From: Candidatus Parcubacteria bacterium | Lineage (GTDB): Bacteria > Patescibacteriota > Minisyncoccia > Minisyncoccales > JAGMDC01 | DNA length: 64,000 nucleotides | Assembly (NCBI GenBank): GCA_023131895.1 | Contig: JAGLYZ010000002.1 | Location: 240,474-304,473 of the forward strand | Direction of reading: 5' to 3' | The notes under the pieces: generated by a model | Seen by the model: only the letters and a program-made list of their open reading frames with translations | Database searches by the model: none | Told to the model about the DNA's origin: nothing | Position numbers and translations under genes: made by a program | Shown: in pieces, positions 1 to 64,000 of the stretch | Position numbering within the stretch: the stretch's first letter is position 1 | Layout: every line of letters starts with the position of its first letter

Positions 1-13
1 TTATTAAAAAGTT

Positions 14-907
14 TTATTTCAAATCATTGAGCAGTTTTTCTGCTTCGTGTTTTGAATCAAAGAATACTGTTAATTTTGGCCTGCCGTCTTCAAGCTTTAA
101 TTTAATTGTTTTGGCAGTAACTCCAAAAAGCTCTTTGAATTTCATCTCTAAATCAACTAATTCATCAACTATTTCTTTTTTAACGCCTTTGCCCGGCTGC
201 CATATATTAAGTTTTCTCGCAAGATGTTCTGCTTCCCTCACATTTAAGTTATCTCTTAAAATCTTATCAAAAACTACTTTTCTTTTCTGCGGCTCTTTAG
301 TCAATAAAATGGCTTTTGCCAGCCCCTCAGTGATTTTATTTTCTCTAATTGCTTGTTTTATTTCTTGAGATAGGCCTAAAAATCGGACCATATTGCTGAC
401 AACCGGTCTAGTAATACCTGCTAATTGTCCGATTTTTTCATGAGTCAAGCCAAACTCCTTATGAAGACGGTCAAATGCCTCTGCTTTTTCTATTGGATTT
501 AAATCCTGGCGCTGAACATTTTCTACTAAAGATAATTCCAGCCTTTCTTTATTTGTAGGATGCCTTACTATCACTGGCACCTCTTTTAAACCAATTATTT
601 TAGACGCCATTAAACGTCTTTCACCAGCAATTAACTGATATTGCGTCTGCATGCTTTTATCCTTTAAGCCAGATGTTTCAATTTTAGCAACAACTAATGG
701 CTGTAAAATTCCATGCTCTCTAATTGACTCTGCCAGAGAATTTAAAGCATCCATATTAAATTCTCTCCTTGGCTGATATGGATTAGATTTTATTCTCTCA
801 ACTTCAATATAAAAAACTGCTTCTTTCTTGGTTGCTGATTTTTCAATATTTTTTTGTTTTTTATTAGGAATTAATGATTCTATCCCCTTGCCAAATGTTT
901 GTTTCAT
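14..907 (-). CDS. parB: Chromosome partitioning protein ParB/Spo0J
   Basis: 297 aa ORF with ParB N-terminal box (LIAGERR) and an HTH region. It lies directly downstream of parA on the same strand. Confidence 0.9.
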   Translation of the reverse strand: MKQTFGKGIESLIPNKKQKNIEKSATKKEAVFYIEVERIKSNPYQPRREFNMDALNSLAESIREHGILQPLVVAKIETSGLKDKSMQTQYQLIAGERRLMASKIIGLKEVPVIVRHPTNKERLELSLVENVQRQDLNPIEKAEAFDRLHKEFGLTHEKIGQLAGITRPVVSNMVRFLGLSQEIKQAIRENKITEGLAKAILLTKEPQKRKVVFDKILRDNLNVREAEHLARKLNIWQPGKGVKKEIVDELVDLEMKFKELFGVTAKTIKLKLEDGRPKLTVFFDSKHEAEKLLNDLK

Positions 908-919
908 AAAATTAAATAA

Positions 920-1699
920 TTAAGATTCTAAATTTTTAGTTTCAAGAATAAGAATTTCTTCGGCTAATTGCTTATATGCTTTGGCTGCTTGAGAACCAGG
1001 AGCGTATTGTAAAATTGTCTGGCCGTATTTTGGCGCTTCAGCTAAAACCACGCTTCTAGGAATAATAGTATCAAACACATACCCAGAAAAGCTTCTTCTT
1101 ACTTCTTTGGCAACATCCCTGCAAATACGATTTCTTCTATTATACATTGTTAATAAAGCTCCAGTAATTTTTAAATCTTGGCCAAGATTGTTTTTTACTA
1201 AGGCAATGGTATCAAGCAGCTGATCTAACCCCTCTAAAGCCAAGTATTCACACTGAACAGGAATTAAAACTTCCTTGGAGCCGACTAAAGAATTAAGGGT
1301 TAAAATGCCTAAGCTTGGAGGTGAATCAATAATGATAAAATCATAAGATTCTTCAACCTTTTTTAGAACTTGAGACAATTTAAATTCTCGGTTTTTCATT
1401 CCAACCAATTCCACAGTAGCACCGGCTAAATCCGGAGAAGCAGGCATAATATCATAACCAAAAAAAGAACTTTTTCTAATAATTGCCGAAGGAGTAATCT
1501 GCTCCATTAAAACATTATAAATAGAAAGAGGCAGATTACGGCAGTTAATTCCTAAACTCAAAGTTGCATTGGCTTGGGGGTCCATATCTACTAATAAAAC
1601 TCTCTTCCCTTTGGCACTCAAAAAAACTGGCATGTTTACAGCAACATTTGACTTCCCTACCCCTCCTTTTTGGTTACATATAGAGATAATCCTAGCCAT
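920..1699 (-). CDS. parA: Chromosome partitioning ATPase ParA/Soj
   Basis: 259 aa with deviant Walker A KGGVGKS and typical ParA/MinD layout. Adjacent to parB. Confidence 0.92.
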   Translation of the reverse strand: MARIISICNQKGGVGKSNVAVNMPVFLSAKGKRVLLVDMDPQANATLSLGINCRNLPLSIYNVLMEQITPSAIIRKSSFFGYDIMPASPDLAGATVELVGMKNREFKLSQVLKKVEESYDFIIIDSPPSLGILTLNSLVGSKEVLIPVQCEYLALEGLDQLLDTIALVKNNLGQDLKITGALLTMYNRRNRICRDVAKEVRRSFSGYVFDTIIPRSVVLAEAPKYGQTILQYAPGSQAAKAYKQLAEEILILETKNLES

Positions 1700-1727
1700 T
1701 ATTTTATTTTAGCATAAGATTTCAAAA

Positions 1728-1757
1728 TTGACAAAGGGGGATAATTTTTGATAGAAT
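1728..1757 (+). promoter_or_regulatory. Sigma70-like promoter for tRNA-Leu
   Basis: TTGACA at 1728-1733, an 18-nt spacer ending in TG, and TAGAAT at 1752-1757. This sits about 8 nt before the tRNA 5' end. Confidence 0.5.
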
Positions 1758-1765
1758 TAAATTGA

Positions 1766-1849
1766 GCCGGGGTGGCGGAATTGGTTTACGCGTACGATTC
1801 AAAATCGTATAGACGAAAGTCTGTGAGGGTTCGAGTCCCTCCTCCGGCA
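1766..1849 (+). tRNA. tRNA-Leu (anticodon CAA), class II with long variable arm
   Basis: Hand-folded cloverleaf. Acceptor GCCGGGG/CTCCGGC, anticodon loop TTCAAAA, variable arm AGAC-GAAA-GTCT, T arm GAGGG-TTCGAGT-CCCTC. CCA is not encoded. Confidence 0.9.
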
Positions 1850-1857
1850 CAATAAAA

Positions 1858-1885
1858 ACGGGAAATCAATCCCCGTATTTTTTTG
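1858..1885 (+). terminator. Rho-independent terminator after tRNA-Leu
   Basis: Stem ACGGG/CCCGT followed by a run of 7 T. An A-run on the other side could also serve the convergent GH130 gene. Confidence 0.5.
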
Positions 1886-1887
1886 TT

Positions 1888-2808
1888 TCAAAGAAATTTA
1901 GAAATGTCTGCGGTAGCCACTCCTATTACAGTGTCAGCGCCGCCATAATAAACAAAAAGCTTTTTTCCTTTAATAACAGCAGCGCATGAAAAAACCACAT
2001 TTGGAACCTGTCCTTTTAATTCATAATTCTTGACTGGTTCAAGAATTGGTTTTTTGGATCTATATAAAATTTTTTCTGGGTTTTTGAGATCTATTAAAGT
2101 AAATCCTAATCTATAAATTCTTCCGGCTTGCTTTTGTTCAACTCCATGATAAATTAATAGCCAGGAATTATTCAATTTTAGAGGAGGTCCGGCTATACCA
2201 ATTTTGTATTCATCCCACATCCCTTTTCTTGGTTTCATTACTATTTTTGGTCTTGACCAGTTTTTCAAATCTCTTGAATAACTCACCCAAATATTCGGCA
2301 TAAATCTTGTATAAAGAACATATTTACCATTTATCTTTTCTGGAAATAAACCTGCATTTCTATCATCAATATCTGGAAAAATAACCCCATGCCTTTTCCA
2401 ATTCCATTTCTTTTGTAAAAAATCTTCAACTTCAATTGAAGCCATAGATGATTGGGCTGTTCTGCCATTTACGCCGGCATAAAGCATATAAATTCTGCTG
2501 CCAATCCTTGTTAATCTTGGGTCCTCAATACCAGAATTATTGAATTTTACCATTGGTTTTTCAAATTCTAACTCTGGGATAAAAATTGGTTTTTCTAACC
2601 TTTCATCAATGCGAAAACCATCTTTACTTGACGCATAACCAAGCCTTGATACTTTATCCCTGCCTAATGCTCTATAAACTATATGGACTTTATTGTCCAA
2701 GATTATTGCAGCGCAATTGTAAACGTATTCTTCCCAATGATGGGTTTTTATCGGTTTAAGAATAGGGTTTTTAATATATCTTTTTAAGGTTATCATTTTT
2801 TTTGCCAT
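1888..2808 (-). CDS. Glycoside hydrolase family 130-like glycosidase/phosphorylase
   Basis: 306 aa. The N-terminal NPILKP...W...NCAAI...VYRA pattern and length are typical of the GH130 (DUF377) beta-propeller family. Confidence 0.7.
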   Translation of the reverse strand: MAKKMITLKRYIKNPILKPIKTHHWEEYVYNCAAIILDNKVHIVYRALGRDKVSRLGYASSKDGFRIDERLEKPIFIPELEFEKPMVKFNNSGIEDPRLTRIGSRIYMLYAGVNGRTAQSSMASIEVEDFLQKKWNWKRHGVIFPDIDDRNAGLFPEKINGKYVLYTRFMPNIWVSYSRDLKNWSRPKIVMKPRKGMWDEYKIGIAGPPLKLNNSWLLIYHGVEQKQAGRIYRLGFTLIDLKNPEKILYRSKKPILEPVKNYELKGQVPNVVFSCAAVIKGKKLFVYYGGADTVIGVATADISKFL

Positions 2809-3914
2809 TATAGTAAATTTATGATTTTTTTATAATATAATATTTTTTTGTATGCTTCGTCAACTCTCTCTAAAAATTTTTCATTTTTATTTGCTTCTTT
2901 AATAATCGCATCCCGCATAACAATAAAATCTTCCGGATGACTGGTTAATATAATATCATTAACTTTTAATGCATCAACAGCAGCTCTTTTAGGAACTTCT
3001 TTATGGTCCAGTCTATAATATTGTCTTATTGCGCCCATATGTAATTCATCCACAATTACCAAACCATTAAAACTTAATTCATTCTTTAGAAATTTATCAA
3101 TTTTGACTGAAAGTGATGTAGGCACATTCCAATCCAAACAAGTTATTATATGTCCTTTCATTATAGCATAGCACCCATTTTTAAAAGCTTTTTTATATGG
3201 CTCAATCTGTGCTAAAATTTTATTTCTAAGAATAGCTAATTTTAGCAGAATTCTGTGTGGATTTTGATTCTTCTTCAAAATTCCATATGAAGGAAAATGT
3301 TTCAATGTTGGTATAATATTCTGTTCTTGAAAAATTCGCATTGCAGTCAAGCCCAATGTGATTACTGTTTCCATTTTGTCAGAATAAGACCTGCATGCTG
3401 CTATAGTTTCAGATTTTGTCAAATCATCTTTATTTTTAATCAATACTCTTTCCTCTGCCACATATCCTTTATACCCTTTTTTTGCACAATCAACCAATGG
3501 CGCAAAATTCATATTAAACCCAATTTGATTCATTAACTTAGCAAATTTTCCAACTTCTTTTTTAAAGAATTCTAAATTCCTATCTTTTTCAAATTTCTTT
3601 CCATAGAAACGTGGAGATTTATAATCAGAGATAGATTTTAGCCTGTTGAAATATTTTCCTCCTTCCCCATCAATTGCCAAAAACAAAGGGATTTTTTTAT
3701 TTTTCTGCGATAATCTATTCAATAATTTTACAAATCGTTTTAACGATTCCGAGCTATCTCCTTCTAATGTTGATTGACTTTCAGAAACGATTTCACCGCC
3801 TTTACCAATCATAAATCCGCCAATTCCTTCCTTTATAAACATTTCAATTTGGTCGATATTATCCGGGGTTTTACAAATAAACAATTGCCCAACTTTTTCT
3901 TTCAAATTTTCCAT
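2808..3914 (-). CDS. Glycoside hydrolase family 3 N-terminal domain protein (NagZ-like)
   Basis: 368 aa with a KHFPSYG motif (GH3 KHFPGxG) and AIDGEGG (DQEGG-like). Overlaps the GH130 start by 1 nt. Confidence 0.6.
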   Translation of the reverse strand: MENLKEKVGQLFICKTPDNIDQIEMFIKEGIGGFMIGKGGEIVSESQSTLEGDSSESLKRFVKLLNRLSQKNKKIPLFLAIDGEGGKYFNRLKSISDYKSPRFYGKKFEKDRNLEFFKKEVGKFAKLMNQIGFNMNFAPLVDCAKKGYKGYVAEERVLIKNKDDLTKSETIAACRSYSDKMETVITLGLTAMRIFQEQNIIPTLKHFPSYGILKKNQNPHRILLKLAILRNKILAQIEPYKKAFKNGCYAIMKGHIITCLDWNVPTSLSVKIDKFLKNELSFNGLVIVDELHMGAIRQYYRLDHKEVPKRAAVDALKVNDIILTSHPEDFIVMRDAIIKEANKNEKFLERVDEAYKKILYYKKIINLL

Positions 3915-3919
3915 TAGAT

Positions 3920-4447
3920 TTATTTTTTGAAAATTTTTATTATTAGCCAGCTAGAGAAAACGCCAATAACAGCGCCAGCAAAAATATCTAAGGGCCAATG
4001 AATCCCGCAAAAAACTCTGGCTAAACAAATTAAAAAACTGGCTATAAAAAATAAAATGCCAGCTCTTTTATTGTAAAAATAAATTATTGTTGATAAAGCA
4101 AAGTAAAAAGCGGCATGCCCTGAAGGAAAAGCAGAAGTAGGAGCATGAGTTAAGAGAAGATTAACATCGTTATCAATAAAGGGTCTGGCTTTTGGCAAAA
4201 TCCAGCGAATGATTTCTGTAAAAACTAAACGGGAAAGAATGCCGGCTAAAATCGCCTGCCAAACCATTGGCCAATATCTCTTGAAGTTCTTTACTAGAAA
4301 GAAGAATAAACAAAAAACTAAAGCATACTCAAAATACTTGGCAAAAAAAATACCTAAACTATCTAACCAGGCATACTGCCCTGCCCAATTATTTACTATT
4401 TGAAATAAATAAAAATCTATATCCATTGTTTCATTTTTTATTCCCAA
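3920..4447 (-). CDS. PAP2-family lipid phosphate phosphatase (membrane)
   Basis: 175 aa polytopic protein with the three PAP2 motifs: KARPF, PSGH and ARVFCGIHWPLD. Confidence 0.85.
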   Translation of the reverse strand: MGIKNETMDIDFYLFQIVNNWAGQYAWLDSLGIFFAKYFEYALVFCLFFFLVKNFKRYWPMVWQAILAGILSRLVFTEIIRWILPKARPFIDNDVNLLLTHAPTSAFPSGHAAFYFALSTIIYFYNKRAGILFFIASFLICLARVFCGIHWPLDIFAGAVIGVFSSWLIIKIFKK

Positions 4448-5636
4448 ACCAGGATTTAAATTCTGGGATTTTTCCCATAAATATAAATCCTAACGAAAAC
4501 ACTGCCGCCAAAATAAAGGCAAAGTTTATGTTAGAAATAACCAAAGACAGTCCTGCTAAAACTATAAGAAAAGCGCAACGAGGAAGCGCTATCGCCATTT
4601 CTCTATAAATAATAAATTCATCAATTTCTGCGCCTTTATCTTCTGCTTTTTGATATAAAATAGTTTGAAAAGGAATTCCCGCAGAGGTTCTAGCAAATCT
4701 ATAAAAACCTTGAGCCAAAAAAGCAGAAATGGGGTTGAATACAAAAAACTTTCCGAGCCAGGCGCCAGAAGTAAGCACTGAACCAATAGCTAAAAGTTTG
4801 GTTTTGTTCATTTTGTCAGTAATTCTGCCCATATACAAAGTAAAAAATAAAGAGATCATTAAAGCTACAGTAGCCACGCTTCCAATAGTGATATAGCCAA
4901 TAGCTAAAATAGCTAAAAATAGAGGCCAAATGCAGTTATTTATTGTTCCCTCTATTCCCAAAATGGCAAAAGCTAAATTATGATATCTATTTTCTTTTTT
5001 AAATATTCTTTGATAGGCACCGAGATAAGAGTCGGTATAAATTTGATGAATATCTTTGGATAAAAATAAAGGAATAGCTGAGCTGAAAAGGACAGCTAAA
5101 ACCGTTACAAATAAAGCTGGGTATCCGAAAAGAGCTATAATAGTTCCTCCAATAGCTGGAGCTAAAATTCCTGGCAAAGCAACTACAAAATTAAGCTTGC
5201 CTACCTCTTTTCCTAATTTTTTTCCTTCAGAAACACGAGCAAAATTGGTGTGATAAGCAGGCCAGAAAAAAATTATTCCTAACACATATAAGATTATTGA
5301 TAGAAAAATAAAAAACTGAGAAATATTAAAATAAAGCAGACAGATATAAAATCCCCAAAAAAATGGCAGAGAAACAAGCATAGCTTTTTTAAGGCCAATT
5401 TTCATCATTATCTGACCTCCAAATGGCGCTAAGGCTCCTTGTAATCCATAAATTCCGGCGAAGAATAAAAAAGTTAAAGGCAGTGAATTAAAATGTTGAT
5501 AGATATAAATCGGCACAAATATAGTAATCATCCCAAATCCAAAACCTCGTATAGCCATGCTAGTAAAAAATCTATCTGATTCTCTTTTCAGGAAGAAAAA
5601 TAAATATGAAACTGGATTTATATTAGAAAAAGTCAT
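4431..5636 (-). CDS. MFS-type transporter
   Basis: 401 aa hydrophobic protein with about 12 predicted TM segments and MFS-like loop spacing. Confidence 0.65.
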   Translation of the reverse strand: MTFSNINPVSYLFFFLKRESDRFFTSMAIRGFGFGMITIFVPIYIYQHFNSLPLTFLFFAGIYGLQGALAPFGGQIMMKIGLKKAMLVSLPFFWGFYICLLYFNISQFFIFLSIILYVLGIIFFWPAYHTNFARVSEGKKLGKEVGKLNFVVALPGILAPAIGGTIIALFGYPALFVTVLAVLFSSAIPLFLSKDIHQIYTDSYLGAYQRIFKKENRYHNLAFAILGIEGTINNCIWPLFLAILAIGYITIGSVATVALMISLFFTLYMGRITDKMNKTKLLAIGSVLTSGAWLGKFFVFNPISAFLAQGFYRFARTSAGIPFQTILYQKAEDKGAEIDEFIIYREMAIALPRCAFLIVLAGLSLVISNINFAFILAAVFSLGFIFMGKIPEFKSWFGNKK

Positions 5637-5712
5637 TTCTCAATTATATCTTAATTTCAAAGAATAAAAAAGAGCTGACTATTTACCGCCAGCTTTAATT
5701 TTTATCTATTAC

Positions 5713-6465
5713 TCACCCTATCCCTACTTTCCCTCTTTTTGTGGCTAATATGATATCTTGTAATTTGGTCAATTGTCCTTCAATTATGTTACCGGTAACT
5801 AAAATATCAGCCCCAGCTTTTAGTTTTTCCTTTGCAATCCTATCGCTTCTTATTCCTCCACCTACGATTAAAGGAATATCTATATTTCTCTTGACTTCAG
5901 CTATCATTTTATCCGGCACCGAAAGTAGAGAACCGGAACCGGCTTCCAAATAGACAAATTTCATACCGAAATACTGAGCTGTTAAGGCGTATCTGGCCGC
6001 CAAATCAATATCTTCTCTTTGAATCAAATCTGCACGACCTATCTCTCCGACTTTCATCCCTGGCTTAACCAATATATAACCCACTGAAATTGGCTCTATC
6101 CCTATCTTTTTTATAATTGATACTCCTTTCACTTGCTCTCCGACCAAATACCTTCTATCTTTTGAATTTGACAAACTCAAGAAAAATATAGCGTTGGCAT
6201 ACCTACTCAAAAAGTTAGCACTCGAAGGAAATAAGATTACCGGTAACTCTGTTTTTTTTACTTCTATTACAGTCCGGTCTAAAATCTTCTGCTCTATTGG
6301 AGTAGAGCCTCCAACCATTATAGCATCAGTCCCAGCTTCTTTTGCCACCCTGGCTAAATCCTTAGATCTTTTCGTATTTTGTTTTTCGGGATCAATTAAG
6401 GTGAAATGCAATCGCTCTTTTTCTAGTTTATCCATCAGATATTCAAATACCTTCATTTTACTCAC
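5713..6465 (-). CDS. Geranylgeranylglyceryl/heptaprenylglyceryl phosphate synthase (GGGPS/PcrB family)
   Basis: 250 aa TIM-barrel protein with family blocks LIDPEK, GTDAIMVGGS, PVILFPSS, YLEAGSG and VGGGIR. Confidence 0.85.
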   Translation of the reverse strand: MSKMKVFEYLMDKLEKERLHFTLIDPEKQNTKRSKDLARVAKEAGTDAIMVGGSTPIEQKILDRTVIEVKKTELPVILFPSSANFLSRYANAIFFLSLSNSKDRRYLVGEQVKGVSIIKKIGIEPISVGYILVKPGMKVGEIGRADLIQREDIDLAARYALTAQYFGMKFVYLEAGSGSLLSVPDKMIAEVKRNIDIPLIVGGGIRSDRIAKEKLKAGADILVTGNIIEGQLTKLQDIILATKRGKVGIG

Positions 6466-6517
6466 CCCATATATTTTTGTTAAAGATATTTCATCTTACC
6501 AATCACAAAAAATTTTG

Positions 6518-7450
6518 TCAAATTTTGGCTGTAATTCTAAACTCTATATCTTTTTTCTGACGGGCTTTGGTTGAATAATATTGAGTCAGTTTTTTAGCTT
6601 TTTCTATAACTTTTTCAGAAATTCTTGCTTTACTATAATTTCTAACTAAAGTTAAGGGTCCAGGATAATTTTTCATTTCAATTAAAATATCCCGCCCAAA
6701 AGCAATTTTCCTAATTTTTTTGTTTTCTTTTTCATCGCGGCCTATAACAACCTTTGATTTATCAAGCCATACATGCCTGCCGAATTTTAATGATTCAATA
6801 TCATTTTCTTTGCATTTTGGATAGATTTTCAATAGTTCTTTTAATCGCTCGCTAAATTCTGGATCAGTTAATAAACAGCCGCCAGAAGGCGCAGGATATT
6901 CTTTCATCTTATATTTTTTAGCTAAAGCAATCTGTTTTTTTCTTGAACGGCCGGAAATATCTAAAAATTCTTTTCTATTCACCCAGCCCAGTTTCTCTGG
7001 AATGGTAGGTTTCAGCAATTGAGCAGACAGAGGCCGCAATAAATATCCAGATAAAGAAGATTGTTTTTCTATTAATTCTAATGCTTTTCTATTCTGGCTC
7101 ATTGGTCTCTCGCCTAAAACCTCGCCAGTGACTATGAAATTAAATCCTTGTTTCTTCATTGTTTTCTTAGCTGTTTCCAGCATTAATATATGGCAATCAA
7201 TGCAAGGATTTATATTCTTCCCATAGCCATAAATTGGCTTTTTCACTATTTTTAAATGTTCTTCTGAAAAATCAATAACTTTTAGCGACAATTTTATTTG
7301 TTTAGCAGCTTCTTTTGCTTGCTCTTCATCAAAAAAATAACTTTTGAGAGTTATTCCCAAAAGCTCTACCACTTGTTCTTGCAAAAGCTTAACAGCTAAA
7401 ATTGAATCTAACCCGCCTGAAAACAAGATTATAGCTTTAATCTTTTTCAT
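6518..7450 (-). CDS. PP-loop ATP pyrophosphatase, ThiI/MnmA-like tRNA sulfurtransferase (putative)
   Basis: 310 aa with N-terminal PP-loop SGGLDS and NPCIDCH cysteines. Its start overlaps the stop of the FTR-like gene (ATGA). Confidence 0.6.
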   Translation of the reverse strand: MKKIKAIILFSGGLDSILAVKLLQEQVVELLGITLKSYFFDEEQAKEAAKQIKLSLKVIDFSEEHLKIVKKPIYGYGKNINPCIDCHILMLETAKKTMKKQGFNFIVTGEVLGERPMSQNRKALELIEKQSSLSGYLLRPLSAQLLKPTIPEKLGWVNRKEFLDISGRSRKKQIALAKKYKMKEYPAPSGGCLLTDPEFSERLKELLKIYPKCKENDIESLKFGRHVWLDKSKVVIGRDEKENKKIRKIAFGRDILIEMKNYPGPLTLVRNYSKARISEKVIEKAKKLTQYYSTKARQKKDIEFRITAKI

Positions 7451-7722
7451 CTAACGGGTTTTAAAAATAAACCGCAATGGCAATGCCCTTTTTCTTCTAT
7501 TTCAGAATTCATGAAAATACAAGGACAAATTTTCTTGTCATCTTCTTCGTGGTTTCCTGTAATAACTCGGCAAGGACAAAACTTTTTACCATATTTCTCT
7601 TCATTATCTAATAATTTTCTCATCAGACCCACTACGACTTCCTTGTTCTGGTTCAATTCAAAACCATTTTCCTGGGCATAAATATTATATTCTTTAAGTA
7701 GGGCTTCTATTTTATCATCCAT
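7447..7722 (-). CDS. Ferredoxin:thioredoxin reductase catalytic-subunit-like protein
   Basis: 91 aa carrying the FTR catalytic-chain cysteine signature CPCR...CPC...CHCGLF. Confidence 0.8.
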   Translation of the reverse strand: MDDKIEALLKEYNIYAQENGFELNQNKEVVVGLMRKLLDNEEKYGKKFCPCRVITGNHEEDDKKICPCIFMNSEIEEKGHCHCGLFLKPVR

Positions 7723-7726
7723 ATAA

Positions 7727-8041
7727 TTAAAAACTATCTTCTATTTTTTTTATTAAAACTTCATAAGGAACAAGACCGACTATTCTATCTTTTACTTGGC
7801 CTTGTTTAAAAATCATTAAGGTAGGAATCGCCTCAATACCATAAGTCATAGCCGTTCCTCTTGCTTCGTCTACATTAAGTTTCCCGACCTTAATTTTCTC
7901 CTGATAATCTTCGGCTATTTTTTCTACCATCGGAGCAATAACTTTGCATGGAGGGCACCAATTAGTATACATATCAACTAAAACAGGCTTGTTACTTTCC
8001 AACACTTCCTCTTTAAAATTTTGGTCATTTAAATCAATCAT
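7727..8041 (-). CDS. trxA: Thioredoxin
   Basis: WCPPCK active site and a thioredoxin-sized protein. The start is taken at MIDLND (8041) and overlaps the ftsZ stop; the track start at 8062 is probably an upstream extension. Confidence 0.88.
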   Translation of the reverse strand: MIDLNDQNFKEEVLESNKPVLVDMYTNWCPPCKVIAPMVEKIAEDYQEKIKVGKLNVDEARGTAMTYGIEAIPTLMIFKQGQVKDRIVGLVPYEVLIKKIEDSF

Positions 8042-8975
8042 TATTATTAAAACCAGTAGCAATAACTGTAATTTTTATTTCTCCAGGCGCCAAGCTTTTG
8101 TCCTGAACTGCCCCAAAAATTATTTTTGCCTTGGAATTAGTGTTTTTCGTAATGATATTTGCAATATCGTTTACTTCATCCAAGCTAATATCTTTTCCTC
8201 CACTAACATTGAATAAAATACCTTTTGCCCCATGAATTGAAAAATCAAGCAATGGAGAATTAATCGCTCTGTTTACTGCTTCCTCTGTTCTGTTTTCTCC
8301 TTTTCCATAACCAATACCAAACAAGGCAGGACCAGAGTTTTTCATAATTGCTTTTAAATCAGCAAAATCAACATTAATAATGCCCGGAAAAACAATTAAG
8401 TCAGAAATCCCCTGAACCGCTTCCCTTAAAACTTCGTCGCATGCCCAAAAAGCAGAAAGTAATGTTGTTTCTTGGTCAATAAGAGAAAGGATTTTGTCGT
8501 TGGGAATAATAAGCAAAGTGTCTACCCTATCTTTAAAATTTTCTAATGCTTTCTCAGCTATTAACTGCCGCTGGTTGCCTTCAAAAGAAAATGGTTTTGT
8601 AACTACAGCAATAGTTAAAGCTCCTTGTTTTTTAGCAATTTCTGCTACCATTGGGCCAGCGCCGCTTCCTGTGCCTCCGCCTAATCCGCAGGTGATAAAA
8701 ACCATATCAGAATCTTTTAAAATCTGTTCAATTTCTTCTCTATTTTCTTCAGCTGCTTTTTTTCCTATTTCCGGATTCATTCCAGCGCCCAAACCTTTAG
8801 TTGCTTCCCTGCCAATACGAATTTTTTTATGCGCCTGCGTTTTTGCTAAATCCTGAACATCAGTATTCAAAGCAATTAAATCAATGCCTTGAATTTTACA
8901 TTTCATCATCCGAGAAACAGCATTAGAGCCAGACCCGCCAACCCCTATTACTTTTATTTTAGTTAAATTTGTCAT
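8034..8975 (-). CDS. ftsZ: Cell division GTPase FtsZ (core only, no C-terminal tail)
   Basis: 313 aa with tubulin signature GGGTGSG. The protein ends at ...ITVIATGFNNND, right after the globular core. Confidence 0.93.
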   Translation of the reverse strand: MTNLTKIKVIGVGGSGSNAVSRMMKCKIQGIDLIALNTDVQDLAKTQAHKKIRIGREATKGLGAGMNPEIGKKAAEENREEIEQILKDSDMVFITCGLGGGTGSGAGPMVAEIAKKQGALTIAVVTKPFSFEGNQRQLIAEKALENFKDRVDTLLIIPNDKILSLIDQETTLLSAFWACDEVLREAVQGISDLIVFPGIINVDFADLKAIMKNSGPALFGIGYGKGENRTEEAVNRAINSPLLDFSIHGAKGILFNVSGGKDISLDEVNDIANIITKNTNSKAKIIFGAVQDKSLAPGEIKITVIATGFNNND

Positions 8976-10189
8976 GGTATAAAAATTTTAAAAACTTTTT
9001 TGATTCTTCCGATGATACCTTTCCCAGCACTAAAGCCGGGAAAACTTGCTTCTTTAGACCAATCTGCTCCTTCTAACGCCAAACCGCAGACAGTGCTTAA
9101 AGAAGTATCTTGCTCTATTTCTGAAAAACCTTGTGGGAATCCGCGCCGAACCGGAAGCTTTAATTCTTTTCTGGCAAATTCTACAATCTTTGGCATTTTT
9201 GCGCCGCCGCCGGTTAAAACAATACCTGCTGGAAACGATACTTGCGGAGATATTTTTTTGATTTCTTTCTGGACTAAATTAAAAATTTCAGAGACTCTTG
9301 CCTCAATAATTTTTGTAAGCATTTTTTTAGAAAAAACCAAAGGCGTGCCTTTAGATAATAAAATTTTTTCTTTTTTATTTCTTCCAGTATTATTGAGAAT
9401 ACAAGTGCCAAACTGCTTTTTGATTTTTTCAGCAATATCAATATCGGTTTGCAAACCAATAGCAATATCATTGGTAATATGTGCAGAACCAATAGGAAAA
9501 ACAGCGCTATGTATCAAGTCCCCTTCCCCATAAACAGCTAAAGAAGTAGTGCCAGCGCCAATATCTACTAGAACTACGCCTAATTCTTTTTGATGCGGAG
9601 TCAGCACTGCTTTGGCTGACGCTAAAGCAGATGGGATAATATCTCCCACTTGGACATCTGAACCTTCAACAGCTTTAGTTAAATTATTTAAATAAGGAGC
9701 AAAAACGCAAAGAGCTAAAGCATCTACTTCCAGTTTTACCCCCCTCATTCCTTCAACTTGTTTTATTTCTTTTACTCCATCAACAATAAATTCTTTAGGA
9801 AAAATTTCAAGTATCTCTTTATTTAAAGGCAGAGAAAAGGCTTGGGCAGATTGAAGAACTCTGTCAATGTCTTCTTTAGAAATTTTCTGGTCAGCCCTGG
9901 AAACAACCACAGTTCCATGAGATGGAACGCAAAAAATATGTCCTCCGCCTAAATTAACATAAACATCCTGAATTTTCTGCCCTGATTCGTTTTCAAGTTG
10001 GTTTATCACTAAGCGAATATTTTTAGAAACTGTTTCAGGATCAACTATCACTCCTTTTCTAATCCCTAAAGAGAACTTCTCTGATCTTCCCAAAACTTCA
10101 AAACTTTGAGAATCTTGTCTCTTTAAAATAGTCAAACCTTTTATAGAACCAGTCCCTATATCCAAACCAGTGATGAAAGATTGTTTCAT
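8972..10189 (-). CDS. ftsA: Cell division protein FtsA
   Basis: 405 aa actin-like ATPase (DIGTGSIKG, VDIGAGTT) with an amphipathic C-terminal helix. Overlaps the ftsZ start. Confidence 0.9.
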   Translation of the reverse strand: MKQSFITGLDIGTGSIKGLTILKRQDSQSFEVLGRSEKFSLGIRKGVIVDPETVSKNIRLVINQLENESGQKIQDVYVNLGGGHIFCVPSHGTVVVSRADQKISKEDIDRVLQSAQAFSLPLNKEILEIFPKEFIVDGVKEIKQVEGMRGVKLEVDALALCVFAPYLNNLTKAVEGSDVQVGDIIPSALASAKAVLTPHQKELGVVLVDIGAGTTSLAVYGEGDLIHSAVFPIGSAHITNDIAIGLQTDIDIAEKIKKQFGTCILNNTGRNKKEKILLSKGTPLVFSKKMLTKIIEARVSEIFNLVQKEIKKISPQVSFPAGIVLTGGGAKMPKIVEFARKELKLPVRRGFPQGFSEIEQDTSLSTVCGLALEGADWSKEASFPGFSAGKGIIGRIKKVFKIFIP

Positions 10190-10192
10190 ATT

Positions 10193-10636
10193 TTAAACTT
10201 TTGATAAATAATATTTTTCTTTTTCTTCCATCTGCTTTGCCTCTTCTTCTGTTTTTTCATGGTCATATCCTAACAAATGCAGAATTCCATGAATTAAAAC
10301 TCTATTTAACTCTTTCTTAAAAGAAGAATTAAATTTTTTAGCATTTTTTTTAACCTCGCGCAGGCAAATAATTATTTCTCCTAATCCTTGAATTCTTTGA
10401 GTAGGACCTACCTTAAATTTCTGTAATAAAACCTTTGATTCTGGAAAACTTAAAACATCGGTAACTCGGTTCTTGTCTCGATATCTCTTATTTATTTCCC
10501 TCATTCTTCCCTGTCCAACAAAAGCAATTGATACATTAGCTTCTTTCTTTGCCTCGCCTTTTAATATTATTTTAGCAGTTTTTTTCAAAAATTTCTCATC
10601 TACAGAATTAGTTGTCAGATTATTAATTTCAATCAT
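10193..10636 (-). CDS. ybeY: rRNA maturation endoribonuclease YbeY
   Basis: 147 aa with the HGILHLLGYDH zinc-binding motif. Confidence 0.9.
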   Translation of the reverse strand: MIEINNLTTNSVDEKFLKKTAKIILKGEAKKEANVSIAFVGQGRMREINKRYRDKNRVTDVLSFPESKVLLQKFKVGPTQRIQGLGEIIICLREVKKNAKKFNSSFKKELNRVLIHGILHLLGYDHEKTEEEAKQMEEKEKYYLSKV

Positions 10637-11133
10637 AACAATAATTCTCTAATCATTTTACTTATCTCGCTCATATCTGCCTTTCCTTTTATTTGCGGCA
10701 CTAGCTCTTTTATAACCCTGCCCATATCTTTTATTGACTCTGCCCCAACTTTTTTAATACTTTCTTCTATTATTTTTTTAAGCTCTTCTTTAGAAAGCTG
10801 CTCTGGCAAGTATTTTTTTAAAACCTCAAGTTCTTTTTTTTCTTTTTCTGCCAGGTCCTGCCTTTCTCCTTTTTCATATTCAAAAATCGCTTCTTTTCTT
10901 GTTTTGATTTCTGAAAAAATGACTTCTATTATTTCTTTGTCATTTAATTGGCTTTCTTTTACTAATTCCTCTTCTTTTAAATCAGGCTTTTCCTTGGTCG
11001 TTTTGAATCTTTTTTCTTTTTCTCTATTCAAAATTGCAGCGCTTAACATTCTTAAGGTTGATAATTCAATCTCTCTTTTGTTTTTCAGGGATGAATTTAA
11101 GCTCTCTTGAATTTTCTCTTTTAATTCATTCAT
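10633..11133 (-). CDS. GatB/YqeY domain protein
   Basis: 166 aa helical K/E-rich protein with YqeY-like N-terminus (LKNKREIELSTLRML) and C-terminus. Confidence 0.7.
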   Translation of the reverse strand: MNELKEKIQESLNSSLKNKREIELSTLRMLSAAILNREKEKRFKTTKEKPDLKEEELVKESQLNDKEIIEVIFSEIKTRKEAIFEYEKGERQDLAEKEKKELEVLKKYLPEQLSKEELKKIIEESIKKVGAESIKDMGRVIKELVPQIKGKADMSEISKMIRELLL

Positions 11134-11147
11134 AACCCAAGTAATTA

Positions 11148-11366
11148 TTATTTTTCCTTGCCAAGTTTTTTTAATTCTTCATATTCTTTCCTTAGCTCCT
11201 CTTTTCTTAAAGCTCCCTTTTTCTTTAATTGCTTGCTTTTTGGCCTTTTCCTAAATCTAATTTTTTTTGCCCGGCGCAAAATCCCGCTTTGCTTGATTCT
11301 TCTTGAAAAGCGTCTTGTCAAAGATTGAGAATTTTCTCTTAATTGTTTTTCTATTTTAATAGGCAT
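11148..11366 (-). CDS. rpsU: 30S ribosomal protein S21
   Basis: 72 aa very basic protein. The pattern MPIKI...SLTRRFSRRIKQSGIL matches S21. Confidence 0.75.
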   Translation of the reverse strand: MPIKIEKQLRENSQSLTRRFSRRIKQSGILRRAKKIRFRKRPKSKQLKKKGALRKEELRKEYEELKKLGKEK

Positions 11367-11375
11367 GTTTTAATC

Positions 11376-11732
11376 TTATGGCATTCCGGGAATATCCCTT
11401 TCTTTTGGAGTTTTCCAACCAGTAATTAAATGCAGATGAAGATGGTCTATTATTTGTCCGCCACCTCTTCCCACATTAAAAACTAATTTATATCCTTTCT
11501 CGGCAATGCCTTTTTCTTGGGCTATTTTTTTGGCAAGGAGAAATAATTCTCCTATTAGTTCCTTATCTTCCAATTCTAAATTCTGGACAGAAGGAATATG
11601 TTTCTTAGGAACAATTAAGAGATGGATAGGAGCTTTGGGTTTAATATCTTTGAAAACTACAAATTTTTCATCCTCATAGATTATATCAGCCGGTATTTCT
11701 TTATTGATAATTTGACAAAATAAACAAGCCAT
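11376..11732 (-). CDS. HIT-family nucleotide hydrolase
   Basis: 118 aa with the histidine triad HLHLHLI. Confidence 0.88.
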   Translation of the reverse strand: MACLFCQIINKEIPADIIYEDEKFVVFKDIKPKAPIHLLIVPKKHIPSVQNLELEDKELIGELFLLAKKIAQEKGIAEKGYKLVFNVGRGGGQIIDHLHLHLITGWKTPKERDIPGMP

Positions 11733-11733
11733 A

Positions 11734-13014
11734 TTATTTTCTAAGTTTTTTCCTCATAATATCAACTATTTTATCTAATTTAACTGTTTCCTGCTTGCCT
11801 GTTTTCATTTCTCTTAAAATTATTACTCCTTCAAAAACCTCTTTCTGGCCAAGGATTAAAGTCCAATCAACACCTATTTTATCAGCTATTCTTAATTGTG
11901 TTTTTAAAGAATCCTTGCTAAATGATTCAGCTGCTGGAATCTTAGCTTCTCTGAATTCCTCGAAGAGTTTCAAGCTTCTTTGCTTGGAAAGTGCGCCTAA
12001 TTGAGCTAAAAAAATCCGAGGGGAAGACGGATGAAATGGATATAGCCCCATATTCTTCATTATATTAACCACTCTTTCTATGCCTAAGGACCCGCCGCAA
12101 GCTCCAGTATCCCTGCCTCCCAAAAGTTTAACTAATCTATCATATCTTCCTCCAGCAGATAAAGCGCCTTGCTTTCTTCCTTCTTCTGTGTCCTGATAGA
12201 TCTCAAAAACGGTTTTAGTGTAATAATCAAGCCCGCGAACCAAATATGGATTAAGATTATAAGGCAGCTGCATGTCATCTAAAAACTCCAGAACTCCTTT
12301 GAAATGCTGCTTGCATTCATCGCAAAGATGATCAATCATTTGAGGCGCTTGATCCACTACTTTCTGGCACCTTTCCTCCTTACAATCCAATATTCTTAAA
12401 GGATTTTCTTTAAGCCGTTTTCTGCAATTAGAGCATAGCAAACCCTCTCTATTTTTCAAATAACTCACTAATAGCTTTCTGTAATATGAACGGCACTGGG
12501 AGTCTCCAACACTGTTTATCTCTATTATTATATCCTTAATTTTTAATTCTTTTAAAATATTATAAAAAATTTGAATAATCTGAGCATCAATAACTGGACT
12601 TTCCTCGCCTAAAATATCAAAATCTATCTGATGAAATTCTCTATAACGGCCTGTTTGCGGACGTTCATGCCTGAAAAATGGACCAAAATGCCAAAGCTTT
12701 ACTGGTTGGGGCAAAAACTGCATGCCATGCTCAATATAAGCTCGAACAATAGAAGGAGTTCCTTCCGGCCTTAGGGTTACTAAATCTCCTCCCTTGGTTC
12801 TAAAGCCATACATCTCTTTCTGAATAATATCAGTAGTTGGACCAGTTCCTTTCTCAAAAAGCTCAGCATACTCAATAATAGGTGTATCAATTTTTTCAAA
12901 AGCATAGAAATCAGCAATATTTTTAGATACATCAAAAATTTTTTGAAAATATTTCTGCTCTTCGCCTAAAATATCGTGCATTCCAGTTAGGGTTTGAAAT
13001 TTCGGCTTCCTCAT
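11734..13014 (-). CDS. hisS: Histidine--tRNA ligase
   Basis: 426 aa class II aaRS with HisRS blocks (FRHERPQTGRYREF, GGGRYD) and an anticodon-binding C-terminus. Confidence 0.93.
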   Translation of the reverse strand: MRKPKFQTLTGMHDILGEEQKYFQKIFDVSKNIADFYAFEKIDTPIIEYAELFEKGTGPTTDIIQKEMYGFRTKGGDLVTLRPEGTPSIVRAYIEHGMQFLPQPVKLWHFGPFFRHERPQTGRYREFHQIDFDILGEESPVIDAQIIQIFYNILKELKIKDIIIEINSVGDSQCRSYYRKLLVSYLKNREGLLCSNCRKRLKENPLRILDCKEERCQKVVDQAPQMIDHLCDECKQHFKGVLEFLDDMQLPYNLNPYLVRGLDYYTKTVFEIYQDTEEGRKQGALSAGGRYDRLVKLLGGRDTGACGGSLGIERVVNIMKNMGLYPFHPSSPRIFLAQLGALSKQRSLKLFEEFREAKIPAAESFSKDSLKTQLRIADKIGVDWTLILGQKEVFEGVIILREMKTGKQETVKLDKIVDIMRKKLRK

Positions 13015-13018
13015 GGAT

Positions 13019-13573
13019 CTAATAATTTGGTATTTCTATCTTAGCCAAAGCTTTAGCTGGCCAGGCTCTAAAAATTACTCTGCCTATAATATCTTCTTCT
13101 GGCAGAACGCCCCATTTTCGCGAATCAAAAGAAGCATCTCTATTATCGCCTAAAACAAAATACTCGTTTTCTCCCAAAGAAACCGTAATATTCCCTGGTG
13201 TTTGCACAAACTCAGAAAGGTACATCGATTCATTTAGTATAAATTCATAATCGTTACTTAGAATGTTTACTTTTTTATCTTCTATTTTTATTGTTTCTTC
13301 TGGCAAACCAATAATCCTTTTAATATAACGTTGAGAAGGATTGTTAGGATAATTAAAAACAATTACCTCTCCTCTTTCAGGAGCTGAAAAACGATAAGAG
13401 AGCTCATCAACAATTAAGTAATCGCCATTATGGAAATTCGGCTCCATGGATTGGCCTTTAACAAAAAACGGCTGGAATATAAAATAACGGATAGGAATTA
13501 CTATCAGCAAGGCAATAATAACGATTTTAGAAATTTCCCAGATAAATGATAATGTCCCTTTTAAGAATTTCAT
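13019..13573 (-). CDS. lepB: Signal peptidase I
   Basis: 184 aa with an N-terminal TM segment, catalytic SMEPN and GDNRDASFDSR boxes. Confidence 0.9.
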   Translation of the reverse strand: MKFLKGTLSFIWEISKIVIIALLIVIPIRYFIFQPFFVKGQSMEPNFHNGDYLIVDELSYRFSAPERGEVIVFNYPNNPSQRYIKRIIGLPEETIKIEDKKVNILSNDYEFILNESMYLSEFVQTPGNITVSLGENEYFVLGDNRDASFDSRKWGVLPEEDIIGRVIFRAWPAKALAKIEIPNY

Positions 13574-13616
13574 ACTAATTCTATTCTAACAACTTTTTTT
13601 ATTTTTACAAGGGAAG

Positions 13617-13625
13617 TGCTATAAT
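13617..13625 (+). promoter_or_regulatory. Extended -10 promoter (TGcTATAAT) for pth
   Basis: TGCTATAAT at 13617-13625, about 90 nt upstream of the pth ATG in the lepB/pth divergent spacer. Confidence 0.45.
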
Positions 13626-13637
13626 AGAAAAATCATA

Positions 13638-13716
13638 CTAACATTTTAACATATAAACATTTTAACAAAATTAAATCAAAAATGTTTAGATGTTTGAATG
13701 TTTAAATGTTTAAATG
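13638..13716. repeat. Imperfect inverted repeat of AAACATT-type heptads in the pth leader
   Basis: Left arm aacattttaacatataaacattttaac and right arm aaaatgtttagatgtttgaatgtttaaatgtttaaATG. The right arm contains the pth start codon. Confidence 0.7.
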
Positions 13717-14283
13717 ATTCTTATAGTGGGGTTAGGCAATCCTGGAGAAAAATATAAAAGGACGCGGCATAATGTTGGATTTATGGTTTTAGATGAATTT
13801 AAAAAAATTCATAGTTTTTCTGATTGGCAATTAAAAAAGAAATTTAAAGCAGAAATTTCAGAAGGCACTTTAACAGGCAAAAAAATAATTTTAGCAAAAC
13901 CGCAAACTTTTATGAACGAGTCAGGCAAAGCAGTAAAAATCATGCAACAAGAGACAAGAGACAAGAGACAAGAACTATATGTTATTCATGACGACTTGGA
14001 TTTGGGATTAGGAAAAATGAAAATCGTTCAAAACCGCGGCTCTGCCGGACACAAAGGAGTACAGTCAATTATTAATGAGATTGGCAATAAAAACTTTATC
14101 CGTTTTAGAATTGGAATTAAAAATAAAGAACTGGAAATCCAAAATATTGAGGATTTTGTTTTAAAAAAATTTACAAAAGATGAAAAAAAAGTTATAAAAG
14201 AAACTGTGCAAAAAACCTGCAAGGCAATTGAAATGGCAATAAAACAAGGCATTGAAAAAACAATGTCAGAATTTAATAAATAA
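13714..14283 (+). CDS. pth: Peptidyl-tRNA hydrolase
   Basis: 189 aa with GLGNPGEKYKRTRHNVGF N-terminal signature. Confidence 0.92.
   Translation: MILIVGLGNPGEKYKRTRHNVGFMVLDEFKKIHSFSDWQLKKKFKAEISEGTLTGKKIILAKPQTFMNESGKAVKIMQQETRDKRQELYVIHDDLDLGLGKMKIVQNRGSAGHKGVQSIINEIGNKNFIRFRIGIKNKELEIQNIEDFVLKKFTKDEKKVIKETVQKTCKAIEMAIKQGIEKTMSEFNK
13951..13971. repeat. Tandem heptamer (GAGACAA)x3 inside pth
   Basis: A perfect 3-unit tandem repeat, in frame, encoding ETRDKRQ. Confidence 0.85.
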
Positions 14284-14292
14284 ATCTTTTCT

Positions 14293-16338
14293 ATGAACTT
14301 AATTATTGTAGAAAGTCCAACGAAATCAAAAACAATTCAGCAATTTTTAGGGCCTAAATACAAGGTCATTTCTTCATATGGCCATATCCGCGATTTGCCG
14401 AAAAGCGAATTAGGAATTGATATAGAAAACGATTTTAAGCCAAAATACATTATCCCTTTAAAAGCAAGAAAAACTGTTAACTCTTTAAAAAAAGATTCTC
14501 AAAAAGCAGACCTGCTTATTCTGGCTACTGATGAAGACAGAGAAGGAGAAGCAATTGCCTATCATCTAAGCCAGATTTTAAATTCAAATGGTAAAAAACA
14601 TCAGAGGATTGTCTTTCATGAAATAACTAAACAGGCGATTGAACAAGCACTAAAAAATCCTCGTGATATAGATATGGATCTTGTTGACGCCCAGCAAGCA
14701 AGAAGAATTTTAGACCGTTTAGTTGGCTATAAACTCTCCCCTCTTTTATGGAAAAAAGTTGCCAGAGGGCTCTCTGCAGGAAGGGTTCAGTCAGTGACAG
14801 TTCGGCTTGTGGTAGATCGGGAAAGAGAAATTGAAAATTTTAAGCCAGAAGAATATTGGACAATTATCGCCCATCTTGAAAAATACATCGAGAACAGTTC
14901 TCGATGTATTGAAGCGCTTTTGGTTAAAAAAAACGGCAAAGTAATTCCTAAATTAGGGATTAAAGTAAAAAAAGAAGCAGAAAAAATAATTGAAGATTTA
15001 AAAGGAGCAGAATACAAAATTTCAAATATTGAAAAAAAAGAAACTAAAAGAAATCCTTTGCCTCCATTTACTACTTCTACTTTACAGCAAGAATCATGGA
15101 GAAGGCTGCGTTGGCCAGTAAGACATACAATGAGAATTTCCCAGCAGCTTTATGAAAAAGGATTTATCACCTATCATAGAACCGATTCTTTAAATTTATC
15201 TGAAATATCTTTATTTTCCGCTAAAAAATTTATTATTAATAGCTTTGGAAAAGAATATTGGGCTGGATTTTTGAAAAAATACAAAACAAAAACAAAAGCA
15301 GCTCAAGAAGCCCACGAAGCTATAAGGCCTGCTTATCCTGATAAAAAGCCAAACAAAATAAAAGAAAAACTAGATGATAATCAATTTCGGCTCTATGATT
15401 TGATTTGGAGAAGATTTATTGCTTGTCAAATGAGCCAAGCTCGTTTCGATTCCACTACTGTTGACATCTCTGCCAAAAACTATATTTTTAGGGCTTCTGG
15501 ACAAGTATTGAAGTTTGATGGTTTTCTAAAAGTGTACCCTTTGAAATTTGAGGAATCAGAGTTACCTATTTTAGAAAAAAATGAAGTTTTAAAATTAAAA
15601 AAGCTTGTTCCTTCCCAGCACTTTACCCAGCCGTTGCCTCGCTATACTGAAGCTGGTTTAATTAAGGTTTTGGAAGAAAACGGCATTGGCAGGCCGTCAA
15701 CCTATGCGCCAACAATTTCTACTATTCAGGATAGAAATTATGTTCAGAAAAATGAAAATAAAAAGTTTGAACCGACAGAAATAGGAATTATTGTAAATGA
15801 TCTTTTGGTTGAACATTTTCCTAAAATTGTAGATATGAAATTCACAGCAGAAATGGAAAAGGATTTAGATGAAATCTCTGAAGGCAAGAAAAAATTGGTT
15901 CCAGTAATACAAGAATTTTATAAACCTTTTGAAAAAAACTTAAAGGCAAAAGAAAAAGAAATAGATAAAAAAGAAATTGCTGAAGAAAAAACAGATGAAA
16001 ACTGCCCTGAATGCGGCTCGCCATTGATAAAAAAAATGGGCAGATATGGAAAATTTTACGCTTGTTCCGGCTTCCCAAAATGCAGATATACCAAACCAAT
16101 AGAGAAACCAAAGCTTGGAATAAAATGCCCAAAATGCGAAAAAGGAGAAATAGTTGAAAAAAGAACTAGAAAAGGAAAAATTTTTTACGCTTGCAATCGC
16201 TACCCGGAATGCGATTTTGCCTTATGGGACAAACCTATAAATGAAAAATGCCCTGAATGCGGTTCTCTTTTAATTCAAACAAAAAAAGGCAAAATCAAAT
16301 GCTCAAACAAGGAATGCGATTATGTTAGAGATTCTTAA
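14293..16338 (+). CDS. topA: DNA topoisomerase I
   Basis: 681 aa with a Toprim N-terminus (IIVESPTKSKTI), active-site region ITYHRTDS and three C-terminal CxxC...CxxC zinc ribbons. Confidence 0.94.
   Translation: MNLIIVESPTKSKTIQQFLGPKYKVISSYGHIRDLPKSELGIDIENDFKPKYIIPLKARKTVNSLKKDSQKADLLILATDEDREGEAIAYHLSQILNSNGKKHQRIVFHEITKQAIEQALKNPRDIDMDLVDAQQARRILDRLVGYKLSPLLWKKVARGLSAGRVQSVTVRLVVDREREIENFKPEEYWTIIAHLEKYIENSSRCIEALLVKKNGKVIPKLGIKVKKEAEKIIEDLKGAEYKISNIEKKETKRNPLPPFTTSTLQQESWRRLRWPVRHTMRISQQLYEKGFITYHRTDSLNLSEISLFSAKKFIINSFGKEYWAGFLKKYKTKTKAAQEAHEAIRPAYPDKKPNKIKEKLDDNQFRLYDLIWRRFIACQMSQARFDSTTVDISAKNYIFRASGQVLKFDGFLKVYPLKFEESELPILEKNEVLKLKKLVPSQHFTQPLPRYTEAGLIKVLEENGIGRPSTYAPTISTIQDRNYVQKNENKKFEPTEIGIIVNDLLVEHFPKIVDMKFTAEMEKDLDEISEGKKKLVPVIQEFYKPFEKNLKAKEKEIDKKEIAEEKTDENCPECGSPLIKKMGRYGKFYACSGFPKCRYTKPIEKPKLGIKCPKCEKGEIVEKRTRKGKIFYACNRYPECDFALWDKPINEKCPECGSLLIQTKKGKIKCSNKECDYVRDS
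14884..14908. repeat. GAGAAC-N-GTTCTC family palindrome inside topA
   Basis: tacatcgagaac-a-gttctcgatgta, with 12-bp perfect arms. In frame, encoding YIENSSRCI. Confidence 0.85.
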
Positions 16339-16912
16339 GAATCTGGAAATCTTTTTTGAGAATTTCCTTCATGCTTGGATTATAGGTTGCTGCAGCTGGA
16401 TGATAAAGAGAAACAATTTTCACCCTGTTAAATTCTCTCACTTCAAAAACTTTTCCATGAATCTTGCTTATTCCCTCAATTTTATCTTTCAGGCCGTATT
16501 TCTCAAAAATAAAAGCTGTAGAAAAATTACCCAAAGCGCAAATTGCTTTGGGTTTTATGATTTCAATTTGTTTCAAAAGATAAGAAGTGCAGGCCTCTAT
16601 TTCTTCTGTTTTAGGATTGCGATTTTCTGGAGGACGGCATTTCAGGATATTACAAATATAGACATCTGTTCTCTTAATTCCTACAGAGCTTAAAAGCTCG
16701 TCTAAAATTTTACCAGCTGCTCCGCAAAAAGGCCGACCAGTCTTGTCTTCTGACGCACCAGGCGCCTCGCCAATAAACATTATTTCTGCTTCATGGTTTC
16801 CCTGTCCAATAACAGGCAGACCTCGTGTTTTATAAAGTGAGCACTTTTTACATTGGAGAACTTCCTCTTTTATTTCTTTAAGTTCTTTTTCTATTTTTTT
16901 AAGTTCCTCCAT
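16325..16912 (-). CDS. udg: Uracil-DNA glycosylase, family 4
   Basis: 195 aa with CxxC near the N-terminus and GEAPGASED, a family-4 UDG motif. The 3' end overlaps the topA 3' end by 14 nt. Confidence 0.88.
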   Translation of the reverse strand: MEELKKIEKELKEIKEEVLQCKKCSLYKTRGLPVIGQGNHEAEIMFIGEAPGASEDKTGRPFCGAAGKILDELLSSVGIKRTDVYICNILKCRPPENRNPKTEEIEACTSYLLKQIEIIKPKAICALGNFSTAFIFEKYGLKDKIEGISKIHGKVFEVREFNRVKIVSLYHPAAATYNPSMKEILKKDFQILKNL

Positions 16913-16923
16913 AATTATTTTTT

Positions 16924-17080
16924 AGACCTCTTGCAAAATAATCTTTTCTACTGCAATCCCAGAATTTTGGCTGCAAATCATTCAGAGATGCGCGCTATAC
17001 AATGTATAACCTCCTCATTCTTCATAATTTTCGCTCAAAATTTTGTGATTTCGTTACGAAAAATTATTTCGCAATAGGTC
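16924..17080 (-). mobile_element. MITE-like element, copy 1 (about 157 bp, imperfect 18-23 bp terminal inverted repeats)
   Basis: About 88% identical by manual alignment to the reverse complement of 52969-53127. Ends are AGACCT(A/C)TTGC(G/A)AAATAA. The right end supplies the sufD codons RPIAK plus stop. Confidence 0.75.
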
Positions 17081-18026
17081 TTTCTAAAAATCCATTAACA
17101 ATTAAATTAATGGCTTCTTTTTCGTTTAATCCACGCATTCTTAAATAATTTAATTCCTCTCCTGAAATTCTTCCAATTGAGGCCTCATGAGTAATTTGAG
17201 CTTTTGGGTGTTTGCAAATAAGCTCTGGTATAAGCCTTATTACAGAAGCTTTGCCTGCCCCGTAGGTCCCGCCCCTGCGGGATCCTTCGGGGTCAACTAA
17301 TAACCCCTGGCAGTCCAAATGACCTTTGCTTTCAGACTCGGCTATAACTTGAGAACGAGCAGTAATTTCGCTATCTTTATCTCCAACTAATCTTAATTTC
17401 ACTATTCCAGAAGCACCTTTTTCTTTTAGAATTAATGTCTCTTCAAATTCTGTTTTGGTTTGAGAAAATTTTCCCACAATATTCAGATTAGCAGAGGATC
17501 CTTCCAAAAGAGTAATTAATGTTTTCATCTTTAATTTTTTAGGAGGAGAAAAAACTTTATAACTATAATCTAATTTCGCCTTTTTCTCTAAGAAAAACTC
17601 ATAATTTGGCTCAACAATATCTCTTTCTCCCCAAGAGTGAATATGTCTATATTGAAGAGTTGATCCTTGTCTTAAAATAATCTTCCCTTTTGCCTGATGT
17701 ATTCCAGCTAAATTCTTTTTTAAAGCATTACAAGTTCCTTGGAGCTCTACTTTTAAATTCTTTTCTACAATTAAAAGATTCTGAAGCTCCTGCTTTATGC
17801 TTTTATTAGCAAGAGTAATACAAGTAAAAATGGGCTGTTGAGGTTGTTCTTTAACCCAAATAAAATAGCCGCTTTTTGGTTTTTTAAAAAAATATTCTTT
17901 AGTCCAGTTATATTTCTGCCAAGCCAATTCAGAAGGAAGAATCTCTATTTCTTTCAACTCACAAATTTCTGGAATTTGATTATTTATCTGATAATAATTC
18001 ACATTTTTTACATTTTTCATATCCAT
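17064..18026 (-). CDS. sufD: Fe-S cluster assembly protein SufB/SufD family
   Basis: 320 aa with C-terminal SufBD beta-helix pattern (ITHEASIGRISGEELNYLRMRGL). Overlaps the sufC 3' end. Confidence 0.75.
   Translation of the reverse strand: MDMKNVKNVNYYQINNQIPEICELKEIEILPSELAWQKYNWTKEYFFKKPKSGYFIWVKEQPQQPIFTCITLANKSIKQELQNLLIVEKNLKVELQGTCNALKKNLAGIHQAKGKIILRQGSTLQYRHIHSWGERDIVEPNYEFFLEKKAKLDYSYKVFSPPKKLKMKTLITLLEGSSANLNIVGKFSQTKTEFEETLILKEKGASGIVKLRLVGDKDSEITARSQVIAESESKGHLDCQGLLVDPEGSRRGGTYGAGKASVIRLIPELICKHPKAQITHEASIGRISGEELNYLRMRGLNEKEAINLIVNGFLERPIAK
17258..17292. repeat. GC-rich hairpin inserted in sufD
   Basis: ccccgtagg-tcccgc-ccct-gcggga-tccttcgggg, a stem of about 15 bp with one mismatch. 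In frame, encoding PEGSRRGGTYGAG. Confidence 0.8.
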
Positions 18027-18714
18027 ATCTTTTAATGGTTTTCAGAATCTTTTTATAATTTTTTTCTTTACAAATAATCCTTCCATTAACTATTACATTA
18101 GTAATATTTGGTTTTAAAAATTTTAAAATTTCTCCAGAGTGAGTAATCAAGAGAATTGAAATATCTTTTGCGAGCAGTTCTTTTTTAATTATCTCTGCTA
18201 CTTCTTTTATTTTCTTTAAATCCAAGCCAGAATCAATCTCATCAAAAATTACTAGCTTTGGTCTTAAAGATAAAATCTGTAATAATTCTGACATTTTTTT
18301 CTCTCCACCGGAAAAATTAACATTAATCTCTCTATCTAATAAGTAGAGCGAGAACTGTTCTCGCTCTATCAGAGCGAGAACAGTTCTCGCTCTAGATCTC
18401 GCGTGGATCTTCTCTAATAATTGAGAAAGTTTTACTCCTTTTACAGCTGGCGGATTTTGCCAAGTTAAAGCAATCCCTAATTTAACTCGTTTTTCAGGAG
18501 AAAGTTTGGTAATATCTTCTTTATTAAAAAAAATCCTGCCTTCTATAATTTTAACATTCGGATTCCCTAAAATCACTTGAGCAAGAGTGGATTTCCCGCT
18601 GGCATTTGGACCAAGAAGAGCTTGTATCTCCCCTTTTTTTATTGTTAAATCAATCCCTTCTAATATCTCCTTACCATCGCCTGAAACTTTTAAATTTTTA
18701 ATTTCTAAAAGCAT
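17980..18714 (-). CDS. sufC: Fe-S cluster assembly ATPase SufC
   Basis: 244 aa ABC ATPase with Walker A GPNASGKST, signature FSGGEKK and Walker B VIFDEIDSGLD. Confidence 0.9.
   Translation of the reverse strand: MLLEIKNLKVSGDGKEILEGIDLTIKKGEIQALLGPNASGKSTLAQVILGNPNVKIIEGRIFFNKEDITKLSPEKRVKLGIALTWQNPPAVKGVKLSQLLEKIHARSRARTVLALIEREQFSLYLLDREINVNFSGGEKKMSELLQILSLRPKLVIFDEIDSGLDLKKIKEVAEIIKKELLAKDISILLITHSGEILKFLKPNITNVIVNGRIICKEKNYKKILKTIKRYGYEKCKKCELLSDK
18345..18410. repeat. Two tandem 23-bp GAGAAC-N-GTTCTC palindromes plus an AGATC..GATCT palindrome inside sufC
   Basis: agagcgagaac-t-gttctcgctct at 18345-18367, agagcgagaac-a-gttctcgctct at 18371-18393, then agatctcgcgtggatct. In frame, encoding SRARTVLALIEREQFSLY. 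Confidence 0.9.
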
Positions 18715-18825
18715 AAAAATTATTTTTCTAATTATATTCTTCTAAAATCTTTCTTGTTTTCGGCTATTTTAAAACCTCAGCCAAAGTCGTATCTTTAGTG
18801 ATTTTGTTTTTCATTTTTACAAGGA

Positions 18826-19587
18826 TCAACCAGATAGCCAGCCGCCGTCAATCACTACTGTAGAGCCAGTGATGTAAGAGGATTCATCTGAAGCTAAAAA
18901 CAAGACCAAATTAGAAACCTCTTCTGGTTTGCCTACTCGGTGCATTGGGACTCGAGCCAGCATTCCTTCCATTGTTTTAGGGTCCTGCTTGACTGATTCA
19001 ATCATTGGTGTTTCAATCATTCCCGGAGCAATGGCATTAACTCGAATATTATAAGGAGCTAACTCCACTGCTAATGCTTCGGTCATTCCAATAATTCCGC
19101 CTTTTGAAGCACAATAATGCACAATATTAGGGAATCCAATTCCCTGTTGACCCATAGCTACTGAGGAGATATTGATAATTCTTCCGAATTTCTGCTTTGC
19201 CATTTCTTTAACTGCTGCCTGGGCGCAGAGAAAATATCCTTTGAGATTAATATCCAATGTTCGAGCCCAATCCTCCTCTGTTAATTCCAGAAATAGTTTG
19301 AACTGGCAGATTCCAGCGTTATTAACTAAAATATCTATTTTACCAAATTTCTCCACTGTTTTTTTTACCATTTCATCTACTTCCTCTTTTTTAGAAACAT
19401 CACATTTTACAGCCATTGCCTCTCCCTTATTTTTCTTTATCTCTTCCACTACTTTCTCACAGTCCTCCTGAGAAATATCAGAAACAACTACTTTTGCTCC
19501 GGCTTTTGCTAAAATCAAAGCATGAGTTCTACCCATCCCTCTTCTAGCACCAGTAATAATAGCTACTTTGTTTTTTAATTCAAACAT
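18826..19587 (-). CDS. SDR-family oxidoreductase (FabG-like)
   Basis: 253 aa with TGARRGMG cofactor motif and the YCASKGG catalytic YxxxK. Confidence 0.85.
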   Translation of the reverse strand: MFELKNKVAIITGARRGMGRTHALILAKAGAKVVVSDISQEDCEKVVEEIKKNKGEAMAVKCDVSKKEEVDEMVKKTVEKFGKIDILVNNAGICQFKLFLELTEEDWARTLDINLKGYFLCAQAAVKEMAKQKFGRIINISSVAMGQQGIGFPNIVHYCASKGGIIGMTEALAVELAPYNIRVNAIAPGMIETPMIESVKQDPKTMEGMLARVPMHRVGKPEEVSNLVLFLASDESSYITGSTVVIDGGWLSG

Positions 19588-19624
19588 AGATTTTGAGTTT
19601 TTTAATTTTAAACCGACCTTTTTT

Positions 19625-19641
19625 CCGAGAACGGTTCTCGG
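19625..19641. repeat. Intergenic GAGAAC-N-GTTCTC palindrome
   Basis: ccgagaac-g-gttctcgg lying between the ccdA-like stop and the SDR start. Confidence 0.8.
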
Positions 19642-19645
19642 TATT

Positions 19646-20476
19646 TTACTCCATTAACATTAATAATTCTGGATTGACTAATAAAATTATTCCCAAGGCA
19701 ATCATTATTACTCCGCCAATAAGTTTTATTATTTGTGTTTGCTCTTTACTAATCTTTTTACCTTTAAAAAACCAGCCAAATAATAATATCACTGCGCTAA
19801 GAGGTATGATGTAAATAAAGTTGTAAAATAATAAATAGATATAATAGGAAATAGTTCCTTCAAAAACTTTTGCTGACAATACGCCTGTATAAATTATGGG
19901 CCAGCCAGCAGTGCAAGGCAGTTCCACTAAAGAAGAAAATAGAGCAAGGACAACAGAAGCTGTGATTAAGGCAGGAAGAGAGCCGTATTTTATAACCTCT
20001 TTCATTTTTTCTATCTTTTGCATTAAAAGAGGTTTATGCTTTTCTTGAATCATTAGAGTGACACCTTTTCTAAAGGCGAAAAATTCTTTGCAATTAATTG
20101 TTCCGGCAATTAAAGCTACAATAGCAATAATTATCCTTAAAGGATCAATAAATCCTATATAACGAAATACATTTAACCAGGCAGCCATAAACATAAGATA
20201 AACAAAAAAAATAACTGATACAAAAGTTAAACCAACAATAAATATCCTTTTTCTGCTTTCAGATACAGAAATCAGTAAAACAAGCAAAAAAGTTAAAACC
20301 CATAAAGTACAGGGATTAAAACCGTCAATAATAGCAATAATAAAAGTGAACCAAGGTAAAGACAAACTCAAACCGAGCTCTTTAAAGGTCTCTGGAGAGG
20401 CCTGTTTGGCTAAGAAAAAAAGGCCTATCAACCCTATAGCAATTAAAACAGCAATGATAATTTTATCTTTTTCCAT
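19646..20476 (-). CDS. DsbD/CcdA-family transmembrane thiol:disulfide electron transporter (putative)
   Basis: 276 aa polytopic protein with two membrane-embedded cysteines in NPCTLW and LPCTAGW contexts. Confidence 0.55.
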   Translation of the reverse strand: MEKDKIIIAVLIAIGLIGLFFLAKQASPETFKELGLSLSLPWFTFIIAIIDGFNPCTLWVLTFLLVLLISVSESRKRIFIVGLTFVSVIFFVYLMFMAAWLNVFRYIGFIDPLRIIIAIVALIAGTINCKEFFAFRKGVTLMIQEKHKPLLMQKIEKMKEVIKYGSLPALITASVVLALFSSLVELPCTAGWPIIYTGVLSAKVFEGTISYYIYLLFYNFIYIIPLSAVILLFGWFFKGKKISKEQTQIIKLIGGVIMIALGIILLVNPELLMLME

Positions 20477-20486
20477 AGCTTAATTT

Positions 20487-20942
20487 TTAATGACTTAAAT
20501 TTTCTATTGCCTCTTTATATTTTTCTTTAGAATAAGCGCCAATAAAAACATCACAACCTATTAAAACAGTAGGCGTCCATTTAGGCCAAATTTTAAATTC
20601 TTTAGCCCTATTTCGATCCTCTTCTTTAGACAAATCTAAATAAATAATTTCCTTCCCTAATTCCATCTCAAGTTCTTGTAATCTCGGAACAACGATTTTA
20701 CAAGCGCTGCAATGTTTTGATTCTAAAAGTATAATTTTATCAGAAAGTCCTCTTTCTAAACAAGCATCTAAAGCTATTCTCCCTTCCTTATCTAAAACAA
20801 AGAGTTCTAAATTAACTTTGTTTTGATCAGGAGCCGGGCTTGGGCTCGGGCTTGGATTTTGCTTTGCATAAACTAAATAGCCAGCAATAATGGCGATAAT
20901 TATAATCCCAAAACCAAATATTATAATGGTATTTTTTTTCAT
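20487..20942 (-). CDS. Membrane-anchored thioredoxin-fold protein (CxxC)
   Basis: 151 aa with an N-terminal TM segment, a PSPSPSPAP linker and a CSAC motif in a Trx/Grx-like fold. Confidence 0.6.
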   Translation of the reverse strand: MKKNTIIIFGFGIIIIAIIAGYLVYAKQNPSPSPSPAPDQNKVNLELFVLDKEGRIALDACLERGLSDKIILLESKHCSACKIVVPRLQELEMELGKEIIYLDLSKEEDRNRAKEFKIWPKWTPTVLIGCDVFIGAYSKEKYKEAIENLSH

Positions 20943-20945
20943 TTT

Positions 20946-21212
20946 TTACTTATCTTTATCCTCTAAAATTGCTTTTACTAAAACATCTTTTTCCACTATT
21001 TTGGAAAATCTGCGAATCTCATTACCTTCTTTGTCAAGAAAGATAAAACTGGGAATAGCCAAAAGATTGTATTTCTCTACAATTTCTGGATGCTCATTTC
21101 TTTCAATGTATTCTGTTTCTAACCAAGGATATTCTTTTTCAATTTCTTTCCAGCGAGGCACCATTGTCTCGCAATCATCACATCCTTTTTCACCAATTTT
21201 TAAAACTTTCAT
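20946..21212 (-). CDS. Small thioredoxin-fold protein (CDDC)
   Basis: 88 aa with a CxxC motif near the N-terminus and a cis-Pro-like IPSF segment. Confidence 0.6.
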   Translation of the reverse strand: MKVLKIGEKGCDDCETMVPRWKEIEKEYPWLETEYIERNEHPEIVEKYNLLAIPSFIFLDKEGNEIRRFSKIVEKDVLVKAILEDKDK

Positions 21213-21261
21213 ATTTGTATTTTAAATATAACTCTTTAAATTTTATTTACGACCTTTCTAA

Positions 21262-22194
21262 TTATTCTTTTAATTTTTGTAAATATCGCGAAACTGATAA
21301 GGCAGTTTTTGCGCCTTGGCCAGCAGCGATAATAATCTGTTTATATTTTTCATCAGTAATATCGCCAGCAGCAAAAAGTCCGGGAATTTTTGTTTCTCCT
21401 GTTCTAGAATCAATAATAATTTCGTCTCTTTTGTTGAAATCAATTAATCCTTTTACAAAGCCAGTAGCTGGAATACTTCCAATTTCAATGAAAACACCAT
21501 TTATTTTAAGAGTTTCTAATTTTTTACTTTTATTATTTTTATAAACTATTGTTTCCACAAAATTTTTCCCTTTGATTTCTTTTAATTCAGCATTAGTGAT
21601 AACTTCAATATTTTTAGCTCTCTTAGCTCTTTTTTGATTAGTTTCATCAGCTTTTATTTCTGGACCATATTCTAAAATACAAATCTTTTCCGCAATCCTG
21701 CTTAAAAAAATAGCTGCTTCAAAACCAGCATTGCCGCCGCCGATAACAACTACTGTTTTGTTTTTATATAATGGCCCGTCGCAAACCACGCAGTAACTAA
21801 CACCGCGGCCAATTAGTTCTTTTTCCCCTGGAACCTCCAAGGGCCTTGGATCAGCCCCAGAAGCGATAATAATTGAATATGATTTAAATTGTTTTTTGTT
21901 TTCAGTTAAAACAGAAAAAATCTCTCCTTGTTTTTTGATTTTTACTGCTTTATCTTGTATTATTGGTATCTTAAATTTCTTTAAATGGCTCTCAAATCTT
22001 TGGATTAGCTTCTGCCCGGAAATTTTCTTAAACCCGGAATAATTCTCAATTTCTATTGATTTTCTTTTAATCTGCCCGCCAAAATCTTTAGTGACTAAAA
22101 GAATATCAAGATTTTCTCTTGCTCCGTAAATCCCGGCTGTTATTCCAGCCGGCCCCCCGCCAATGATTATTAAATCGTATTGTTTTTGATTCAT
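21262..22194 (-). CDS. trxB: Thioredoxin-disulfide reductase
   Basis: 310 aa with FAD motif GGGPAG, redox-active CVVCDG and NADPH motif GGGNAG. Confidence 0.9.
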   Translation of the reverse strand: MNQKQYDLIIIGGGPAGITAGIYGARENLDILLVTKDFGGQIKRKSIEIENYSGFKKISGQKLIQRFESHLKKFKIPIIQDKAVKIKKQGEIFSVLTENKKQFKSYSIIIASGADPRPLEVPGEKELIGRGVSYCVVCDGPLYKNKTVVVIGGGNAGFEAAIFLSRIAEKICILEYGPEIKADETNQKRAKRAKNIEVITNAELKEIKGKNFVETIVYKNNKSKKLETLKINGVFIEIGSIPATGFVKGLIDFNKRDEIIIDSRTGETKIPGLFAAGDITDEKYKQIIIAAGQGAKTALSVSRYLQKLKE

Positions 22195-23390
22195 ATTGTA
22201 TCTTTTTTAATTATTTCTCCAGGCCTGGTAAATTTTCCAGGCCAAATTTTTCTGCCTGGATAAATTAAAGTTCCTACGCCAGTTTTAACATTATCACCAA
22301 AGACAGTGCCAAATTTTCTTCTTTTGGTGTCTATTAATTGTCCTTTGACAATTGTTTTCACATTATCATAATCATGCCTTAGATTAGCTGTAATTGTTCC
22401 AGCCCCAAAATTACAATCATCTCCAATAATAGAATCAGCGACATAACTCAAATGAGCAATATTGGTTCCTTTCCCAATAAGACAATTTTTTATTTCCACG
22501 GCCTGGCCAATATGACAACTATCTCCAACATCAGTATATTTTCTTAAATAACAATTTGGTCCGATTTGGCAATTCTTGCCAATATAGACCGGTCCTTCAA
22601 TATATGTTCCTTTTTTAATAATAGTTCCTTTTTCTACAACAATCCTCCCTTTTATCTGGCAACCCTTTTCTATTTTTCCTAAAACTTTCTTTTTCATCTT
22701 TTCCATTAGAAATTGGTTGGCATCAAGCAAGTTCCAAACATAAGGCAAAGGAATCCAATTTTCAGCCAAGGAAAAATATAGCCTTTCTTTTTTTATAAAT
22801 TCTTTAATAAAATCAGTAAATTCGTATTCACTGCGAGACGATTTTTTTATTTTAAAATGAAAAATGTTTTTATCCAAAAAATAAACGCCTGTATTAACTA
22901 AATTGCTTACATTTTTCTTTGGTTTTTCTTTTAATTCCTTAACTATGTTTCTTTTTATTAATACTTGGCCAAAAGCTGATGGTTCCTCTATTTTTTTTAA
23001 TAAAATACAAGGAAATTTTTTCAAGCATTTTTTAATATCTTCTCTGTAATATAAGTCATCACCATATAAAAGTAGAAATTTATTTTTTAATAGTAGAGCA
23101 ACTTTTTTAGCAGCATCTCCAGTTCCTAAGGCATTTTTTTGCCAGACATATTTTATTTTCAAACCTTTATATTCACTGCTAATAAGTTTTCTTATCATCT
23201 CTCCTTTATATCCAATAACTAAGATTACTTCTTTTACTAAACCGTTTAACTGGTCCAGATTATGTTCAAGAATAGTTCTGTTGCAAATCTTCAAAAGAGG
23301 TTTTGGCTTGGTTAAAGTAAGTGGCTCAATCCTTGTTCCCTTACCGGCAGCTAAAATAACTGCTTGAGAAATTGTATTTTTAGTAGTCAT
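22191..23390 (-). CDS. Bifunctional sugar-1-phosphate nucleotidyltransferase/acetyltransferase (archaeal-type GlmU-like)
   Basis: 399 aa with N-terminal LAAGKGTR nucleotidyltransferase fold and C-terminal hexapeptide (left-handed beta-helix) repeats. Confidence 0.75.
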   Translation of the reverse strand: MTTKNTISQAVILAAGKGTRIEPLTLTKPKPLLKICNRTILEHNLDQLNGLVKEVILVIGYKGEMIRKLISSEYKGLKIKYVWQKNALGTGDAAKKVALLLKNKFLLLYGDDLYYREDIKKCLKKFPCILLKKIEEPSAFGQVLIKRNIVKELKEKPKKNVSNLVNTGVYFLDKNIFHFKIKKSSRSEYEFTDFIKEFIKKERLYFSLAENWIPLPYVWNLLDANQFLMEKMKKKVLGKIEKGCQIKGRIVVEKGTIIKKGTYIEGPVYIGKNCQIGPNCYLRKYTDVGDSCHIGQAVEIKNCLIGKGTNIAHLSYVADSIIGDDCNFGAGTITANLRHDYDNVKTIVKGQLIDTKRRKFGTVFGDNVKTGVGTLIYPGRKIWPGKFTRPGEIIKKDTI

Positions 23391-24748
23391 TATTTAGGAA
23401 TTCTTTCTACGATTTTATAAACAAATTCTTCTAATTTTTTAAATTCGTTTTTTGTCTTTGCTTCATAAGCAATAGAAATTTTTGCTTCAGTATTAGACGC
23501 TCTAAATAAAACCCAGGAATCCTTAAAAATAATTTTAAGACCGTCTAAATAATCTAATTTATATTTTTGCCTGAAGTTAATCTTCAAATCCTCTATAAAC
23601 TTAAACTTATCTTTTTTTCTTATCTCAACCCTCATAGAATTAAAATAATAGTTTTGAACATCTTTATAGGCCTCTGATAATTTTATTTTCTTCTTTTCTA
23701 AATATTCTAAAATTTTCAAGGTTGCAAAAGCGGCATCATCTGCACCAAAAATTTCTCTAAAGAAATAGTGTCCGGAAATTTCTCCTCCTATTACTGCTTG
23801 GGAGTCTAAAAGTTTTTTCTGAATAAAAACATGTCCTACCCTACAACCTATAGGCAGCCCTTTATAATATTTAATTATCTCATCAATTACGCTTGAACTC
23901 AAAGAATCATGAACAACTTTTTCTTTTTTATCTTCTAAATAACTTTTTATTAAGATACTGAATAATTGCGCAAAATTAAGGATTTTTCCATTCTCATCTA
24001 CGGCGACAATCCTGTCAGCGTCTGCGTCATAGCCAAATCCACAATCGGCTTTTTGGGCAATTACTGTCTTTTGTAGTTCTTTTAAGTTCTCTTTTTTGGG
24101 CTCTGGTTCTCTATTTGGAAAATTTCCATCTAATTCACAAAATAAGGGCTCGTATTTTATATTAAATCTATCTAACAACTCAAATAAAACAGTAGAAATA
24201 ACACCATTACCGCAATCAATAACAACTTTTTTATTTGCTTCTTTTAAAGTGATTTTCTTAGATATAAAATTAATATAATCCTCTAAAACAAATTTTTCTT
24301 TGATAATACCTTTGCCCTTTTTGAATTTTTCAGAAAGAATTAATTCTTTAATTTCCTCTAATCCATTTTCTACTCCAACTCCTACACCTTCTTTATTATA
24401 AAGTAAAAAACCTTGATACTCTTTCGGATTATGGCTTGCAGTGATAGAAATTCCCCCATTAAAACCATAATAGCTGATAACAAAAATTATTAATGGAGTA
24501 GGAACAATCCCAATATCAATCACTTCAGCGCCGCTTTCAGTCAATCCTTTGACTAATTCCTTTTTCAGAGATTCTCCTCCAATTCTGCAATCTCTGCCAA
24601 CCACAATTTTTCCTTGGTTAAAAGTTGCAAATGATTTACCAAGCCTATAAGCAAATTCTTCATTTATTTGAGAAGGATAAATTCCTCTAATATCATAAGC
24701 CCTAAAAATATATGGATCAATCTTTGTCATATTTTTTGGCAAATTCAA
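23390..24748 (-). CDS. Phosphomannomutase/phosphoglucomutase/phosphoglucosamine mutase family
   Basis: 452 aa with active-site TASHNP and Mg site GYDADADR. Confidence 0.88.
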   Translation of the reverse strand: MNLPKNMTKIDPYIFRAYDIRGIYPSQINEEFAYRLGKSFATFNQGKIVVGRDCRIGGESLKKELVKGLTESGAEVIDIGIVPTPLIIFVISYYGFNGGISITASHNPKEYQGFLLYNKEGVGVGVENGLEEIKELILSEKFKKGKGIIKEKFVLEDYINFISKKITLKEANKKVVIDCGNGVISTVLFELLDRFNIKYEPLFCELDGNFPNREPEPKKENLKELQKTVIAQKADCGFGYDADADRIVAVDENGKILNFAQLFSILIKSYLEDKKEKVVHDSLSSSVIDEIIKYYKGLPIGCRVGHVFIQKKLLDSQAVIGGEISGHYFFREIFGADDAAFATLKILEYLEKKKIKLSEAYKDVQNYYFNSMRVEIRKKDKFKFIEDLKINFRQKYKLDYLDGLKIIFKDSWVLFRASNTEAKISIAYEAKTKNEFKKLEEFVYKIVERIPK

Positions 24749-25301
24749 AAGTTTTTTTATTTAATTCAAAGTATTTTTCTGACACCACCTTCTCCATTGC
24801 TTTTAAAATAGAATTTGGCTTTAAAGGAATAATTTTCTTGTGAGAAGCATAACTTAATAAAAAAACGCCTGCCACTACATTTTTACCAAGCTCTTTTTCA
24901 CAAATATCAGCTGCTGGAATTAAAATTATATTATTGCTTATTTTTCTAAGCGATTTTAAAATTTCCTGCTCTTTTAATAATTTCTCTCCTAAAATTGGAA
25001 TAAAAAACCTATTTATCAAAAAAATTGTATTTTTATTTGCAAAATAAACGCCTTTCAAACTCTCCTGTATTTCTAATGCCAAAATTAAATCTGCCCCTCC
25101 CTGTATGACTAAAGGCGAAGATATTTCTTTGCCAAACCTAATATGCACCTCTACTGAACCTCCTCTTTGAGACAAACCATGAAGCTCTGATGTTTTTACA
25201 TCATAGCCCTCAATTAAGGCTGCTTCAGCCAAAACTTGAAGCAGGGTAATCAATCCCTGCCCACCTGTCCCAACAATAACTATGTTAAATTCTTTTTTCA
25301 T
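24717..25301 (-). CDS. iorB: Indolepyruvate/2-oxoacid:ferredoxin oxidoreductase beta (gamma-type) subunit
   Basis: 194 aa with the family pattern GTGGQGL...HGLSQRGGSV. Confidence 0.8.
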   Translation of the reverse strand: MKKEFNIVIVGTGGQGLITLLQVLAEAALIEGYDVKTSELHGLSQRGGSVEVHIRFGKEISSPLVIQGGADLILALEIQESLKGVYFANKNTIFLINRFFIPILGEKLLKEQEILKSLRKISNNIILIPAADICEKELGKNVVAGVFLLSYASHKKIIPLKPNSILKAMEKVVSEKYFELNKKTFEFAKKYDKD

Positions 25302-25344
25302 ATTTTGTTATTTTAGCACAAAAAGTATTGATTCGCAATTCCTG

Positions 25345-25380
25345 AAAATAAAAAAAACGGTTCTGGAAAACCAAAACCGG
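25345..25380 (-). terminator. Rho-independent terminator after the PRTase-like fragment
   Basis: On the minus strand, ccggttttgg-tttt-ccagaaccg (9-bp stem, 1 mismatch) is followed by a run of T. Confidence 0.5.
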
Positions 25381-25413
25381 ATTATTTTTTGTTTTCTTTA
25401 TCTCCTTATTCCG

Positions 25414-25644
25414 CTATGCCACAAATCTGGCAAATCGTTTCCAATTCGGTTTTGGCGGTAAAGCTTCGGATCCTTTCTTGCACAGTGGACATTCTTCTGC
25501 TGGCCAATTATGGGCTTCTGTTTCCAGCAACGCAAGAACTTTATGGTCACGATAGTTCTTCGGCACTTTTTCAGGACGATGAACAATTGTGATTACAACT
25601 ATCTTCCCATAAAGGATGCCTGCTTTCCTCTCTGCATTGCTCCA
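25414..25644 (-). pseudogene. Type I phosphoribosyltransferase (PyrE-like) C-terminal fragment
   Basis: A 76-codon open frame with no start codon. It reads ...KAGILYGKIVVITIVHRPEK...NWPAEECPLCKKGSEALPPKP, resembling PRTase C-termini. It overlaps the end of the pyrD-like ORF in another frame. Confidence 0.4.
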
Positions 25645-26146
25645 TCAATTTTCTAAAAAGAAGAACATCTTTTTCCCAGTCAATTTTAACACTAGGGCAA
25701 GAAACGTTTAGTTCAATGGCTATTATTGCTAAATCATTCAACCGCCTGATCATTTCCAGATATTCTTTTATGGAAAACCCTCCGATAGAGACAATTTTGG
25801 GAACTTTCTCTGTTTTTGGATAAATCTCACTGATATATCTTTTGATTCCAATATTCCACCAGCCAAAAGCATTAATCCATCCGTTGGGAATTTTTCGCAA
25901 AACTGTTGGCCGTTCATTCAGTATCTGAATACCCCAAAGTGTCTGTTTTAAAATCCCATTAGGTTTTATTGGACTAACTCCAAAATTTCCCTGCCGCTGT
26001 TCCAATGTTAGAGTCCTGGTTACTACTGCGCCAAATATAGTCGGGTCAATAAACGGTTTTGCCCAAAGGTATTTATTGCCATAAGCCAAAGCGCCGGAAG
26101 AAACAAAAAACCTATTTTCTACTTCTATCCCATTCAGATTTGTCAT
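25571..26146 (-). pseudogene. Dihydroorotate dehydrogenase-like gene, truncated (N-terminal ~185 aa only)
   Basis: DHODH class-1 blocks GAVVTRTLTLEQRQGN, INAFGWWNIG and ELNVSCP are present, but the C-terminal third of the barrel is missing. About 47% GC in a 100-nt sample, with an SD-like AGAGGTGA upstream. Confidence 0.5.
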
Positions 26147-26235
26147 TTTATCACCTCTTTTTGTTTTTCAGCCCACACTTAATTTAAAAAGGGCTGTTTT
26201 AGCCCTATCAAATTTTTGATGAATTGTTAAACAAT

Positions 26236-27933
26236 CTATTTTTTCTGCACGAATTTGCAGGGATGTTTAGCAATTATTACTGAAACCTCTTTTTTGTTTA
26301 AAAAATCCTTAATTGCTTTTACAAATTCTTCCTGTTTGACCGGGTCAATTGTTTTTAAATGCTTAACTCCGCAGGCTTTAACAATATTTTCAATACTTAC
26401 TCCATCTGGTTCAGTCGGCGCGCTTGGATGCGGCTGATGGCCAGTCATAGCAGTAGTGGAATTATTCATAATAATTATTAATGGGTTTGATTTATTAAAA
26501 ACCGTGTTAATCAAACCAGTAATGCCGGAATGGAAAAAAGTTGAATCACCAATAAAAGTAATCAGTTTTTGCTCGCTTACCTTCTTAATCCCATGAGCAA
26601 TACCAATTGAAGAACCCATACAGTAAAGATAATCCTGAACATTGTGGGGAGAAAATCCTGCCAACATATAACAGCCAATATCACCGCCGAAAATTACATC
26701 CATACCTTTTGCAGCTTTTTTGACGCCTCCAAAAACCAACCAATAAGGACAGCCATGGCAAAGCTGAGGATGACGACGAGGAATTTTTCTAGCTTCGCCA
26801 GATCTGGCAGAGCCAAACAATTCCAATTTTTTATCAGTAAATTTGGCGATTGCCTGAATAACTATTTCAGGTTTCAACTCGCCGACTTCTGGTACTAAAT
26901 CTTTGCCAATAATCTTTAAATCACAATTTACTTCTTTTGCCATTCTTATTACTTCATTTTCTAAATATGGTTCTAATTCTTCTACTATTAAAACCTTATC
27001 CAAATTTTTAATAAAATTTTTAATTTTTTTCTCTGGCAAGGGATGAAAAAATCCAAGCTTTAAAACCGGCAAAGAAATATTTAATTCCTTTAATGCTTCT
27101 TTCACATAGAGATAAGAAACTCCGGAAGTAATAATTCCGAGCTTCGCAGAGACCCGACCTCCGCCAATTCTGGCGGAGGTCGGGTCTCTTCCGGCTTCTC
27201 TTCTAATTAAATTCAATTTGCTTTTCTCGCTATACTCACGTATTTTTTCAATCTTATCCAAAAGTTCCTTATGCATTTCCATAACTCGAGGCGGCATTGT
27301 TACAAATTTCTTATTGTCCTTTATAAATTTTCCATGGAGAACTGTTCTCAATGTTTTTAATTTGTCTAGTTTGACTGGAGCGCTTTGGTGCGCTACTCTT
27401 GTTGTCTCTCTAATCATTATCGGAATTTCAAATTTTTCAGATAAATCAAAAGCAAATTTAATAAAATCCTTACATTCTTGAGGGATTGACGGTTCAAGAA
27501 CAGGAATATTGGCTAAAGCCGCAAAAGCCCGGCTGTTCTCTTCTGATTGAGCCGAGCTATGGCAGGAAGGATCATCTGCTATTAAAATTACCATTCCTCC
27601 CTTAACTCCAGAATAAACCAATGGAAGTAAAAAATCAGAAGCAACATTTAAACCAAAATTTTTCATTGCCACCAAAGAGCGCAAACCAGAAAAAGAAGCG
27701 CCTCCTGCTGCTTCTATCGCGACTTTTTCATTAACAGAAAACTCAAAATATAAGCTTTTAATTTTGTCTTTAGAGTTTTGAATCTGATAAAAACTATTAC
27801 CGATCTCTGAAGCCGGCGTCCCAGGATAAGTGGAAACAAACTGAACGCCTGCTTCCAAAGCGCCTCTTACTATTGCCTCGTTTCCTAAAAGAATAACTTT
27901 TTTGTTTGGTTTCTCTAAAATATTTTCAAACAT
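26236..27933 (-). CDS. iorA: Indolepyruvate:ferredoxin oxidoreductase alpha subunit (TPP-binding)
   Basis: 565 aa with N-terminal LLGNEAIVRGALEAG...STYPGTPASE and TPP block GDIGCY. No C-terminal 2x[4Fe-4S] CxxCxxCxxxCP motifs are visible. Confidence 0.8.
   Translation of the reverse strand: MFENILEKPNKKVILLGNEAIVRGALEAGVQFVSTYPGTPASEIGNSFYQIQNSKDKIKSLYFEFSVNEKVAIEAAGGASFSGLRSLVAMKNFGLNVASDFLLPLVYSGVKGGMVILIADDPSCHSSAQSEENSRAFAALANIPVLEPSIPQECKDFIKFAFDLSEKFEIPIMIRETTRVAHQSAPVKLDKLKTLRTVLHGKFIKDNKKFVTMPPRVMEMHKELLDKIEKIREYSEKSKLNLIRREAGRDPTSARIGGGRVSAKLGIITSGVSYLYVKEALKELNISLPVLKLGFFHPLPEKKIKNFIKNLDKVLIVEELEPYLENEVIRMAKEVNCDLKIIGKDLVPEVGELKPEIVIQAIAKFTDKKLELFGSARSGEARKIPRRHPQLCHGCPYWLVFGGVKKAAKGMDVIFGGDIGCYMLAGFSPHNVQDYLYCMGSSIGIAHGIKKVSEQKLITFIGDSTFFHSGITGLINTVFNKSNPLIIIMNNSTTAMTGHQPHPSAPTEPDGVSIENIVKACGVKHLKTIDPVKQEEFVKAIKDFLNKKEVSVIIAKHPCKFVQKK
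27149..27188. repeat. Perfect 17-bp-stem GC-rich hairpin inside iorA
   Basis: gagacccgacctccgcc-aattct-ggcggaggtcgggtctc. In frame, encoding GRDPTSARIGGGRVS. Confidence 0.92.
27337..27349. repeat. GAGAAC-N-GTTCTC core inside iorA
   Basis: gagaac-t-gttctc, read in the gene as LRTVLH. Confidence 0.7.
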
Positions 27934-28479
27934 CTATTTATTATTTGTTTTATACTTTTCAACTGCTTTTTGAATTATTTCCATTGCCTTTTCTTTTTTC
28001 TCAAAATCTTCTACTTTCACATATTTATATTTCTCCGGCTCTAATTTCTTACAATCTTCAAAAAAGTTTTTAATCTCTTTCTTATGATGTTCACCAATAT
28101 CTTCAATGTCTTGAATTTCTTTAAATCGCGGATCAACTTTTTCTACTGGTACAGCTATAATTTTATTATCAATCCCTGCTTCATCTTTCATTAAAAGCAA
28201 ACCAACTGGTCTGGCTTTAACAACGCAACCAGAAAAAGTAGGATAAGTAGTTAAAAGCAAAACATCCAAAGCGTCGCTGTCTTCTGAATGTGTCTGAGGT
28301 ATAAAACCATAATCGCAAGGATAAAATAAGGACGAATAATTAACTCTGTCTAACTTAAAGCATCCTTTTTCTTCATCATATTCATACTTGTTAGCACAAC
28401 CTTTTGGAATATCAATTACTACATTTATTTCCTCTGGCAAATTATCGCCAGCTGGAATGTCTTTATAAAGATTGGTCAT
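27934..28479 (-). CDS. ppa: Inorganic pyrophosphatase (family I)
   Basis: 181 aa with metal-binding blocks EIPKGCANKYEYD and DSDALDVLLL. Confidence 0.9.
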   Translation of the reverse strand: MTNLYKDIPAGDNLPEEINVVIDIPKGCANKYEYDEEKGCFKLDRVNYSSLFYPCDYGFIPQTHSEDSDALDVLLLTTYPTFSGCVVKARPVGLLLMKDEAGIDNKIIAVPVEKVDPRFKEIQDIEDIGEHHKKEIKNFFEDCKKLEPEKYKYVKVEDFEKKEKAMEIIQKAVEKYKTNNK

Positions 28480-28484
28480 ATTTT

Positions 28485-30302
28485 TTATTCTACAGTTACA
28501 CTTTTTGCTAAATTTCTGGGCTTGTCTATATCCAAACCAAGTTCCAAGCCAAGATAAGCAGCAAAAAGTTGTAAAGGTATAATACTTAAAATTGGAGTAA
28601 GCATCTCAAGGGTTTTTGGAATATAAATTACGTCATCAGCCAAATTTTTTATTTCTTCATTTCCTTCAGTAGCCACAGCTAAAATCTTTCCGTGTCTTGC
28701 CTTAATTTCTTCTATGGCATTTTTCATTTTATCATAAACTGAATCAGAAGGACAGATAACACAAGTGGGAAAATTCTCATCAATTAAAGCAATTGCTCCA
28801 TGTTTCATGTCTCCTGCAGGATAAGCTTCAGCATGAATTTTCCAAGCAATTTCTTTTAATTTATGAGAACCCTCTAGGGCAATAGGAAAATTATATTTTC
28901 TCCCCAAAAAATAAAAATTCCTATATTGAGAATATTTCCTTGCCAATTCTTTGATGTAATCGGCCTGACTAAAAATCTTTTTAGACAACTCAGGCAATTT
29001 CTGCAGTTCCTCCAAAATCTTTTTACCAACAACTAAACTCATTTCTCTCTGTCTGCCAAGTCCAACAGTAATCAGAACCAAAATAGACAATTGGGAAATA
29101 AATGCTTTAGTTGAGGCAACAGCAATTTCTGGACCAATGCGACAATAAACACCAGCATCTGTTTCCCTGGCAATTGAAGAACCGACTCTATTCACTAATC
29201 CTAAACACAAACATCCTTTTCTTTTTGCTTCTTTCACTGCCTCTAAAGTATCTGCTGTTTCACCTGATTGGGAAATAACTAAAACAGCTGTTTTATCGTC
29301 TAAAATAGAATTCTTATAACGAAACTCGGAACCTATCTCCAATTTTGTCGGAATCTTAGCATACTCTTCAAACATATATTCTCCTACTTTGCCGGCGTAA
29401 CTTGCAGTGCCACAGGCAACAATAACGACTTTTTCTATCTTCTTTAATTGTTCTGAAACCTGTTCTAACCCTCCTAATTTCGCTAATCCCTGCTCTAAAA
29501 TCATTCTTCCGGCAATGCTTTTTTCTATTGTTGATGGCTGTTCAAAAATCTCTTTTAACATAAAATGTGAAAAACCCTGTTTTTGCGCCTCTTCTGTCTC
29601 CCATTCAATTTTTTCAATTGGTTTTTCTTTTAATATAAAAAAATTATTTGGGGACAAAACAGCGATTTCATTATCATCTAATGTAATAACCTGATTAGTA
29701 TGTGAAATAATAGCAGAAGTATCTGAAGCTACTAAAAACTCATCATTGTTGATTCCTAAAATTAAAGGTGAACCAAGTTTTGCCGCAACAATCTTTTCCG
29801 GGTCTTTTCGGGCAATAACTGCCAAAGCATAAGCTCCTTTAACTTTTTTCAGCGCTTGTCTTACAGCTTCTTCTAAATTGCTTTTGAAGCAACTCTCTAT
29901 TAAATGAGCGATAACCTCTGTGTCTGTTTCGCTAATAAATTGATGCCCTTCTGACATTAACTGCTCTTTCAATTCTTTATAGTTTTCAATAATACCGTTG
30001 TGGACGACATAAATGTTTTTTTTACAGTCCCAATGCGGATGCGCGTTTATTTCACTTGCTTCGCCATGAGTTGCCCAGCGAGTATGCAGTATAAAAGGAT
30101 TACCGTTGAAAGGCGATTGAGAAAATTTATTCTCAAGCTCGCTTATCTTTCCTTTTGCTTTCAAACAAAAAATCTCCTGTTTTTCAGGATTAAATACTGC
30201 CATTCCAGCAGAATCATATCCTCTGTATTCCAAACGCTTCAAGGCGTTCAGACCAATTTGGGGATCATTTTTTTTACCAATGTAGCCAACGATGCCGCAC
30301 AT
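28485..30302 (-). CDS. glmS: Glutamine--fructose-6-phosphate aminotransferase
   Basis: 605 aa with N-terminal MCGIVGY, two SIS domains and the C-terminal ...KPRNLAKSVTVE. Confidence 0.95.
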   Translation of the reverse strand: MCGIVGYIGKKNDPQIGLNALKRLEYRGYDSAGMAVFNPEKQEIFCLKAKGKISELENKFSQSPFNGNPFILHTRWATHGEASEINAHPHWDCKKNIYVVHNGIIENYKELKEQLMSEGHQFISETDTEVIAHLIESCFKSNLEEAVRQALKKVKGAYALAVIARKDPEKIVAAKLGSPLILGINNDEFLVASDTSAIISHTNQVITLDDNEIAVLSPNNFFILKEKPIEKIEWETEEAQKQGFSHFMLKEIFEQPSTIEKSIAGRMILEQGLAKLGGLEQVSEQLKKIEKVVIVACGTASYAGKVGEYMFEEYAKIPTKLEIGSEFRYKNSILDDKTAVLVISQSGETADTLEAVKEAKRKGCLCLGLVNRVGSSIARETDAGVYCRIGPEIAVASTKAFISQLSILVLITVGLGRQREMSLVVGKKILEELQKLPELSKKIFSQADYIKELARKYSQYRNFYFLGRKYNFPIALEGSHKLKEIAWKIHAEAYPAGDMKHGAIALIDENFPTCVICPSDSVYDKMKNAIEEIKARHGKILAVATEGNEEIKNLADDVIYIPKTLEMLTPILSIIPLQLFAAYLGLELGLDIDKPRNLAKSVTVE

Positions 30303-30304
30303 GC

Positions 30305-30387
30305 CAATTTTGTCCGCGAAGCAAGCCGTAAGGCAAAGCTAAGCGGAAACAAAATTGAGCATCCCGATACTAATTTGTAAAATTAGT
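30305..30387. repeat. Structured GC-rich intergenic element between leuS and glmS
   Basis: Outer stem caattttgtccgc / gcgga(aa)caaaattg enclosing gcc-gtaa-ggc. A second perfect hairpin follows: actaattt-gta-aaattagt. Confidence 0.7.
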
Positions 30388-30407
30388 GGCGAGATAACTC
30401 AAAAATT

Positions 30408-32849
30408 TTAACAAACAATATTAATTAATCTTCCTTTAATAAATACCACCTTCTTGATGGGCTTGTCCTCTATCCATTTTTTAACTTTTTCTCTCTCTAA
30501 TGTCAATCTTTTTGCTTCTTCTTCTGAAATGTCTATTTCAACTTCTATTTTGTCGCGCATTTTGCCATTAATCTGGATGATTAAAAAGATTTTTTCTTCT
30601 TTAATTAACTTCGGATTATACTTGGGCCATTTTTCTTTAAAAATAGATTTTTTATAACCTAAATTTTGATAAATCTCTTCTGAAATATGCGGCGCAAAAG
30701 GAGAAAGCAAAATCAACATTTTTTCAATTGTATCTTTGCCAACTTCTTTTTTATCTTCCAAACCCAAATTTACAAACTTCATAAAACCAGCAATGATGGT
30801 ATTGAATTTTGTTGCTTCTAAATCCTCATCTATTTTTTTATTAAGTTGATGAATCGCTCTTATTATTTTGGGACTGCTTTTTTCGTTTTTAGAACACTCC
30901 AAACTCAATTTCCAAACTTTTTCTAAAAACCGATAAACACCTTTCACTCCTTTAGCGCTCCAGACAATTGCCTGACCAAATGGACCCATAAACATTTCAT
31001 AAACACGCAAAGTATCTGCTCCGTATTCTTTAATAATATCATCAGGATTAACTACATTGCCAAATGACTTTGACATTTTTCTTCCATCTTCAGCTAAAAC
31101 TATACCATGAGAAGTCCTTCGAGTATAGGGTTCTGCCTGCGGAGCAATGCCAATATCAAAAAGAAATTTATACCAAAAACGAGAATATAGAAGATGCAAA
31201 GTTGTGTGCTCCATGCCGCCGTTATACCAATCTACTGGCAGCCAATATTTTAATTTTTTGGAATCAGCTAACGATTTATTATTATCAGTATCAGTATAGC
31301 GCATAAAATACCAAGAAGAACCAGCCCAGTTAGGCATAGTGTCGGTTTCTCTTTTAGCTGGTCCCTTGCATTTTGGACACTTGATATCAACCCAATCTTT
31401 AATTTTTGCTAAAGGCGATTCACCAGTGCCTGTTGGCTGATACTTTTCAATATAAGGAAGTTTTACTGGTAAATCTTTCTCCGGCACTGGAATTGCACCG
31501 CATTTTTCACAATGAATAATTGGCATCGGTTCTCCCCAGTAATGCTGTCTGGAAAAAACCCAGTCCCTTAGTCTGTAGTGAACTGTTTTTCTGCCAAAGC
31601 CCTGCTTTTCAGCACATTTTAGCATTTCATCTCTTGCTTTTTTTGAACTCAAACCCGAAAATTGTCCGGAGTTAATCAAAACTCCGTCTTCTACAAAACA
31701 TTCATTTAACTTGGGGAGAACGGTTCTCGTTGATTTCGTCAACGAGAACCGTTCTCGCGAGACTATTACTTCTTTGACTGGCAATTTATATTTTTTAGCA
31801 AAATTAAAATCTCGTTTGTCATGAGCAGGAACTACCATTACTGCCCCTCCTCCATAAGTCGCCACTATATAATCTCCTATCCAAATAGGAATTTTTTCAT
31901 TATTTACTGGATTAATACAATAAGAGCCAGTAAAAACTCCTGTTTTTTCTTTTTTTAATTCTGTTCTTTCAAAATCACTTTTTTTCTTTGATTGTTCAAT
32001 ATAATTAATTACTTTCTCATTGTTGCCATCTGTAATTAGCTTTTCAATCAAGGAATGTTCCGGAGCTAAGACAACAGCTGTCACCCCGAAAATAGTGTCA
32101 GTCCTAGTAGTAAAAACTTTTATTGTGTCTTGAGAATTTTCAATTTTGAAATTAATTTCTATGCCATAACTTCTGCCAATCCAATTTATCTGCTGGGCTT
32201 TAATTTTTTCTAAATAATCAAGCTTTTCTAAATCATCTATCAGCCGGTCAGCATATTTAGTGATTTTTAACATCCATTGTTTTTTTATTTTTTTTTCTAC
32301 TTGAGTATTGCAGCGCTCGCACTTACCGGAAACCACTTCTTCATTGGCTAAGCCAATTTTGCAGGAAGGACACCAGTTAATAGGTATTTCTGCCTGATAA
32401 GCCAAGCCCTTTTCAAAAAGCTGAAGAAAAATCCATTGAGTCCATTTGTAATATTTTGTGTCAGTGGTATTAATTTCCCTATTCCAATCAAAAGAAAGAC
32501 CTAAATTTTTAAATTGTCTTTTAAAATTGGCGATATTTTTTTTAGTTGCTTCTTGAGGATGAATCCCTGTTTTTATAGCATAATTTTCTGCCGGCAAACC
32601 AAAAGCATCCCAGCCAATAGGAAACAAAACATTATATCCTTCCATTCTTTTTTTTCGAGCAACAGCGTCTAAGGCAGTATAAGGTCTTAAATGACCAACA
32701 TGAAGCCCTTCTCCTGAAGGATAAGGAAATTCAATTAAAATATATTTTTTAGGTCTCTTTGAAAAATCTTGAGCTCTATATATTTCTGATTTTTCCCAAG
32801 TTCTTTGCCATTTTGGCTCAATTTTTTGCGGTTCGTATTTTTTCATCAT
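30408..32849 (-). CDS. leuS: Leucine--tRNA ligase
   Basis: 813 aa class I aaRS with HVGH, the KMSKS motif (RKMSKSFGN) and a CP1 editing domain. Confidence 0.95.
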   Translation of the reverse strand: MMKKYEPQKIEPKWQRTWEKSEIYRAQDFSKRPKKYILIEFPYPSGEGLHVGHLRPYTALDAVARKKRMEGYNVLFPIGWDAFGLPAENYAIKTGIHPQEATKKNIANFKRQFKNLGLSFDWNREINTTDTKYYKWTQWIFLQLFEKGLAYQAEIPINWCPSCKIGLANEEVVSGKCERCNTQVEKKIKKQWMLKITKYADRLIDDLEKLDYLEKIKAQQINWIGRSYGIEINFKIENSQDTIKVFTTRTDTIFGVTAVVLAPEHSLIEKLITDGNNEKVINYIEQSKKKSDFERTELKKEKTGVFTGSYCINPVNNEKIPIWIGDYIVATYGGGAVMVVPAHDKRDFNFAKKYKLPVKEVIVSRERFSLTKSTRTVLPKLNECFVEDGVLINSGQFSGLSSKKARDEMLKCAEKQGFGRKTVHYRLRDWVFSRQHYWGEPMPIIHCEKCGAIPVPEKDLPVKLPYIEKYQPTGTGESPLAKIKDWVDIKCPKCKGPAKRETDTMPNWAGSSWYFMRYTDTDNNKSLADSKKLKYWLPVDWYNGGMEHTTLHLLYSRFWYKFLFDIGIAPQAEPYTRRTSHGIVLAEDGRKMSKSFGNVVNPDDIIKEYGADTLRVYEMFMGPFGQAIVWSAKGVKGVYRFLEKVWKLSLECSKNEKSSPKIIRAIHQLNKKIDEDLEATKFNTIIAGFMKFVNLGLEDKKEVGKDTIEKMLILLSPFAPHISEEIYQNLGYKKSIFKEKWPKYNPKLIKEEKIFLIIQINGKMRDKIEVEIDISEEEAKRLTLEREKVKKWIEDKPIKKVVFIKGRLINIVC
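31716..31756. repeat. Nested double GAGAAC-N-GTTCTC palindrome inside leuS
   Basis: gagaacggttctcgttga-tttcg-tcaacgagaaccgttctc. The two 18-nt arms are perfect inverted copies and each arm contains its own palindrome. In frame, encoding SRERFSLTKSTRTVLP. Confidence 0.9.
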
Positions 32850-32929
32850 TGAACTATAATTATATCTTAATCTTACAAAAAAAATCAGCCTATTACAAGC
32901 CGAATATAAAATGTGTCTGTATAAAAAAC

Positions 32930-33790
32930 TTAAATTTTAAACAACTTTTTAGCGTTTGTACTGGTGATTTCAGCTATTTTCTCAAGAGGGATATTTTTAA
33001 TTTTAGCAATATGTTCGGCAATGTATTTGATAAAAATGGGTTCATTTCGGCCCGCCTTCGCTAAAGCTTTGGCGGGCAAAGGCGGAGTTAAAAAAGGACA
33101 ATCTGTTTCAATCAAAATTCTATCTAATGGCGTTTTTTTAATTATTTCATCAAGGTCTAATTTAAAAACAATTCCATTAAAACCTAAATAAAATCCCATT
33201 TCTAAAAATTTCTCTGCCTGCTCCCAAGTACCGGTAAAAGAATGGATTACCGAGGTCAGACCTTCTATAGGAGGTCTGACCTCAAGTATTTCTATTAAAT
33301 CGTCGTGAGCCATTCGGCAGTGAAAGATTACTGGCAGATTTAATTCTTCGGCTAATTTTAATTCCTGCTCAAGAAGTGCTTTTTGTTTTTCTTTAAAAAG
33401 CGCAAGCTTTTTCTTTGTTTTCGGCTTATAGTAATAATCCAATCCAATTTCGCCAATAGCCACTACTTTTTTAGATTTTGCTAATTCTTTGTATTTATTG
33501 AAATTAAAATTCTCTTCTAATATATCTTCTAAGTTTTGAGTTTTAAGTTGTGGCTTTGACTTTTGAGTTTTGACTTTTGAGTTTTGTTTAATATTAATAG
33601 GGTGAAGTCCAATCGCCGCATATACTCTTTCATTATAATCCTTTGAAATTTCAACTGCTTTTTTTGAGGTCTCATAATTTGTCCCTACATTTATCATCCA
33701 AATATTATTATCTAAACATCTCTTTATAACTTCATCTCTATCTCTGTCAAAAGCAGCAAAATTAAGATGAGCATGAGTATCTACAAGCAT
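32930..33790 (-). CDS. tatD: TatD-family metal-dependent hydrolase/DNase
   Basis: 286 aa with MLVDTHAHL, the ...ETDCPFLTP... blocks and NEP. About 30 aa longer than usual because of three repeat insertions. Confidence 0.9.
   Translation of the reverse strand: MLVDTHAHLNFAAFDRDRDEVIKRCLDNNIWMINVGTNYETSKKAVEISKDYNERVYAAIGLHPINIKQNSKVKTQKSKPQLKTQNLEDILEENFNFNKYKELAKSKKVVAIGEIGLDYYYKPKTKKKLALFKEKQKALLEQELKLAEELNLPVIFHCRMAHDDLIEILEVRPPIEGLTSVIHSFTGTWEQAEKFLEMGFYLGFNGIVFKLDLDEIIKKTPLDRILIETDCPFLTPPLPAKALAKAGRNEPIFIKYIAEHIAKIKNIPLEKIAEITSTNAKKLFKI
33049..33085. repeat. AAGCTT-centred GC-rich element inside tatD
   Basis: ggcccgccttcgctaaagctttggcgggcaaaggcgg. Its reverse complement closely matches argS 47682-47708. 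Encodes PLPAKALAKAG between the CPFLTP and RNEP motifs. Confidence 0.8.
33252..33283. repeat. Perfect 12-bp-stem hairpin inside tatD
   Basis: gaggtcagacct-tctatagg-aggtctgacctc. In frame, encoding EVRPPIEGLTSV. Confidence 0.9.
33531..33587. repeat. G/T-rich ~57-nt repeat shared with ileS
   Basis: aagttttgagttttaagttgtggctttgacttttgagttttgacttttgagttttg is about 80% identical to 44810-44866. Encodes NSKVKTQKSKPQLKTQNL. Confidence 0.85.
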
Positions 33791-33825
33791 AATTAAAAAG
33801 TTAAAATGTAAAAGTAAAATCTTCT

Positions 33826-33962
33826 TGCAAAGAAAACAGATTTTTCAAATTAGGTTGGCGAGGATTCTGAATTTTCCGAAGACGTGTCGGAGCCCTTTAG
33901 GGTAAAGCGCGAGGAAATTTCGAAATCCGAGCAAACTGTAATGATTTAAAAATCTTGTTTTT
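33826..33962. repeat. Structured intergenic element between metG and tatD
   Basis: Long outer stem aaaacagatttttcaaat / atttaaaaatcttgtttt encloses GC-rich sub-hairpins. The scaffold resembles 41395-41498. Confidence 0.7.
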
Positions 33963-33969
33963 GTAGCCT

Positions 33970-35427
33970 TTACTTAATTCGCGGAAAAAGCGATTTGCTT
34001 TTTTTGGCTTTGATTTGTTTCAATATCTTTTCTGATGTTTCTGGTAAAAACGGCTCTAACATTTCAGCTATATTTGTTAAAGCAAATAACAACTCACTAA
34101 TTACTAATAACTGTCTCTCGGATTTCTCCCAAGGCCTTTCCTTTTCTATATATCTATCGCAATAACTAATTAACTTCCAAATTTCTTCCAATGCTTCATT
34201 AAATTTAAAATTATCTAAGGCATTTTTATATTTTTTCTCTGTATTTCTAATAGCTTTGGTTACTTTTAAATTTTGCTTGTCTCGTAGCAAGCTTGCTCTG
34301 CTTCGGGAAGTTTTTATTTTTTCTGCCATGGTCAAGACCCGAGCAGTAAGATTTCCCAGCCCTTTTGCCAAATCTGCATTATATCTTGCTTCAAATTTTT
34401 CATAAGTAAAGTCACCATCTTCAGTTGGAGAAATCTCCCTCAAAAGAAAATACCTAACAGCATCAGTCCCGTATTTTTCAACTAATACAAATGGGTCAAC
34501 AACATTTCCCAAAGATTTTGACATTTTCTGACCGCCAGATGTGATAAAACCGTGAACAAGAATAATTTTAGGTAGTTTTAGCTTTAAAGAAAGCAATATG
34601 CCAAGCCAAATTATAGCATGGAATCTGATTATATCTTTTCCAATACAATGTACATCAGCTGGCCAGAATTTTTTGAATTTTTCATTGTTCTGAGCATAGC
34701 CAAGAGCAGAAACATAATTTACAAGGGCATCGCTCCATACATAAATGGTCTGATTTTTGTCTTCTGGCACAGGAATTCCCCATTTCGAATTTTGCCTTGA
34801 GCGAGAGAAACTAATATCTTTTAACCCTTGCTTTACAAAACTTAAAATCTCATTTTTTCGGGTTTGAGGAATAATTTTAACCTTATCTTTTTCTATCGCC
34901 TTTTTTATTTTTTTTGAGTACTTTGAGAGTTTAAAAAAATAATTCTCTTCTTCAATAATCTCTGGCCTCTTTTTGTGAATAGGACATTTTCCATTCACTA
35001 AATCTTTCTTCGTAATAAAGGCTTCACAACCAATACAATAAAATCCTTTATATTTTTTCTTGCAAATATCGCCATTTTTTTTTAATTTCAGCCAAACCTT
35101 TTTTACTGTCGGCCAATGACGTTTTTGATCAGTAGTTCTGATAAAATCATCGTTAGATAAATTCAAAACATTTGTTAGGTTTCTAAACTTATCTGAAATC
35201 TCATCTGTAAATTCTTTTGGGTTCTTTCCAGCTTTTTCAGCCGCCTTTAAATTTTTTTGGCCATGTTCATCTGTTCCGGTTAAAAAGAAAGTTTCTTCAC
35301 TCAAAAACCGATGATATCTAGCAAGAACATCGGCTTGAATCAGTTCTTGAGCAAATCCTATATGCGGCAGAGCATTTGTATAGGCTAAACTACTAGTGAT
35401 ATAAAATTTTTTCTTTTTGCTTGACAT
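33970..35427 (-). CDS. metG: Methionine--tRNA ligase
   Basis: 485 aa class I aaRS with HIGF (HIGH-like), KMSKS and CxxC zinc knuckles. Confidence 0.93.
   Translation of the reverse strand: MSSKKKKFYITSSLAYTNALPHIGFAQELIQADVLARYHRFLSEETFFLTGTDEHGQKNLKAAEKAGKNPKEFTDEISDKFRNLTNVLNLSNDDFIRTTDQKRHWPTVKKVWLKLKKNGDICKKKYKGFYCIGCEAFITKKDLVNGKCPIHKKRPEIIEEENYFFKLSKYSKKIKKAIEKDKVKIIPQTRKNEILSFVKQGLKDISFSRSRQNSKWGIPVPEDKNQTIYVWSDALVNYVSALGYAQNNEKFKKFWPADVHCIGKDIIRFHAIIWLGILLSLKLKLPKIILVHGFITSGGQKMSKSLGNVVDPFVLVEKYGTDAVRYFLLREISPTEDGDFTYEKFEARYNADLAKGLGNLTARVLTMAEKIKTSRSRASLLRDKQNLKVTKAIRNTEKKYKNALDNFKFNEALEEIWKLISYCDRYIEKERPWEKSERQLLVISELLFALTNIAEMLEPFLPETSEKILKQIKAKKSKSLFPRIK
34262..34320. repeat. AAGCTT-centred in-frame element inside metG
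   Basis: acttttaaattttgcttg + core (agcaagcttgct, a perfect 12-bp palindrome) + agtttttatttt. The flanks match the argS element. Encodes KTSRSRASLLRDKQNLKV. Confidence 0.75.
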
Positions 35428-35461
35428 AAATTTTGTGAGTAATTCTGTTTCTTTTCCTCTA

Positions 35462-35743
35462 CTATAATAATTTTCTTCTTTTGCGATAGTCGTCTTTTCC
35501 TTTTTCTATAAAAATATCTACAATTTCTATTCGTTTCTCTTTTGAGAAAAGAGCAAACAAAATACGCCACCGGCCGATGCGGAGGCGATAACCAAACTCA
35601 GTATCTTGAATTTTTCTAACTTGTGGATGTTCAAAAATATCTACTGAAAGTTTTTTGAATTCGTTATAAAATTTCTGTTTTAAATTATTCGGCAATCTAT
35701 TGAATTCTCTTTCTGCCCGTTTTGTTAATTGAACTTCAAACAT
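35462..35743 (-). CDS. RelE/ParE-family type II toxin
   Basis: 93 aa with the RelE-like pattern GYRLRIGRWRILF. Its ATG overlaps the upstream antitoxin stop (ATGA). Confidence 0.8.
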   Translation of the reverse strand: MFEVQLTKRAEREFNRLPNNLKQKFYNEFKKLSVDIFEHPQVRKIQDTEFGYRLRIGRWRILFALFSKEKRIEIVDIFIEKGKDDYRKRRKLL

Positions 35744-35955
35744 TATGATTTTAAGCTATATTTTCTTTTCAATTCTTTTAAGCTAATCATTTTTTCTCCA
35801 CGACTTTCTTTAAAGGCCTTATTAAACCTGATCATATCCTCAAAATCCTCAAGCATTTCTTCTATCTCTTCCCACTTTTTCAAAGGCAAAATCACCATTG
35901 GTTCTTTGCCAATTTTTATAGTGTTTTTTTCTTTTATTATTGTTGTAGTCATCAT
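35743..35955 (-). CDS. Type II antitoxin (putative)
   Basis: About 70 aa acidic protein directly upstream of and overlapping the RelE-like gene. The start is taken at MMTTT; the track start at 35988 is probably an extension. Confidence 0.6.
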   Translation of the reverse strand: MMTTTIIKEKNTIKIGKEPMVILPLKKWEEIEEMLEDFEDMIRFNKAFKESRGEKMISLKELKRKYSLKS

Positions 35956-36042
35956 TTTTATTATAATACACGAAGTGTAATATATCAAGACTTGTCTTGC
36001 TATATCTTTTTCAAATGAAAAGTCAAATAAAACAAATTAAAT

Positions 36043-37110
36043 TTACTCATTTTGTGATATTACTTCCTCTTCCTCTTCCTCTTCCTCTTCCTCTTTTCGC
36101 TTTTCTAAAAAGTCCTTGAAAAAATCCATTAAGATTGCGGCTAATGGCACAGCCAAAATGGCTCCTAACGGTCCCCAAAATTTTCCGCCAATGAAAAGGG
36201 CTATTATAACCAAGAGAGGTGAAACTTTGATAACTTTTTTTGAAAGAACTGGCAAAAGAATACTATTCTCAATAAGCTGAATAAGGCCGAAAGCTATTAA
36301 AACAAAAATCGCTTTTGCGATATTATCCATAGAAATTATAAAGAAGGCGATAATAGCGGCAAAAAATGGTCCAATTATAGGAACAAAATCAAAAATACCG
36401 GCAATTAAAGCTAAAGAAACAGCATACTCTACATTAAGAAAATAGAAAGCAATATATGAACTTATTCCGACAAAGGCAACTCCGATAATGCGCATTAAAA
36501 ACCAGCCAGTAATTTTTTTCTGTGATTTTATCCAGGCATTAAGCAAATAATCCTCATATTTTTTGGGGAAGAAAAGAGTTAATCCTTTTTCTATATTCTT
36601 CCTTTCTAAAGAAAGAAAAATAGCAATAGTAATAATAAAAACAGCGCTAAAAATACCGCCAAAGAACACAAAAATAGCGCTAAAAACATTTCCACCCAAT
36701 TGTTCTAAATTTCCTTGAATTTTACTTAAAAATGTTTCCAAATCTTTAAATGATTCAAGGCCTATCTTTTCAAAAAAAGGAGATATTTTTCCAAAGTATT
36801 CTGGAAATACCTGTGGAAAATATTCTGAAAAATATTGAACTTCAGCAATAAAATAAGGAGCTGAAAGATAAATACAAATGCTTAAAATGCCAAAAATTGA
36901 AAGATAAATAAAAGTAATTGCTAAAAAACGAGGGACTCTTCTTCTGCCAAACCATTTAATGGCTGGCTCAAAAAGCATTGCAATAACAAAAGCAAAAGCA
37001 AACAAAACTAAAAATTCGCTAATTGAATATAAAAAATAAAAAATTATACCAGCTACAGCAATTTTTAAAATTGTTGCCCAGCTAATATCTAATATTTTCT
37101 CATTAGTCAT
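36043..37110 (-). CDS. AI-2E family transporter (PerM/UPF0118)
   Basis: 355 aa with about 8 TM segments and the UPF0118 layout. Has a C-terminal run of 10 Glu. Confidence 0.75.
   Translation of the reverse strand: MTNEKILDISWATILKIAVAGIIFYFLYSISEFLVLFAFAFVIAMLFEPAIKWFGRRRVPRFLAITFIYLSIFGILSICIYLSAPYFIAEVQYFSEYFPQVFPEYFGKISPFFEKIGLESFKDLETFLSKIQGNLEQLGGNVFSAIFVFFGGIFSAVFIITIAIFLSLERKNIEKGLTLFFPKKYEDYLLNAWIKSQKKITGWFLMRIIGVAFVGISSYIAFYFLNVEYAVSLALIAGIFDFVPIIGPFFAAIIAFFIISMDNIAKAIFVLIAFGLIQLIENSILLPVLSKKVIKVSPLLVIIALFIGGKFWGPLGAILAVPLAAILMDFFKDFLEKRKEEEEEEEEEEVISQNE
36063..36094. repeat. Hexanucleotide tandem repeat (CTTCCT)x5
   Basis: A perfect microsatellite encoding the poly-Glu tail of the AI-2E protein. 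Confidence 0.9.
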
Positions 37111-37165
37111 AAAAAATATCTTTAGCTACTTTTAGAATATCATTTTTTATAATATAATCAACTAT

Positions 37166-38479
37166 TTATTGAACCGATTCAAAACTTACATTTGTTTCTA
37201 TTAAAAAACCAGGAAATTTTTCTGTAGCAAAATTTATTAGCTGAAAATCTTTTTGATTCATATCCTCAAAAAGATTGCCTACAATTATTGCTCTTGTCCT
37301 GCCAACGATTTTGCCATTTTTAACATATAGCACTTGCGGGGAGGGCAAGGAATAATCACCGCTCACCGGACTTTGGGTATGCAGACCCAAGACATTAAAA
37401 ACCATAATTCCTTCGTCAATTATATTAAAACATTTCTCAAAAGAGATTTCTTTTCCAGATTTTAGTAAAGGTATTGCTTGGCTGCTAAAAATGGCTGTTG
37501 GCTTACTTTTCTGTAATTTAGCATATTTTAAGTCCAAAATCGGGGTTTCTAATTTGCCGTTTTTTATAAAATCAGTTGGCTGGCTGTTCACACCTTCCCC
37601 GGTAAATTTGTAAGAACCAACATCAAAATCAATAGTAGGGTCATATTTCAAACTTAAATCTCTTCTTAAAATTTGCTTCTTATTTTTGAAATTATTTATA
37701 GAAAAGCAACTTTGTTTGTTATAAACCGAAGAACCGTCCAAATTACTAATAATAAAATGATAAAATATATCTTTGGAAACCCAAGGCGCCAAGAGACATA
37801 GCATTTTTTTATCTTTTGGTTTAACTTTGCGACTCTTTGTCAACTCAAAATAAAATTGCTCAATAAATCTTCTTTTTTCGTCAATTTTATTTTTTTTAGG
37901 AACTTTTCTTAAGCTATCTTCAAGAACGATTGTATCTTCATAGGTAGAGGCATAACCGCATAAGGTTGACTTTTCTGATTCAAACAAGCCATTAGAAGTA
38001 AAAACCACATTTTCTATATTTATAGCATAAGCAGAAATTTCCTTTACTTTTGTCTTTATTCTATCCTGCCATTTTTTTAACTTTAATACCAAATCTAGTA
38101 GTATCTTTTCTTTACCTTCAATAATGTCATCTACATTTTTATCGTATAATTTGACATTAGGATATTTTTGAGGAGGAAGAAAATTCGCCATAGCCGGGTC
38201 TTTATAGCTTAAAAATTTTAGCTCCCGCAAAAATTTTTCAAAACGATATAAGGTTTCATCATCTAAATTAGCCGAACTGATTAGGCCATTTTGCCATTGA
38301 ACAAGACAATCACCTGAAATTTCTGAAGAAAGAGTGATGGGATTATACACGCCGGCTATTTCCTCGTTAGTGACACCTATCTGACAACCCTTTGTTTTTG
38401 AAATAAAAACCCGATAATTTGAAATTATTTTTTTATTCTTAGCGTCTTCAAATTTTTTATAAAATTTTTGAGCAAACAT
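37166..38479 (-). CDS. TldD/PmbA-family protein (PmbA/TldE-like, divergent)
   Basis: 437 aa with a C-terminal family pattern (LGLHTQSPVSGDYSL...NGKIVG) and no HExxxH motif. Paired with tldD. Confidence 0.65.
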   Translation of the reverse strand: MFAQKFYKKFEDAKNKKIISNYRVFISKTKGCQIGVTNEEIAGVYNPITLSSEISGDCLVQWQNGLISSANLDDETLYRFEKFLRELKFLSYKDPAMANFLPPQKYPNVKLYDKNVDDIIEGKEKILLDLVLKLKKWQDRIKTKVKEISAYAINIENVVFTSNGLFESEKSTLCGYASTYEDTIVLEDSLRKVPKKNKIDEKRRFIEQFYFELTKSRKVKPKDKKMLCLLAPWVSKDIFYHFIISNLDGSSVYNKQSCFSINNFKNKKQILRRDLSLKYDPTIDFDVGSYKFTGEGVNSQPTDFIKNGKLETPILDLKYAKLQKSKPTAIFSSQAIPLLKSGKEISFEKCFNIIDEGIMVFNVLGLHTQSPVSGDYSLPSPQVLYVKNGKIVGRTRAIIVGNLFEDMNQKDFQLINFATEKFPGFLIETNVSFESVQ

Positions 38480-38485
38480 AAAAAA

Positions 38486-39988
38486 CTAATTGCCTCCGAT
38501 TTTGACTTTTTTGTTGGCAGCAATAAAAATAAATTGATTGGCAATTTCAGAAACAGGAGCCCACTGTCCTGTCTTACCGCAAGTACCCGGAAAACCGTAA
38601 GTTTTTTTACCTAAAGCAAATTTTATTGAGCGAAGAGCATCTAAAGTTGTTCCGCTAAACGAAGCAGGTTTAAATAATTTAACCGAGTTTTCAGTAAATT
38701 CGTAAAGTGCATTCATACCAAGCATAAATGCTCCTTTTAGGGTATTAACTTGTCCTCCTCTGGTTCCTTGAAGAAAAAGAATTTTTCTTCCTTTTTTCAA
38801 AATATCAGATTTAACTAAAAAATTTTTGAGCTCTTGTATAGAAATGTCGGACAATTCTTTAGAAAATATTTTATCATCAATAACTTTTTCTACTTCTAAA
38901 ATCGTGTTGCTCATTCGGGGTATAGGAATAGAACTATAAAATTCTGCTTTTGAACCACCTGTTAAAAGCGCTCCAATTTTTTCTGCTGTATAGACATCAG
39001 ATATCGCTTCTTTCAAAATTCCTTTATCTACAATAGTTATTTTTTTTCTTTTTACGCCTTGAGAATCATAGGGATAAAAACCTCGTTCATTTTCTTGAGC
39101 ATAATCGTAAATAGAAACCACAGAGTTAGCTACTTTTTTACCTTTTAATAATTTTCTATTTTTGCTTAGAATAGAACCTGCATAAAGTATATCGGATTCA
39201 GCAGCATGCCCAAATGCCTCGTGAATTAGGGTACCAGCTAATCGTGTATCTAAGAGTAAATCGTAACTTCCAGATTTATACACAGAAGCTTTAATTAATT
39301 TGGGCATCACTATAGATAATTTTTTGATTTCTTTTATCAGCTTTTGCCGACTTTCTCTACCTAACAGTATTTCATAACTTTTACCGCCTATACTTGCACC
39401 TCTCTGGATGGTTTCTCCCTTTTCCTTATAGGTTAAGATACTACCCAAAACACTGCGAGGAATTTGAAAACTTACATCTGTTCCGTCAGACCTGGTTATT
39501 CTCCATATTTCTTCAGCTATATTAAATGAACTGTTAGCTTTTACTAGAAGGAACTCTTTTGCTTCTTTGTTTATATCAATTAGTATTTTTTTAATTTCTT
39601 CTAATTTAATTTTCTCAAAAGAATATTTTGTCTTAGGAACTATAATATCTCTTGTCGGTTTTAGTTTGAAAATTTCTTTATTTGTAGCAAATTTTAATTT
39701 TTCTGCCTTTTTCGCTGAAGAAATAATTTGTTTTAAAAGTTTAATAACCTCATTTTTATTGCGAATATCGTCTATTGACCCAAAGGCATTATGACCACTC
39801 TTGGTAAAAACACGCATACCTATGCCTAATAAACAATCTTTTCTCGCCTGTTCTAATTTATTATCTATCACATTCACAGATTTTGTTTTTTGTTCTTGAA
39901 TGCGCGCAATTAAATAACAATCGCTTTTTAAAGCGATTTGATGAAGATTTTTTAATAAAGAAGAATATTCAGATAAAAGTTCTTTCAT
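38486..39988 (-). CDS. tldD: TldD-family metalloprotease
   Basis: 500 aa with the HEAFGHAAE zinc motif and a C-terminal TldD/PmbA domain. Confidence 0.8.
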   Translation of the reverse strand: MKELLSEYSSLLKNLHQIALKSDCYLIARIQEQKTKSVNVIDNKLEQARKDCLLGIGMRVFTKSGHNAFGSIDDIRNKNEVIKLLKQIISSAKKAEKLKFATNKEIFKLKPTRDIIVPKTKYSFEKIKLEEIKKILIDINKEAKEFLLVKANSSFNIAEEIWRITRSDGTDVSFQIPRSVLGSILTYKEKGETIQRGASIGGKSYEILLGRESRQKLIKEIKKLSIVMPKLIKASVYKSGSYDLLLDTRLAGTLIHEAFGHAAESDILYAGSILSKNRKLLKGKKVANSVVSIYDYAQENERGFYPYDSQGVKRKKITIVDKGILKEAISDVYTAEKIGALLTGGSKAEFYSSIPIPRMSNTILEVEKVIDDKIFSKELSDISIQELKNFLVKSDILKKGRKILFLQGTRGGQVNTLKGAFMLGMNALYEFTENSVKLFKPASFSGTTLDALRSIKFALGKKTYGFPGTCGKTGQWAPVSEIANQFIFIAANKKVKIGGN

Positions 39989-40006
39989 AAAAATAGTTTG
40001 TCGGTA

Positions 40007-41380
40007 TCAAATAGCGACAGCAAATTTCTTATTTATTACCTCAACAATTTGATTAATCTTTACTCTTTCCTGCTTCATTGTGTCGCGGTCGCGGAGAGTA
40101 ACTGCGTTATCCTCCAAGGTCTCAAAGTCCACTGTAACTGCAAAAGGAACACCAATCTCATCAACTCTTCGGTACCGGCGACCTATAGAACCAACCTCAT
40201 CGTATTGGCAGGTAAAATTGGTTTTTAACAATTTATAAACTTCTTTAGCTTTTTTTACCAGCTTCTGCTTGTTTTTTACTAAAGGCAAAACTGCTGCTTT
40301 AATTGGAGCTAACCGCTTATCTAATTTCAAAACTGATTCAACTTCTTTTACTGCCTTGGTTGTTTCTGTTCTTCCGCCTTTTACTTCTGTATAAGCATCG
40401 CAAAGAAAAGCTAATAAAATCCGCTCTACTCCTACTGATGTTTCAATAATATGAGGAATGTATTTTTTGCCATTCGCTTCGTCAAAATAAGATAAATCTT
40501 CCTTACTGTGTTTCGCGTGATTGGATAAATCAAAATCACCTCTATTATGAACCCCTTCAATTTCCTTCCAGCCCGCTTCGCCGCCCGGCGAGCCGAATGG
40601 AAAATGATATTCAATATCTATTTGTCGTTTAGCATAATGAGCTCGTTCTTTTTTAGGAATTTCTACGGCTCTCAAGTTCTCTTTTTTTATCCCTAAATTT
40701 AAATACCATTTTAAGCGCTTTTCTTTCCAATAATTAAACCAATCATCTGCCTTAGATGATTCAGAGAACCACTGCATTTCCATTTGTTCAAATTCACGAA
40801 GACGAAAAATATAATTGCCAGGCGTAATTTCATTTCTGAATGCCTTGCCGATCTGGGCAATACCAAAAGGAATTTTCATTCTCATTGAATTTAAAACATT
40901 TAAAAAATTAACATAAATCCCCTGACAGGTCTCCGGCCTTAAATAAGTTTTAGCTGCTTCATTCTCAACAGGCCCTACAAATGTCTTCATCATTAGGTTA
41001 AATTTCTTTGGTTTAGTTAATTCTCCCCTGCATTCCGGACATTTTTCCCGCATACTGCGGGATTTTGTTTCTATTTCATCTAACTTAAATCGCTTATGGC
41101 ATTTTTTACATTCAACTAATTCATCAGCAAAACCAGCAGCTAAATGACCAGATGCCTGCCAAACTTTTGGCGACATTAGAATACCAGCATCTAATCCCGT
41201 AATATTATCATGGAGTTTTGTCATTTCATCCCACCAGAGATTTTTAATATTTCTTTTGAGTCCTACTCCCAAAGGTCCGAAATCATAACAGCTTGAAAAA
41301 CCGCCATAGATTTCAGAACTGGGAAAGACAAATCCCCGCCTTTTGCAAAGAGAAATAATTTTATTTATTAAATTATCCAT
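40007..41380 (-). CDS. glyQS: Glycine--tRNA ligase (dimeric GlyQS type)
   Basis: Conserved start MDNLINKIISLCKRRGFVFPSSEIYGG at 41380. The track extension to 41533 runs through a structured intergenic repeat. Confidence 0.92.
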   Translation of the reverse strand: MDNLINKIISLCKRRGFVFPSSEIYGGFSSCYDFGPLGVGLKRNIKNLWWDEMTKLHDNITGLDAGILMSPKVWQASGHLAAGFADELVECKKCHKRFKLDEIETKSRSMREKCPECRGELTKPKKFNLMMKTFVGPVENEAAKTYLRPETCQGIYVNFLNVLNSMRMKIPFGIAQIGKAFRNEITPGNYIFRLREFEQMEMQWFSESSKADDWFNYWKEKRLKWYLNLGIKKENLRAVEIPKKERAHYAKRQIDIEYHFPFGSPGGEAGWKEIEGVHNRGDFDLSNHAKHSKEDLSYFDEANGKKYIPHIIETSVGVERILLAFLCDAYTEVKGGRTETTKAVKEVESVLKLDKRLAPIKAAVLPLVKNKQKLVKKAKEVYKLLKTNFTCQYDEVGSIGRRYRRVDEIGVPFAVTVDFETLEDNAVTLRDRDTMKQERVKINQIVEVINKKFAVAI

Positions 41381-41394
41381 ATTTATATAGTATT

Positions 41395-41498
41395 TTTGCG
41401 AAGAAAACCTATTTTTAAAATAGGATGGTGAGGATTTCTTGCTTTCCGAGACCCCGCCTTGGCGGGGAGGAAAGAAAGAAATTCGAGCGATCCTATTG
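41395..41498. repeat. Structured intergenic element upstream of glyQS
   Basis: Closing stem ataggat/atcctat, inner ccccgcc-tt-ggcgggg, and on the minus strand a second hairpin cctatttt-a-aaaatagg followed by TTTTCTT. Shares a scaffold with 33826-33962. Confidence 0.7.
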
Positions 41499-43187
41499 AA
41501 CAATGCCTTGTTCGTCAGTAATGGTTTCATCATCAGGCAGGGTTGTATCTATGTTTTCATCATTGCTCTCTAATAATTCTTCTGTCCAAGTATCTTCAGC
41601 AAAAATCAAAACTTCCTTAATAATTTCTGGTGTTTGTCCTGTTTGATGAATACTTGGCGTAAAAGCAATCTGGAAAGCCAAACTCATACTAACAGCAGAA
41701 ACATCAGAATCTAAAATACCTATTTCTGCTCCTAAATTTTCTATATTCCAAACAATTTCTCTAGAATCAGAGTCAAAAGAAAATTTTTCTTTTTGTTGTT
41801 CTGGAAAAATCTTACTAGTAAGGCTTACTTCTTTTGGCAAAACTGCTTTAACTCTTACATTTTTGATATCATTGTAATAATTCTTAATTTGCCAGATTAT
41901 AGTATAAGTGATAGTTTTACCAACTTCTGGAGGAATTGGTCCGGAATTCCCAAAGACCTCGTCTTGGAAATATCCTTTTTGTTCAACAACTAACTTTGAA
42001 TTCACTTTAGTTATAAATTCTTCCCGAGCTTGTTGAGCTAAATAAATTTTATTTTTTATTGTCAAATTTTTATCTCCTGAATTGTCCATTTGCCAGTCAT
42101 CTTTCAAATTTATCCAGAACTCAACCCTGCCCTCTTCTTGAGAATCTAAAAACTGGAGCTTTGAAACTTTTTTCCAGTCAAAAATAATTGAATTGTCTCC
42201 AGGCCCAAAATTACCATCAAATGTTTTAATGCTATTAAGATCAAACAGCTTTCCTTCCAGCTTTGTTACTAAAGAAAGATTAGTTAGCGCCTTTTCCCCG
42301 ATATTCCTAAAAAAAATCTCATAATGCAGCAAATCCCCTGCATTAGCAACATATTGCGGATTGCTATTAATCTGTTGTGAGATATAAAGCGATGGTTCAA
42401 TAATTTCAACGCCTTTGGACGCTTGTTTTAACAACACAAATTCCCCTTCTTGCCAAACACCAAATTCAGCTTGAAAAATTTTCTTTTCTCCAACATTGCC
42501 GGAAAGCTTGCCTGTAATCTCAATCCTGCCTCCCTCTGATTTATCTAAAAGATTGATTGACCAATCTGTATTTTCTAAAGCAGAAGGAGAAGACTTTATG
42601 AACTCAAAACCAAAAGGATATTCAACTTTTATGCCTAAATCAGAAAGAGGATAGTCAATATAAGAAAAATAATTCAAATGAAATTTAATTTCTTTGCCTT
42701 CCTGGATTCTTGAAGGAAAATCAAACTCAAAAGTCAAAGGGACCTTTTCAATAATAGAAGTAAAAGTGGTTTTTGATTCATATCGTGATTCTAAATTCTT
42801 GGGCCTGTAGGTCAGAACTGCCTTTGCCTGTTTTTTCTCGCCCTCTTTTCCTAAAAGCCGGGCTTTAAAACTGAATGTTTTCTCTTGACCAGGATAAATT
42901 GCCTCGCCTAATTTTTCAATCTCTATCTCGTCCCTCAAATGACCATCATCAGTTATTGAGTTTTCAGGGTATTCAAAAATAAGCTTTGGCTCTTCAACTC
43001 TTGTATTACCATTATTTTTATATTTAACAAGATACTCAATCTCTTCACCTGCTTCTACTTTTTCAGAACCCAATATTTCAAGCTTTATAATTTCTTTTGA
43101 ATAAATATTTTTCTGATAATACCAAAAACCAGTTACTCCTATAAGAACACTCAAAAATATTAAAAATAATATCAATTTGTTTCTCAT
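41493..43187 (-). CDS. N-terminally anchored hypothetical protein with repeated beta-sandwich-like modules
   Basis: 564 aa with a single N-terminal TM segment and recurring module pattern (..G..i.Y.i.y.N.G). No recognisable catalytic motif. Confidence 0.4.
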   Translation of the reverse strand: MRNKLILFLIFLSVLIGVTGFWYYQKNIYSKEIIKLEILGSEKVEAGEEIEYLVKYKNNGNTRVEEPKLIFEYPENSITDDGHLRDEIEIEKLGEAIYPGQEKTFSFKARLLGKEGEKKQAKAVLTYRPKNLESRYESKTTFTSIIEKVPLTFEFDFPSRIQEGKEIKFHLNYFSYIDYPLSDLGIKVEYPFGFEFIKSSPSALENTDWSINLLDKSEGGRIEITGKLSGNVGEKKIFQAEFGVWQEGEFVLLKQASKGVEIIEPSLYISQQINSNPQYVANAGDLLHYEIFFRNIGEKALTNLSLVTKLEGKLFDLNSIKTFDGNFGPGDNSIIFDWKKVSKLQFLDSQEEGRVEFWINLKDDWQMDNSGDKNLTIKNKIYLAQQAREEFITKVNSKLVVEQKGYFQDEVFGNSGPIPPEVGKTITYTIIWQIKNYYNDIKNVRVKAVLPKEVSLTSKIFPEQQKEKFSFDSDSREIVWNIENLGAEIGILDSDVSAVSMSLAFQIAFTPSIHQTGQTPEIIKEVLIFAEDTWTEELLESNDENIDTTLPDDETITDEQGIVQ

Positions 43188-43207
43188 CTTTTTATCTTAA
43201 CAGTTTT

Positions 43208-43960
43208 TCAGAAATTTTCCAAAACAAAAGAAAGATAATCTTCAGAAATTGTTTCTAATAACTCTTTATTTTTTTCTTCAACTTTTAACTTTGATAGAAC
43301 AGACCAATCTTTTTGCAGAAAAAGCCGTAAAATTTTTATAACATCTGGCTTTATCTCTATTAATTTAGTCAAAGAATCCTCTTTTTTAATTTCCTGAGCG
43401 CAAACATTACAAACAATTCCCCCTTGCTCTGGACTGAAGTATAATTGAAATGGTTTTAATTCTTTTCCACAAGATGAACATTTATAAAACTCTGGCTGAT
43501 ATCCTAAAGCAGAAAGAAGATTCCAAAGAAAATAGTAGTATATAATTTCTAATTTCCAATTTCCAATTTTCATTGAATTTTCAATTTTCAATTTCTCAAA
43601 AACTTCTTTCAGTAATTCCCAAATTTTCTCGTCTTTTTCTTCATCTTTAACTAATTTATCCAAGACATCGCTAATTTGAAAAGCAGTTTTTAATTTTTCT
43701 AAATCTTTTCTTATATCTGGAAAGCTATTAATCAAAATAGTATCAGTCAAGGTTTTATAAGTTTTTCCTTGAATAAATTCAATTTCTGAAAGATAAAAAA
43801 GCCCTGCTCCGCCCCTTAGCTTTGATTTAATTTTTCTAATTGCTTTTCCTAAAATCTTTAACTTTCCAAAATCCTTTGTATAAACTACAAATAATTTATC
43901 TGATTCTCCTTGAGCAATCTCTGTTATAAAAAAACTTTTTGTCCTATAATGAACAGCCAT
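43208..43960 (-). CDS. recO: DNA repair protein RecO
   Basis: 250 aa with an OB-like N-terminus and a CxxC...CxxC zinc finger (CSSCGK...CNVC). Contains an AATTTYC low-complexity insertion at 43547-43595. Confidence 0.75.
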   Translation of the reverse strand: MAVHYRTKSFFITEIAQGESDKLFVVYTKDFGKLKILGKAIRKIKSKLRGGAGLFYLSEIEFIQGKTYKTLTDTILINSFPDIRKDLEKLKTAFQISDVLDKLVKDEEKDEKIWELLKEVFEKLKIENSMKIGNWKLEIIYYYFLWNLLSALGYQPEFYKCSSCGKELKPFQLYFSPEQGGIVCNVCAQEIKKEDSLTKLIEIKPDVIKILRLFLQKDWSVLSKLKVEEKNKELLETISEDYLSFVLENF

Positions 43961-43962
43961 AA

Positions 43963-46900
43963 TTAAATTCTTCTAATTCCCAGCCAGAGTTCTTGGCCTT
44001 CTATTTTAAAAGTTTTCTCAATATCAAAAACTCTTTTTGGTCTGTCACCCTCTAAAAGGTCCTTAACTACAATCTCTTTTAAAATTGTCTTTTTATTTTT
44101 CTTTAAAATTTCACAGAGCTTTTCTTCCCCAGAATATCTAACAAACACCCGGTGTTTGGGCTTATAACCAGCTTTTTTACGCATTTCTTGAATATTTCGA
44201 ATAATCTCCCTGATTATTCCTTCTTCTCTTAACTTCGGCGTAATTTTAGTATCTAATTTAAAGGTTTTATCAAAGGTAATTTTTTTCACATTTACTTCAT
44301 CTTTAATCAATCCTAATAATTCTTTATTCCTTTTTAGCTTTTCATTTTTACTTTTTACTTCGAGCAAAGCGAGCGGCTGACGGACTTTTATTCCTGCCTT
44401 TGCTCGTTGAGCCAATCCCTTTGCTACAATTTCCCGCACTATTTTCATTTTTTCTTCTAATTTCTTATCAATTGCCTTCTTATCTGGTTTTGGCCAATCT
44501 TCTAAATGAACAGATTTATTTTTCGAAGAATTTTGGCATATTTCTTCTGAAATAAATGGAACAAACGGGGCTGTCAACTTAGCTAAGCTAAGAAGAACAA
44601 ATCCCAAAGTTTGCGACGCTTCTTGAAAATCTTTTTTTGTTTTGGGGTTCTGAAATCTCTTCCTAGATCTTCTCACATACCATAAAGATAAATCGTTGAT
44701 AACAAAATCCTCTATATCTCTGGCCGCTGAAGTAATATCGTAATTATCTATCTTTTCAGAAACCCCTGAAATTAATTCATTTAATCTGGAAATTATCCAT
44801 CTATCTAACAAGTTTTGAGCTTTGCGTTGTGGCTTTGCACTTTGAATTTTGAGCTTTGAGTTTTCTTTTGGAACATATGTTTCAAAAAAGGTATATACAT
44901 TATAGTAAGTAAGAATAAATTTCTTTAATGCCTTATCTACATCTTTTTCTGTAAATAGTTTGGAATCGCCTGGCTGATTTATAGTATAAAAATACCAGCG
45001 AGCAGCATCTGAACCATATTTTTCAATTATATGCCAGGGATCAACCACATTGCCCTTGGACTTTGACATTTTTTCTCCCTTTTCGTCTAAAACATGGCCT
45101 AAAGAAATAACATTTTTATAAGGAGTGCCAAAATCTAATAAAGTTGAGATTGCCAACATGGTATAAAACCAGCCTCTTGTTTGATCAATTGCTTCGCAAA
45201 TATAATCAGCTGGAAATTGATTTTTAAATTTTTCTTGCTCAAAAGGGTAATGATACTGGGCAAACGGCATTGCGCCAGAATCAAACCAGCAATCAATCAC
45301 TTCTGGAACTCGCTTCATTAAATTATTACATTTAGGACACTCAAATTTTACTTCATCAATATATGGTTTGTGAAAATCCAATTCTTGATTTTCTTTATTA
45401 TAAGGAAAAAGCTTAAATTCTAATCTCCTTAATTCTCCAACATCCATACTTCTATCTTGCCAGTGTTGTGTAATTTCTTGTTGAGAAAATCCTTTAACAA
45501 TACTTTCCGCCATTAAGATTGGACCGCCATGGCTAACAATTAAAATATTCTTATTTTTGTATTTTTTATCTACTTCTTTTAGAAAATCGTAGACTCGCTT
45601 TTTAACATCTGTGTAGCTTTCTCCTTTAAACGGCCTTTTGTCAAATTTATCTATTTTCCCTTCAAATAATTTACGGTACTCTTTAATATTTTTACCATCA
45701 AAAATACCAATATTTACTTCTATTAAACGTTTATCATATTTTACTTTCTTTCCAATTTCTTTTGAAATAATTTCAGCTGTTTGCTTAGTTCTTAAAAAAT
45801 CAGAAGAGAATATTAAATCTATTTTTTCTTTTTTTAACTCTTGCACTGCTTTTTTAATTTGCTCCCTGCCTTTTTTAGTCAAAGGACAGCCAGCTCCCTT
45901 ATTTTTATAAGAAAGAATATGCTTTTTGAAGCACTCTGATTCTCCATGTCTTAAAATAAAATATTTATTAGTGCTGAATTTCTGTTTTAATAAATCATCT
46001 TTGCTTCCGATAATTTCTTGATAACCGCATTTTTTACACTGCCAAATAGGCAATGGAGTTCCCCAATATCTTTCTCTGGAGATAGCCCAATCCTTTAATC
46101 CTCTCAACCATTCGCCGAACCTGCCCTGCTTTAAATGCTTAGGAACCCAGTTTATCTTTTCGTTATTTTTAATCAAATCTCTCTTAACTTTTGTCATTTT
46201 AATAAACCAACTCTTCTGGGCATAGTAGATTAAAGGCGTCTTGCATCTCCAGCAAAAAGGATAGTCATGTTCATACAGTTCTTCTTTAAAAAGCAGCTTT
46301 CTCTTTTTTAAATCTTCAATAATCAGCGGATCAGCCTTTTTTACAAACAAATTATTCCACTTATATCCTGAAGTCATCATCTTGCCCTGCTCATCTACCG
46401 TAATCAAAACAGGAAGATTGTTTTCTTTGCTAACGTTCATATCATCCTCACCAAATGCTGGCGCAATATGAACCAATCCTGTGCCATCCTCTGTTGTTAC
46501 AAAATCTCCAGCAACTATCTTATAAATGTTTGGAATTTGGAATTTATACAAGGGTTTGTATTTAAGGCCGATTAAATCTTTTCCTTTAAATTCCTCTATA
46601 ACTTCGCCTTCTATGCCAGATTCTTTTATTCTGTTTTTCGCCAAAATCAAAAATTCATTATTAACTTTTACCTTAGCATAAATAAACTTCGGGTTGACTG
46701 CTACTGCTGCATTACCAGGCAAAGTCCATGGCGTTGTAGTCCAAACAAGCAAATATGTATTTTTCTGCCCTTTGATAGAAAACTTTACATAAATTGAGTT
46801 TTCTTTGACTTTCTTGTATCCTTGCGCCACTTCATGGGAAGATAAAGATGTTCCGCATCTGGGACAGTATGGCACAACTTTATAATCCTTATATAAAAGT

Positions 46901-47391
46901 TTTTTCTGCCATATCTGTTTTAAGAGCCACCAAACGGTTTCAATATAATCGGTTTCGTAAGTAATATAAGGATTTTTCATATCCAGCCAATAACCAATTT
47001 TCTCTGTTAAATCTTCCCAGTCCTTTTTATACTGCCAGACAGATTCCTGGCATTTTTGATTAAATTTTATAATTCCAAATTTCTCAATATCTTTCTTGCT
47101 TCTTAGCCCTAATTTTTTCTCAACCTCCAATTCAACTGGCAGACCATGCGTATCCCAGCCAGATTTTCTGATTACCTTAAAGCCATTCATTGTCTTATAA
47201 CGGCAAATCATATCTTTAAATACTCTTGCTTCAAGATGATGAATACCCGGCTTGCCATTGGCAGTAGGCGGCCCTTCATAAAAAACAAAATTGGGCGCTT
47301 TTTTTCGCTGCTCAATTGATTTTTCAAAAATCCTGTTTTCTTTCCAGAATTTTATAATCTTTTTTTCTAACTTAGAAAATTCAACTAACAT
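43963..47391 (-). CDS. ileS: Isoleucine--tRNA ligase with internal extra domain
   Basis: 1142 aa with a HIGH-type motif (PGIHH), KMSKS, a CP1 editing domain and zinc knuckles. Carries a ~190-aa insertion at about aa 476-665. Confidence 0.93.
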   Translation of the reverse strand: MLVEFSKLEKKIIKFWKENRIFEKSIEQRKKAPNFVFYEGPPTANGKPGIHHLEARVFKDMICRYKTMNGFKVIRKSGWDTHGLPVELEVEKKLGLRSKKDIEKFGIIKFNQKCQESVWQYKKDWEDLTEKIGYWLDMKNPYITYETDYIETVWWLLKQIWQKKLLYKDYKVVPYCPRCGTSLSSHEVAQGYKKVKENSIYVKFSIKGQKNTYLLVWTTTPWTLPGNAAVAVNPKFIYAKVKVNNEFLILAKNRIKESGIEGEVIEEFKGKDLIGLKYKPLYKFQIPNIYKIVAGDFVTTEDGTGLVHIAPAFGEDDMNVSKENNLPVLITVDEQGKMMTSGYKWNNLFVKKADPLIIEDLKKRKLLFKEELYEHDYPFCWRCKTPLIYYAQKSWFIKMTKVKRDLIKNNEKINWVPKHLKQGRFGEWLRGLKDWAISRERYWGTPLPIWQCKKCGYQEIIGSKDDLLKQKFSTNKYFILRHGESECFKKHILSYKNKGAGCPLTKKGREQIKKAVQELKKEKIDLIFSSDFLRTKQTAEIISKEIGKKVKYDKRLIEVNIGIFDGKNIKEYRKLFEGKIDKFDKRPFKGESYTDVKKRVYDFLKEVDKKYKNKNILIVSHGGPILMAESIVKGFSQQEITQHWQDRSMDVGELRRLEFKLFPYNKENQELDFHKPYIDEVKFECPKCNNLMKRVPEVIDCWFDSGAMPFAQYHYPFEQEKFKNQFPADYICEAIDQTRGWFYTMLAISTLLDFGTPYKNVISLGHVLDEKGEKMSKSKGNVVDPWHIIEKYGSDAARWYFYTINQPGDSKLFTEKDVDKALKKFILTYYNVYTFFETYVPKENSKLKIQSAKPQRKAQNLLDRWIISRLNELISGVSEKIDNYDITSAARDIEDFVINDLSLWYVRRSRKRFQNPKTKKDFQEASQTLGFVLLSLAKLTAPFVPFISEEICQNSSKNKSVHLEDWPKPDKKAIDKKLEEKMKIVREIVAKGLAQRAKAGIKVRQPLALLEVKSKNEKLKRNKELLGLIKDEVNVKKITFDKTFKLDTKITPKLREEGIIREIIRNIQEMRKKAGYKPKHRVFVRYSGEEKLCEILKKNKKTILKEIVVKDLLEGDRPKRVFDIEKTFKIEGQELWLGIRRI
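44810..44866. repeat. G/T-rich ~57-nt repeat shared with tatD
   Basis: aagttttgagctttgcgttgtggctttgcactttgaattttgagctttgagttttc. In frame, encoding NSKLKIQSAKPQRKAQNL. Confidence 0.85.
45397..45966 (-). other. Histidine phosphatase (PGAM-like) domain embedded in IleRS
   Basis: YFILRHGES (RHG catalytic motif), SSDFLRTKQTA, IEVNIGIFDG and IVSHGG (second catalytic His). It lies between the IleRS blocks ...PIWQCKKCGYQEIIGS and DFHKPYIDEVKFECPKC. Confidence 0.7.
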
Positions 47392-47393
47392 AT

Positions 47394-48989
47394 TTACATT
47401 TTTTTTGGCGCGGAAATGCCCATTAAATCAAGAGCATTTTTTAAAACGATTTTAACCGCCTCAATTAAAGCTAAACGGCTTTGGAAAAGCGCTTTGTCTT
47501 CTGTAATAACTTTGCAATCGCGATAAAACTGATGAAAAACATTTGCTAAATCAAAAGCGTATTGAGGAATTCTCTGAACCTGATAATCTTTAGTAGTATC
47601 CTCTATAATCTCTGGAAATCTAATAAGCTGTTTAATAAGTTTTAATTCAGTTGGATGATTTAATACTTTTAAGTTTTGCTTGCCCGCCGAAGCTTTAGCG
47701 AAGGCGGGAGTTTCGTATTTTGACTTTGCGAGGATACTGTGTATCCGAGCATAGGCGTATTGTATATAATAAACCGGATTTTTCTCTGACTGTTCTCTAG
47801 CTAATGCTATGTCAAAATTCAAATGTGTATTTATAGATTTTTGCAGAAAAAAGAACCTCATTACATCAGAACCAACTTCATCAAGCAACTCATCAATAGT
47901 AAAATAAACTCCTTTTCTTTTTGACATTCTCTGTTTTTCCCCTTTTCTTAAAATAGTTACAAACTGATGTAGAATAATTTCCAGTTTATCTTTATGTCCT
48001 AAAGCTTCTATTCCAGCTTTTAGTCCTGGAATATCTCCATAATGGTCAGTTCCCCAAACATTTATCACTTTAGTAAATTTTTTCTTTTCAAATTTATATC
48101 TATGATAGGCGATATCTCCAGCTAAATATGTTTTAGAACCATCTTGTTTAACTAACACCCTATCTCTATTATCACCATACTTTGAGGATTTAAACCATAA
48201 AGCTCCATCTTTTTTATAAACCAGCTTTTTCTTTTTTAAAAACTCTATTATTTCATCAACTTTTCCTGATTTATAAAGCCGGCTTTCAAAAAACCATTCA
48301 TCATATTTAATACCCATTTTCCGAACTGTTTTTTTAATCATTTCATCTATAATAATCTTTGCTGATTTTTGTCCAGCTTTATATGGATCTTTTTCTTTTA
48401 TTTGTTTATGAAGCTTATCTATATATTCTCCCTTATAAACTGCTTCTTTATCTTTTAAAACAGAATGGCCAAGAGCTAAAATCTGTTTTCCAAAATCATT
48501 GATATAGTATGCTTTTTCTATTTTAAATCCTGATTTTTTTAAAACATTTGCTAAAACATCGCCGAACGGTCCTCCTCTGGCATTACCAATAGTTAAAGGA
48601 CCAGTAGGATTTGCTGAAATAAACTCTATTTGGATTTTTTTATTTTTACCAATATTTAAATCTCCGAATTTTTCTCTTTTCTTTAAAATTTCTTTAACTT
48701 GTTTCTGCAAATATTCTTTAGAAATAAAAAAATTGACAAACCCGGGCTTTACAATCTCAACTTTCTCTAAAAACTCTGGATCAATAATCAATAAGTGATT
48801 ATTAATAATTTTTGCTATTTCCATTGGATCTTTCTTAAGGGTTTTACTAATCTGCATAGCGATATTTGTGGAATAATCGCCATATTTTTCCTGTTCCGGA
48901 TGCTCAATAGAAAAATCAATCCTATCTATAGAAAATTTTGCTTTAAAACATGCCTTTTCAACTATATTTTTTATATCCTCTCTAATCAT
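47394..48989 (-). CDS. argS: Arginine--tRNA ligase
   Basis: 531 aa with an N-terminal Arg-tRNA-binding domain, SANPTGPL (HIGH region) and a C-terminal DALR anticodon-binding domain. Confidence 0.92.
   Translation of the reverse strand: MIREDIKNIVEKACFKAKFSIDRIDFSIEHPEQEKYGDYSTNIAMQISKTLKKDPMEIAKIINNHLLIIDPEFLEKVEIVKPGFVNFFISKEYLQKQVKEILKKREKFGDLNIGKNKKIQIEFISANPTGPLTIGNARGGPFGDVLANVLKKSGFKIEKAYYINDFGKQILALGHSVLKDKEAVYKGEYIDKLHKQIKEKDPYKAGQKSAKIIIDEMIKKTVRKMGIKYDEWFFESRLYKSGKVDEIIEFLKKKKLVYKKDGALWFKSSKYGDNRDRVLVKQDGSKTYLAGDIAYHRYKFEKKKFTKVINVWGTDHYGDIPGLKAGIEALGHKDKLEIILHQFVTILRKGEKQRMSKRKGVYFTIDELLDEVGSDVMRFFFLQKSINTHLNFDIALAREQSEKNPVYYIQYAYARIHSILAKSKYETPAFAKASAGKQNLKVLNHPTELKLIKQLIRFPEIIEDTTKDYQVQRIPQYAFDLANVFHQFYRDCKVITEDKALFQSRLALIEAVKIVLKNALDLMGISAPKKM
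47665..47722. repeat. AAGCTT-centred GC-rich in-frame element inside argS
   Basis: acttttaagttttgcttg + gcccgccgaagctttagcgaaggcggg + agtttcgtatttt. Encodes ETPAFAKASAGKQNLKV. Confidence 0.8.
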
Positions 48990-49020
48990 ATTTATTATTT
49001 AACTTTACCCTATTTCTCCA

Positions 49021-49051
49021 CAAAAAAAAAGAGGGTGAAAAGAAACACCCC
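49021..49051 (-). terminator. Rho-independent terminator after the 105-aa gene
   Basis: On the minus strand, gggtg-tttctttt-caccc is followed by a T-run of 9. Confidence 0.55.
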
Positions 49052-49073
49052 ATAACTTTTTATTTTTTGATTT

Positions 49074-49391
49074 TTAGTTTTGAAAGAGCTCCGATAATAC
49101 TTTGTTAACTTCTCTGCCCTCTTCTGTTTCCGTATATTGAAAGACCATTTTAGAAATTCTCTCTTGAATATCTGAATCCTGAAAATACTTATCTGAAAGA
49201 ACATTTTTAAGCCACGCTGCCGCTCTAAAAATATGATAAGATTCTCTGGTGCTTAAAGATAAAACTTCTTTCACTTTTTGTAAAACATCCCAGATTTCTG
49301 TATTCCAAATCTCATCGCTTTTTCCTTGCTCTTTCATTTTTTCATATACCAACATAACTGCATCAAATGGCAATCTTATTTGTTCTTTCAT
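49074..49391 (-). CDS. Hypothetical helical protein
   Basis: 105 aa ORF divergent from smpB. No recognisable motif. Confidence 0.4.
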   Translation of the reverse strand: MKEQIRLPFDAVMLVYEKMKEQGKSDEIWNTEIWDVLQKVKEVLSLSTRESYHIFRAAAWLKNVLSDKYFQDSDIQERISKMVFQYTETEEGREVNKVLSELFQN

Positions 49392-49466
49392 TTTTACCTC
49401 CTATTTTTAGGATATTCCCTAAACTTAAATTTGTCAACCGACTTTAAAGTTGTTAAACTAAAATTG

Positions 49467-49916
49467 ATGAGTATTCTTGCTCAAAATAAAAAAGCATATT
49501 TTGATTATGAAATTTTAGAAACCTATGAAGCAGGGATTGTTTTGATTGGCCAAGAAGTAAAAGCAATTAAAACCGGCCATGTCAGCTTGAAGGGTTCTTA
49601 TGTCGTAATTAAAAACCAGGAAATGTTTTTAATTGGAGCTAATATTCCGCCATATCAGCCGAAAAACGCGCCATCTAATTATAGTCCAGAACGTTCCAGA
49701 AAACTGCTTTTAAAAAAATCAGAAATCAAATCTTTAATCGGCAAATCCAAGCAAAAGGGCTTGACTTTAATGCCTTTAAAGATGTATACTAAGAGAGGAA
49801 AAATAAAATTATTGTTTGGATTGGCAAAAGGCAAGAAAGAATATGACAAAAGAGAGAAAATAAAAAAAAGAGAGTTTGAAATAGAAAAAGAAAGAATTAT
49901 TAGAGAAAAAATCTAA
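49467..49916 (+). CDS. smpB: SsrA-binding protein SmpB
   Basis: Conserved start region MSILAQNKKAYFDYEI at 49467. The track start at 49326 is an upstream extension. Confidence 0.92.
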   Translation: MSILAQNKKAYFDYEILETYEAGIVLIGQEVKAIKTGHVSLKGSYVVIKNQEMFLIGANIPPYQPKNAPSNYSPERSRKLLLKKSEIKSLIGKSKQKGLTLMPLKMYTKRGKIKLLFGLAKGKKEYDKREKIKKREFEIEKERIIREKI

Positions 49917-49919
49917 GAT

Positions 49920-50319
49920 GGGAGTGTCAGGTCTCGACAGAAATTTGAGTTAAAATATGCAAGTCGAGTTTTCTCAAATCTCGCAAAACTTTGAGAAAAA
50001 AATAAGTGTCAACTTATTTTCTAAAGCTAAAACGGCTCTCGTTAACGCCATTGGCGAATATCCGAGTGTTCCGACTTTAGCTCCTGCTTACGTTTAATCG
50101 TAAGTCATCTGATTGTTGATTCTCGCTGGGCAAAATCAGGTGTTATATTTAGCGAGATACTCAGTTCTCTTGTCTCAAAGGACTGGGAAAAATATAGAGG
50201 CTAAGAATATTGAAATTTTGTTCATTTTTTATTTAGTATTCCGAAAAAACAAAATGGACTAAATTTGTAGAAATATTTTGGCAAAATTTCTGGACAGGGC
50301 TTCGATGCCCTCACTTCCA
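49920..50319 (+). ncRNA. ssrA: tmRNA (SsrA)
   Basis: Begins 4 nt after the smpB stop. 5' GGGAGTG pairs with 3' CACTTCC, and a tRNA-like T arm (agggcTTCGATgccct) plus discriminator A are present. An internal ORF at 50026-50097 ends ...TLAPAYV-stop. Confidence 0.8.
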
Positions 50320-50330
50320 CATAAAATAAT

Positions 50331-50843
50331 TTGTTTAAAAGAGCTTTAGTCAACAATAGAATATGGGCAAAGGAAGTAAGAGTGATTGATGAGACAGGAA
50401 AGAATTTAGGAGTTTTGAAATTGAATGAAGCGCTCCAAATAGCTCGGGAGCGCAATTTAGATTTAATACAAATTACAGAAAAGCTAGATACGCCTGTTTG
50501 CAAAATAATGGATTACGGAAAGTACGAATATTCAGAAAAAAAACAGGAAAAAAAATCAGCTCAAAAACAAAAAAGCGGAGAAATGAAAGGGATAAAACTG
50601 GGATTTAATATCTCTCCTCATGATTTAGAAATACGAGCCAAGCAAGCGGAGAAATTTTTAAAACAAGGGAATAGGGTCAGAATAGAAATGCGTCTGCGAG
50701 GAAGAGAAAAAGCTCTGCAAGGTTTTGCCAGAGAGAAAATCAATAAGTTTACAGAAACATTAGGAAATCTTATCCCATACAAGATAGAAAAGGAATTAAA
50801 AAAAGAACCAAGAGGACTAACAATGATAATTGCTAAACAATAA
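50331..50843 (+). CDS. infC: Translation initiation factor IF-3
   Basis: 170 aa with INNRIWAKEVRVIDETGKNLGV and both IF-3 domains. It apparently uses a non-AUG (TTG) start, as is common for infC. Confidence 0.9.
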   Translation: MFKRALVNNRIWAKEVRVIDETGKNLGVLKLNEALQIARERNLDLIQITEKLDTPVCKIMDYGKYEYSEKKQEKKSAQKQKSGEMKGIKLGFNISPHDLEIRAKQAEKFLKQGNRVRIEMRLRGREKALQGFAREKINKFTETLGNLIPYKIEKELKKEPRGLTMIIAKQ

Positions 50844-50847
50844 TTCT

Positions 50848-51033
50848 ATGAAAACAAGAAAATCTATTACAAAAAGGTTTAAAATTACTAAAACTGGGAA
50901 GATTCTACGGAGGCCGTGCGGGCAAGACCATCAGCTGGCAAAAAAAAGCGGTAATAAAAGAAGACAATCCAGAAAATGGGTTTTGGTTTCTAAATGGGAA
51001 ACAAAAAAGATAAAAAAATTATTAGGAGCATAA
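50848..51033 (+). CDS. rpmI: 50S ribosomal protein L35
   Basis: MKTRKSITKRFKITKTGKILRR, a typical L35 N-terminus. ATG at 50848. Confidence 0.9.
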   Translation: MKTRKSITKRFKITKTGKILRRPCGQDHQLAKKSGNKRRQSRKWVLVSKWETKKIKKLLGA

Positions 51034-51052
51034 AAAAATGTAGAAAACAATT

Positions 51053-51400
51053 ATGGTTAGAGTAAAAAGAGGAACAACTGCGCATAAACGCAGAAAAAAT
51101 ATATTAAAGCATGCTAAGGGTTTTAAATGGGGAAGAAAATCAAAATATAAGGCAGCCAAAGATGCATTGGCTCATGCATGGTCTTATGCTTATAGAGACA
51201 GAAGAACTAAAAAAAGAAATTTCAGGCGGCTTTGGCAGATTCAAATTAATGCTGCCTGCCGCGAACAAGGAATTTCTTACAGCAAATTCATTGCCGGTTT
51301 GAAAAAGAATAAAATTGAATTAGATAGAAAAATCTTGTCAGAATTAGCTAAAAAAAATCCTGAAGTTTTCAAAAAAATTGTTGAGAAAGTAAAATCGTAA
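51053..51400 (+). CDS. rplT: 50S ribosomal protein L20
   Basis: 115 aa starting MVRVKRGTTAHKRRKNILK..., with infC-rpmI-rplT synteny. Confidence 0.93.
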   Translation: MVRVKRGTTAHKRRKNILKHAKGFKWGRKSKYKAAKDALAHAWSYAYRDRRTKKRNFRRLWQIQINAACREQGISYSKFIAGLKKNKIELDRKILSELAKKNPEVFKKIVEKVKS

Positions 51401-51427
51401 AATCCGCGTTTTTAAATAAAAAAAGAG

Positions 51428-51458
51428 GCTCGACTGAATAACTCATCGAGCTTTTTTA
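51428..51458 (+). terminator. Rho-independent terminator after rplT
   Basis: gctcga-(12 nt)-tcgagc followed by TTTTTT. Possibly bidirectional with the convergent 90-aa gene. Confidence 0.6.
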
Positions 51459-51728
51459 TTTTTTTAAATGATAAGTAAAACTACTTATATACTCATTACC
51501 TGTATCTATTAATACTTTTCCATTATTTGTTAACTGTCTGTTACCGTTGTTTACTTCTACTGTAGCACTTTGGAAATGAAATGAACCAGTGTGGTCCGGT
51601 CTTAGTTCTTTTATCATTCCTTTATCTGTTATCATTTTTTTTGTAGGTATGAACACAATATCTATGTCTTCTATCTCTGTACCAACAGGTAACTTATATA
51701 TATCTACTAAATATCCTTTTTTGTCCAA
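51456..51728 (-). CDS. Orphan 90-aa protein (predicted beta-rich)
   Basis: TTG start preceded by a strong SD (AAGGGGGGG, 5-nt spacing), which is unusual in this window. Driven by duplicated consensus promoters. Confidence 0.55.
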   Translation of the reverse strand: MDKKGYLVDIYKLPVGTEIEDIDIVFIPTKKMITDKGMIKELRPDHTGSFHFQSATVEVNNGNRQLTNNGKVLIDTGNEYISSFTYHLKK

Positions 51729-51767
51729 TTTTACCCCCCCTTATTCTTTTTTTAAATTACAATTTTC

Positions 51768-51849
51768 TTTTCTTTATTATAACAGACTTTAGTCTGATAT
51801 ATCAAATCTTTTCTTTATTATAACAAACTTTAGTTTGATATATCAAGTC
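51768..51849 (-). promoter_or_regulatory. Tandem duplicated (2 x 41 bp) consensus promoter with spacer palindrome
   Basis: Each unit on the minus strand reads TTGATA, an 18-nt spacer, then TATAAT. The spacer palindrome is cagac-taaa-gtctg in the proximal copy and caaac-taaa-gtttg in the distal copy. Confidence 0.65.
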
Positions 51850-52298
51850 TCTGATTTGCTGTAGCGCTTTTTTTCAATAAAATCATTGGCTTTTTTGAGA
51901 ACTTCTTTAGTATTATCAAATTTAAGCCGCTTTGTTGCCTGCTCATATAGCAGCCACTGAAAGCCAATATGTTCAGGAGAAAGCTTTATTTTTTCTATTT
52001 TTGTTTCAGCTAAATAGAAAGTGACTATCTTAAAAATGTTTTCCTTCTTAAATTTAAAAAAATATTTTATCCATTCTTTAAATCCATTAACAAATTTTAA
52101 ATCTTTAATTCCTGTTTCTTCTTCGGCCTCTCTTTTCACTGTTTCTAATTCTTTTTCTCCTTTTTCAATATGGCCTTTGGAAAAATCCCAATAATCTTCC
52201 TGGGATCTTGAACCAGAAGGATAATGTAAAAGAAGATAATAAATTTTATCTTTTTCTTTTCTAAAAATTACTGCTCCAGCAGATTTTTCAAAAGGCAT
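51843..52298 (-). CDS. NUDIX hydrolase
   Basis: 151 aa with Nudix box GHIEKGEKELETVKREAEEETGI. Confidence 0.88.
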   Translation of the reverse strand: MPFEKSAGAVIFRKEKDKIYYLLLHYPSGSRSQEDYWDFSKGHIEKGEKELETVKREAEEETGIKDLKFVNGFKEWIKYFFKFKKENIFKIVTFYLAETKIEKIKLSPEHIGFQWLLYEQATKRLKFDNTKEVLKKANDFIEKKRYSKSET

Positions 52299-52322
52299 AC
52301 TATTTAAAAAATTTTAACAATA

Positions 52323-52967
52323 TTATTCTTTTGAAATCGGGGGTTGGATTATTTTAATTTTAGAAATTTTAGACATTCTCCCGCTTCTAGGCTTCATTTC
52401 TTTTAAGATTAAAATCGGTAAAAATGCACTAAGAAAAATAAAAATTCCTACTCCAATAAAAAGAATGTTAAAACCAAAATTATGAGCGATTATTCCTCCT
52501 AATGCCCCAGCTATCCCTGTGCTTATTCCAATTGAAGCACCCCTAACACTCCAATCAAATGCCTCTTTATTTTTATCAATATGCCTTGTAAAAATAGCAG
52601 TATAACCAGGAATATTCATTCCCATTCCTACAGCGTAAAGTACCTGTAAAAAATAAATATGCCATGGTAAATAAGAAAAAATATAACCAAAGACAGCTAA
52701 AGCTGCTAGAATATTACCAACAACTATAAAACAAATATCATCTTTTTCTCCATGATTTTTATCTAAATATTTACCAAAAGGGATTAAAACTACTGAGTTT
52801 ATTATCCAATAAATTGCAGCGGCAAATCCGACTACTTCAATATTACCTCCCTGAATATTATCAGTCAAAAAAACAGCAAAGATTGGAGTTATAAAACCAA
52901 ATCCTGTTAATAAAGCTACATCAGACCAAATTAAAATCTTTATAACTTTGTTTATAGATTTAAACAT
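52323..52967 (-). CDS. Half-size (6-TM) MFS-like membrane protein
   Basis: Start taken at MFKSINKV (52967). The upstream 39 codons of the track ORF read through the MITE-like element. Has an MFS motif-A-like loop, PFGKYLDKNHG. Confidence 0.55.
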   Translation of the reverse strand: MFKSINKVIKILIWSDVALLTGFGFITPIFAVFLTDNIQGGNIEVVGFAAAIYWIINSVVLIPFGKYLDKNHGEKDDICFIVVGNILAALAVFGYIFSYLPWHIYFLQVLYAVGMGMNIPGYTAIFTRHIDKNKEAFDWSVRGASIGISTGIAGALGGIIAHNFGFNILFIGVGIFIFLSAFLPILILKEMKPRSGRMSKISKIKIIQPPISKE

Positions 52968-52968
52968 A

Positions 52969-53127
52969 AGACCTATTGCGAAATAATTTTTCGTAGCGAA
53001 ATCACAAAATTTTGAGCGAAAATTGTGAAGAATGAGAAGGTTATATGTTGTATAGCCAACGAATTCTGAACAATTTGCAGCCAAAATTTTGGGATTGCAG
53101 TAGAAAAGGTTATTTTGTAAGAGGTCT
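52969..53127 (+). mobile_element. MITE-like element, copy 2 (about 159 bp)
   Basis: An inverted copy of 16924-17080. Its right end supplies the DUF72 codons RPLTK plus stop, and its left end lies 1 nt from the ATG of the MFS-like gene. Confidence 0.75.
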
Positions 53128-53865
53128 ATAACTTAAAAGTTGTTTTGCGTTTTCAACAGCATAACCCATAGTATCATTGTTGAAATACACATAAACATCC
53201 AAACCTTTTTTTCGCCATTTTTTGATTTTCTGAGCCAAATTTTCAAGTTCTTTTTTCGTATATTTCGAACTAAATAAAATTTTAGAACCATGCATTCTAA
53301 TATAAACAAAATCAGCTGTTATCTCCTCGGCTTTTGGAAAGGAAGGTGAATCACTAATAACCCATGCGCAGTTGTATTTTTTTAGTAACTTGTAAATTTT
53401 CTCATTACACCAAGTTTGATGCCGAAATTCAAAACTATACTTTAAATTTATCGAAGTCCGACTTCGTAATATTGTTAAAAACTCTTCTAATCTTTTTGTA
53501 TTCTCGTCAGTAGCTTGAAAGTTTGGAGGAAATTGGAACAAAATCGGACCAAGCTTTTCTTTGAGATTTAGGGCATTTTCTAAAAAAGTTTTCCAGGGTA
53601 TTTTTACATCCTTTAACCGTTTGATGTGGGTAATGAAACGACTTGCTTTGACACTAAATATAAAATCTTTAGGAGTTTGTTTATACCAATTCTGATAAGT
53701 AGCTGGCTTTGGTAAATGATAAAAAGAATAATTTACTTCCGCTGTCTTGAAATGCTCTGAAAAATATTTCAATTTATCTTTTCCTGATAAATCTTCAGGA
53801 TAAAAAATACCATCCCAATGAGAATAGACCCAACCCGATGTTCCGATAAAAACTTTGCCTGCCAT
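53110..53865 (-). CDS. DUF72-family protein (YecE-like)
   Basis: 251 aa with the N-terminal IGTSGWVYSHW signature of DUF72. Confidence 0.8.
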   Translation of the reverse strand: MAGKVFIGTSGWVYSHWDGIFYPEDLSGKDKLKYFSEHFKTAEVNYSFYHLPKPATYQNWYKQTPKDFIFSVKASRFITHIKRLKDVKIPWKTFLENALNLKEKLGPILFQFPPNFQATDENTKRLEEFLTILRSRTSINLKYSFEFRHQTWCNEKIYKLLKKYNCAWVISDSPSFPKAEEITADFVYIRMHGSKILFSSKYTKKELENLAQKIKKWRKKGLDVYVYFNNDTMGYAVENAKQLLSYRPLTK

Positions 53866-53935
53866 TCTTCAATTTTAACATATTTAGATTAAAAAACTAA
53901 TAATCTTGACATTTCTATCTTTTTAGCAAACTGAA

Positions 53936-53982
53936 TAAAAAAATCCGCCTTGAGAATTAGATTTTCACCTAACCCAAGACGG
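53936..53982 (-). terminator. Rho-independent terminator after purC
   Basis: On the minus strand, ccgtcttg...caaggcgg (8-bp stem with one G-U pair) is followed by a T-run. Confidence 0.5.
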
Positions 53983-54017
53983 CTATTTTGTTTTTTGGTT
54001 TATTAATGGCTGTAGAT

Positions 54018-54803
54018 TTACCGAATATCAATATTCAGAGAAGAAAATCGGTTTGTCAAATTTGAGACAATCTCATAGAGATTTTTTACTTCCTTCAGCT
54101 CTCCGCCTTCTCGATAGACCTGTTTATCAAGTTGTTTGCCATCTTCTGTCTGAATTCTCCAACTATCGTTGTCAATTACATCAGCGACTACAATTTTACC
54201 ATTGTCTTTCCGCCTGCCGAATTCTATTTTGAAGTCCAAAAGTGTAATACCAAGTTCTTTCCATGCTTTTTCCAGAATTAGGAATATCTGTTTAGCTTGC
54301 TCTTTAATATATACCGCCTCTTCAAGTGTGAGTTCACGCTGAACTGATTTGATAAAACTCAAATCGTTTATTGGCTTATGCGCGTCGTGAAGCAACCAAT
54401 TGCCTAAAGCGAACACTATTATCGGGTCATGTAGCTCGTCGTCTTTGTAAAAAAATTCCACTTCCAGTTCGTCAAAAACAGTGCCATCCGCAATTTTTGG
54501 GTTCCGCTTAAGATAACTGCCTTTAGCAATCCTTCTAATCACCACTTCTACTGGTATCATATCGCATTCTAAAGCGTAAAAACCTGTTTCTCCTGCTCGT
54601 TTGATAAAATGTGCCCTTATGTTGCGCTGATTAAGCAATTCAAAAATATTTGATGTCGTGTTGTTCGCCCATTTGTCTTTACCTTCCATTGGATCTTTTT
54701 TCTTTCCGTCTCCAGCTGTAATAATCGGCTTGCTGATAATTTTCACTATTCCCGGTTCAGCTCGCCAAATTTCTTTTGTTTTTCCTTCATCTATTTTTTC
54801 CAT
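54018..54803 (-). CDS. purC: Phosphoribosylaminoimidazole-succinocarboxamide (SAICAR) synthase
   Basis: 261 aa with GKTKEIW, IPVEVVIRR and SAICAR synthetase layout. A canonical SD (GGAGGTG) lies upstream, and GC is higher than the surroundings. Confidence 0.88.
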   Translation of the reverse strand: MEKIDEGKTKEIWRAEPGIVKIISKPIITAGDGKKKDPMEGKDKWANNTTSNIFELLNQRNIRAHFIKRAGETGFYALECDMIPVEVVIRRIAKGSYLKRNPKIADGTVFDELEVEFFYKDDELHDPIIVFALGNWLLHDAHKPINDLSFIKSVQRELTLEEAVYIKEQAKQIFLILEKAWKELGITLLDFKIEFGRRKDNGKIVVADVIDNDSWRIQTEDGKQLDKQVYREGGELKEVKNLYEIVSNLTNRFSSLNIDIR

Positions 54804-54821
54804 TTCTTTTCATTTCACCTC

Positions 54822-56228
54822 CTAAGCTTTTTCATCCTTTTCCTCCTTAATGTCAAATCTCTTTGCCCATTCATCAGCGACTTTCTTCGCTTTTTGCGCC
54901 GCAATTCCTGTATATTTAAATTTGCCAGAAAGAATATCTTTTTGCCGCTTTGTCATTCTCGTAAAATATGGTTTTAATTCCGTCTCTTGTTTTGCTGCCT
55001 CTATTAACGACAATTCACTTTCCTGCATTACCCAGGTGGTTAAACCCCGTATCTTTTCGTGGGCATCAGGATGCCCTAATGAAGCCAATATGATATAAAG
55101 CGGCTCTGCGACTGAATCCTGTGCCGAAGCAAGATTTCGTTTGAGATTTTCTTCATCAACCACCAACTTTTCCATTATTCCGGTCAAACGTTTTACCATA
55201 TATGCCGCGTACGCAAAAACCTCTGGATATGTTTTGCCCGAAGCTGAATTCGTAAGGTCTCGCTGGTGTTCGCTAATTTGGTCCATCAAAACTGTTATAA
55301 TTCTCGGCATAGTAAATTTCCAAACGCTCTTACCGTTCTCAAATCCTATGGGATTACGTTTATGCGGCATTGTTGAAGAGCCGACTTGTTTTGGGCTTAC
55401 TGCTTCGCCTACTTCGCCAATTTCAGACCTCTGCAAATGCCGCATATCATCGCATAAATTCGCTAACACGCCAAGAAGAGTTATAATCTCCTGCAATAAT
55501 CGCAGTAATGGCTCTGGCTGAACAATTTGTGTTGAATGGCTCGCGGGTTCTAACCCTAATTCAGCCAAAATTTCTGCTTCAAACTCTTCGGGGTCGTCAA
55601 AAAGCAATGATGACGCGTTATAAGCGCCTACTGCTCCTGAAAATTGTCCAACAAGTTTAGATGTCCGTTCCTGAATAGCAACAATGCATCCGCCAACACG
55701 GCTAACATATTCTGCCATTGTGAATCCAAATGTTATTGGCTCTGCGTGTTGTCCGTGTGTCCTGCCGATTTGTCCTGTGTTTGCATATCGTCTTGTTATA
55801 TCTATAAGCACTCTCTCTAATGTTATAAGAGACGGCAAAAAAATCGTCTTAATAAAGTCCTTATATCTGGCGGCGTTAGCAGTGTCTATAATGTCAAACG
55901 AAGTCGCTCCTAAATGCACAAACGGCTTGGCTTCATTACTCACCTTGTTTGTGATACAATTCACAAGCGCGCGAATATCATGTTTAATGCGCGCTTCTTC
56001 TTCATAAATCTCTGCTGTGGTTACTCTACCGCAAGCCAATGCGATTTCTCTTACCGTGCTTTCTTTGCACAATCCTCGTCTGCATAAAACTTTTGCCAAC
56101 GCAATTTCCACCAATAACTTATATTTTGTTGCCCCGTTCTCTGATAAATAAAATGCGACATCCTCGTTCCAATAGCGGTAGTCTCCCGGAGATATATTCT
56201 TAAAAATATCCCTTTTTTCTTTTTCCAT
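54822..56228 (-). CDS. purB: Adenylosuccinate lyase
   Basis: 468 aa with fumarate-lyase signature GSSTMPHKRNP. SD AAGGAGGT lies upstream. About 45% GC in a hand-counted 100-nt sample. Confidence 0.92.
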   Translation of the reverse strand: MEKEKRDIFKNISPGDYRYWNEDVAFYLSENGATKYKLLVEIALAKVLCRRGLCKESTVREIALACGRVTTAEIYEEEARIKHDIRALVNCITNKVSNEAKPFVHLGATSFDIIDTANAARYKDFIKTIFLPSLITLERVLIDITRRYANTGQIGRTHGQHAEPITFGFTMAEYVSRVGGCIVAIQERTSKLVGQFSGAVGAYNASSLLFDDPEEFEAEILAELGLEPASHSTQIVQPEPLLRLLQEIITLLGVLANLCDDMRHLQRSEIGEVGEAVSPKQVGSSTMPHKRNPIGFENGKSVWKFTMPRIITVLMDQISEHQRDLTNSASGKTYPEVFAYAAYMVKRLTGIMEKLVVDEENLKRNLASAQDSVAEPLYIILASLGHPDAHEKIRGLTTWVMQESELSLIEAAKQETELKPYFTRMTKRQKDILSGKFKYTGIAAQKAKKVADEWAKRFDIKEEKDEKA

Positions 56229-56346
56229 TTTATTACCTCCTTTATTTCTTTTTTTTGTTAAAGAACTCTATCTGCCTTATCCAAGGCAGGACTTCATTGT
56301 CCTTTACTCTCACCTTAATTATTTTTACAAATCTGTCAATCTTTTG

Positions 56347-57378
56347 CTAAACCAAAGCTATTCTTTTGTTTTTGTAATTGATGAAAATTTGTTTTTCTTT
56401 AATTACTTTCCCAATTGTCTCGGCTTCAACTTTTTCCCTTTTTAATAAATTTAAAATTCTATCTTTGTCTTTATCTTTAACAATTATAGCAAATCCCCAG
56501 CCCATGTTAAAAATTCTAAACATTTCTTTTAAACTGATTTTTCCTGTTTCTTGGATTAAATTAAAAATCGGCTGAGGTTTAAAATTATTAAACTCAAAGC
56601 CAACTTTTCTATTTAATTTTTTAAATTTTAAATAAGCATCACCAGTTATATGGACAGCGCCAAAAATCTCAAATCTTTTGGCAATCTCTAAAAATGGTTT
56701 AACATAAATTTTTGTTGGTTTAAGACACTCAAAAATTAATTCTCTTTTAAAACCTTTCAGCTTGTCAAAAGCATTAAATTTACCGCCCCATTTTTTAAAA
56801 AGCACTTTTCTTACTAAAGTTAAGCCGTTAGAATGAATTCCAGAGCTTTGAAAGCCAATTATAATACTGCCTGGTTGTATTTTCTCTCCAGTGATTATAT
56901 CTTTTTTCTCTATTTCTCCAACGCAATCACAATTTATATGGTAAAAAGTATTTAGAAGTTCTAATACATCGGCTGTCTCTCCTCCTATTAAAGGACAATT
57001 TGCTTCTTTAACCCCGATAATCAATCCTTTCTGAATCTCTCTTAATATTTTCGGCTCTGACTTTTTAATATCAATCACATCTGTAATAGCTATTGGTTCT
57101 GCTCCGCATCTTATACAATCATTTGCCACCATAGCCACAGCATCTTGGCCAATAGTATCATGTTTATTAATCCATTCAGCTAAAAGGACCTTTGTTCCTA
57201 CTCCATCACAGGTCTTCACCTGATATCTATCATTTCCAATTGGATAAAGAACATTGAAAGGAGTTTTGATTATTTTTCCATATTTACTTAATTTGTAAGT
57301 AAGCTCAAAACTCTTTAAAGATTTTTTTGCCTTATCCCTTATTTCTCTGCTAACTCCGGCTTTTGAATAAGTTATCAT
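56347..57378 (-). CDS. purM: Phosphoribosylformylglycinamidine cyclo-ligase (AIR synthase)
   Basis: 343 aa with YSKAGVS and SSGIHSNGLTLVRK motifs. Composition is host-like AT-rich with no SD. Confidence 0.88.
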   Translation of the reverse strand: MITYSKAGVSREIRDKAKKSLKSFELTYKLSKYGKIIKTPFNVLYPIGNDRYQVKTCDGVGTKVLLAEWINKHDTIGQDAVAMVANDCIRCGAEPIAITDVIDIKKSEPKILREIQKGLIIGVKEANCPLIGGETADVLELLNTFYHINCDCVGEIEKKDIITGEKIQPGSIIIGFQSSGIHSNGLTLVRKVLFKKWGGKFNAFDKLKGFKRELIFECLKPTKIYVKPFLEIAKRFEIFGAVHITGDAYLKFKKLNRKVGFEFNNFKPQPIFNLIQETGKISLKEMFRIFNMGWGFAIIVKDKDKDRILNLLKREKVEAETIGKVIKEKQIFINYKNKRIALV

Positions 57379-57390
57379 AAGAGGTCTATA

Positions 57391-57684
57391 CTAAAAATCT
57401 GTTATGCCGCTTTTTTCTTTTAGATATCTAATAATCCTATCTATCTCCGACTGATCAAAATCTTTAATCGATTCAAATTCTTTAGCTCTTACTTTACGGA
57501 GAACTCCTTTAAATTCCTCCTTCTTAATATCCTCGCCACAGCTGTTAAATAATTCATTCATTATCTTTTCTCTTTCATATTTACTAAATATCTTGCTGTC
57601 TGTAGGCAGATCATGCGAGGGGTCTCTTAAGGTATCTCTAAGCTCACTGCTATTGATTTTTTCTTTTTCTTCAAACAAAGACAT
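57391..57684 (-). CDS. Hypothetical acidic helical protein
   Basis: 97 aa ORF in an operon-like position after the secreted PG-binding protein. No motif recognised. Confidence 0.4.
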   Translation of the reverse strand: MSLFEEKEKINSSELRDTLRDPSHDLPTDSKIFSKYEREKIMNELFNSCGEDIKKEEFKGVLRKVRAKEFESIKDFDQSEIDRIIRYLKEKSGITDF

Positions 57685-57691
57685 ATTGCGA

Positions 57692-57731
57692 GTTAAAAGT
57701 TTAAAGTTAAAAATTTAAAGTTAAAAATTCC
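57692..57731. repeat. 14-bp tandem repeat (~2.9 units)
   Basis: gttaaaagtttaaa / gttaaaaatttaaa / gttaaaaattccc, filling the spacer between two minus-strand genes. Confidence 0.8.
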
Positions 57732-59300
57732 CTATTTCTCTATGTTTTCTAAATACGCTCGGGTAGAAGAACCGACAAAACCAGTGCCTTTAATCAATCC
57801 GACCGGTTCCAAAATCTCTGAACTATATTTTTCTTGAAATCTAATTACTGCTTGTTGAGTAATCGAGCCAAAATAGCCGGTAGCTTCAACATCCGACCTT
57901 TGCCATACTCCTTCAGCAATTAAAACTTCTTGCAATGATTTAACATCATCACCCTTCATTCCTAAAGATAAATTACGAACCCATTTAACAATCACTTTTG
58001 TGTCTATGTCTATTTTAATAAAAAAGTCATCAAAACAAATTCTGGTTTTCTCACCAAAATATCCGGTTCCTTTTTCTAATCCAATCGGTCTTAAAATTTT
58101 GTATTTTTGTTCTTCTTGAAATTTCGCTAAAGCATTTTTTGTAATTGGTCCAAAAAATCCAGTTGCTTCTGTTTCAGAATCCCAAAGTTCTATATTTATT
58201 AAAAACTTTTGAAGCATTTTTACGTCTTCACCAGAACTGCCAATACTTAAATCCCTTTTCCATAAACCAGAAGGAAATAAAATAAGGTCTTCATTAAATT
58301 GATGCAATCTGCCATAAAAATTAACTGATAATACTTCTACGCTTGATTCAAATAAATCAGCTATTTCCTCGCTCACTTCTTTAATTTCCTCTTGGCTAAA
58401 TTCAACAGGAAATTCAGATTGATGTTTTTCTGGAATAAAATCTTTAGCAATAAAGAAAACTTGAATCTTTCCATAACTGTCTTTGATTTCAGAAATAGCA
58501 GTTACTTTTAAAGGATAATATAAATAATCAGAATCAAATTTGTAAATTAAAGGTTGTATACTTTCTTTTGTTTCTTTAGTGTTTATCACATCAAAAACAA
58601 AATACTTTATATCTCTTTTCAAGTAATTAGAGATGCCATTTTTGAATTCTGATGAAATCTTATATGTACTAATTTTATCACCCACACAACTTCCGGGTTT
58701 ATCAGCACAATCAGTGGTACAAATCCCTTCTGGTGAACAATAACTAGCTATGCAAACTCTCTTACAACTATCCGGGCATGTACTAAAAGTATAATCTTCA
58801 CAATTTATTTCATATGTCATTGAAAAACCTTTTTTCTCGGCAAAATTTTCAATCCATTCCAGAAAATAATCTAAATCATTCACTTTTACTACTGTTACGT
58901 CATGCGCTCCAATTTGTTCATGAAAGGTAATCTCTATTTCAACGCCTGCTGTTTTATTATCGCCTTCTCTACCAAAACCGGGCGTTTGAATTTTTTCTAT
59001 TTTTTCATTCATAATCTCTGTGATTTTATCAAACGACTCAAAACTCCCTTCTTTAATTTCAGAAGGGTTGGAAGGCAACGGCACCATTCTTAAAGCAATG
59101 ACTTCTGTATCACTTTCTATGTCATTAGAAAGAATTATTATTTCTTCTTCACCATTCCAAGCAACAATTGCATTCTGGGCTGTTTGGTCCAAATGAACTT
59201 TTGGCGGCCAAACTATCATTCCGCCGTCCGCGAAAATATAATTTGGGATTATTAAAACAAAAGCAACTAAAATTGTTAGAAAAATTATTTTGTTTTTCAT
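57732..59300 (-). CDS. Secreted protein with Cys-rich middle module and two C-terminal peptidoglycan-binding (PG_binding_1-like) domains
   Basis: 522 aa with a signal peptide and a Cys cluster (CEDYTFSTCPDSCKRVCIASYCSPEGICTTDCADKPGSC). Two repeats of the form G.DVK.LQ..L......ATGYFG..T..A...FQ are present. Confidence 0.6.
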   Translation of the reverse strand: MKNKIIFLTILVAFVLIIPNYIFADGGMIVWPPKVHLDQTAQNAIVAWNGEEEIIILSNDIESDTEVIALRMVPLPSNPSEIKEGSFESFDKITEIMNEKIEKIQTPGFGREGDNKTAGVEIEITFHEQIGAHDVTVVKVNDLDYFLEWIENFAEKKGFSMTYEINCEDYTFSTCPDSCKRVCIASYCSPEGICTTDCADKPGSCVGDKISTYKISSEFKNGISNYLKRDIKYFVFDVINTKETKESIQPLIYKFDSDYLYYPLKVTAISEIKDSYGKIQVFFIAKDFIPEKHQSEFPVEFSQEEIKEVSEEIADLFESSVEVLSVNFYGRLHQFNEDLILFPSGLWKRDLSIGSSGEDVKMLQKFLINIELWDSETEATGFFGPITKNALAKFQEEQKYKILRPIGLEKGTGYFGEKTRICFDDFFIKIDIDTKVIVKWVRNLSLGMKGDDVKSLQEVLIAEGVWQRSDVEATGYFGSITQQAVIRFQEKYSSEILEPVGLIKGTGFVGSSTRAYLENIEK

Positions 59301-59331
59301 ATTATTTTAATATAACACATTTTTGTTATTT

Positions 59332-60618
59332 CTAAAATAGGGTTTTCTGGTTTGGCGACTTTTTCCGCTCAGCTTTAGAAAAAATTCTGACTTTGCCGAA
59401 AACACCGTCATAACCTGGCTCAACATCAACCCTTCCCTGTCTTACTCTTATTATTCCTTCAGTAATCTCTGGCAAGGTTGCTGACTGTAAATCTGTTTTG
59501 GGAATATCTAATAAAATTTTAAACTCCTGACCAAATTTTTCAATTAGATTTTTATACTCTGCTACTACTCGCTTTGTGCCTGTATTTTGACCCAAACTTT
59601 CAGCAATTATTTCTTCTAAGAGAACCATGCTTTTAAAAGGAACTACTCCTTCTGGTTTAAATCCCTCTGGCTTATCTGCTAACTCTTCTACTCGGTTTAA
59701 AACTCCAATAGTTAATGGCTTGCCGCAATTAGGGCATATATTGTTATATTTTTTTGATTCTAAAGGCGATAAGCTAATTTCGCAAGTTCTATGTCCGTCA
59801 TAATGGTATTTTCCTTCTTCAGGGTAAAACTCAATAGTGTAAAGAAACTTTTTGGGATTTTTTGATTTCATTGCTTCCATAATAGAAAAATAATCTAATT
59901 CTGTATCAAAAACATTTGCTTCCCTGCCAAGTTTAGGGCCACTGTGCGCGTCACTGTTTGAAATTATAGCAACCTTTCGACCATCAGGTATTCGCCAGAG
60001 CATTGCCGGGTCCGCGCTTAAACCGCTCTCTATTGCATAAATATACTTTGTGTAATCTTCAAAACATTCTTCCAAAGAATCAAAGCCTGACTTTGAACCA
60101 AATATACCAAACCATGGAGTAAAACAATGTGCTGGAACAATTAAACAATCTTGGGAAGTATTTAAAACGATTTTTGCTAATTCTTTTACATCCAAACCTA
60201 AAATTGGCCTGCCATCAGATTTTAAGTTTCCAATCCCGCTCAATTGAGTATTGATTTTTTCAACAACTTCAAAAGAAGGCGCGAAAACTATGATATGAAT
60301 TTTACGAACTCTTCCATTTTTAGAATAAATACAGCTAATTTCTGAAGTTAGAATAAACCTTGTCTCTTTTTCGCGTAGTTTCGCGTTTAGTCCTGCGTGG
60401 TTTCGCGAACCAGGGCTTTTTATTCTAAAAAGCCCTGGTTCTGCTGGTTCCAATTTCTCTTTTATATTTTGAAACCATTCTGGATGAGTAAAATCACCTG
60501 TTCCTAAAACTTTAATCCCTTTGATCTTTGCCCATTTATCTAAATTTTCTAAATCCATTTGCGGGCTGGTCGCTCTTGAATATTTAGAATGAAGATGAAA
60601 GTCAGCTATAAATTTCAT
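59332..60618 (-). CDS. endoQ: Endonuclease Q (EndoQ) family, PHP domain plus zinc finger
   Basis: 428 aa with ADFHLHSKYSRATS, GTGDFTHPEW, NSDAHS and CPNCGKPLTIGVLNRVEELAD. It is collinear with archaeal EndoQ as I recall it. Confidence 0.75.
   Translation of the reverse strand: MKFIADFHLHSKYSRATSPQMDLENLDKWAKIKGIKVLGTGDFTHPEWFQNIKEKLEPAEPGLFRIKSPGSRNHAGLNAKLREKETRFILTSEISCIYSKNGRVRKIHIIVFAPSFEVVEKINTQLSGIGNLKSDGRPILGLDVKELAKIVLNTSQDCLIVPAHCFTPWFGIFGSKSGFDSLEECFEDYTKYIYAIESGLSADPAMLWRIPDGRKVAIISNSDAHSGPKLGREANVFDTELDYFSIMEAMKSKNPKKFLYTIEFYPEEGKYHYDGHRTCEISLSPLESKKYNNICPNCGKPLTIGVLNRVEELADKPEGFKPEGVVPFKSMVLLEEIIAESLGQNTGTKRVVAEYKNLIEKFGQEFKILLDIPKTDLQSATLPEITEGIIRVRQGRVDVEPGYDGVFGKVRIFSKAERKKSPNQKTLF
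60368..60441. repeat. TTTCGCG direct repeats (x3) plus perfect 16-bp-stem hairpin inside endoQ
   Basis: gaaccagggcttttta-ttc-taaaaagccctggttc at 60407-60441, preceded by tttcgcg at 60369, 60379 and 60401. In frame, encoding PGLFRIKSPGSRNHAGLNAKLRE. Confidence 0.85.
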
Positions 60619-60621
60619 AAT

Positions 60622-61740
60622 TTACTTGAAAATAAAATAGAAAATTTGAAATCCTGCGCCTAAAAGAAAAAATAAAGGCAATAAATATAACAATGGATTC
60701 ATTTTTTTAGAAAATTTCTTTTTCAAAAAAGCTTTGTAAAGCAAAACAATAATTATTCCCTCTCCCCCAAGAGCAAAAGCACCAGTAATACCAATAACAT
60801 CGATAAATTCCCTTATACCTGCTAAAAACAAAAACAAAGGCAGAAAACAAGCTATAACCCAGGAAAGATTTTTAGACAATTTAAAATCATACCAAAAAAC
60901 TTTTTTTAGAGTCAAACCCAAAGTAAGAAATGAAGTAAAGCAAGCTATAATTCCAAAAATAAAACCAAGCTTAATAATGCCATTGCCAGTTATCCTCGCA
61001 AAACCAGAAATGGCTTTTTCTGAAGTATAAGGGCCGCAGACACTGAATATAACAAATACAAAAAATAAATAAGCAACAGCTGCGATTAAAATTCCAGAAA
61101 CAATAACTTTTTTAAGTTTGTCTTTATCTCCTTTAACTATTTCCTTCAACTCTGGAATTATTGCCGAACCATATAAAGAGAAAAGAATAACGCCGTAAGG
61201 AAAAGTTAAAAACTTCCAATCAATTGTTTTTAAGTAATCAATATTAATAAAAGGCAGAGCTTTTAGAAAAAAAATAATTAAGATAACAAAAAAAATAAAT
61301 AAGAGAGAAAGTTCAATTTGGGATATACTCTTAATTCCTCGAAAAATCAGGTAACTGCCAGCACTAAAAAATATTAGAGTATAAATTAAATTACTTCCGC
61401 CAAAAGCTGGAGCAAAGAGAAATTTTAAAAACTCTCCGCCAACAATTAAGTAAGCCAGAGAAGCGCCGGTCAAGCCAAGCCAAATAAGTAAAAAAGATAA
61501 ATTTTTCCAGCCAGTTCCAAGATATTTATTTACATAACCGGGTAAACGGTGAAGTCCCTTTGTTCCTAAACAAATTTTTCCATAAATTAAATGAATAGTG
61601 ATTACTATTCCTAAAGTCAGTAAAAAATAAAAAAGGATAATAAAAAACCCTGCCTTAGAAGCAACATAAGGCAAGGCGAAAATTCCTACTCCAATTATGG
61701 TTCCAACAAAAACAGCTAAAGCTTTTAAAAAGTCTTTCAT
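60622..61740 (-). CDS. Amino acid permease (aromatic/hydroxy amino acid transporter-like)
   Basis: 372 aa with about 11 TM segments and the N-terminal GTIIGVGIFALPY motif typical of amino acid transporters. Confidence 0.6.
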   Translation of the reverse strand: MKDFLKALAVFVGTIIGVGIFALPYVASKAGFFIILFYFLLTLGIVITIHLIYGKICLGTKGLHRLPGYVNKYLGTGWKNLSFLLIWLGLTGASLAYLIVGGEFLKFLFAPAFGGSNLIYTLIFFSAGSYLIFRGIKSISQIELSLLFIFFVILIIFFLKALPFINIDYLKTIDWKFLTFPYGVILFSLYGSAIIPELKEIVKGDKDKLKKVIVSGILIAAVAYLFFVFVIFSVCGPYTSEKAISGFARITGNGIIKLGFIFGIIACFTSFLTLGLTLKKVFWYDFKLSKNLSWVIACFLPLFLFLAGIREFIDVIGITGAFALGGEGIIIVLLYKAFLKKKFSKKMNPLLYLLPLFFLLGAGFQIFYFIFK

Positions 61741-61766
61741 TTAAATACTTTTAGATTTTATTTATT

Positions 61767-62135
61767 CTAAAACTTTCTTCTTATTTTTACCCGCCCTTCC
61801 TTAACTATCATTAAAGTATTTTGAAATTCTTTTTTCTCTAAAATTTTAGTTTTAAAAAGCCACTCCAATGTTTCATTTACTGATTCTACTGTTTGATTTC
61901 TTAATTTCAAAACAATAACCCAAATTTTTTGTTTAGTTGAGAAATAAAAAATTTCACCGAAATCTAAATCGAAAGTAATGATAATCATTCTCTCTTTTAC
62001 GGCTTTTTCAGCTATTTTAATGTCTTCGGCTTTCTCTAAACCAAAATGAGCTACGGTTTTTGCTTCGTAGCCCTTAGATTTCAAAAATTCTGCGGTCTCG
62101 TAGGAAATATTTGCATCAAGTAAAAACTTAAGCAT
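61767..62135 (-). CDS. DUF5615/PIN-like (Mut7-C-like) putative toxin
   Basis: 122 aa starting MLKFLLDANIS.... Overlaps the upstream DUF433 gene by 8 nt, the usual pairing for this family. Confidence 0.6.
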   Translation of the reverse strand: MLKFLLDANISYETAEFLKSKGYEAKTVAHFGLEKAEDIKIAEKAVKERMIIITFDLDFGEIFYFSTKQKIWVIVLKLRNQTVESVNETLEWLFKTKILEKKEFQNTLMIVKEGRVKIRRKF

Positions 62136-62373
62136 AAACCTTTTTATGAGAAATTCGAGGGATTAATTCCTCCTCATATTTAGTAAGCAACTGGGCATAA
62201 TCCAAGGCAGCTTTAATATCTTTTTTAGTAAGTTGAGGATAAGCTTTTATAACTCGCTCAAAAGTATAGCTAGCTGCTAATAGATTCAATATCAAATAAA
62301 CCGGAATTCTCGTTCCTTTAATCACCGGTTTACCGCGCATTATTTTTGGATTAACTTCAACTCGTTTCTCCAT
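62128..62373 (-). CDS. DUF433-family putative antitoxin
   Basis: 81 aa with the DUF433 core GKPVIKGTRIPVYLILNLL. Confidence 0.7.
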   Translation of the reverse strand: MEKRVEVNPKIMRGKPVIKGTRIPVYLILNLLAASYTFERVIKAYPQLTKKDIKAALDYAQLLTKYEEELIPRISHKKVYA

Positions 62374-62406
62374 ACAATTTTATGATAGAAAATTTTAAAA
62401 CTGATG

Positions 62407-62760
62407 TCAAAATGTTATATTGAAATTTTCTACTTTTAAAAATTCTTTACCATTAATATATACTATTACCTCATGTTTGGTGGAACTCCAAGTAATGACA
62501 AAATGAATTCTTTCGCCTATTCTAAAATTCATTAAAGGCTTTCCTTTAGAAAATAATTCTTGATTTGGAGAATATACTTTTAACTCTAATATTGGAGGAG
62601 CACCATTGGTCGCTTCCAATGATAACAATATCCGCCCATCAGTTCTTGGACTAATTAAATCAGTTATATCTGTTTTTTTGGTTCCAATACTAGTCGGAGT
62701 AAATTTGAATTCTATGGTTCCCTCTGGAGTTTCTAAATTTTGTATATTAAGAATTGGCAT
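62407..62760 (-). CDS. Hypothetical protein, possible LamG/concanavalin-like jelly-roll fragment
   Basis: 117 aa. The pattern HFVITWSSTKHEVIVYINGKEF resembles LamG-type strands. Weak call. Confidence 0.35.
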   Translation of the reverse strand: MPILNIQNLETPEGTIEFKFTPTSIGTKKTDITDLISPRTDGRILLSLEATNGAPPILELKVYSPNQELFSKGKPLMNFRIGERIHFVITWSSTKHEVIVYINGKEFLKVENFNITF

Positions 62761-62789
62761 TTTAATAAATTTATTTTTATTAATAATCT

Positions 62790-63233
62790 CTACAAAATAG
62801 GAGGAGGAATAGCCTCACTTTTCTTTATAATCCCATCAATTTTTGCATTTATCTTCTTTTCTATTTCCTCTGTTTTTTCTTTTTTGAATTCTCTCCAATC
62901 TTTTTCAAATTTAATAAAACTGTAAAATCCAAGCAATACTATTAAAATTGTCATTAAACCTATAATCCACGTGAATGTATTAATATATCTATCCAATCTT
63001 ACTGATGCTTGTTCAAAAGAAGTAATAATATTTAATTCCTTTGTTTTCAAATAATTATCTATAACAACCTTAAAATCATCGTCTTGTAATAATTCTGTTA
63101 TTATTTCTTCTTTTATTTGTGTTTTATCTTCTGTATTTAAATTTTTTGCTTGAATTGAATCAACAGTGATGAAAAAAAATAGAAATAATATTAAGCAGAT
63201 ATAAATTTTATTAATTTGAACTTCTTTTATCAT
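62790..63233 (-). CDS. Hypothetical membrane protein
   Basis: 147 aa with an N-terminal signal/TM segment, an acidic segment, a second TM segment and a K/E-rich tail. Confidence 0.4.
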   Translation of the reverse strand: MIKEVQINKIYICLILFLFFFITVDSIQAKNLNTEDKTQIKEEIITELLQDDDFKVVIDNYLKTKELNIITSFEQASVRLDRYINTFTWIIGLMTILIVLLGFYSFIKFEKDWREFKKEKTEEIEKKINAKIDGIIKKSEAIPPPIL

Positions 63234-63386
63234 TTTAACATTTATTATAAATTTTTGAAAGTTTAATAATATTAAAATATTAAGATATTTACATTCCTAA
63301 ATCAAATTGTTTCTTTTACACTCCATTTCGTCAATTTCATATAGGCTTTTCAAAGATAGAATTAGCTTCATTTTCCCCGACTATAA

Positions 63387-63659
63387 TTATGTCCAGCCAA
63401 TCCAACTAAAAAACGCTATCAAAAAAAGTAATCCCAGGAGAACTACTAGAACATTAAAGATTATAAATTCCACCCAATCACCAATTGTTTTCTTTTGTTC
63501 TTTCTTTATCATCGGATAAGTTGGATAAGCGTGATGTTCCATGGCACTATTTCTTTCGTGCTTTAATCTTTTTTCCTTTCTACTTTCTCTATCTTTTTTC
63601 CATTTCTTAAATTCCTCCTTTAATCTAATTAACCCGCTAATATTGATATTAATAAACAT
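63387..63659 (-). CDS. Hypothetical small membrane protein
   Basis: 90 aa with a basic N-terminal half and a single C-terminal TM segment. Confidence 0.35.
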   Translation of the reverse strand: MFININISGLIRLKEEFKKWKKDRESRKEKRLKHERNSAMEHHAYPTYPMIKKEQKKTIGDWVEFIIFNVLVVLLGLLFLIAFFSWIGWT

Positions 63660-63700
63660 TTTATTGATTCTAAAGTTAAGGTTTGTTCTCTATGATGTAC

Positions 63701-63979
63701 TTAACGATTTAATGCTTCTAAATATGATTTATCATCACTATATGCCACTATATCCTGCATAATAAAAGTTATTTCAATAGGATTACAACCTTTTTTCTCT
63801 AACAATCTATATTTCTCTAATAAATTCCTATCAGAAATTACTTTATTCGCCACATCTTCACCAGCGCCGCCCATTACTAATAAATGATAAATATTCTCTA
63901 ATCTTTTTTTAGGAACCTTATGTTTCTTAATTTTCTCTTTCATAAAATAGTAATCGCTAAAATGGTAAACAAAAGCCAA
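63701..63979 (-). CDS. Hypothetical protein
   Basis: 92 aa ORF close to the window edge. No motif recognised. Confidence 0.3.
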   Translation of the reverse strand: MAFVYHFSDYYFMKEKIKKHKVPKKRLENIYHLLVMGGAGEDVANKVISDRNLLEKYRLLEKKGCNPIEITFIMQDIVAYSDDKSYLEALNR

Positions 63980-64000
63980 AAGATAATTCCAATAAGCCCA

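Follow-up and report, generated by a model that had tools for sequence, protein, structure and literature searches.

A heptad-built 54-nt repeat read in frame in ileS and tatD of a Candidatus Parcubacteria bacterium, a likely member of an interspersed family

Two similar segments in ileS and tatD

The window, by which we mean the whole 64-kb stretch of Candidatus Parcubacteria DNA analyzed here, encodes an IleRS and a TatD protein (the latter 100% identical to ‘TatD family hydrolase [Candidatus Parcubacteria bacterium]’), two unrelated enzymes that share a short segment built of 7-nt units:

43963..47391, minus strand: host gene ileS, ORF for an IleRS of 1142 aa, with the element in the loop between ...FETY and LLDRWI
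44811..44864, minus strand: ileS copy of the element, encoding IleRS aa 842-859, NSKLKIQSAKPQRKAQNL
32930..33790, minus strand: host gene tatD, ORF for a TatD of 286 aa, with the element in the loop after GLHPIN
33532..33585, minus strand: tatD copy of the element, encoding TatD aa 68-85, NSKVKTQKSKPQLKTQNL

A preliminary description made from the sequence alone had proposed a repeat of about 80% identity between ileS 44810-44866 and tatD 33531-33587, built of 7-mers and shared in the same frame by both enzymes. These claims held: the positions are correct, 47 of 57 nt are identical without gaps (82%), both ORFs read the segment in one frame (peptides NSKLKIQSAKPQRKAQNL in IleRS and NSKVKTQKSKPQLKTQNL in TatD), and the units are eight degenerate heptads. 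The 57-nt limits reach 1 nt and 2 nt beyond the conserved block of 54 nt (44811-44864 and 33532-33585). Within the window BLAST aligned the two segments over 55 nt (83.6%, E = 2e-5) and a repeat search lengthened the alignment to 70 nt (80%). Tandem Repeats Finder detected a period of 7 nt, repeated 8.0 times at 33532-33586 and 3.4 times at 44841-44864. Composition can be ruled out as the cause of the match, since the best 57-mer match in 200 dinucleotide-preserving shuffles of the window averaged 31.9 (sd 1.0) and never exceeded 35; the outcome named beforehand as refuting, i.e., a generic K/Q bias with equal matches in shuffled sequence, was thus not seen. With the tatD array excluded, the runner-up match to the ileS segment in the real window reached 33/57.

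On the coding strand the ileS copy reads AAAACT CAAAGCT CAAAATT CAAAGTG CAAAGC CACAACG CAAAGCT CAAAACT and the tatD copy AAAACT CAAAAGT CAAAACT CAAAAGT CAAAGC CACAACT TAAAACT CAAAACT. They score 48.0 bits (E = 4.5e-13; 85% identity to the family consensus) and 44.7 bits (E = 4.9e-12; 93%), respectively, with the family profile described below, and a profile search of the 64-kb window returned these two copies only. No Rfam 15 family was found at either site, the only hits in the window at or above the gathering score being a tmRNA (49920-50322) and one tRNA. In IleRS the element follows the catalytic core (tRNA-synt_1g, aa 741-820) and precedes Anticodon_1 (aa 863-1008; Pfam); among 120 homologues this loop is hypervariable and is occupied by other peptides of 7-aa period or by GC-rich inserts. 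An orthologous ileS copy is present in a congener (L008), and two further loci (L050 and L051) carry orthologous tatD copies at the identical site. As both window copies have orthologues of their own, the two are not a recent local duplication of each other; they are probably copies of one short interspersed repeat.

Anatomy and distribution of the element

Exact-pattern scans of public genomes and metagenomes with 20-22 bases of the 3′ core yielded 22 loci from genomes and 27 from metagenomes. In ∼18 of the former and most of the latter, the upstream 30 nt, on which the pattern placed no constraint, agreed in their four heptads and in total length, and a profile built from these copies gave 44-54 bits for the full copies in the retrieved loci. 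The 23 full, non-redundant copies lie in more than 10 different genes and come mostly from several phylum-level lineages of the Candidate Phyla Radiation (CPR), with a few in MAGs labelled otherwise (some labels unverified). One MAG carrying the element is labelled ‘Pseudomonadales’; its GC content is 36-37% and the label is unverified. Density is apparently low, at two full copies per 64-kb window, in the absence of a whole-genome census. Scanning a viral contig collection for the core gave zero matches. When a concatenated three-frame peptide was compared with 5.8 billion proteins, only small ORFs of pure (CTCAAAA)n arrays were returned and the gene-embedded copies were not recovered. Full-text searches of the open literature returned nothing relevant for the DNA core, the peptide or pure heptad strings, and searches on CPR, heptanucleotide and in-frame repeats did not turn up a description of the element.

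The element measures ∼54 nt (18 codons) and follows the coding-strand pattern AAAnCT, three times CAAAnnn, CAAAGC, CACAACnn, AAAnCT, CAAAACT, i.e., eight degenerate heptads of which two are one base short, with a total length divisible by three. All 23 full copies have eight units each, a 6-nt fifth unit CAAAGC and the CACAAC core that follows it (units 5-6), and the information profile falls steeply at both ends. With about 30% GC the consensus is AT-rich, and it is non-palindromic. Mean pairwise identity is 85%, and 78.5% over the pattern-unconstrained 5′ 29 nt, in which 14 of 14 CAAA columns are invariant and the major allele of the other nine columns averages a frequency of 0.68. Copies were, however, ascertained through an intact 3′ core, which favors young or well-kept copies and inflates the apparent conservation. 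No inverted ends were detected, the element being CA-rich along one strand without self-complementarity, and no consistent direct repeat of 2-5 nt flanks the 23 copies at any boundary offset. The question of whether the bounding AAAACT represents a target duplication or the repeat unit, left undecided in the preliminary description, is thereby resolved in favor of the repeat unit, since the 5′ unit varies across the 23 copies (AAGCT, AATCT, AAAGT, AGCG), the 3′ unit is always CAAAACT and no flank duplication exists.

Independent heptanucleotide microsatellites, in which (CAAAACT)n slippage at each locus would have made the ileS and tatD segments alike by convergence, are an alternative that we regard as unlikely. 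In its favor, Stieleria, Kovacikia and Bdellovibrio are among the unrelated bacteria that contain arrays of pure (CTCAAAA)n, a sub-period of 14 nt is visible in many copies (unit 1 equals unit 3 and unit 2 equals unit 4), two short forms outside the set of 23 (L022 and L046) lack exactly three units, the same loops of relatives hold other heptad arrays, and the window itself is enriched in period-7 arrays. Against it stand the common non-repeat core (CAAAGC and CACAAC) in 23 of 23 copies and the equal unit number and sharp ends across more than 10 genes and several phylum-level CPR lineages; slippage predicts neither a fixed length nor a common one-base deletion at one unit, and single-unit gain or loss, or a continuum of length or core, has not been seen so far.

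Copies within genes

Host ORFs run uninterrupted through the element, which lies mid-ORF with homologous sequence on either side. It is read in phase 0 in IleRS, TatD, an MtaB-like protein, Memo-AMMECR1, PyrB, ValRS, ThrRS and a 783-aa membrane protein, in phase 1 in three GT4 glycosyltransferases, MiaB, a MinD/NUBPL-like ATPase, EamA and Tyr/TrpRS, and in phase 2 in a short form in MiaB. In all in-gene copies the CA-rich strand is the sense strand without exception, and most lie between Pfam domains. The CA-rich strand is stop-free in at least two frames (in all three for the CTC variant) while the G/T-rich strand has a TGA in every heptad; since the CA strand is stop-poor, the G/T strand TGA-rich and the length a multiple of three, in-gene copies are found only with the CA strand sense, and in any phase. 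At the junction of units 6 and 7, where CTT would give TAA in phase 1, six of the seven phase-1 copies have CTC and one has TTA. Phase-0 copies never end in CAAAACTAA, as intergenic copies often do.

These observations also bear on whether the copies could be artefacts of assembly or binning, or generic AT-rich low complexity. Every source is a metagenome assembly, tandem repeats can break or mis-join assemblies, and several of the pure-heptad ORFs are ‘partial’, which would fit contig ends. But the copies sit mid-ORF with the frame kept and homology on both sides, matching loci came independently from separate samples and projects (L001 with L027, L035 and L049; L017 with L038; L013 with L044 and L045) and the shuffle control excludes composition, so that an artefact is practically ruled out.

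It can be inferred from sequence alone that the element, where it forms inter-domain linkers and surface loops, is likely translated into a peptide rich in K, Q, N, S and T. For TatD, an AlphaFold2 model (mean pLDDT 90.3) has a single segment below 50, aa 71-84, which lies inside the element, and the peptide is accordingly predicted by the model to be a disordered, floppy linker. Among the TatD orthologues (window, L050 and L051) the element is 76-89% identical vs. 69-71% for the rest of the gene, and at third codon positions 72-89% vs. 47-55%; within the element, amino-acid identity (0.58-0.75) lies below third-position nucleotide identity (0.75-0.92). Four close TatD relatives (P0005, P0007, P0016, P0033) lack the whole loop, and the element is therefore dispensable to the protein and its gene. 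Two others, P0018 and P0097, are 95% identical outside the loop, yet the core is altered. In other lineages the same host loops contain other heptad arrays.

A selected protein module, i.e., an 18-aa K/Q peptide serving as linker, tag or interaction motif and arising by convergence or exon-like shuffling, could be invoked as well. Many proteins do contain the peptide in frame, for the most part where domains adjoin, and the TatD orthologues retain it at one site. However, one DNA sequence is read in three phases as three different peptides and also occurs between genes, the TatD element is less conserved in amino acids than at third positions, the segment is predicted to be disordered, and close orthologues do without it, all of which renders this explanation highly improbable. 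Protein-level selection probably also fails, as we infer, to explain the CAAA period and the third-position excess.

Copies between genes and a possible cis-acting signal

Between genes the element is found as single copies or, often, as inverted pairs, the latter folding into long, terminator-like hairpins that RNA folding predicts to be far stabler than shuffles (z = -4 to -12.5). The gap between the paired arms ranges from 8 to about 340 nt, and with such variable spacing the pair is not one fixed unit. Single arms as sense RNA have only 0 to -3 kcal/mol and are less structured than 200 of 200 shuffles (z = +1.2 to +2.0). Two orthologous intergenic copies (L041/L042) have 3 differences over the 54 positions of the element vs. 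4-7 over the 28 flanking positions. One Saccharibacteria MAG carries copies in the gap separating rnc from rpsP and in the gap from rpsC to the next gene.

This raises the alternative that the element is a selected cis-acting DNA or RNA signal rather than selfish DNA, the in-gene copies being functional. An unstructured, C-rich and G-poor array with one YC/CAAA motif per 7 nt could, e.g., load a factor that binds single strands, such as the termination factor Rho (as a rut-like site), or bind a heptad-reading protein. No binding factor has been identified. Rho primary sites bind YC dinucleotides over roughly 57-80 nt of unstructured C-rich RNA. Such a role would be supported by the invariance of the CAAA columns next to variable positions, the third-position identity in tatD above that of the rest of the gene, the low divergence of L041/L042 relative to their flanks, the lack of structure in the sense RNA, and the positions next to rnc, rpsP and rpsC. 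On the other hand, four TatD relatives do without the entire loop, the core has changed within the P0018/P0097 pair, and the intact-core ascertainment exaggerates the conservation. We lean, though not strongly, against this alternative, which overlaps with our preferred explanation and does not exclude copy-and-paste spread.

Comparison with known small repeats

Rickettsia palindromic elements (RPE; Ogata et al., 2000) are likewise short and interspersed, inserted in frame in genes, translated and tolerated; they too belong to small-genome, host-dependent bacteria and have intergenic copies. They are palindromic and about 105-146 bp long (PMC3184786), whereas the CPR element has 54 nt, is strand-asymmetric and heptad-built, forms no hairpin as a single copy, and occurs in several CPR lineages rather than in one genus. 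Of the RPE features, in-frame gene insertion is thus met (translation being inferred), while the hairpin-forming palindrome and the length are not.

Cyanobacterial STRR are reportedly heptanucleotide tandem repeats (Mazel et al., 1990). They consist of near-identical units in length-variable arrays between genes. The head-to-tail arrangement of 7-nt units is shared, and pure (CTCAAAA)n occurs beside other heptad arrays in one cyanobacterium and one planctomycete, but the CPR element differs by its fixed unit number, degenerate units, unique core, sharp ends and location in coding sequence. The variable copy number and absence of a unique core expected of STRR or microsatellites are not met in the 23 full copies. 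The SDR of Nostoc (Elhai et al., 2008, via citing papers) are very small repeats of about 20 bp that ‘might be mobile’, use HIP1 as insertion site and have been reported only in Nostocaceae (via citing papers). Their length is 21-27 nt. Similar to the CPR element, no transposon-like ends or mobilizing enzyme are mentioned for them in the citing papers, and the GC-rich hairpins of 26-36 nt in CPR heptad tracts (see below) behave comparably, a likeness that does not rest on sequence comparison.

MITEs, REP/BIMEs and REPINs resemble the element in being small, non-coding and interspersed, and its intergenic inverted pairs form long stem-loops as well. But a single copy has neither the terminal inverted repeats nor the target duplication of a MITE, and no GC-rich palindrome of ∼35 bp tagged with GTAG/CGTC as in REP/BIME/REPIN. 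The uptake sequences DUS (Neisseria) and USS (Pasteurellaceae) have cores of 9-12 nt at about one per kb. They lie in and between genes, form terminator-like inverted pairs and are conserved at the nucleotide level. The CPR element shares these last three traits; at 54 nt and two profile hits per 64 kb, however, it is too long and too rare to qualify.

Inferred origin and spread of the element

Taken together, the element is most plausibly a coding-compatible interspersed repeat, similar to the RPE but outside that family. New copies would arise from older ones by copy-and-paste or ectopic conversion, and of the insertions into ileS, tatD and other essential genes, only stop-free, in-frame ones in tolerant loops would have persisted. 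The invariant CAAA period and the over-conserved third positions lead us to infer a constraint on DNA or RNA, or continual re-templating. Among 120 TatD and 120 IleRS homologues, no filled-vs.-empty pair close enough was found for the 54-nt element, and its mobility is therefore inferred from its distribution and not observed. No associated transposase or reverse transcriptase was found either, although only loci of 8-20 kb were inspected, without a systematic search. Part of the turnover might reflect in-place evolution of tandem repeats rather than new insertion, given that the same loops hold other heptad arrays elsewhere. Evidence for concerted evolution within genomes is mixed and gives no clear signal in the copy pairs compared: L006 and L009 are identical, the window copies are 10/57 apart, and L005 and L015 differ at about eight positions. 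Adenine mutagenesis of the DGR type was rejected, as the differences between the window copies are not limited to A positions.

A second class of inserts, GC-rich hairpins of 26-36 nt, is found in heptad tracts at strain level, and only for these nested hairpins has a filled-vs.-empty pair been seen. In the proposed scheme the heptad tracts would be their landing sites. A bolder reading, which we consider possible but no more, is that very small mobile DNAs form a system of two tiers in CPR bacteria. In the first tier, the CAAA-N3 period of the 54-nt element would be kept by action on single-stranded nucleic acid, e.g., as a Rho-loading or protein-binding array, and the element would spread without inverted ends or target duplication; in the second, the GC-rich hairpins would insert exactly where heptads of the first tier meet. 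Essential enzymes, aminoacyl-tRNA synthetases among them, would then have their linkers continually remodelled.

Most of what is known about repeats residing in essential genes comes from Rickettsia. If our preferred explanation as an RPE-like interspersed repeat is true, the Candidate Phyla Radiation shows the same lifestyle by way of a tiny, non-palindromic heptad element. It would also explain many of the 7-residue-periodic K/Q/N/S inserts in aminoacyl-tRNA synthetases and other housekeeping proteins of CPR bacteria, which confuse alignments, domain calls and phylogenies, so that their recognition would aid annotation. The element could then be used as a marker of strain-level genome dynamics, and filled and empty metagenomic sites would provide a test case for the movement of very small repeats. 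A function at the nucleic-acid level is hinted at by the perfect CAAA periodicity.

Other heptad arrays and composite inserts in the window

Related tracts had also been suggested by the preliminary description in recO, in pth and near position 19593. As members of the family these failed, the profile detecting nothing there. The tracts in recO (43544-43595) and pth (13947-13973) are nevertheless period-7 arrays of different units. They belong to a wider period-7 habit of the lineage, three such arrays being observed in the window vs. 0.01 expected from shuffles.

Two composite inserts in other genes may be related to the element:

47664..47728, minus strand: argS composite, possibly related, with heptad-like flanks (CAAAGTCAAAATACGAAACT ... 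AAGCAAAACTTAAAAGTA) around a 26-nt GC-rich palindrome (47683-47708)
34261..34321, minus strand: metG composite, possibly related, AAAAATAAAAACT, a GC-rich segment, then AAGCAAAATTTAAAAGTA

Both went undetected in the profile search, and their membership in the family is no more than a possibility. The encoded peptides are AKSKYETPAFAKASAGKQNLKV in argS and KIKTSRSRASLLRDKQNLKV in metG, and the 18-nt 3′ flank of the argS composite is repeated in metG (two matches vs. 0.17 expected).

A heptad-built repeat in ileS and tatD

The preliminary description proposed, from sequence alone, a repeat of about 57 nt common to ileS and tatD and read in one frame in both genes, and this held. The two segments are identical at 47 of 57 positions without a gap, and both host ORFs (IleRS, 1142 aa; TatD, 286 aa; both on the minus strand) read through them, giving NSKLKIQSAKPQRKAQNL from the ileS segment and NSKVKTQKSKPQLKTQNL from the tatD segment in one common reading frame.

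Segments forming the pair
44810-44866, within ileS (minus-strand gene); plus-strand reading AAGTTTTGAGCTTTGCGTTGTGGCTTTGCACTTTGAATTTTGAGCTTTGAGTTTTCT
33531-33587, within tatD (minus-strand gene); plus-strand reading AAGTTTTGAGTTTTAAGTTGTGGCTTTGACTTTTGAGTTTTGACTTTTGAGTTTTGT

In a repeat search of the window the pair was the top direct-repeat family (70 nt at 80%); the other long families, D2 and D5, connect three window genes for class I aminoacyl-tRNA synthetases and are likely to reflect paralogy. A ‘Candidatus Parcubacteria bacterium’ MAG encodes a protein with 100% identity to the window TatD. As a control for chance, the ileS 57-mer was compared with the remaining window and with 200 dinucleotide-preserving shuffles. 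With the tatD array excluded, the next-best match in the real window reached 33/57, and the best match per shuffle had a mean of 31.9 (sd 1.0) and a maximum of 35, so that equally good matches in shuffled controls, the outcome that would have refuted the claim, did not occur. An artefact is all but excluded.

On the CA-rich (coding) strand both copies consist of eight units in the order AAAACT, three times CAAAnnn, a 6-nt CAAAGC, CACAACn, nAAAnCT and CAAAACT, amounting to 54 nt or 18 codons if the first unit is taken as 6 nt. Information content drops steeply at both ends of the element. The short fifth unit and the CACAAC unit lie at matching positions in the ileS and tatD copies, a shared detail that independent slippage would not yield; that the copies are independent microsatellites is also contradicted by their common core and fixed length, and we consider it unlikely. 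Whether the bounding AAAACT was a target duplication or the repeat unit itself had been left undecided. Since no duplication of 2-5 nt was found in the flanks of family copies at any boundary offset, and no inverted ends were found on the element, it is the repeat unit. The 5′ unit differs among copies and the 3′ unit is constant.

A family of copies in CPR genomes and beyond

Scanning one genome per GTDB species with the pattern AGCCACAANNNAAARCTCAAAAC, which covers some 20 bases of the 3′ core, returned 22 loci, and a similar scan of JGI metagenomes 27, many of the latter being repeat samplings of the same organisms. The pattern leaves the preceding 30 nt free, yet in approximately 18 of the 22 genome loci this stretch shows the same four units at the same length. 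With a profile built from 27 copies, full copies scored 44-54 bits, both window copies included, and the window held no further significant match. The 23 non-redundant copies have a mean pairwise identity of 85%; over the 29 nt at the 5′ end, on which the scan placed no condition, it is 78.5%. The element is shown to be a family and not an isolated pair, and its anatomy, contexts and excess nucleotide conservation are likewise shown. Its loci carry the CPR labels Chisholmbacteria, Peregrinibacteria (two species), Saccharibacteria (several MAGs), Paceibacterota, Minisyncoccales, Portnoybacteria, Nealsonbacteria and Parcubacteria; outside the CPR we find a Verrucomicrobiales MAG (64% GC) and a ‘Pseudomonadales’ MAG (36-37% GC), the label of the latter being unverified.

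Copies inside genes

A stop-to-stop ORF analysis of every non-redundant copy placed about nineteen within long ORFs, with all three phases in use and the CA-rich strand always sense, because the G/T-rich strand has a TGA in every heptad that blocks read-through.

Hosts of in-gene copies by reading phase (L-numbers are comparison loci from other genomes or metagenomes)
Phase 0, peptide NSKLKAQNSKPQLKTQNL: IleRS (window, L008, L052), TatD (window, L050, L051), MtaB-like radical SAM enzyme, Memo-AMMECR1 fusion, PyrB, ValRS, ThrRS, 783-aa membrane protein
Phase 1, peptide KLKAQSSKLKATTQNSKL: three GT4 glycosyltransferases, MiaB, MinD/NUBPL-like ATPase, EamA transporter, Tyr/TrpRS
Phase 2, peptide KTQS..HN.KLKT: short form, in another MiaB

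A rival explanation, that the element is a protein motif, is contradicted by the three reading phases together with the intergenic copies, and is very unlikely. Most in-gene copies lie between Pfam domains, namely OTCace_N and OTCace, Memo and AMMECR1, UPF0004 and Radical_SAM, the N and C halves of GT4, or the ValRS core and Anticodon_1; in the window IleRS the element (aa 842-859) falls between tRNA-synt_1g (aa 741-820) and Anticodon_1 (from aa 863). In the AlphaFold2 model of the window TatD (mean pLDDT 90.3) the sole segment below 50, aa 71-84, is within the element. At the junction of units 6 and 7 the phase-1 copies have CTC (6/7) or TTA (1/7); the usual CTT would introduce a TAA when read in phase 1. 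The ending CAAAACTAA, frequent in intergenic copies, never occurs in phase 0. These junction codons and endings are consistent with real translation of the element, as inferred from sequence.

As a separate feature, the catalytic region of the window IleRS contains a complete histidine-phosphatase domain (His_Phos_1, E = 1.8e-37; aa 478-642, 45466-45960). PF00300 also occurs in some homologues, and many IleRS matches are 400-550-aa pieces on long contigs, suggesting split genes.

Copies between genes

Intergenic copies are often accompanied by a second, inverted copy 8 to ~340 nt away. The inverted pair at L023 forms a long hairpin (-66 kcal/mol, z = -12.5), and other close pairs likewise form long hairpins (L012, z = -4.7; L041, z = -5.2; L014, z = -4.1); single sense-strand arms fold worse than every shuffle. 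At the Verrucomicrobiales locus (64% GC) the AT-rich pair lies right behind the stop codon that closes a 658-aa ORF; this terminator-like placement suggests a foreign origin. One Saccharibacteria MAG has two identical copies, one between rnc and rpsP and the other just after rpsC, each followed by a similar ORF of 18-19 codons and a partial inverted arm.

Conservation and history

In the TatD orthologues of the window, L050 and L051 (65-69% amino-acid identity), the element occupies one shared codon position.

Nucleotide identity among the three TatD orthologues
Element: all positions 76-89%; third codon positions 72-89%
Rest of gene: all positions 69-71%; third codon positions 47-55%

Amino-acid identity in the element (0.58-0.75) is below that of the flanking conserved blocks. 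Across the 23 copies, all 14 CAAA columns of the unconstrained 5′ half are invariant, and the nine others have a mean major-allele frequency of 0.68. Protein selection probably does not explain this excess nucleotide conservation, with the caveat that an intact 3′ core was the condition for finding a copy, which biases the sample to young or well-kept ones; in the TatD homologues P0018 and P0097, 95% identical outside the loop, the core is altered. The element could possibly be a selected cis-signal on RNA or DNA, a rival compatible with an interspersed repeat; a Rho-loading site would be one version of such a signal.

The Minisyncoccales MAG locus L008 (84.8% identical to the window over 4.4 kb) carries the same ileS copy, including an unusual CGC codon, and this copy is therefore older than the split of the two. 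Since the tatD copy is in turn matched by orthologues in L050 and L051, the window copies are old, separate family members and not the product of a recent mutual duplication. Presence is patchy: the strict core occurs in 7 of 120 TatDs and 1 of 120 IleRS fragments, and the closest relatives of the window TatD lack the loop entirely.

The best-supported reading, which we regard as likely, is a coding-compatible interspersed repeat. New copies would derive from existing ones; in essential genes only those in frame, free of stops and in tolerant linkers would survive, to be translated as a disordered K/Q/N/S/T-rich peptide, and intergenic pairs would function as hairpins. Copy-and-paste spread with host tolerance is an inference; the agent moving the element is unidentified, and the 54-nt element itself yielded no pair of filled and empty sites. 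Like the Rickettsia palindromic element (RPE) it resides in frame within genes, but it is no palindrome and does not meet the RPE length; unlike MITEs it has neither inverted ends nor target duplication, and it fails the feature tests for REP and uptake sequences. Cyanobacterial STRRs have the 7-nt unit as well, but in variable arrays without a core. No Rfam family was found for it, nor any description in the literature searched, which did not cover the most relevant paper (Elhai 2008).

Other heptad arrays

Arrays of period 7 are more numerous in the window than chance predicts (3, versus 0.01 in triplet-block shuffles). In the recO loop, the window has (GAAAATT/GGAAATT)n (43544-43595), L050 a GC-rich hairpin (~1000-1050) and the 85%-identical congener L008 a different array, (CTGTTTC)n (~2240-2275); this loop is a hot spot of insert turnover. 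The perfect (ACAAGAG) x 3.9 array of the window pth (13947-13973), in frame as QQETRDKRQE, does not belong to the 54-nt family. A genuine member of the family does occur in the pth of L052, in another loop. Long, pure intergenic (CTCAAAA)n arrays, adjoining a second heptad, (CTTGAAA)n or (GGGATGA)n, occur in the complete genomes of the planctomycete Stieleria neptunia (L053:4130-4345) and the cyanobacterium Kovacikia minuta (L054:3910-4095), and the heptad unit is thus widespread; gene callers read them as QNSKLKT repeats, and some records label the ORFs ‘cell division protein FtsB’. The element itself is set apart by its core and by the fixed arrangement over 54 nt.

GC-rich hairpins in heptad tracts

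GC-rich hairpins of 26-36 nt, related to a palindrome of the window tatD and argS (listed below), break heptad tracts in relatives. The L008 ileS element is interrupted by a 36-nt GC-rich segment (L008:~885-920), and the ileS and pth copies of L052 are each split between units 4 and 5 by different hairpins (2088-2115 and 3958-3990). The TatD genes of L055 and L056 (proteins 92% identical overall; DNA identical for >100 nt downstream and ~40 nt upstream of the site) differ in one clean insertion, a 30-nt GC-rich hairpin placed exactly on a CAAAAAT|CAAAAAT boundary; the site is filled in L056 and empty in L055 and shows no duplication, which is direct strain-level evidence for mobility of this hairpin class. 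In the window, argS and metG contain GC-rich palindromes, and behind each lies an 18-nt heptad-like flank, AAGCAAAAYTTAAAAGTA, nearly identical in the two genes (2 matches versus 0.17 expected). The argS palindrome has a second copy in tatD, 97% complementary over 29 nt (33051-33079, 47680-47708).

Palindrome CCCGCC..GGCGGG, on opposite strands and in frame
33051-33076, tatD, translated PAKALAKAG
47683-47708, argS, translated PAFAKASAG

Further repeats of the window

An inverted repeat of ~170 nt (16915-17082 and 52968-53136; 89-94% complementary) has its two copies ~36 kb apart, both largely between called ORFs. A 93-nt stretch of L008 (4299-4391) matches the window at 33843-33936 and 41413-41505, suggesting another repeat of ~94 nt. 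The sole Rfam matches in the window are an ordinary tmRNA (49920-50322, 128 bits) and one tRNA (1766-1849). At 51766-51850, a 41-nt unit is present in 2.1 tandem copies (93% identity), with a small palindrome in each unit.

Follow-up and report, generated by a model that had tools for sequence, protein, structure and literature searches.

How does it come about that two aminoacyl-tRNA synthetase genes of one Parcubacteria (CPR) genome, argS (47394-48989, minus strand) and metG (33970-35427, minus strand), carry GC-rich palindromes of different sequence between nearly identical AT-rich flanks? A preliminary description of this stretch of DNA (64 kb, hereafter the window) envisioned a modular element of about 57 nt, whose AT-rich ends are conserved and whose core, symmetrical around AAGCTT, is exchangeable, and placed copies in argS, metG, tatD and possibly lepB. 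Part of that picture stands: these are structured sequences that have been inserted repeatedly and whose stems are compensated. The unit itself is a 30-nt GC-rich core rather than a pair of AT-rich ends around an exchangeable middle, and the argS and metG cores, taken for one drifting family, belong to two different hairpin families. With moderate confidence, we take the argS and tatD cores to represent one small REP-like DNA element, present here twice: it is non-autonomous, hairpin-forming and CAAG-tagged, and is tolerated in protein loops and translated there.

The likeness of the flanks is real. One of them, ACTTTTAARTTTTGCTTG, is exact in argS and metG, which hold its only two zero-mismatch sites in the window, and the other is nearly identical (AGTTTCGTATTTT versus AGTTTTTATTTT). 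The flanks consist of heptanucleotides, which also form two longer tracts in the window:

47665..47678, minus strand: argS flank 3' of the unit (coding strand), two heptamers, CAAAACT TAAAAGT, read as QNLKV
47709..47722, minus strand: argS flank 5' of the unit (coding strand), CAAAATA CGAAACT, read as KYET
34262..34275, minus strand: metG flank 3' of the hairpin (coding strand), CAAAATT TAAAAGT, read as QNLKV
34309..34320, minus strand: metG flank 5' of the hairpin (coding strand), AAAATAAAAACT, read as KIKT
33520..33589, minus strand: heptanucleotide array in tatD, about 8 units of CAAAACT (TRF period 7, 8 copies), read as KQNSKVKTQKSKPQLKTQNLED
44799..44868, minus strand: heptanucleotide array in ileS (80% identity to that of tatD), read as KENSKLKIQSAKPQRKAQNLLD and immediately preceding the anticodon-binding domain

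The AT-rich flanks are short (CAAAACT)n heptanucleotide arrays, which occupy hypervariable linkers in many proteins of Parcubacteria. The tatD array, of one repeat family with the flanks of argS and metG, supplants the ancestral loop in a subclade of TatD. Each hairpin lies where two heptamers meet, immediately 5' of CAAAA. Relatives with 82-89% identity differ mainly at such modules, including the +36 nt in ileS, where a close relative (L128) has a clean extra GC-rich insert within the array. On the antisense strand, T-rich heptamers follow the metG and argS hairpins. The peptide ending KQNLKV or QNL, which had been ascribed to every translated copy, is indeed read from the flanks of argS and metG; the tatD core runs into RNEP, with no QNL.

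Could the flanks and core nevertheless move together? Their near-identity around different cores speaks for a 57-nt module, as does the recurrence of CAAG followed by CAAAAYTCAAAA in further CPR copies (L072, L080, L089, L096, L160 and L249). However, the tatD copy and most of the roughly 240 other copies listed have unrelated flanks, and comparison of empty and filled sites yields an addition of 30 nt only. Heptamer arrays also occur without a core, at the tatD and ileS positions above and in many ArgRS and MetRS orthologues, and cores are gained and lost independently of them. The argS flank 3' of the unit is, moreover, positionally homologous to the xKNLKLL of most Parcubacteria ArgRS. We consider movement of the whole 57 nt quite unlikely.

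What is shared by argS and tatD is the unit 5'-CCCGCC-TTCGCTAAAGCTWC-GGCGGG-CAAG-3', whose 30 nt equal ten codons (family 1), with two intact copies in the window:

47679..47708, minus strand: family-1 hairpin unit in argS, coding strand CCCGCC TTCGCTAAAGCTTC GGCGGG CAAG, read as PAFAKASAGK (ArgRS residues 428-437)
33051..33080, plus strand: family-1 hairpin unit in tatD, opposite to the orientation of the gene, read as LPAKALAKAG between TDCPFLTPP and RNEP

The arms CCCGCC and GGCGGG form a 6-bp GC-rich stem that encloses a conserved 14-nt loop, TTCGCTAAAGCTNC, and is followed by an unpaired CAAG tail; the minimum free energy of the predicted hairpin is -12.9 to -14.7 kcal/mol. These arms, and not AAGCTT, organise the symmetry: the most frequent variant elsewhere among the matches listed, GTAGCTTT, lacks AAGCTT, and in L123 the metG relative has AAGCTC instead. 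Four bases formerly counted with the conserved flank, CTTG (CAAG when read on the coding strand), are part of the core unit. The tatD copy had been recognised as the reverse complement of the argS core, and it is so over 29 nt at 97% (33051-33079); shuffles yield no such match and rule out a chance origin of the shared sequences.

Among 120 ArgRS homologues, an intact unit is present in one, that of the window, where the insert falls between Pfam domains, in a linker of low pLDDT that joins confident helices of the AF2 model. The tatD unit is an insertion relative to the solved structure 1j6o. Empty TatD alleles, which are the majority, differ from filled ones by exactly 10 aa or 30 nt, with no target duplication visible. 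P0291 and P0358 have the same site filled in another frame, and different stem variants (LPSEALAKEG) fill it elsewhere, which argues for repeated events; in the TatD of P0257/L125, a second unit lies within the loop of the first. Some copies swap a loop segment of similar length instead of simply adding ten residues (the window TatD; the MetRS of P0145 versus that of P0132). Copies also decay after insertion: the argS copy of L250 has drifted toward AT, and synonymous sites have decayed in L250 and L122. A candidate fourth copy at the 3' end of lepB (13043-13058), proposed for its AKALAK peptide, was rejected as native sequence, since it aligns with no indel to WPFEDFSKFE, WPFPAFAKFE and WPFRVLAKVE among 150 homologues.

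The core in metG represents a second hairpin family, similarly built from a hairpin and a CA[AG]G tail:

34276..34308, minus strand: family-2 hairpin in metG, 33 nt or 11 codons, coding strand TCCCGAAGCAGAGCAAGCTTGCTACGAGA CAAG, read as SRSRASLLRDK, partly decayed

A cleaner relative, CCCCGAAGCAGAGCAAGCTCGCTACGGGGCAGG, lies within a POR gene of L123/L124, the one relative with a metG-type hairpin in 1.7 Mb of DNA searched. The closest MetRS relatives lack this hairpin.

Further copies, indels at the synthetase sites and compensatory stem substitutions had been anticipated for the cores, and each was found: copies of the unit are numerous and the indels are lineage-specific. At least 118 genome copies were recovered, against a chance expectation of about 0.3 for the first collection scan. 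Among the matches listed, which come from GTDB genomes and JGI metagenomes, the combination of loop and CAAG tail is shared by CPR, Acidobacteriota, Bacteroidota, Proteobacteria, Verrucomicrobiota and further groups; both collection scans fixed part of the unit sequence, and the constancy of the fixed parts is set by the query. The edges of the unit are sharp in a sequence logo of the 118 genome copies among these matches, and all copies listed end unpaired in CAAG (CTTG on the opposite strand), GTAG occurring only within the loop of the W=A variant. Among 87 distinct copies collected with free stems, double changes are seen at all six pairs; cells with double changes number 101 versus 37±5.5 in shuffles (0 of 500), and slid controls are far lower. 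Read on the strand that begins with CTTG, the loop holds two CGNAG motifs, CC-GWA-GC and GC-GAA-GG, which resemble the GNA triloops of DNA mini-hairpins d(GCGNAGC) (PMC13037366, PMC3201870); this structural likeness is read from sequence only. The variable base of the loop (T 71, A 43, G 3, C 2) behaves like the N in such triloops.

Since stems differ from copy to copy around a constant loop, they could also be templated locally. On that account the hairpins would arise with no dedicated enzyme, through replication errors (template switching, fold-back synthesis, slippage) together with gene conversion or recombination. Such processes are in keeping with partial tandem duplications or deletions of parts of the unit (L023, L038, L118 and L181), with the swaps of equal-length loop segments, and with copies adjacent to tRNA genes, in which the first 4-5 bases of the tRNA form part of an arm and a 5-nt direct repeat is present. 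Perfect palindromes at 27151-27186 and 33252-33283, located in loops whose net length in tatD has changed little, may be counted here as well. For the iorA palindrome, an in-situ inverted duplication was considered, a reading weakened by similar palindromes in tatD and P0249. Yet arm and flank share a 5-6-nt repeat in just 6 of the 119 copies listed. In filled TatD alleles both arms are part of the addition, and nothing matching that could have served as template was found nearby (the neighbouring CCCCGCC is arm-like, leaving the boundary ambiguous). An identical 14-nt loop in unrelated phyla lies beyond the reach of local errors. An origin of this kind seems to us doubtful. A point against the mobile element is that logos and flank-versus-arm comparison revealed no consistent target-site duplication or target motif; the only insertion-site signals are a 1-2-nt match of the first arm base with the base following CAAG and, in the tRNA cases alone, the 5-nt repeat.

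Family-1 units occur in different genes, among them the window ArgRS, the MetRS of P0145 and P0179, and dozens of unrelated long ORFs. On low-GC contigs, 49 of 97 copies are inside ORFs and about half are intergenic; in larger genomes of higher GC, every inspected copy is intergenic, often beside tRNA genes. Many of the copies surviving in gene-dense Parcubacteria are translated as part of housekeeping enzymes, in surface linkers that are hypervariable. Because the unit equals ten codons and four of its six reading frames lack stop codons, insertion into a tolerant loop only adds ten residues. ORFs read through 49 units, while three copies stand in stop-containing frames versus about 24 expected if frame were irrelevant. 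A spliced-out mini-intron was rejected on these counts of ORF-interrupting and read-through copies.

Might the peptide itself be what is selected, as a protein module? The peptide LPAEALAKAG shows good conservation across filled TatD alleles, and use of frame f1 exceeds that of f2 about fivefold. Depending on frame, though, the unit reads as PAFAKASAGK, LPAEALAKAG or LARRSFSEGG, and the use of both orientations and three to four frames produces unrelated peptides. The intergenic copies (roughly half on low-GC contigs, all of those inspected at higher GC), the low AF2 confidence at the insert and the prevalence of empty TatD alleles likewise tell against selection of PAFAKASAGK or LPAEALAKAG, which we find hardly credible.

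The neighbourhood of tRNA genes raises a different possibility. A tRNA gene lies within 60 nt of 19 of the 120 copies listed, with the tRNA 5' end rebuilt in seven, a proximity that counts in favour of the mobile hairpin as well, and an Rfam search also located RNase P RNA and tmRNA near copies. Copies are oriented toward the locally G-rich strand in 30 cases versus 11, a bias that is suggestive and confounded with gene orientation. The hairpin could accordingly be a selected cis-acting signal (a transcript stabiliser or processing site, an antisense or tRNA-operon terminator, or a protein-binding site) rather than selfish DNA; enrichment beside tRNA genes and RNase P RNA, a loop conserved across phyla over covarying stems, the orientation bias and the antisense T-rich heptamers would all suit such a role. 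Against it stand the sporadic presence of the unit among close orthologues, its occurrence in both orientations relative to host genes and tRNAs, and the decay at synonymous sites that follows insertion. A terminator scan left the units unflagged; intrinsic terminators were rejected on this ground, the post-stem tail being CAAG and the flanks unconserved. No Rfam 15 family matched at gathering score in 12 loci and the window, and a search of one copy at E<=10 gave a best sub-threshold hit of E=1.3. A functional role would, in any case, still require a mechanism of insertion. Selection as a cis-acting signal appears unlikely to us.

Among known repeats, the closest likeness to the proposed mobile hairpin is offered by tagged REPs (GTAG and CGTC superfamilies) and REPINs, whose mobilisation is ascribed to RAYT tyrosine/HUH transposases (PMC3733652, PMC3116915). 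REPs are GC-rich stem-loops of 20-40 nt, one end of which bears a short unpaired tag, have neither terminal inverted repeats past the hairpin nor a clear target duplication, and stand singly or arrayed with other hairpins in intergenic DNA, sometimes within genes; Di Nocera et al. 2013 described them in aminoacyl-tRNA synthetase genes (PMC3733652). The unit differs in its tag (CAAG/CTTG rather than GTAG or CGTC), in the conservation of a large 14-nt loop over stems that vary with compensation, and in a loop near-identical across phyla, which is unusual, as REP families are usually lineage-specific. REPs are predominantly extragenic and of high copy number within a genome; many CPR copies of the unit are intragenic and translated. 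Of the copies on low-GC contigs 49 of 97 lie inside ORFs, those inspected at higher GC are intergenic, and the 64 kb of the window hold two intact ones. Single-strand transposition of the IS200/IS605 type, by the Y1 HUH enzyme TnpA (PMC6006769), offers hairpin recognition (putative for the unit), absence of target duplication, a short specific sequence at the foot of the hairpin and possible strand bias. Those elements differ in carrying genes and two distinct subterminal hairpins and in inserting 3' of a fixed tetra- or pentanucleotide; no fixed target was found for the unit. MITEs, too, are non-autonomous repeats able to extend or alter ORFs, and in-frame insertion is described for the Coxiella QMITEs (PMC5896051; review, PMC10969869). 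They measure 70-300 bp and have terminal inverted repeats and target-site duplications, in contrast to the 30-nt unit, which has neither.

Rickettsia palindromic elements (RPEs), reportedly the subject of Ogata et al. 2000, are palindromes found in frame in functional genes of a reduced AT-rich genome, where they add surface peptides, and they occupy both coding and non-coding DNA. The unit shares in-frame insertion with them, as seen in the TatD alleles that differ by ten codons and in the 49 read-through units. RPEs, mentioned in PMC3733652 and PMC10969869, are about 100-150 bp long and limited to Rickettsia and relatives; the unit is shorter, spans phyla and probably differs in sequence. 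No paper holding the unit sequence or its peptides, and no CPR-specific account, was found, and the 30-nt element is apparently undescribed.

In sum, the element enters DNA as an exact block of 30 nt, with no obvious target duplication. Heptanucleotide arrays already fill the linkers, and hairpins are found at a heptamer boundary; insertion into a tolerant loop adds ten translated residues, after which copies decay. We infer that spread may depend on a trans-acting enzyme recognising the single-stranded hairpin, as proposed for REPs and the HUH/tyrosine transposases (RAYTs), with the conserved loop and tail as putative recognition signals. The eight window proteins scanned contain no RAYT or Y1 domain. 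More tentatively still, the 30-nt unit may stand for a new class of minimal mobile DNA that is pan-bacterial, its 14-nt loop and CAAG tag constant and its stem free to vary or even templated at the target, moved by a putative widespread single-strand DNA enzyme and serving as a general source of ten-residue loop insertions that remodel essential CPR proteins, aminoacyl-tRNA synthetases included; this is possible rather than probable.

No match to the unit was found in PLSDB, INPHARED or IMG/VR, and carriage by a plasmid, phage or virus was rejected on that basis. That the same 14-nt loop and CAAG should nonetheless recur with covarying stems in distant phyla points to a putative conserved recognition partner, and makes the movement and persistence of minimal palindromic repeats directly testable. 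If the unit is translated, peptides spanning ...YETPAFAKASAGKQNLK... would result. The unit is also a convenient marker of recent indels and tolerant loops. For CPR/Patescibacteria, the element would explain much of the length variation of housekeeping proteins and their odd low-complexity or GC-rich peptides, which complicate the annotation and alignment of CPR proteins; it amounts to a natural, large-scale experiment in in-frame loop insertion on essential enzymes.

The element at issue is a frame-neutral 30-nt hairpin (CCCGCC, a 14-nt loop, GGCGGG and a CAAG tail) that is common to several bacterial phyla and undescribed within the searches made. The window has a G+C content of ~32%, with nearly all genes on the minus strand; its ArgRS is identical to a protein labeled 'Candidatus Parcubacteria bacterium', and the closest relatives are named Minisyncoccales or Paceibacterales. 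Host gene identities are backed by Pfam.

47679-47708, minus strand: 30-nt unit in argS
33051-33080, plus strand: 30-nt unit in tatD
47394-48989: argS (Pfam)
33970-35427: metG (Pfam)
32930-33790: tatD (Pfam)
13019-13573: lepB (Pfam)
43963-47391: ileS (Pfam)

The sequences quoted in the preliminary description, which drew conserved AT-rich flanks around variable AAGCTT-centered cores, are all present at their coordinates, and the copies are translated as ...KYETPAFAKASAGKQNLKV... (argS), ...KIKTSRSRASLLRDKQNLKV... (metG), and ...TPPLPAKALAKAGRNEP... (tatD). The GC-rich core of argS is 97% complementary over 29 nt to tatD 33051-33079 (such pairs expected, 0); no intact units beyond these two copies occur in the window. 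Among the matches listed, the logo of genome copies is sharply bounded, CCCGCC TTCGCTAAAGCTWC GGCGGG CAAG(c), and the 30-mer folds into a 6-bp stem, a 3x3 internal loop, 2 bp, and a tetraloop (-12.9 to -14.7 kcal/mol). Since the unit spans 47679-47708 and 33051-33080, the CTTG that had been counted as four bases of a flank is part of it. A structured, inserted element stands, but its unit, ends, and center as first drawn do not; AAGCTT is incidental, judging from the logo, the metG relative, and the comparison of stem variants.

Insertion into TatD is exact. In the loop between TDCPYLTPP and RNEP, the majority of homologues have the empty form TPP-PMTG-RNEP, while the filled form reads TPP-LPAEALAKAG-PMTG-RNEP; at the DNA level (contig L123 versus contig L122), the two forms are exactly 30 nt apart, with no target duplication visible. 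In one TatD, P0257 (contig L125), the loop of the unit itself houses another unit, CTTGCCCGCCGAAACTTTAGTGAAGGCGGG, as a nested insertion. The same loops are reused: other TatD proteins are filled at this site by the unit in another frame (PAARRSFSEGG...), by covarying stem variants (LPSEALAKEG), or by different GC-rich sequences, and the site is also filled in a Saccharibacteria TatD (locus L030). The MetRS linker of other lineages carries the 30-nt unit as well (P0145/P0179, KFKIPAFAKATAGKQNSK). Among 120 ArgRS homologues, only the window protein has an intact unit; P0038 holds at the same site a copy that has decayed after insertion, drifting toward AT.

Dozens of long ORFs on low-GC contigs, unrelated to one another, contain the unit; it is read in four frames, giving the peptides PAFAKA[ST]AGK, LPA[EV]ALAKAG, LARRSFSEGG, and, rarely, PPSLKLRRAS. 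The two stop-containing frames are nearly absent from genes (3 cases, ~24 expected; 49 units read through), so the unit is translated, not removed. In an AF2 model of ArgRS (mean pLDDT 89.5), the unit (residues 428-437) is in a segment of pLDDT 58-66, with one confident helix before it (405-422) and another after it (446-456). In MetRS, the hairpin has the catalytic Pfam domain on one side and the anticodon-binding domain on the other. The TatD and ArgRS sites are both insertions relative to solved structures.

The metG core, previously read as a variant of the argS core, is instead a different hairpin (34276-34308), and a POR gene on another Parcubacteria contig, L123, holds a relative of it in better condition, CCCCGAAGCAGAGCAAGCTCGCTACGGGGCAGG; that hairpin has AT-rich repeats on its flanks and a CA[AG]G end, as in metG. 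No further hairpins of this type occur in 1.7 Mb of compared DNA. The suggested lepB copy (AKALAK) is native sequence, showing no length change against the C-termini of 150 homologues.

Other palindromes and GC-rich stretches were also seen. The iorA/POR alpha-like gene (26236-27933) contains a perfect 36-nt palindrome, GACCCGACCTCCGCCA ATTC TGGCGGAGGTCGGGTC (27151-27186, read as DPTSARIGGGRV); it belongs to 13 aa that are inserted here when compared with L127, a close relative, in a loop where L123 has its metG-type hairpin. In tatD, GAGGTCAGACCTTC TATA GGAGGTCTGACCTC (33252-33283, 14-bp stem, read as EVRPPIEGLTS) occupies a third hypervariable loop, where P0249 has LEVQPPEGGQTSEG; its half-site is similar to the iorA palindrome (GGAGGTC), and it may thus represent a third hairpin family. 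Stretches in glyS (40561-40604, read as FPFGSPGGEAGW) and a SufBD-like gene (17247-17297, DPEGSRRGGTYGAGK) are GC-rich and hairpin-like, and look like further in-frame inserts. Short GC-rich in-frame inserts in L122 (P0311), L249 TatD, and L127 iorA (LRQGSGQ, SFPPSLSPSESS, FAPQGYGGSAEASGEGG, PPAGG) come from different hairpin vocabularies, and several hairpin families, e.g., CCTGCCTGCCGGCAGGCAGG and GCTCCGCCAGTCGGCGGAGC, recur in loci of CPR, the candidate phyla group holding Parcubacteria.

The AT flanks of the argS and metG hairpins are heptanucleotide repeats. The sequence ACTTTTAARTTTTGCTTG has two exact matches in the window (argS and metG) and six with up to 3 mismatches (1.4 expected). 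The flanks proposed earlier are indeed shared by argS and metG but are not ends of the element, as heptamer arrays also occur without GC cores. With hairpins removed, argS reads AAAATACGAAACT|CAAAACTTAAAAGTA and metG AAAATAAAAACT|CAAAATTTAAAAGTA: two different hairpins break one short array at one heptamer boundary, a junction found also in L249 metG and L080. The tatD array (33532-33586, (AGTTTTG)x8 by TRF) is 80% identical over 70 nt to a related array in ileS, and lag-7 identity peaks in both and in other linkers. Linkers of ArgRS, MetRS, and TatD are hypervariable across Parcubacteria, and the peptides that fill them derive from the same heptamers (KMKNEKLKITIKNLK, FNFQFSIFNFQ, SQIPNPK), whether or not a GC core is present. 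In synteny with two close relatives, L127 and L128 (78-89% protein identity), most indels of at least 4 aa are hairpin- or heptamer-type modules; one of these is a clean +36 nt that L128 carries within its ileS array.

Further heptanucleotide arrays lie at 43544-43595 (recO, coinciding with an indel relative to L128), 57691-57726, 13947-13973, and 44330-44360, with units AATTTCC x7.9 (read as KIENSMKIGNWKLEI), AGTTAAA x5, and ACAAGAG x3.9. Intergenic repeats include an inverted pair (16922-17082 and 52968-53128; ~165 nt, ~92% identical) with MITE-like terminal inverted repeats, TAGACCTCTTGC...GCAATAGGTCTT, and a tandemly duplicated 41-nt unit near rpmI/rplT (51766-51847, 93% identical). The ileS product embeds a His_Phos_1 (histidine-phosphatase) domain (residues 478-642), as does L128 IleRS; L250 has a separate 188-aa His_Phos_1 gene between argS and ileS. 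For the tmRNA gene (49920-50320), the tag predicted by ARAGORN is long and unusual, VNLFSKAKTALVNAIGEYPSVPTLAPAYV.

Beyond this genome, a scan with GCCTTCGCNAAAGCNNNNGCGGGCAA of one genome per GTDB species (596 Gb) gave at least 120 matches, where we estimate ~0.3 by chance for 21 fixed bases. Those listed fall in Patescibacteria, Acidobacteriota, Nitrospiraceae, Bacteroidota (including an isolate, Chryseolinea serpens DSM 24574), Alpha- and Gammaproteobacteria, Verrucomicrobiota, Omnitrophota, Planctomycetota, and Gemmatimonadales, at loci of 34 to 70% G+C with mutually unrelated flanks. Inspected non-CPR copies are intergenic and often arrayed with other hairpins, with partial duplications present. 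No Rfam family, no plasmid, phage, or IMG/VR contig, and no literature searched with the unit sequence and its peptides gave a match.

The stem is under structural constraint. A second scan, of JGI metagenomes with only loop and tail fixed (TTCGCTAAAGCTNCNNNNNNCAAG; matches listed are a lower bound), recovered compensating variants (TCCGCC/GGCGGA, CCCTCC/GGAGGG, CCAGCC/GGCTGG, CTATCT/AGATAG, and others). Across 87 distinct sequences, the compensatory substitutions anticipated earlier appear at all six pairs, with 101 double-change cells vs 37±5.5 in shuffles (0/500 shuffles) and a covariation score of 0.331 vs 0.117 (at most 0.14 with partners slid). On the CTTG strand, the variable position of the loop corresponds to the N in a GNA motif. 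The nucleotide following CAAG repeats the one that opens the 5' arm (C-C 38/56, T-T 31/55); a longer direct repeat is rare (6/119 copies) and is present in 7/7 copies overlapping a tRNA 5' end, where tRNA-Gly or tRNA-Pro begins with bases from the unit's GGCGGG. Among the matches listed, 19/120 genome copies have a tRNA gene no more than 60 nt away. In L018, L073, L076, L099, L105, L121 (and L182), the unit abuts tRNA-Gly(CCC) or tRNA-Pro, the last 3-5 bases of the unit open the tRNA, and CCCGC recurs after the CAAG tail; in L008, a copy has RNase P RNA on one side and a tRNA on the other.

Of the described kinds of element, tagged REPs come closest: stem-loops of 20-40 bp whose unpaired tag is GTAG or CGTC, reported in 8 phyla, sometimes within genes (tRNA synthetase genes included), with RAYT transposases proposed as movers (PMC3733652). 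The 30-nt unit differs in its CAAG tag, its conserved loop and varying stem, the recurrence of one loop across many phyla, and its many intragenic, translated CPR copies. Rickettsia palindromic elements, compared by description, are alike in in-frame behavior, but the unit is several times shorter. In the favored reading, a trans-acting enzyme would recognize the single-stranded hairpin, its loop and tag; less probably, copies arose without an enzyme, through gene conversion or template switching, or the hairpin has a selected cis-acting role. A modest bias to the locally G-rich strand (30 vs 11) is compatible with a strand-specific process, though confounded with gene orientation. The original observation is largely real and its interpretation right in spirit only, and we judge the underlying 30-nt element more interesting than the finding as first written.
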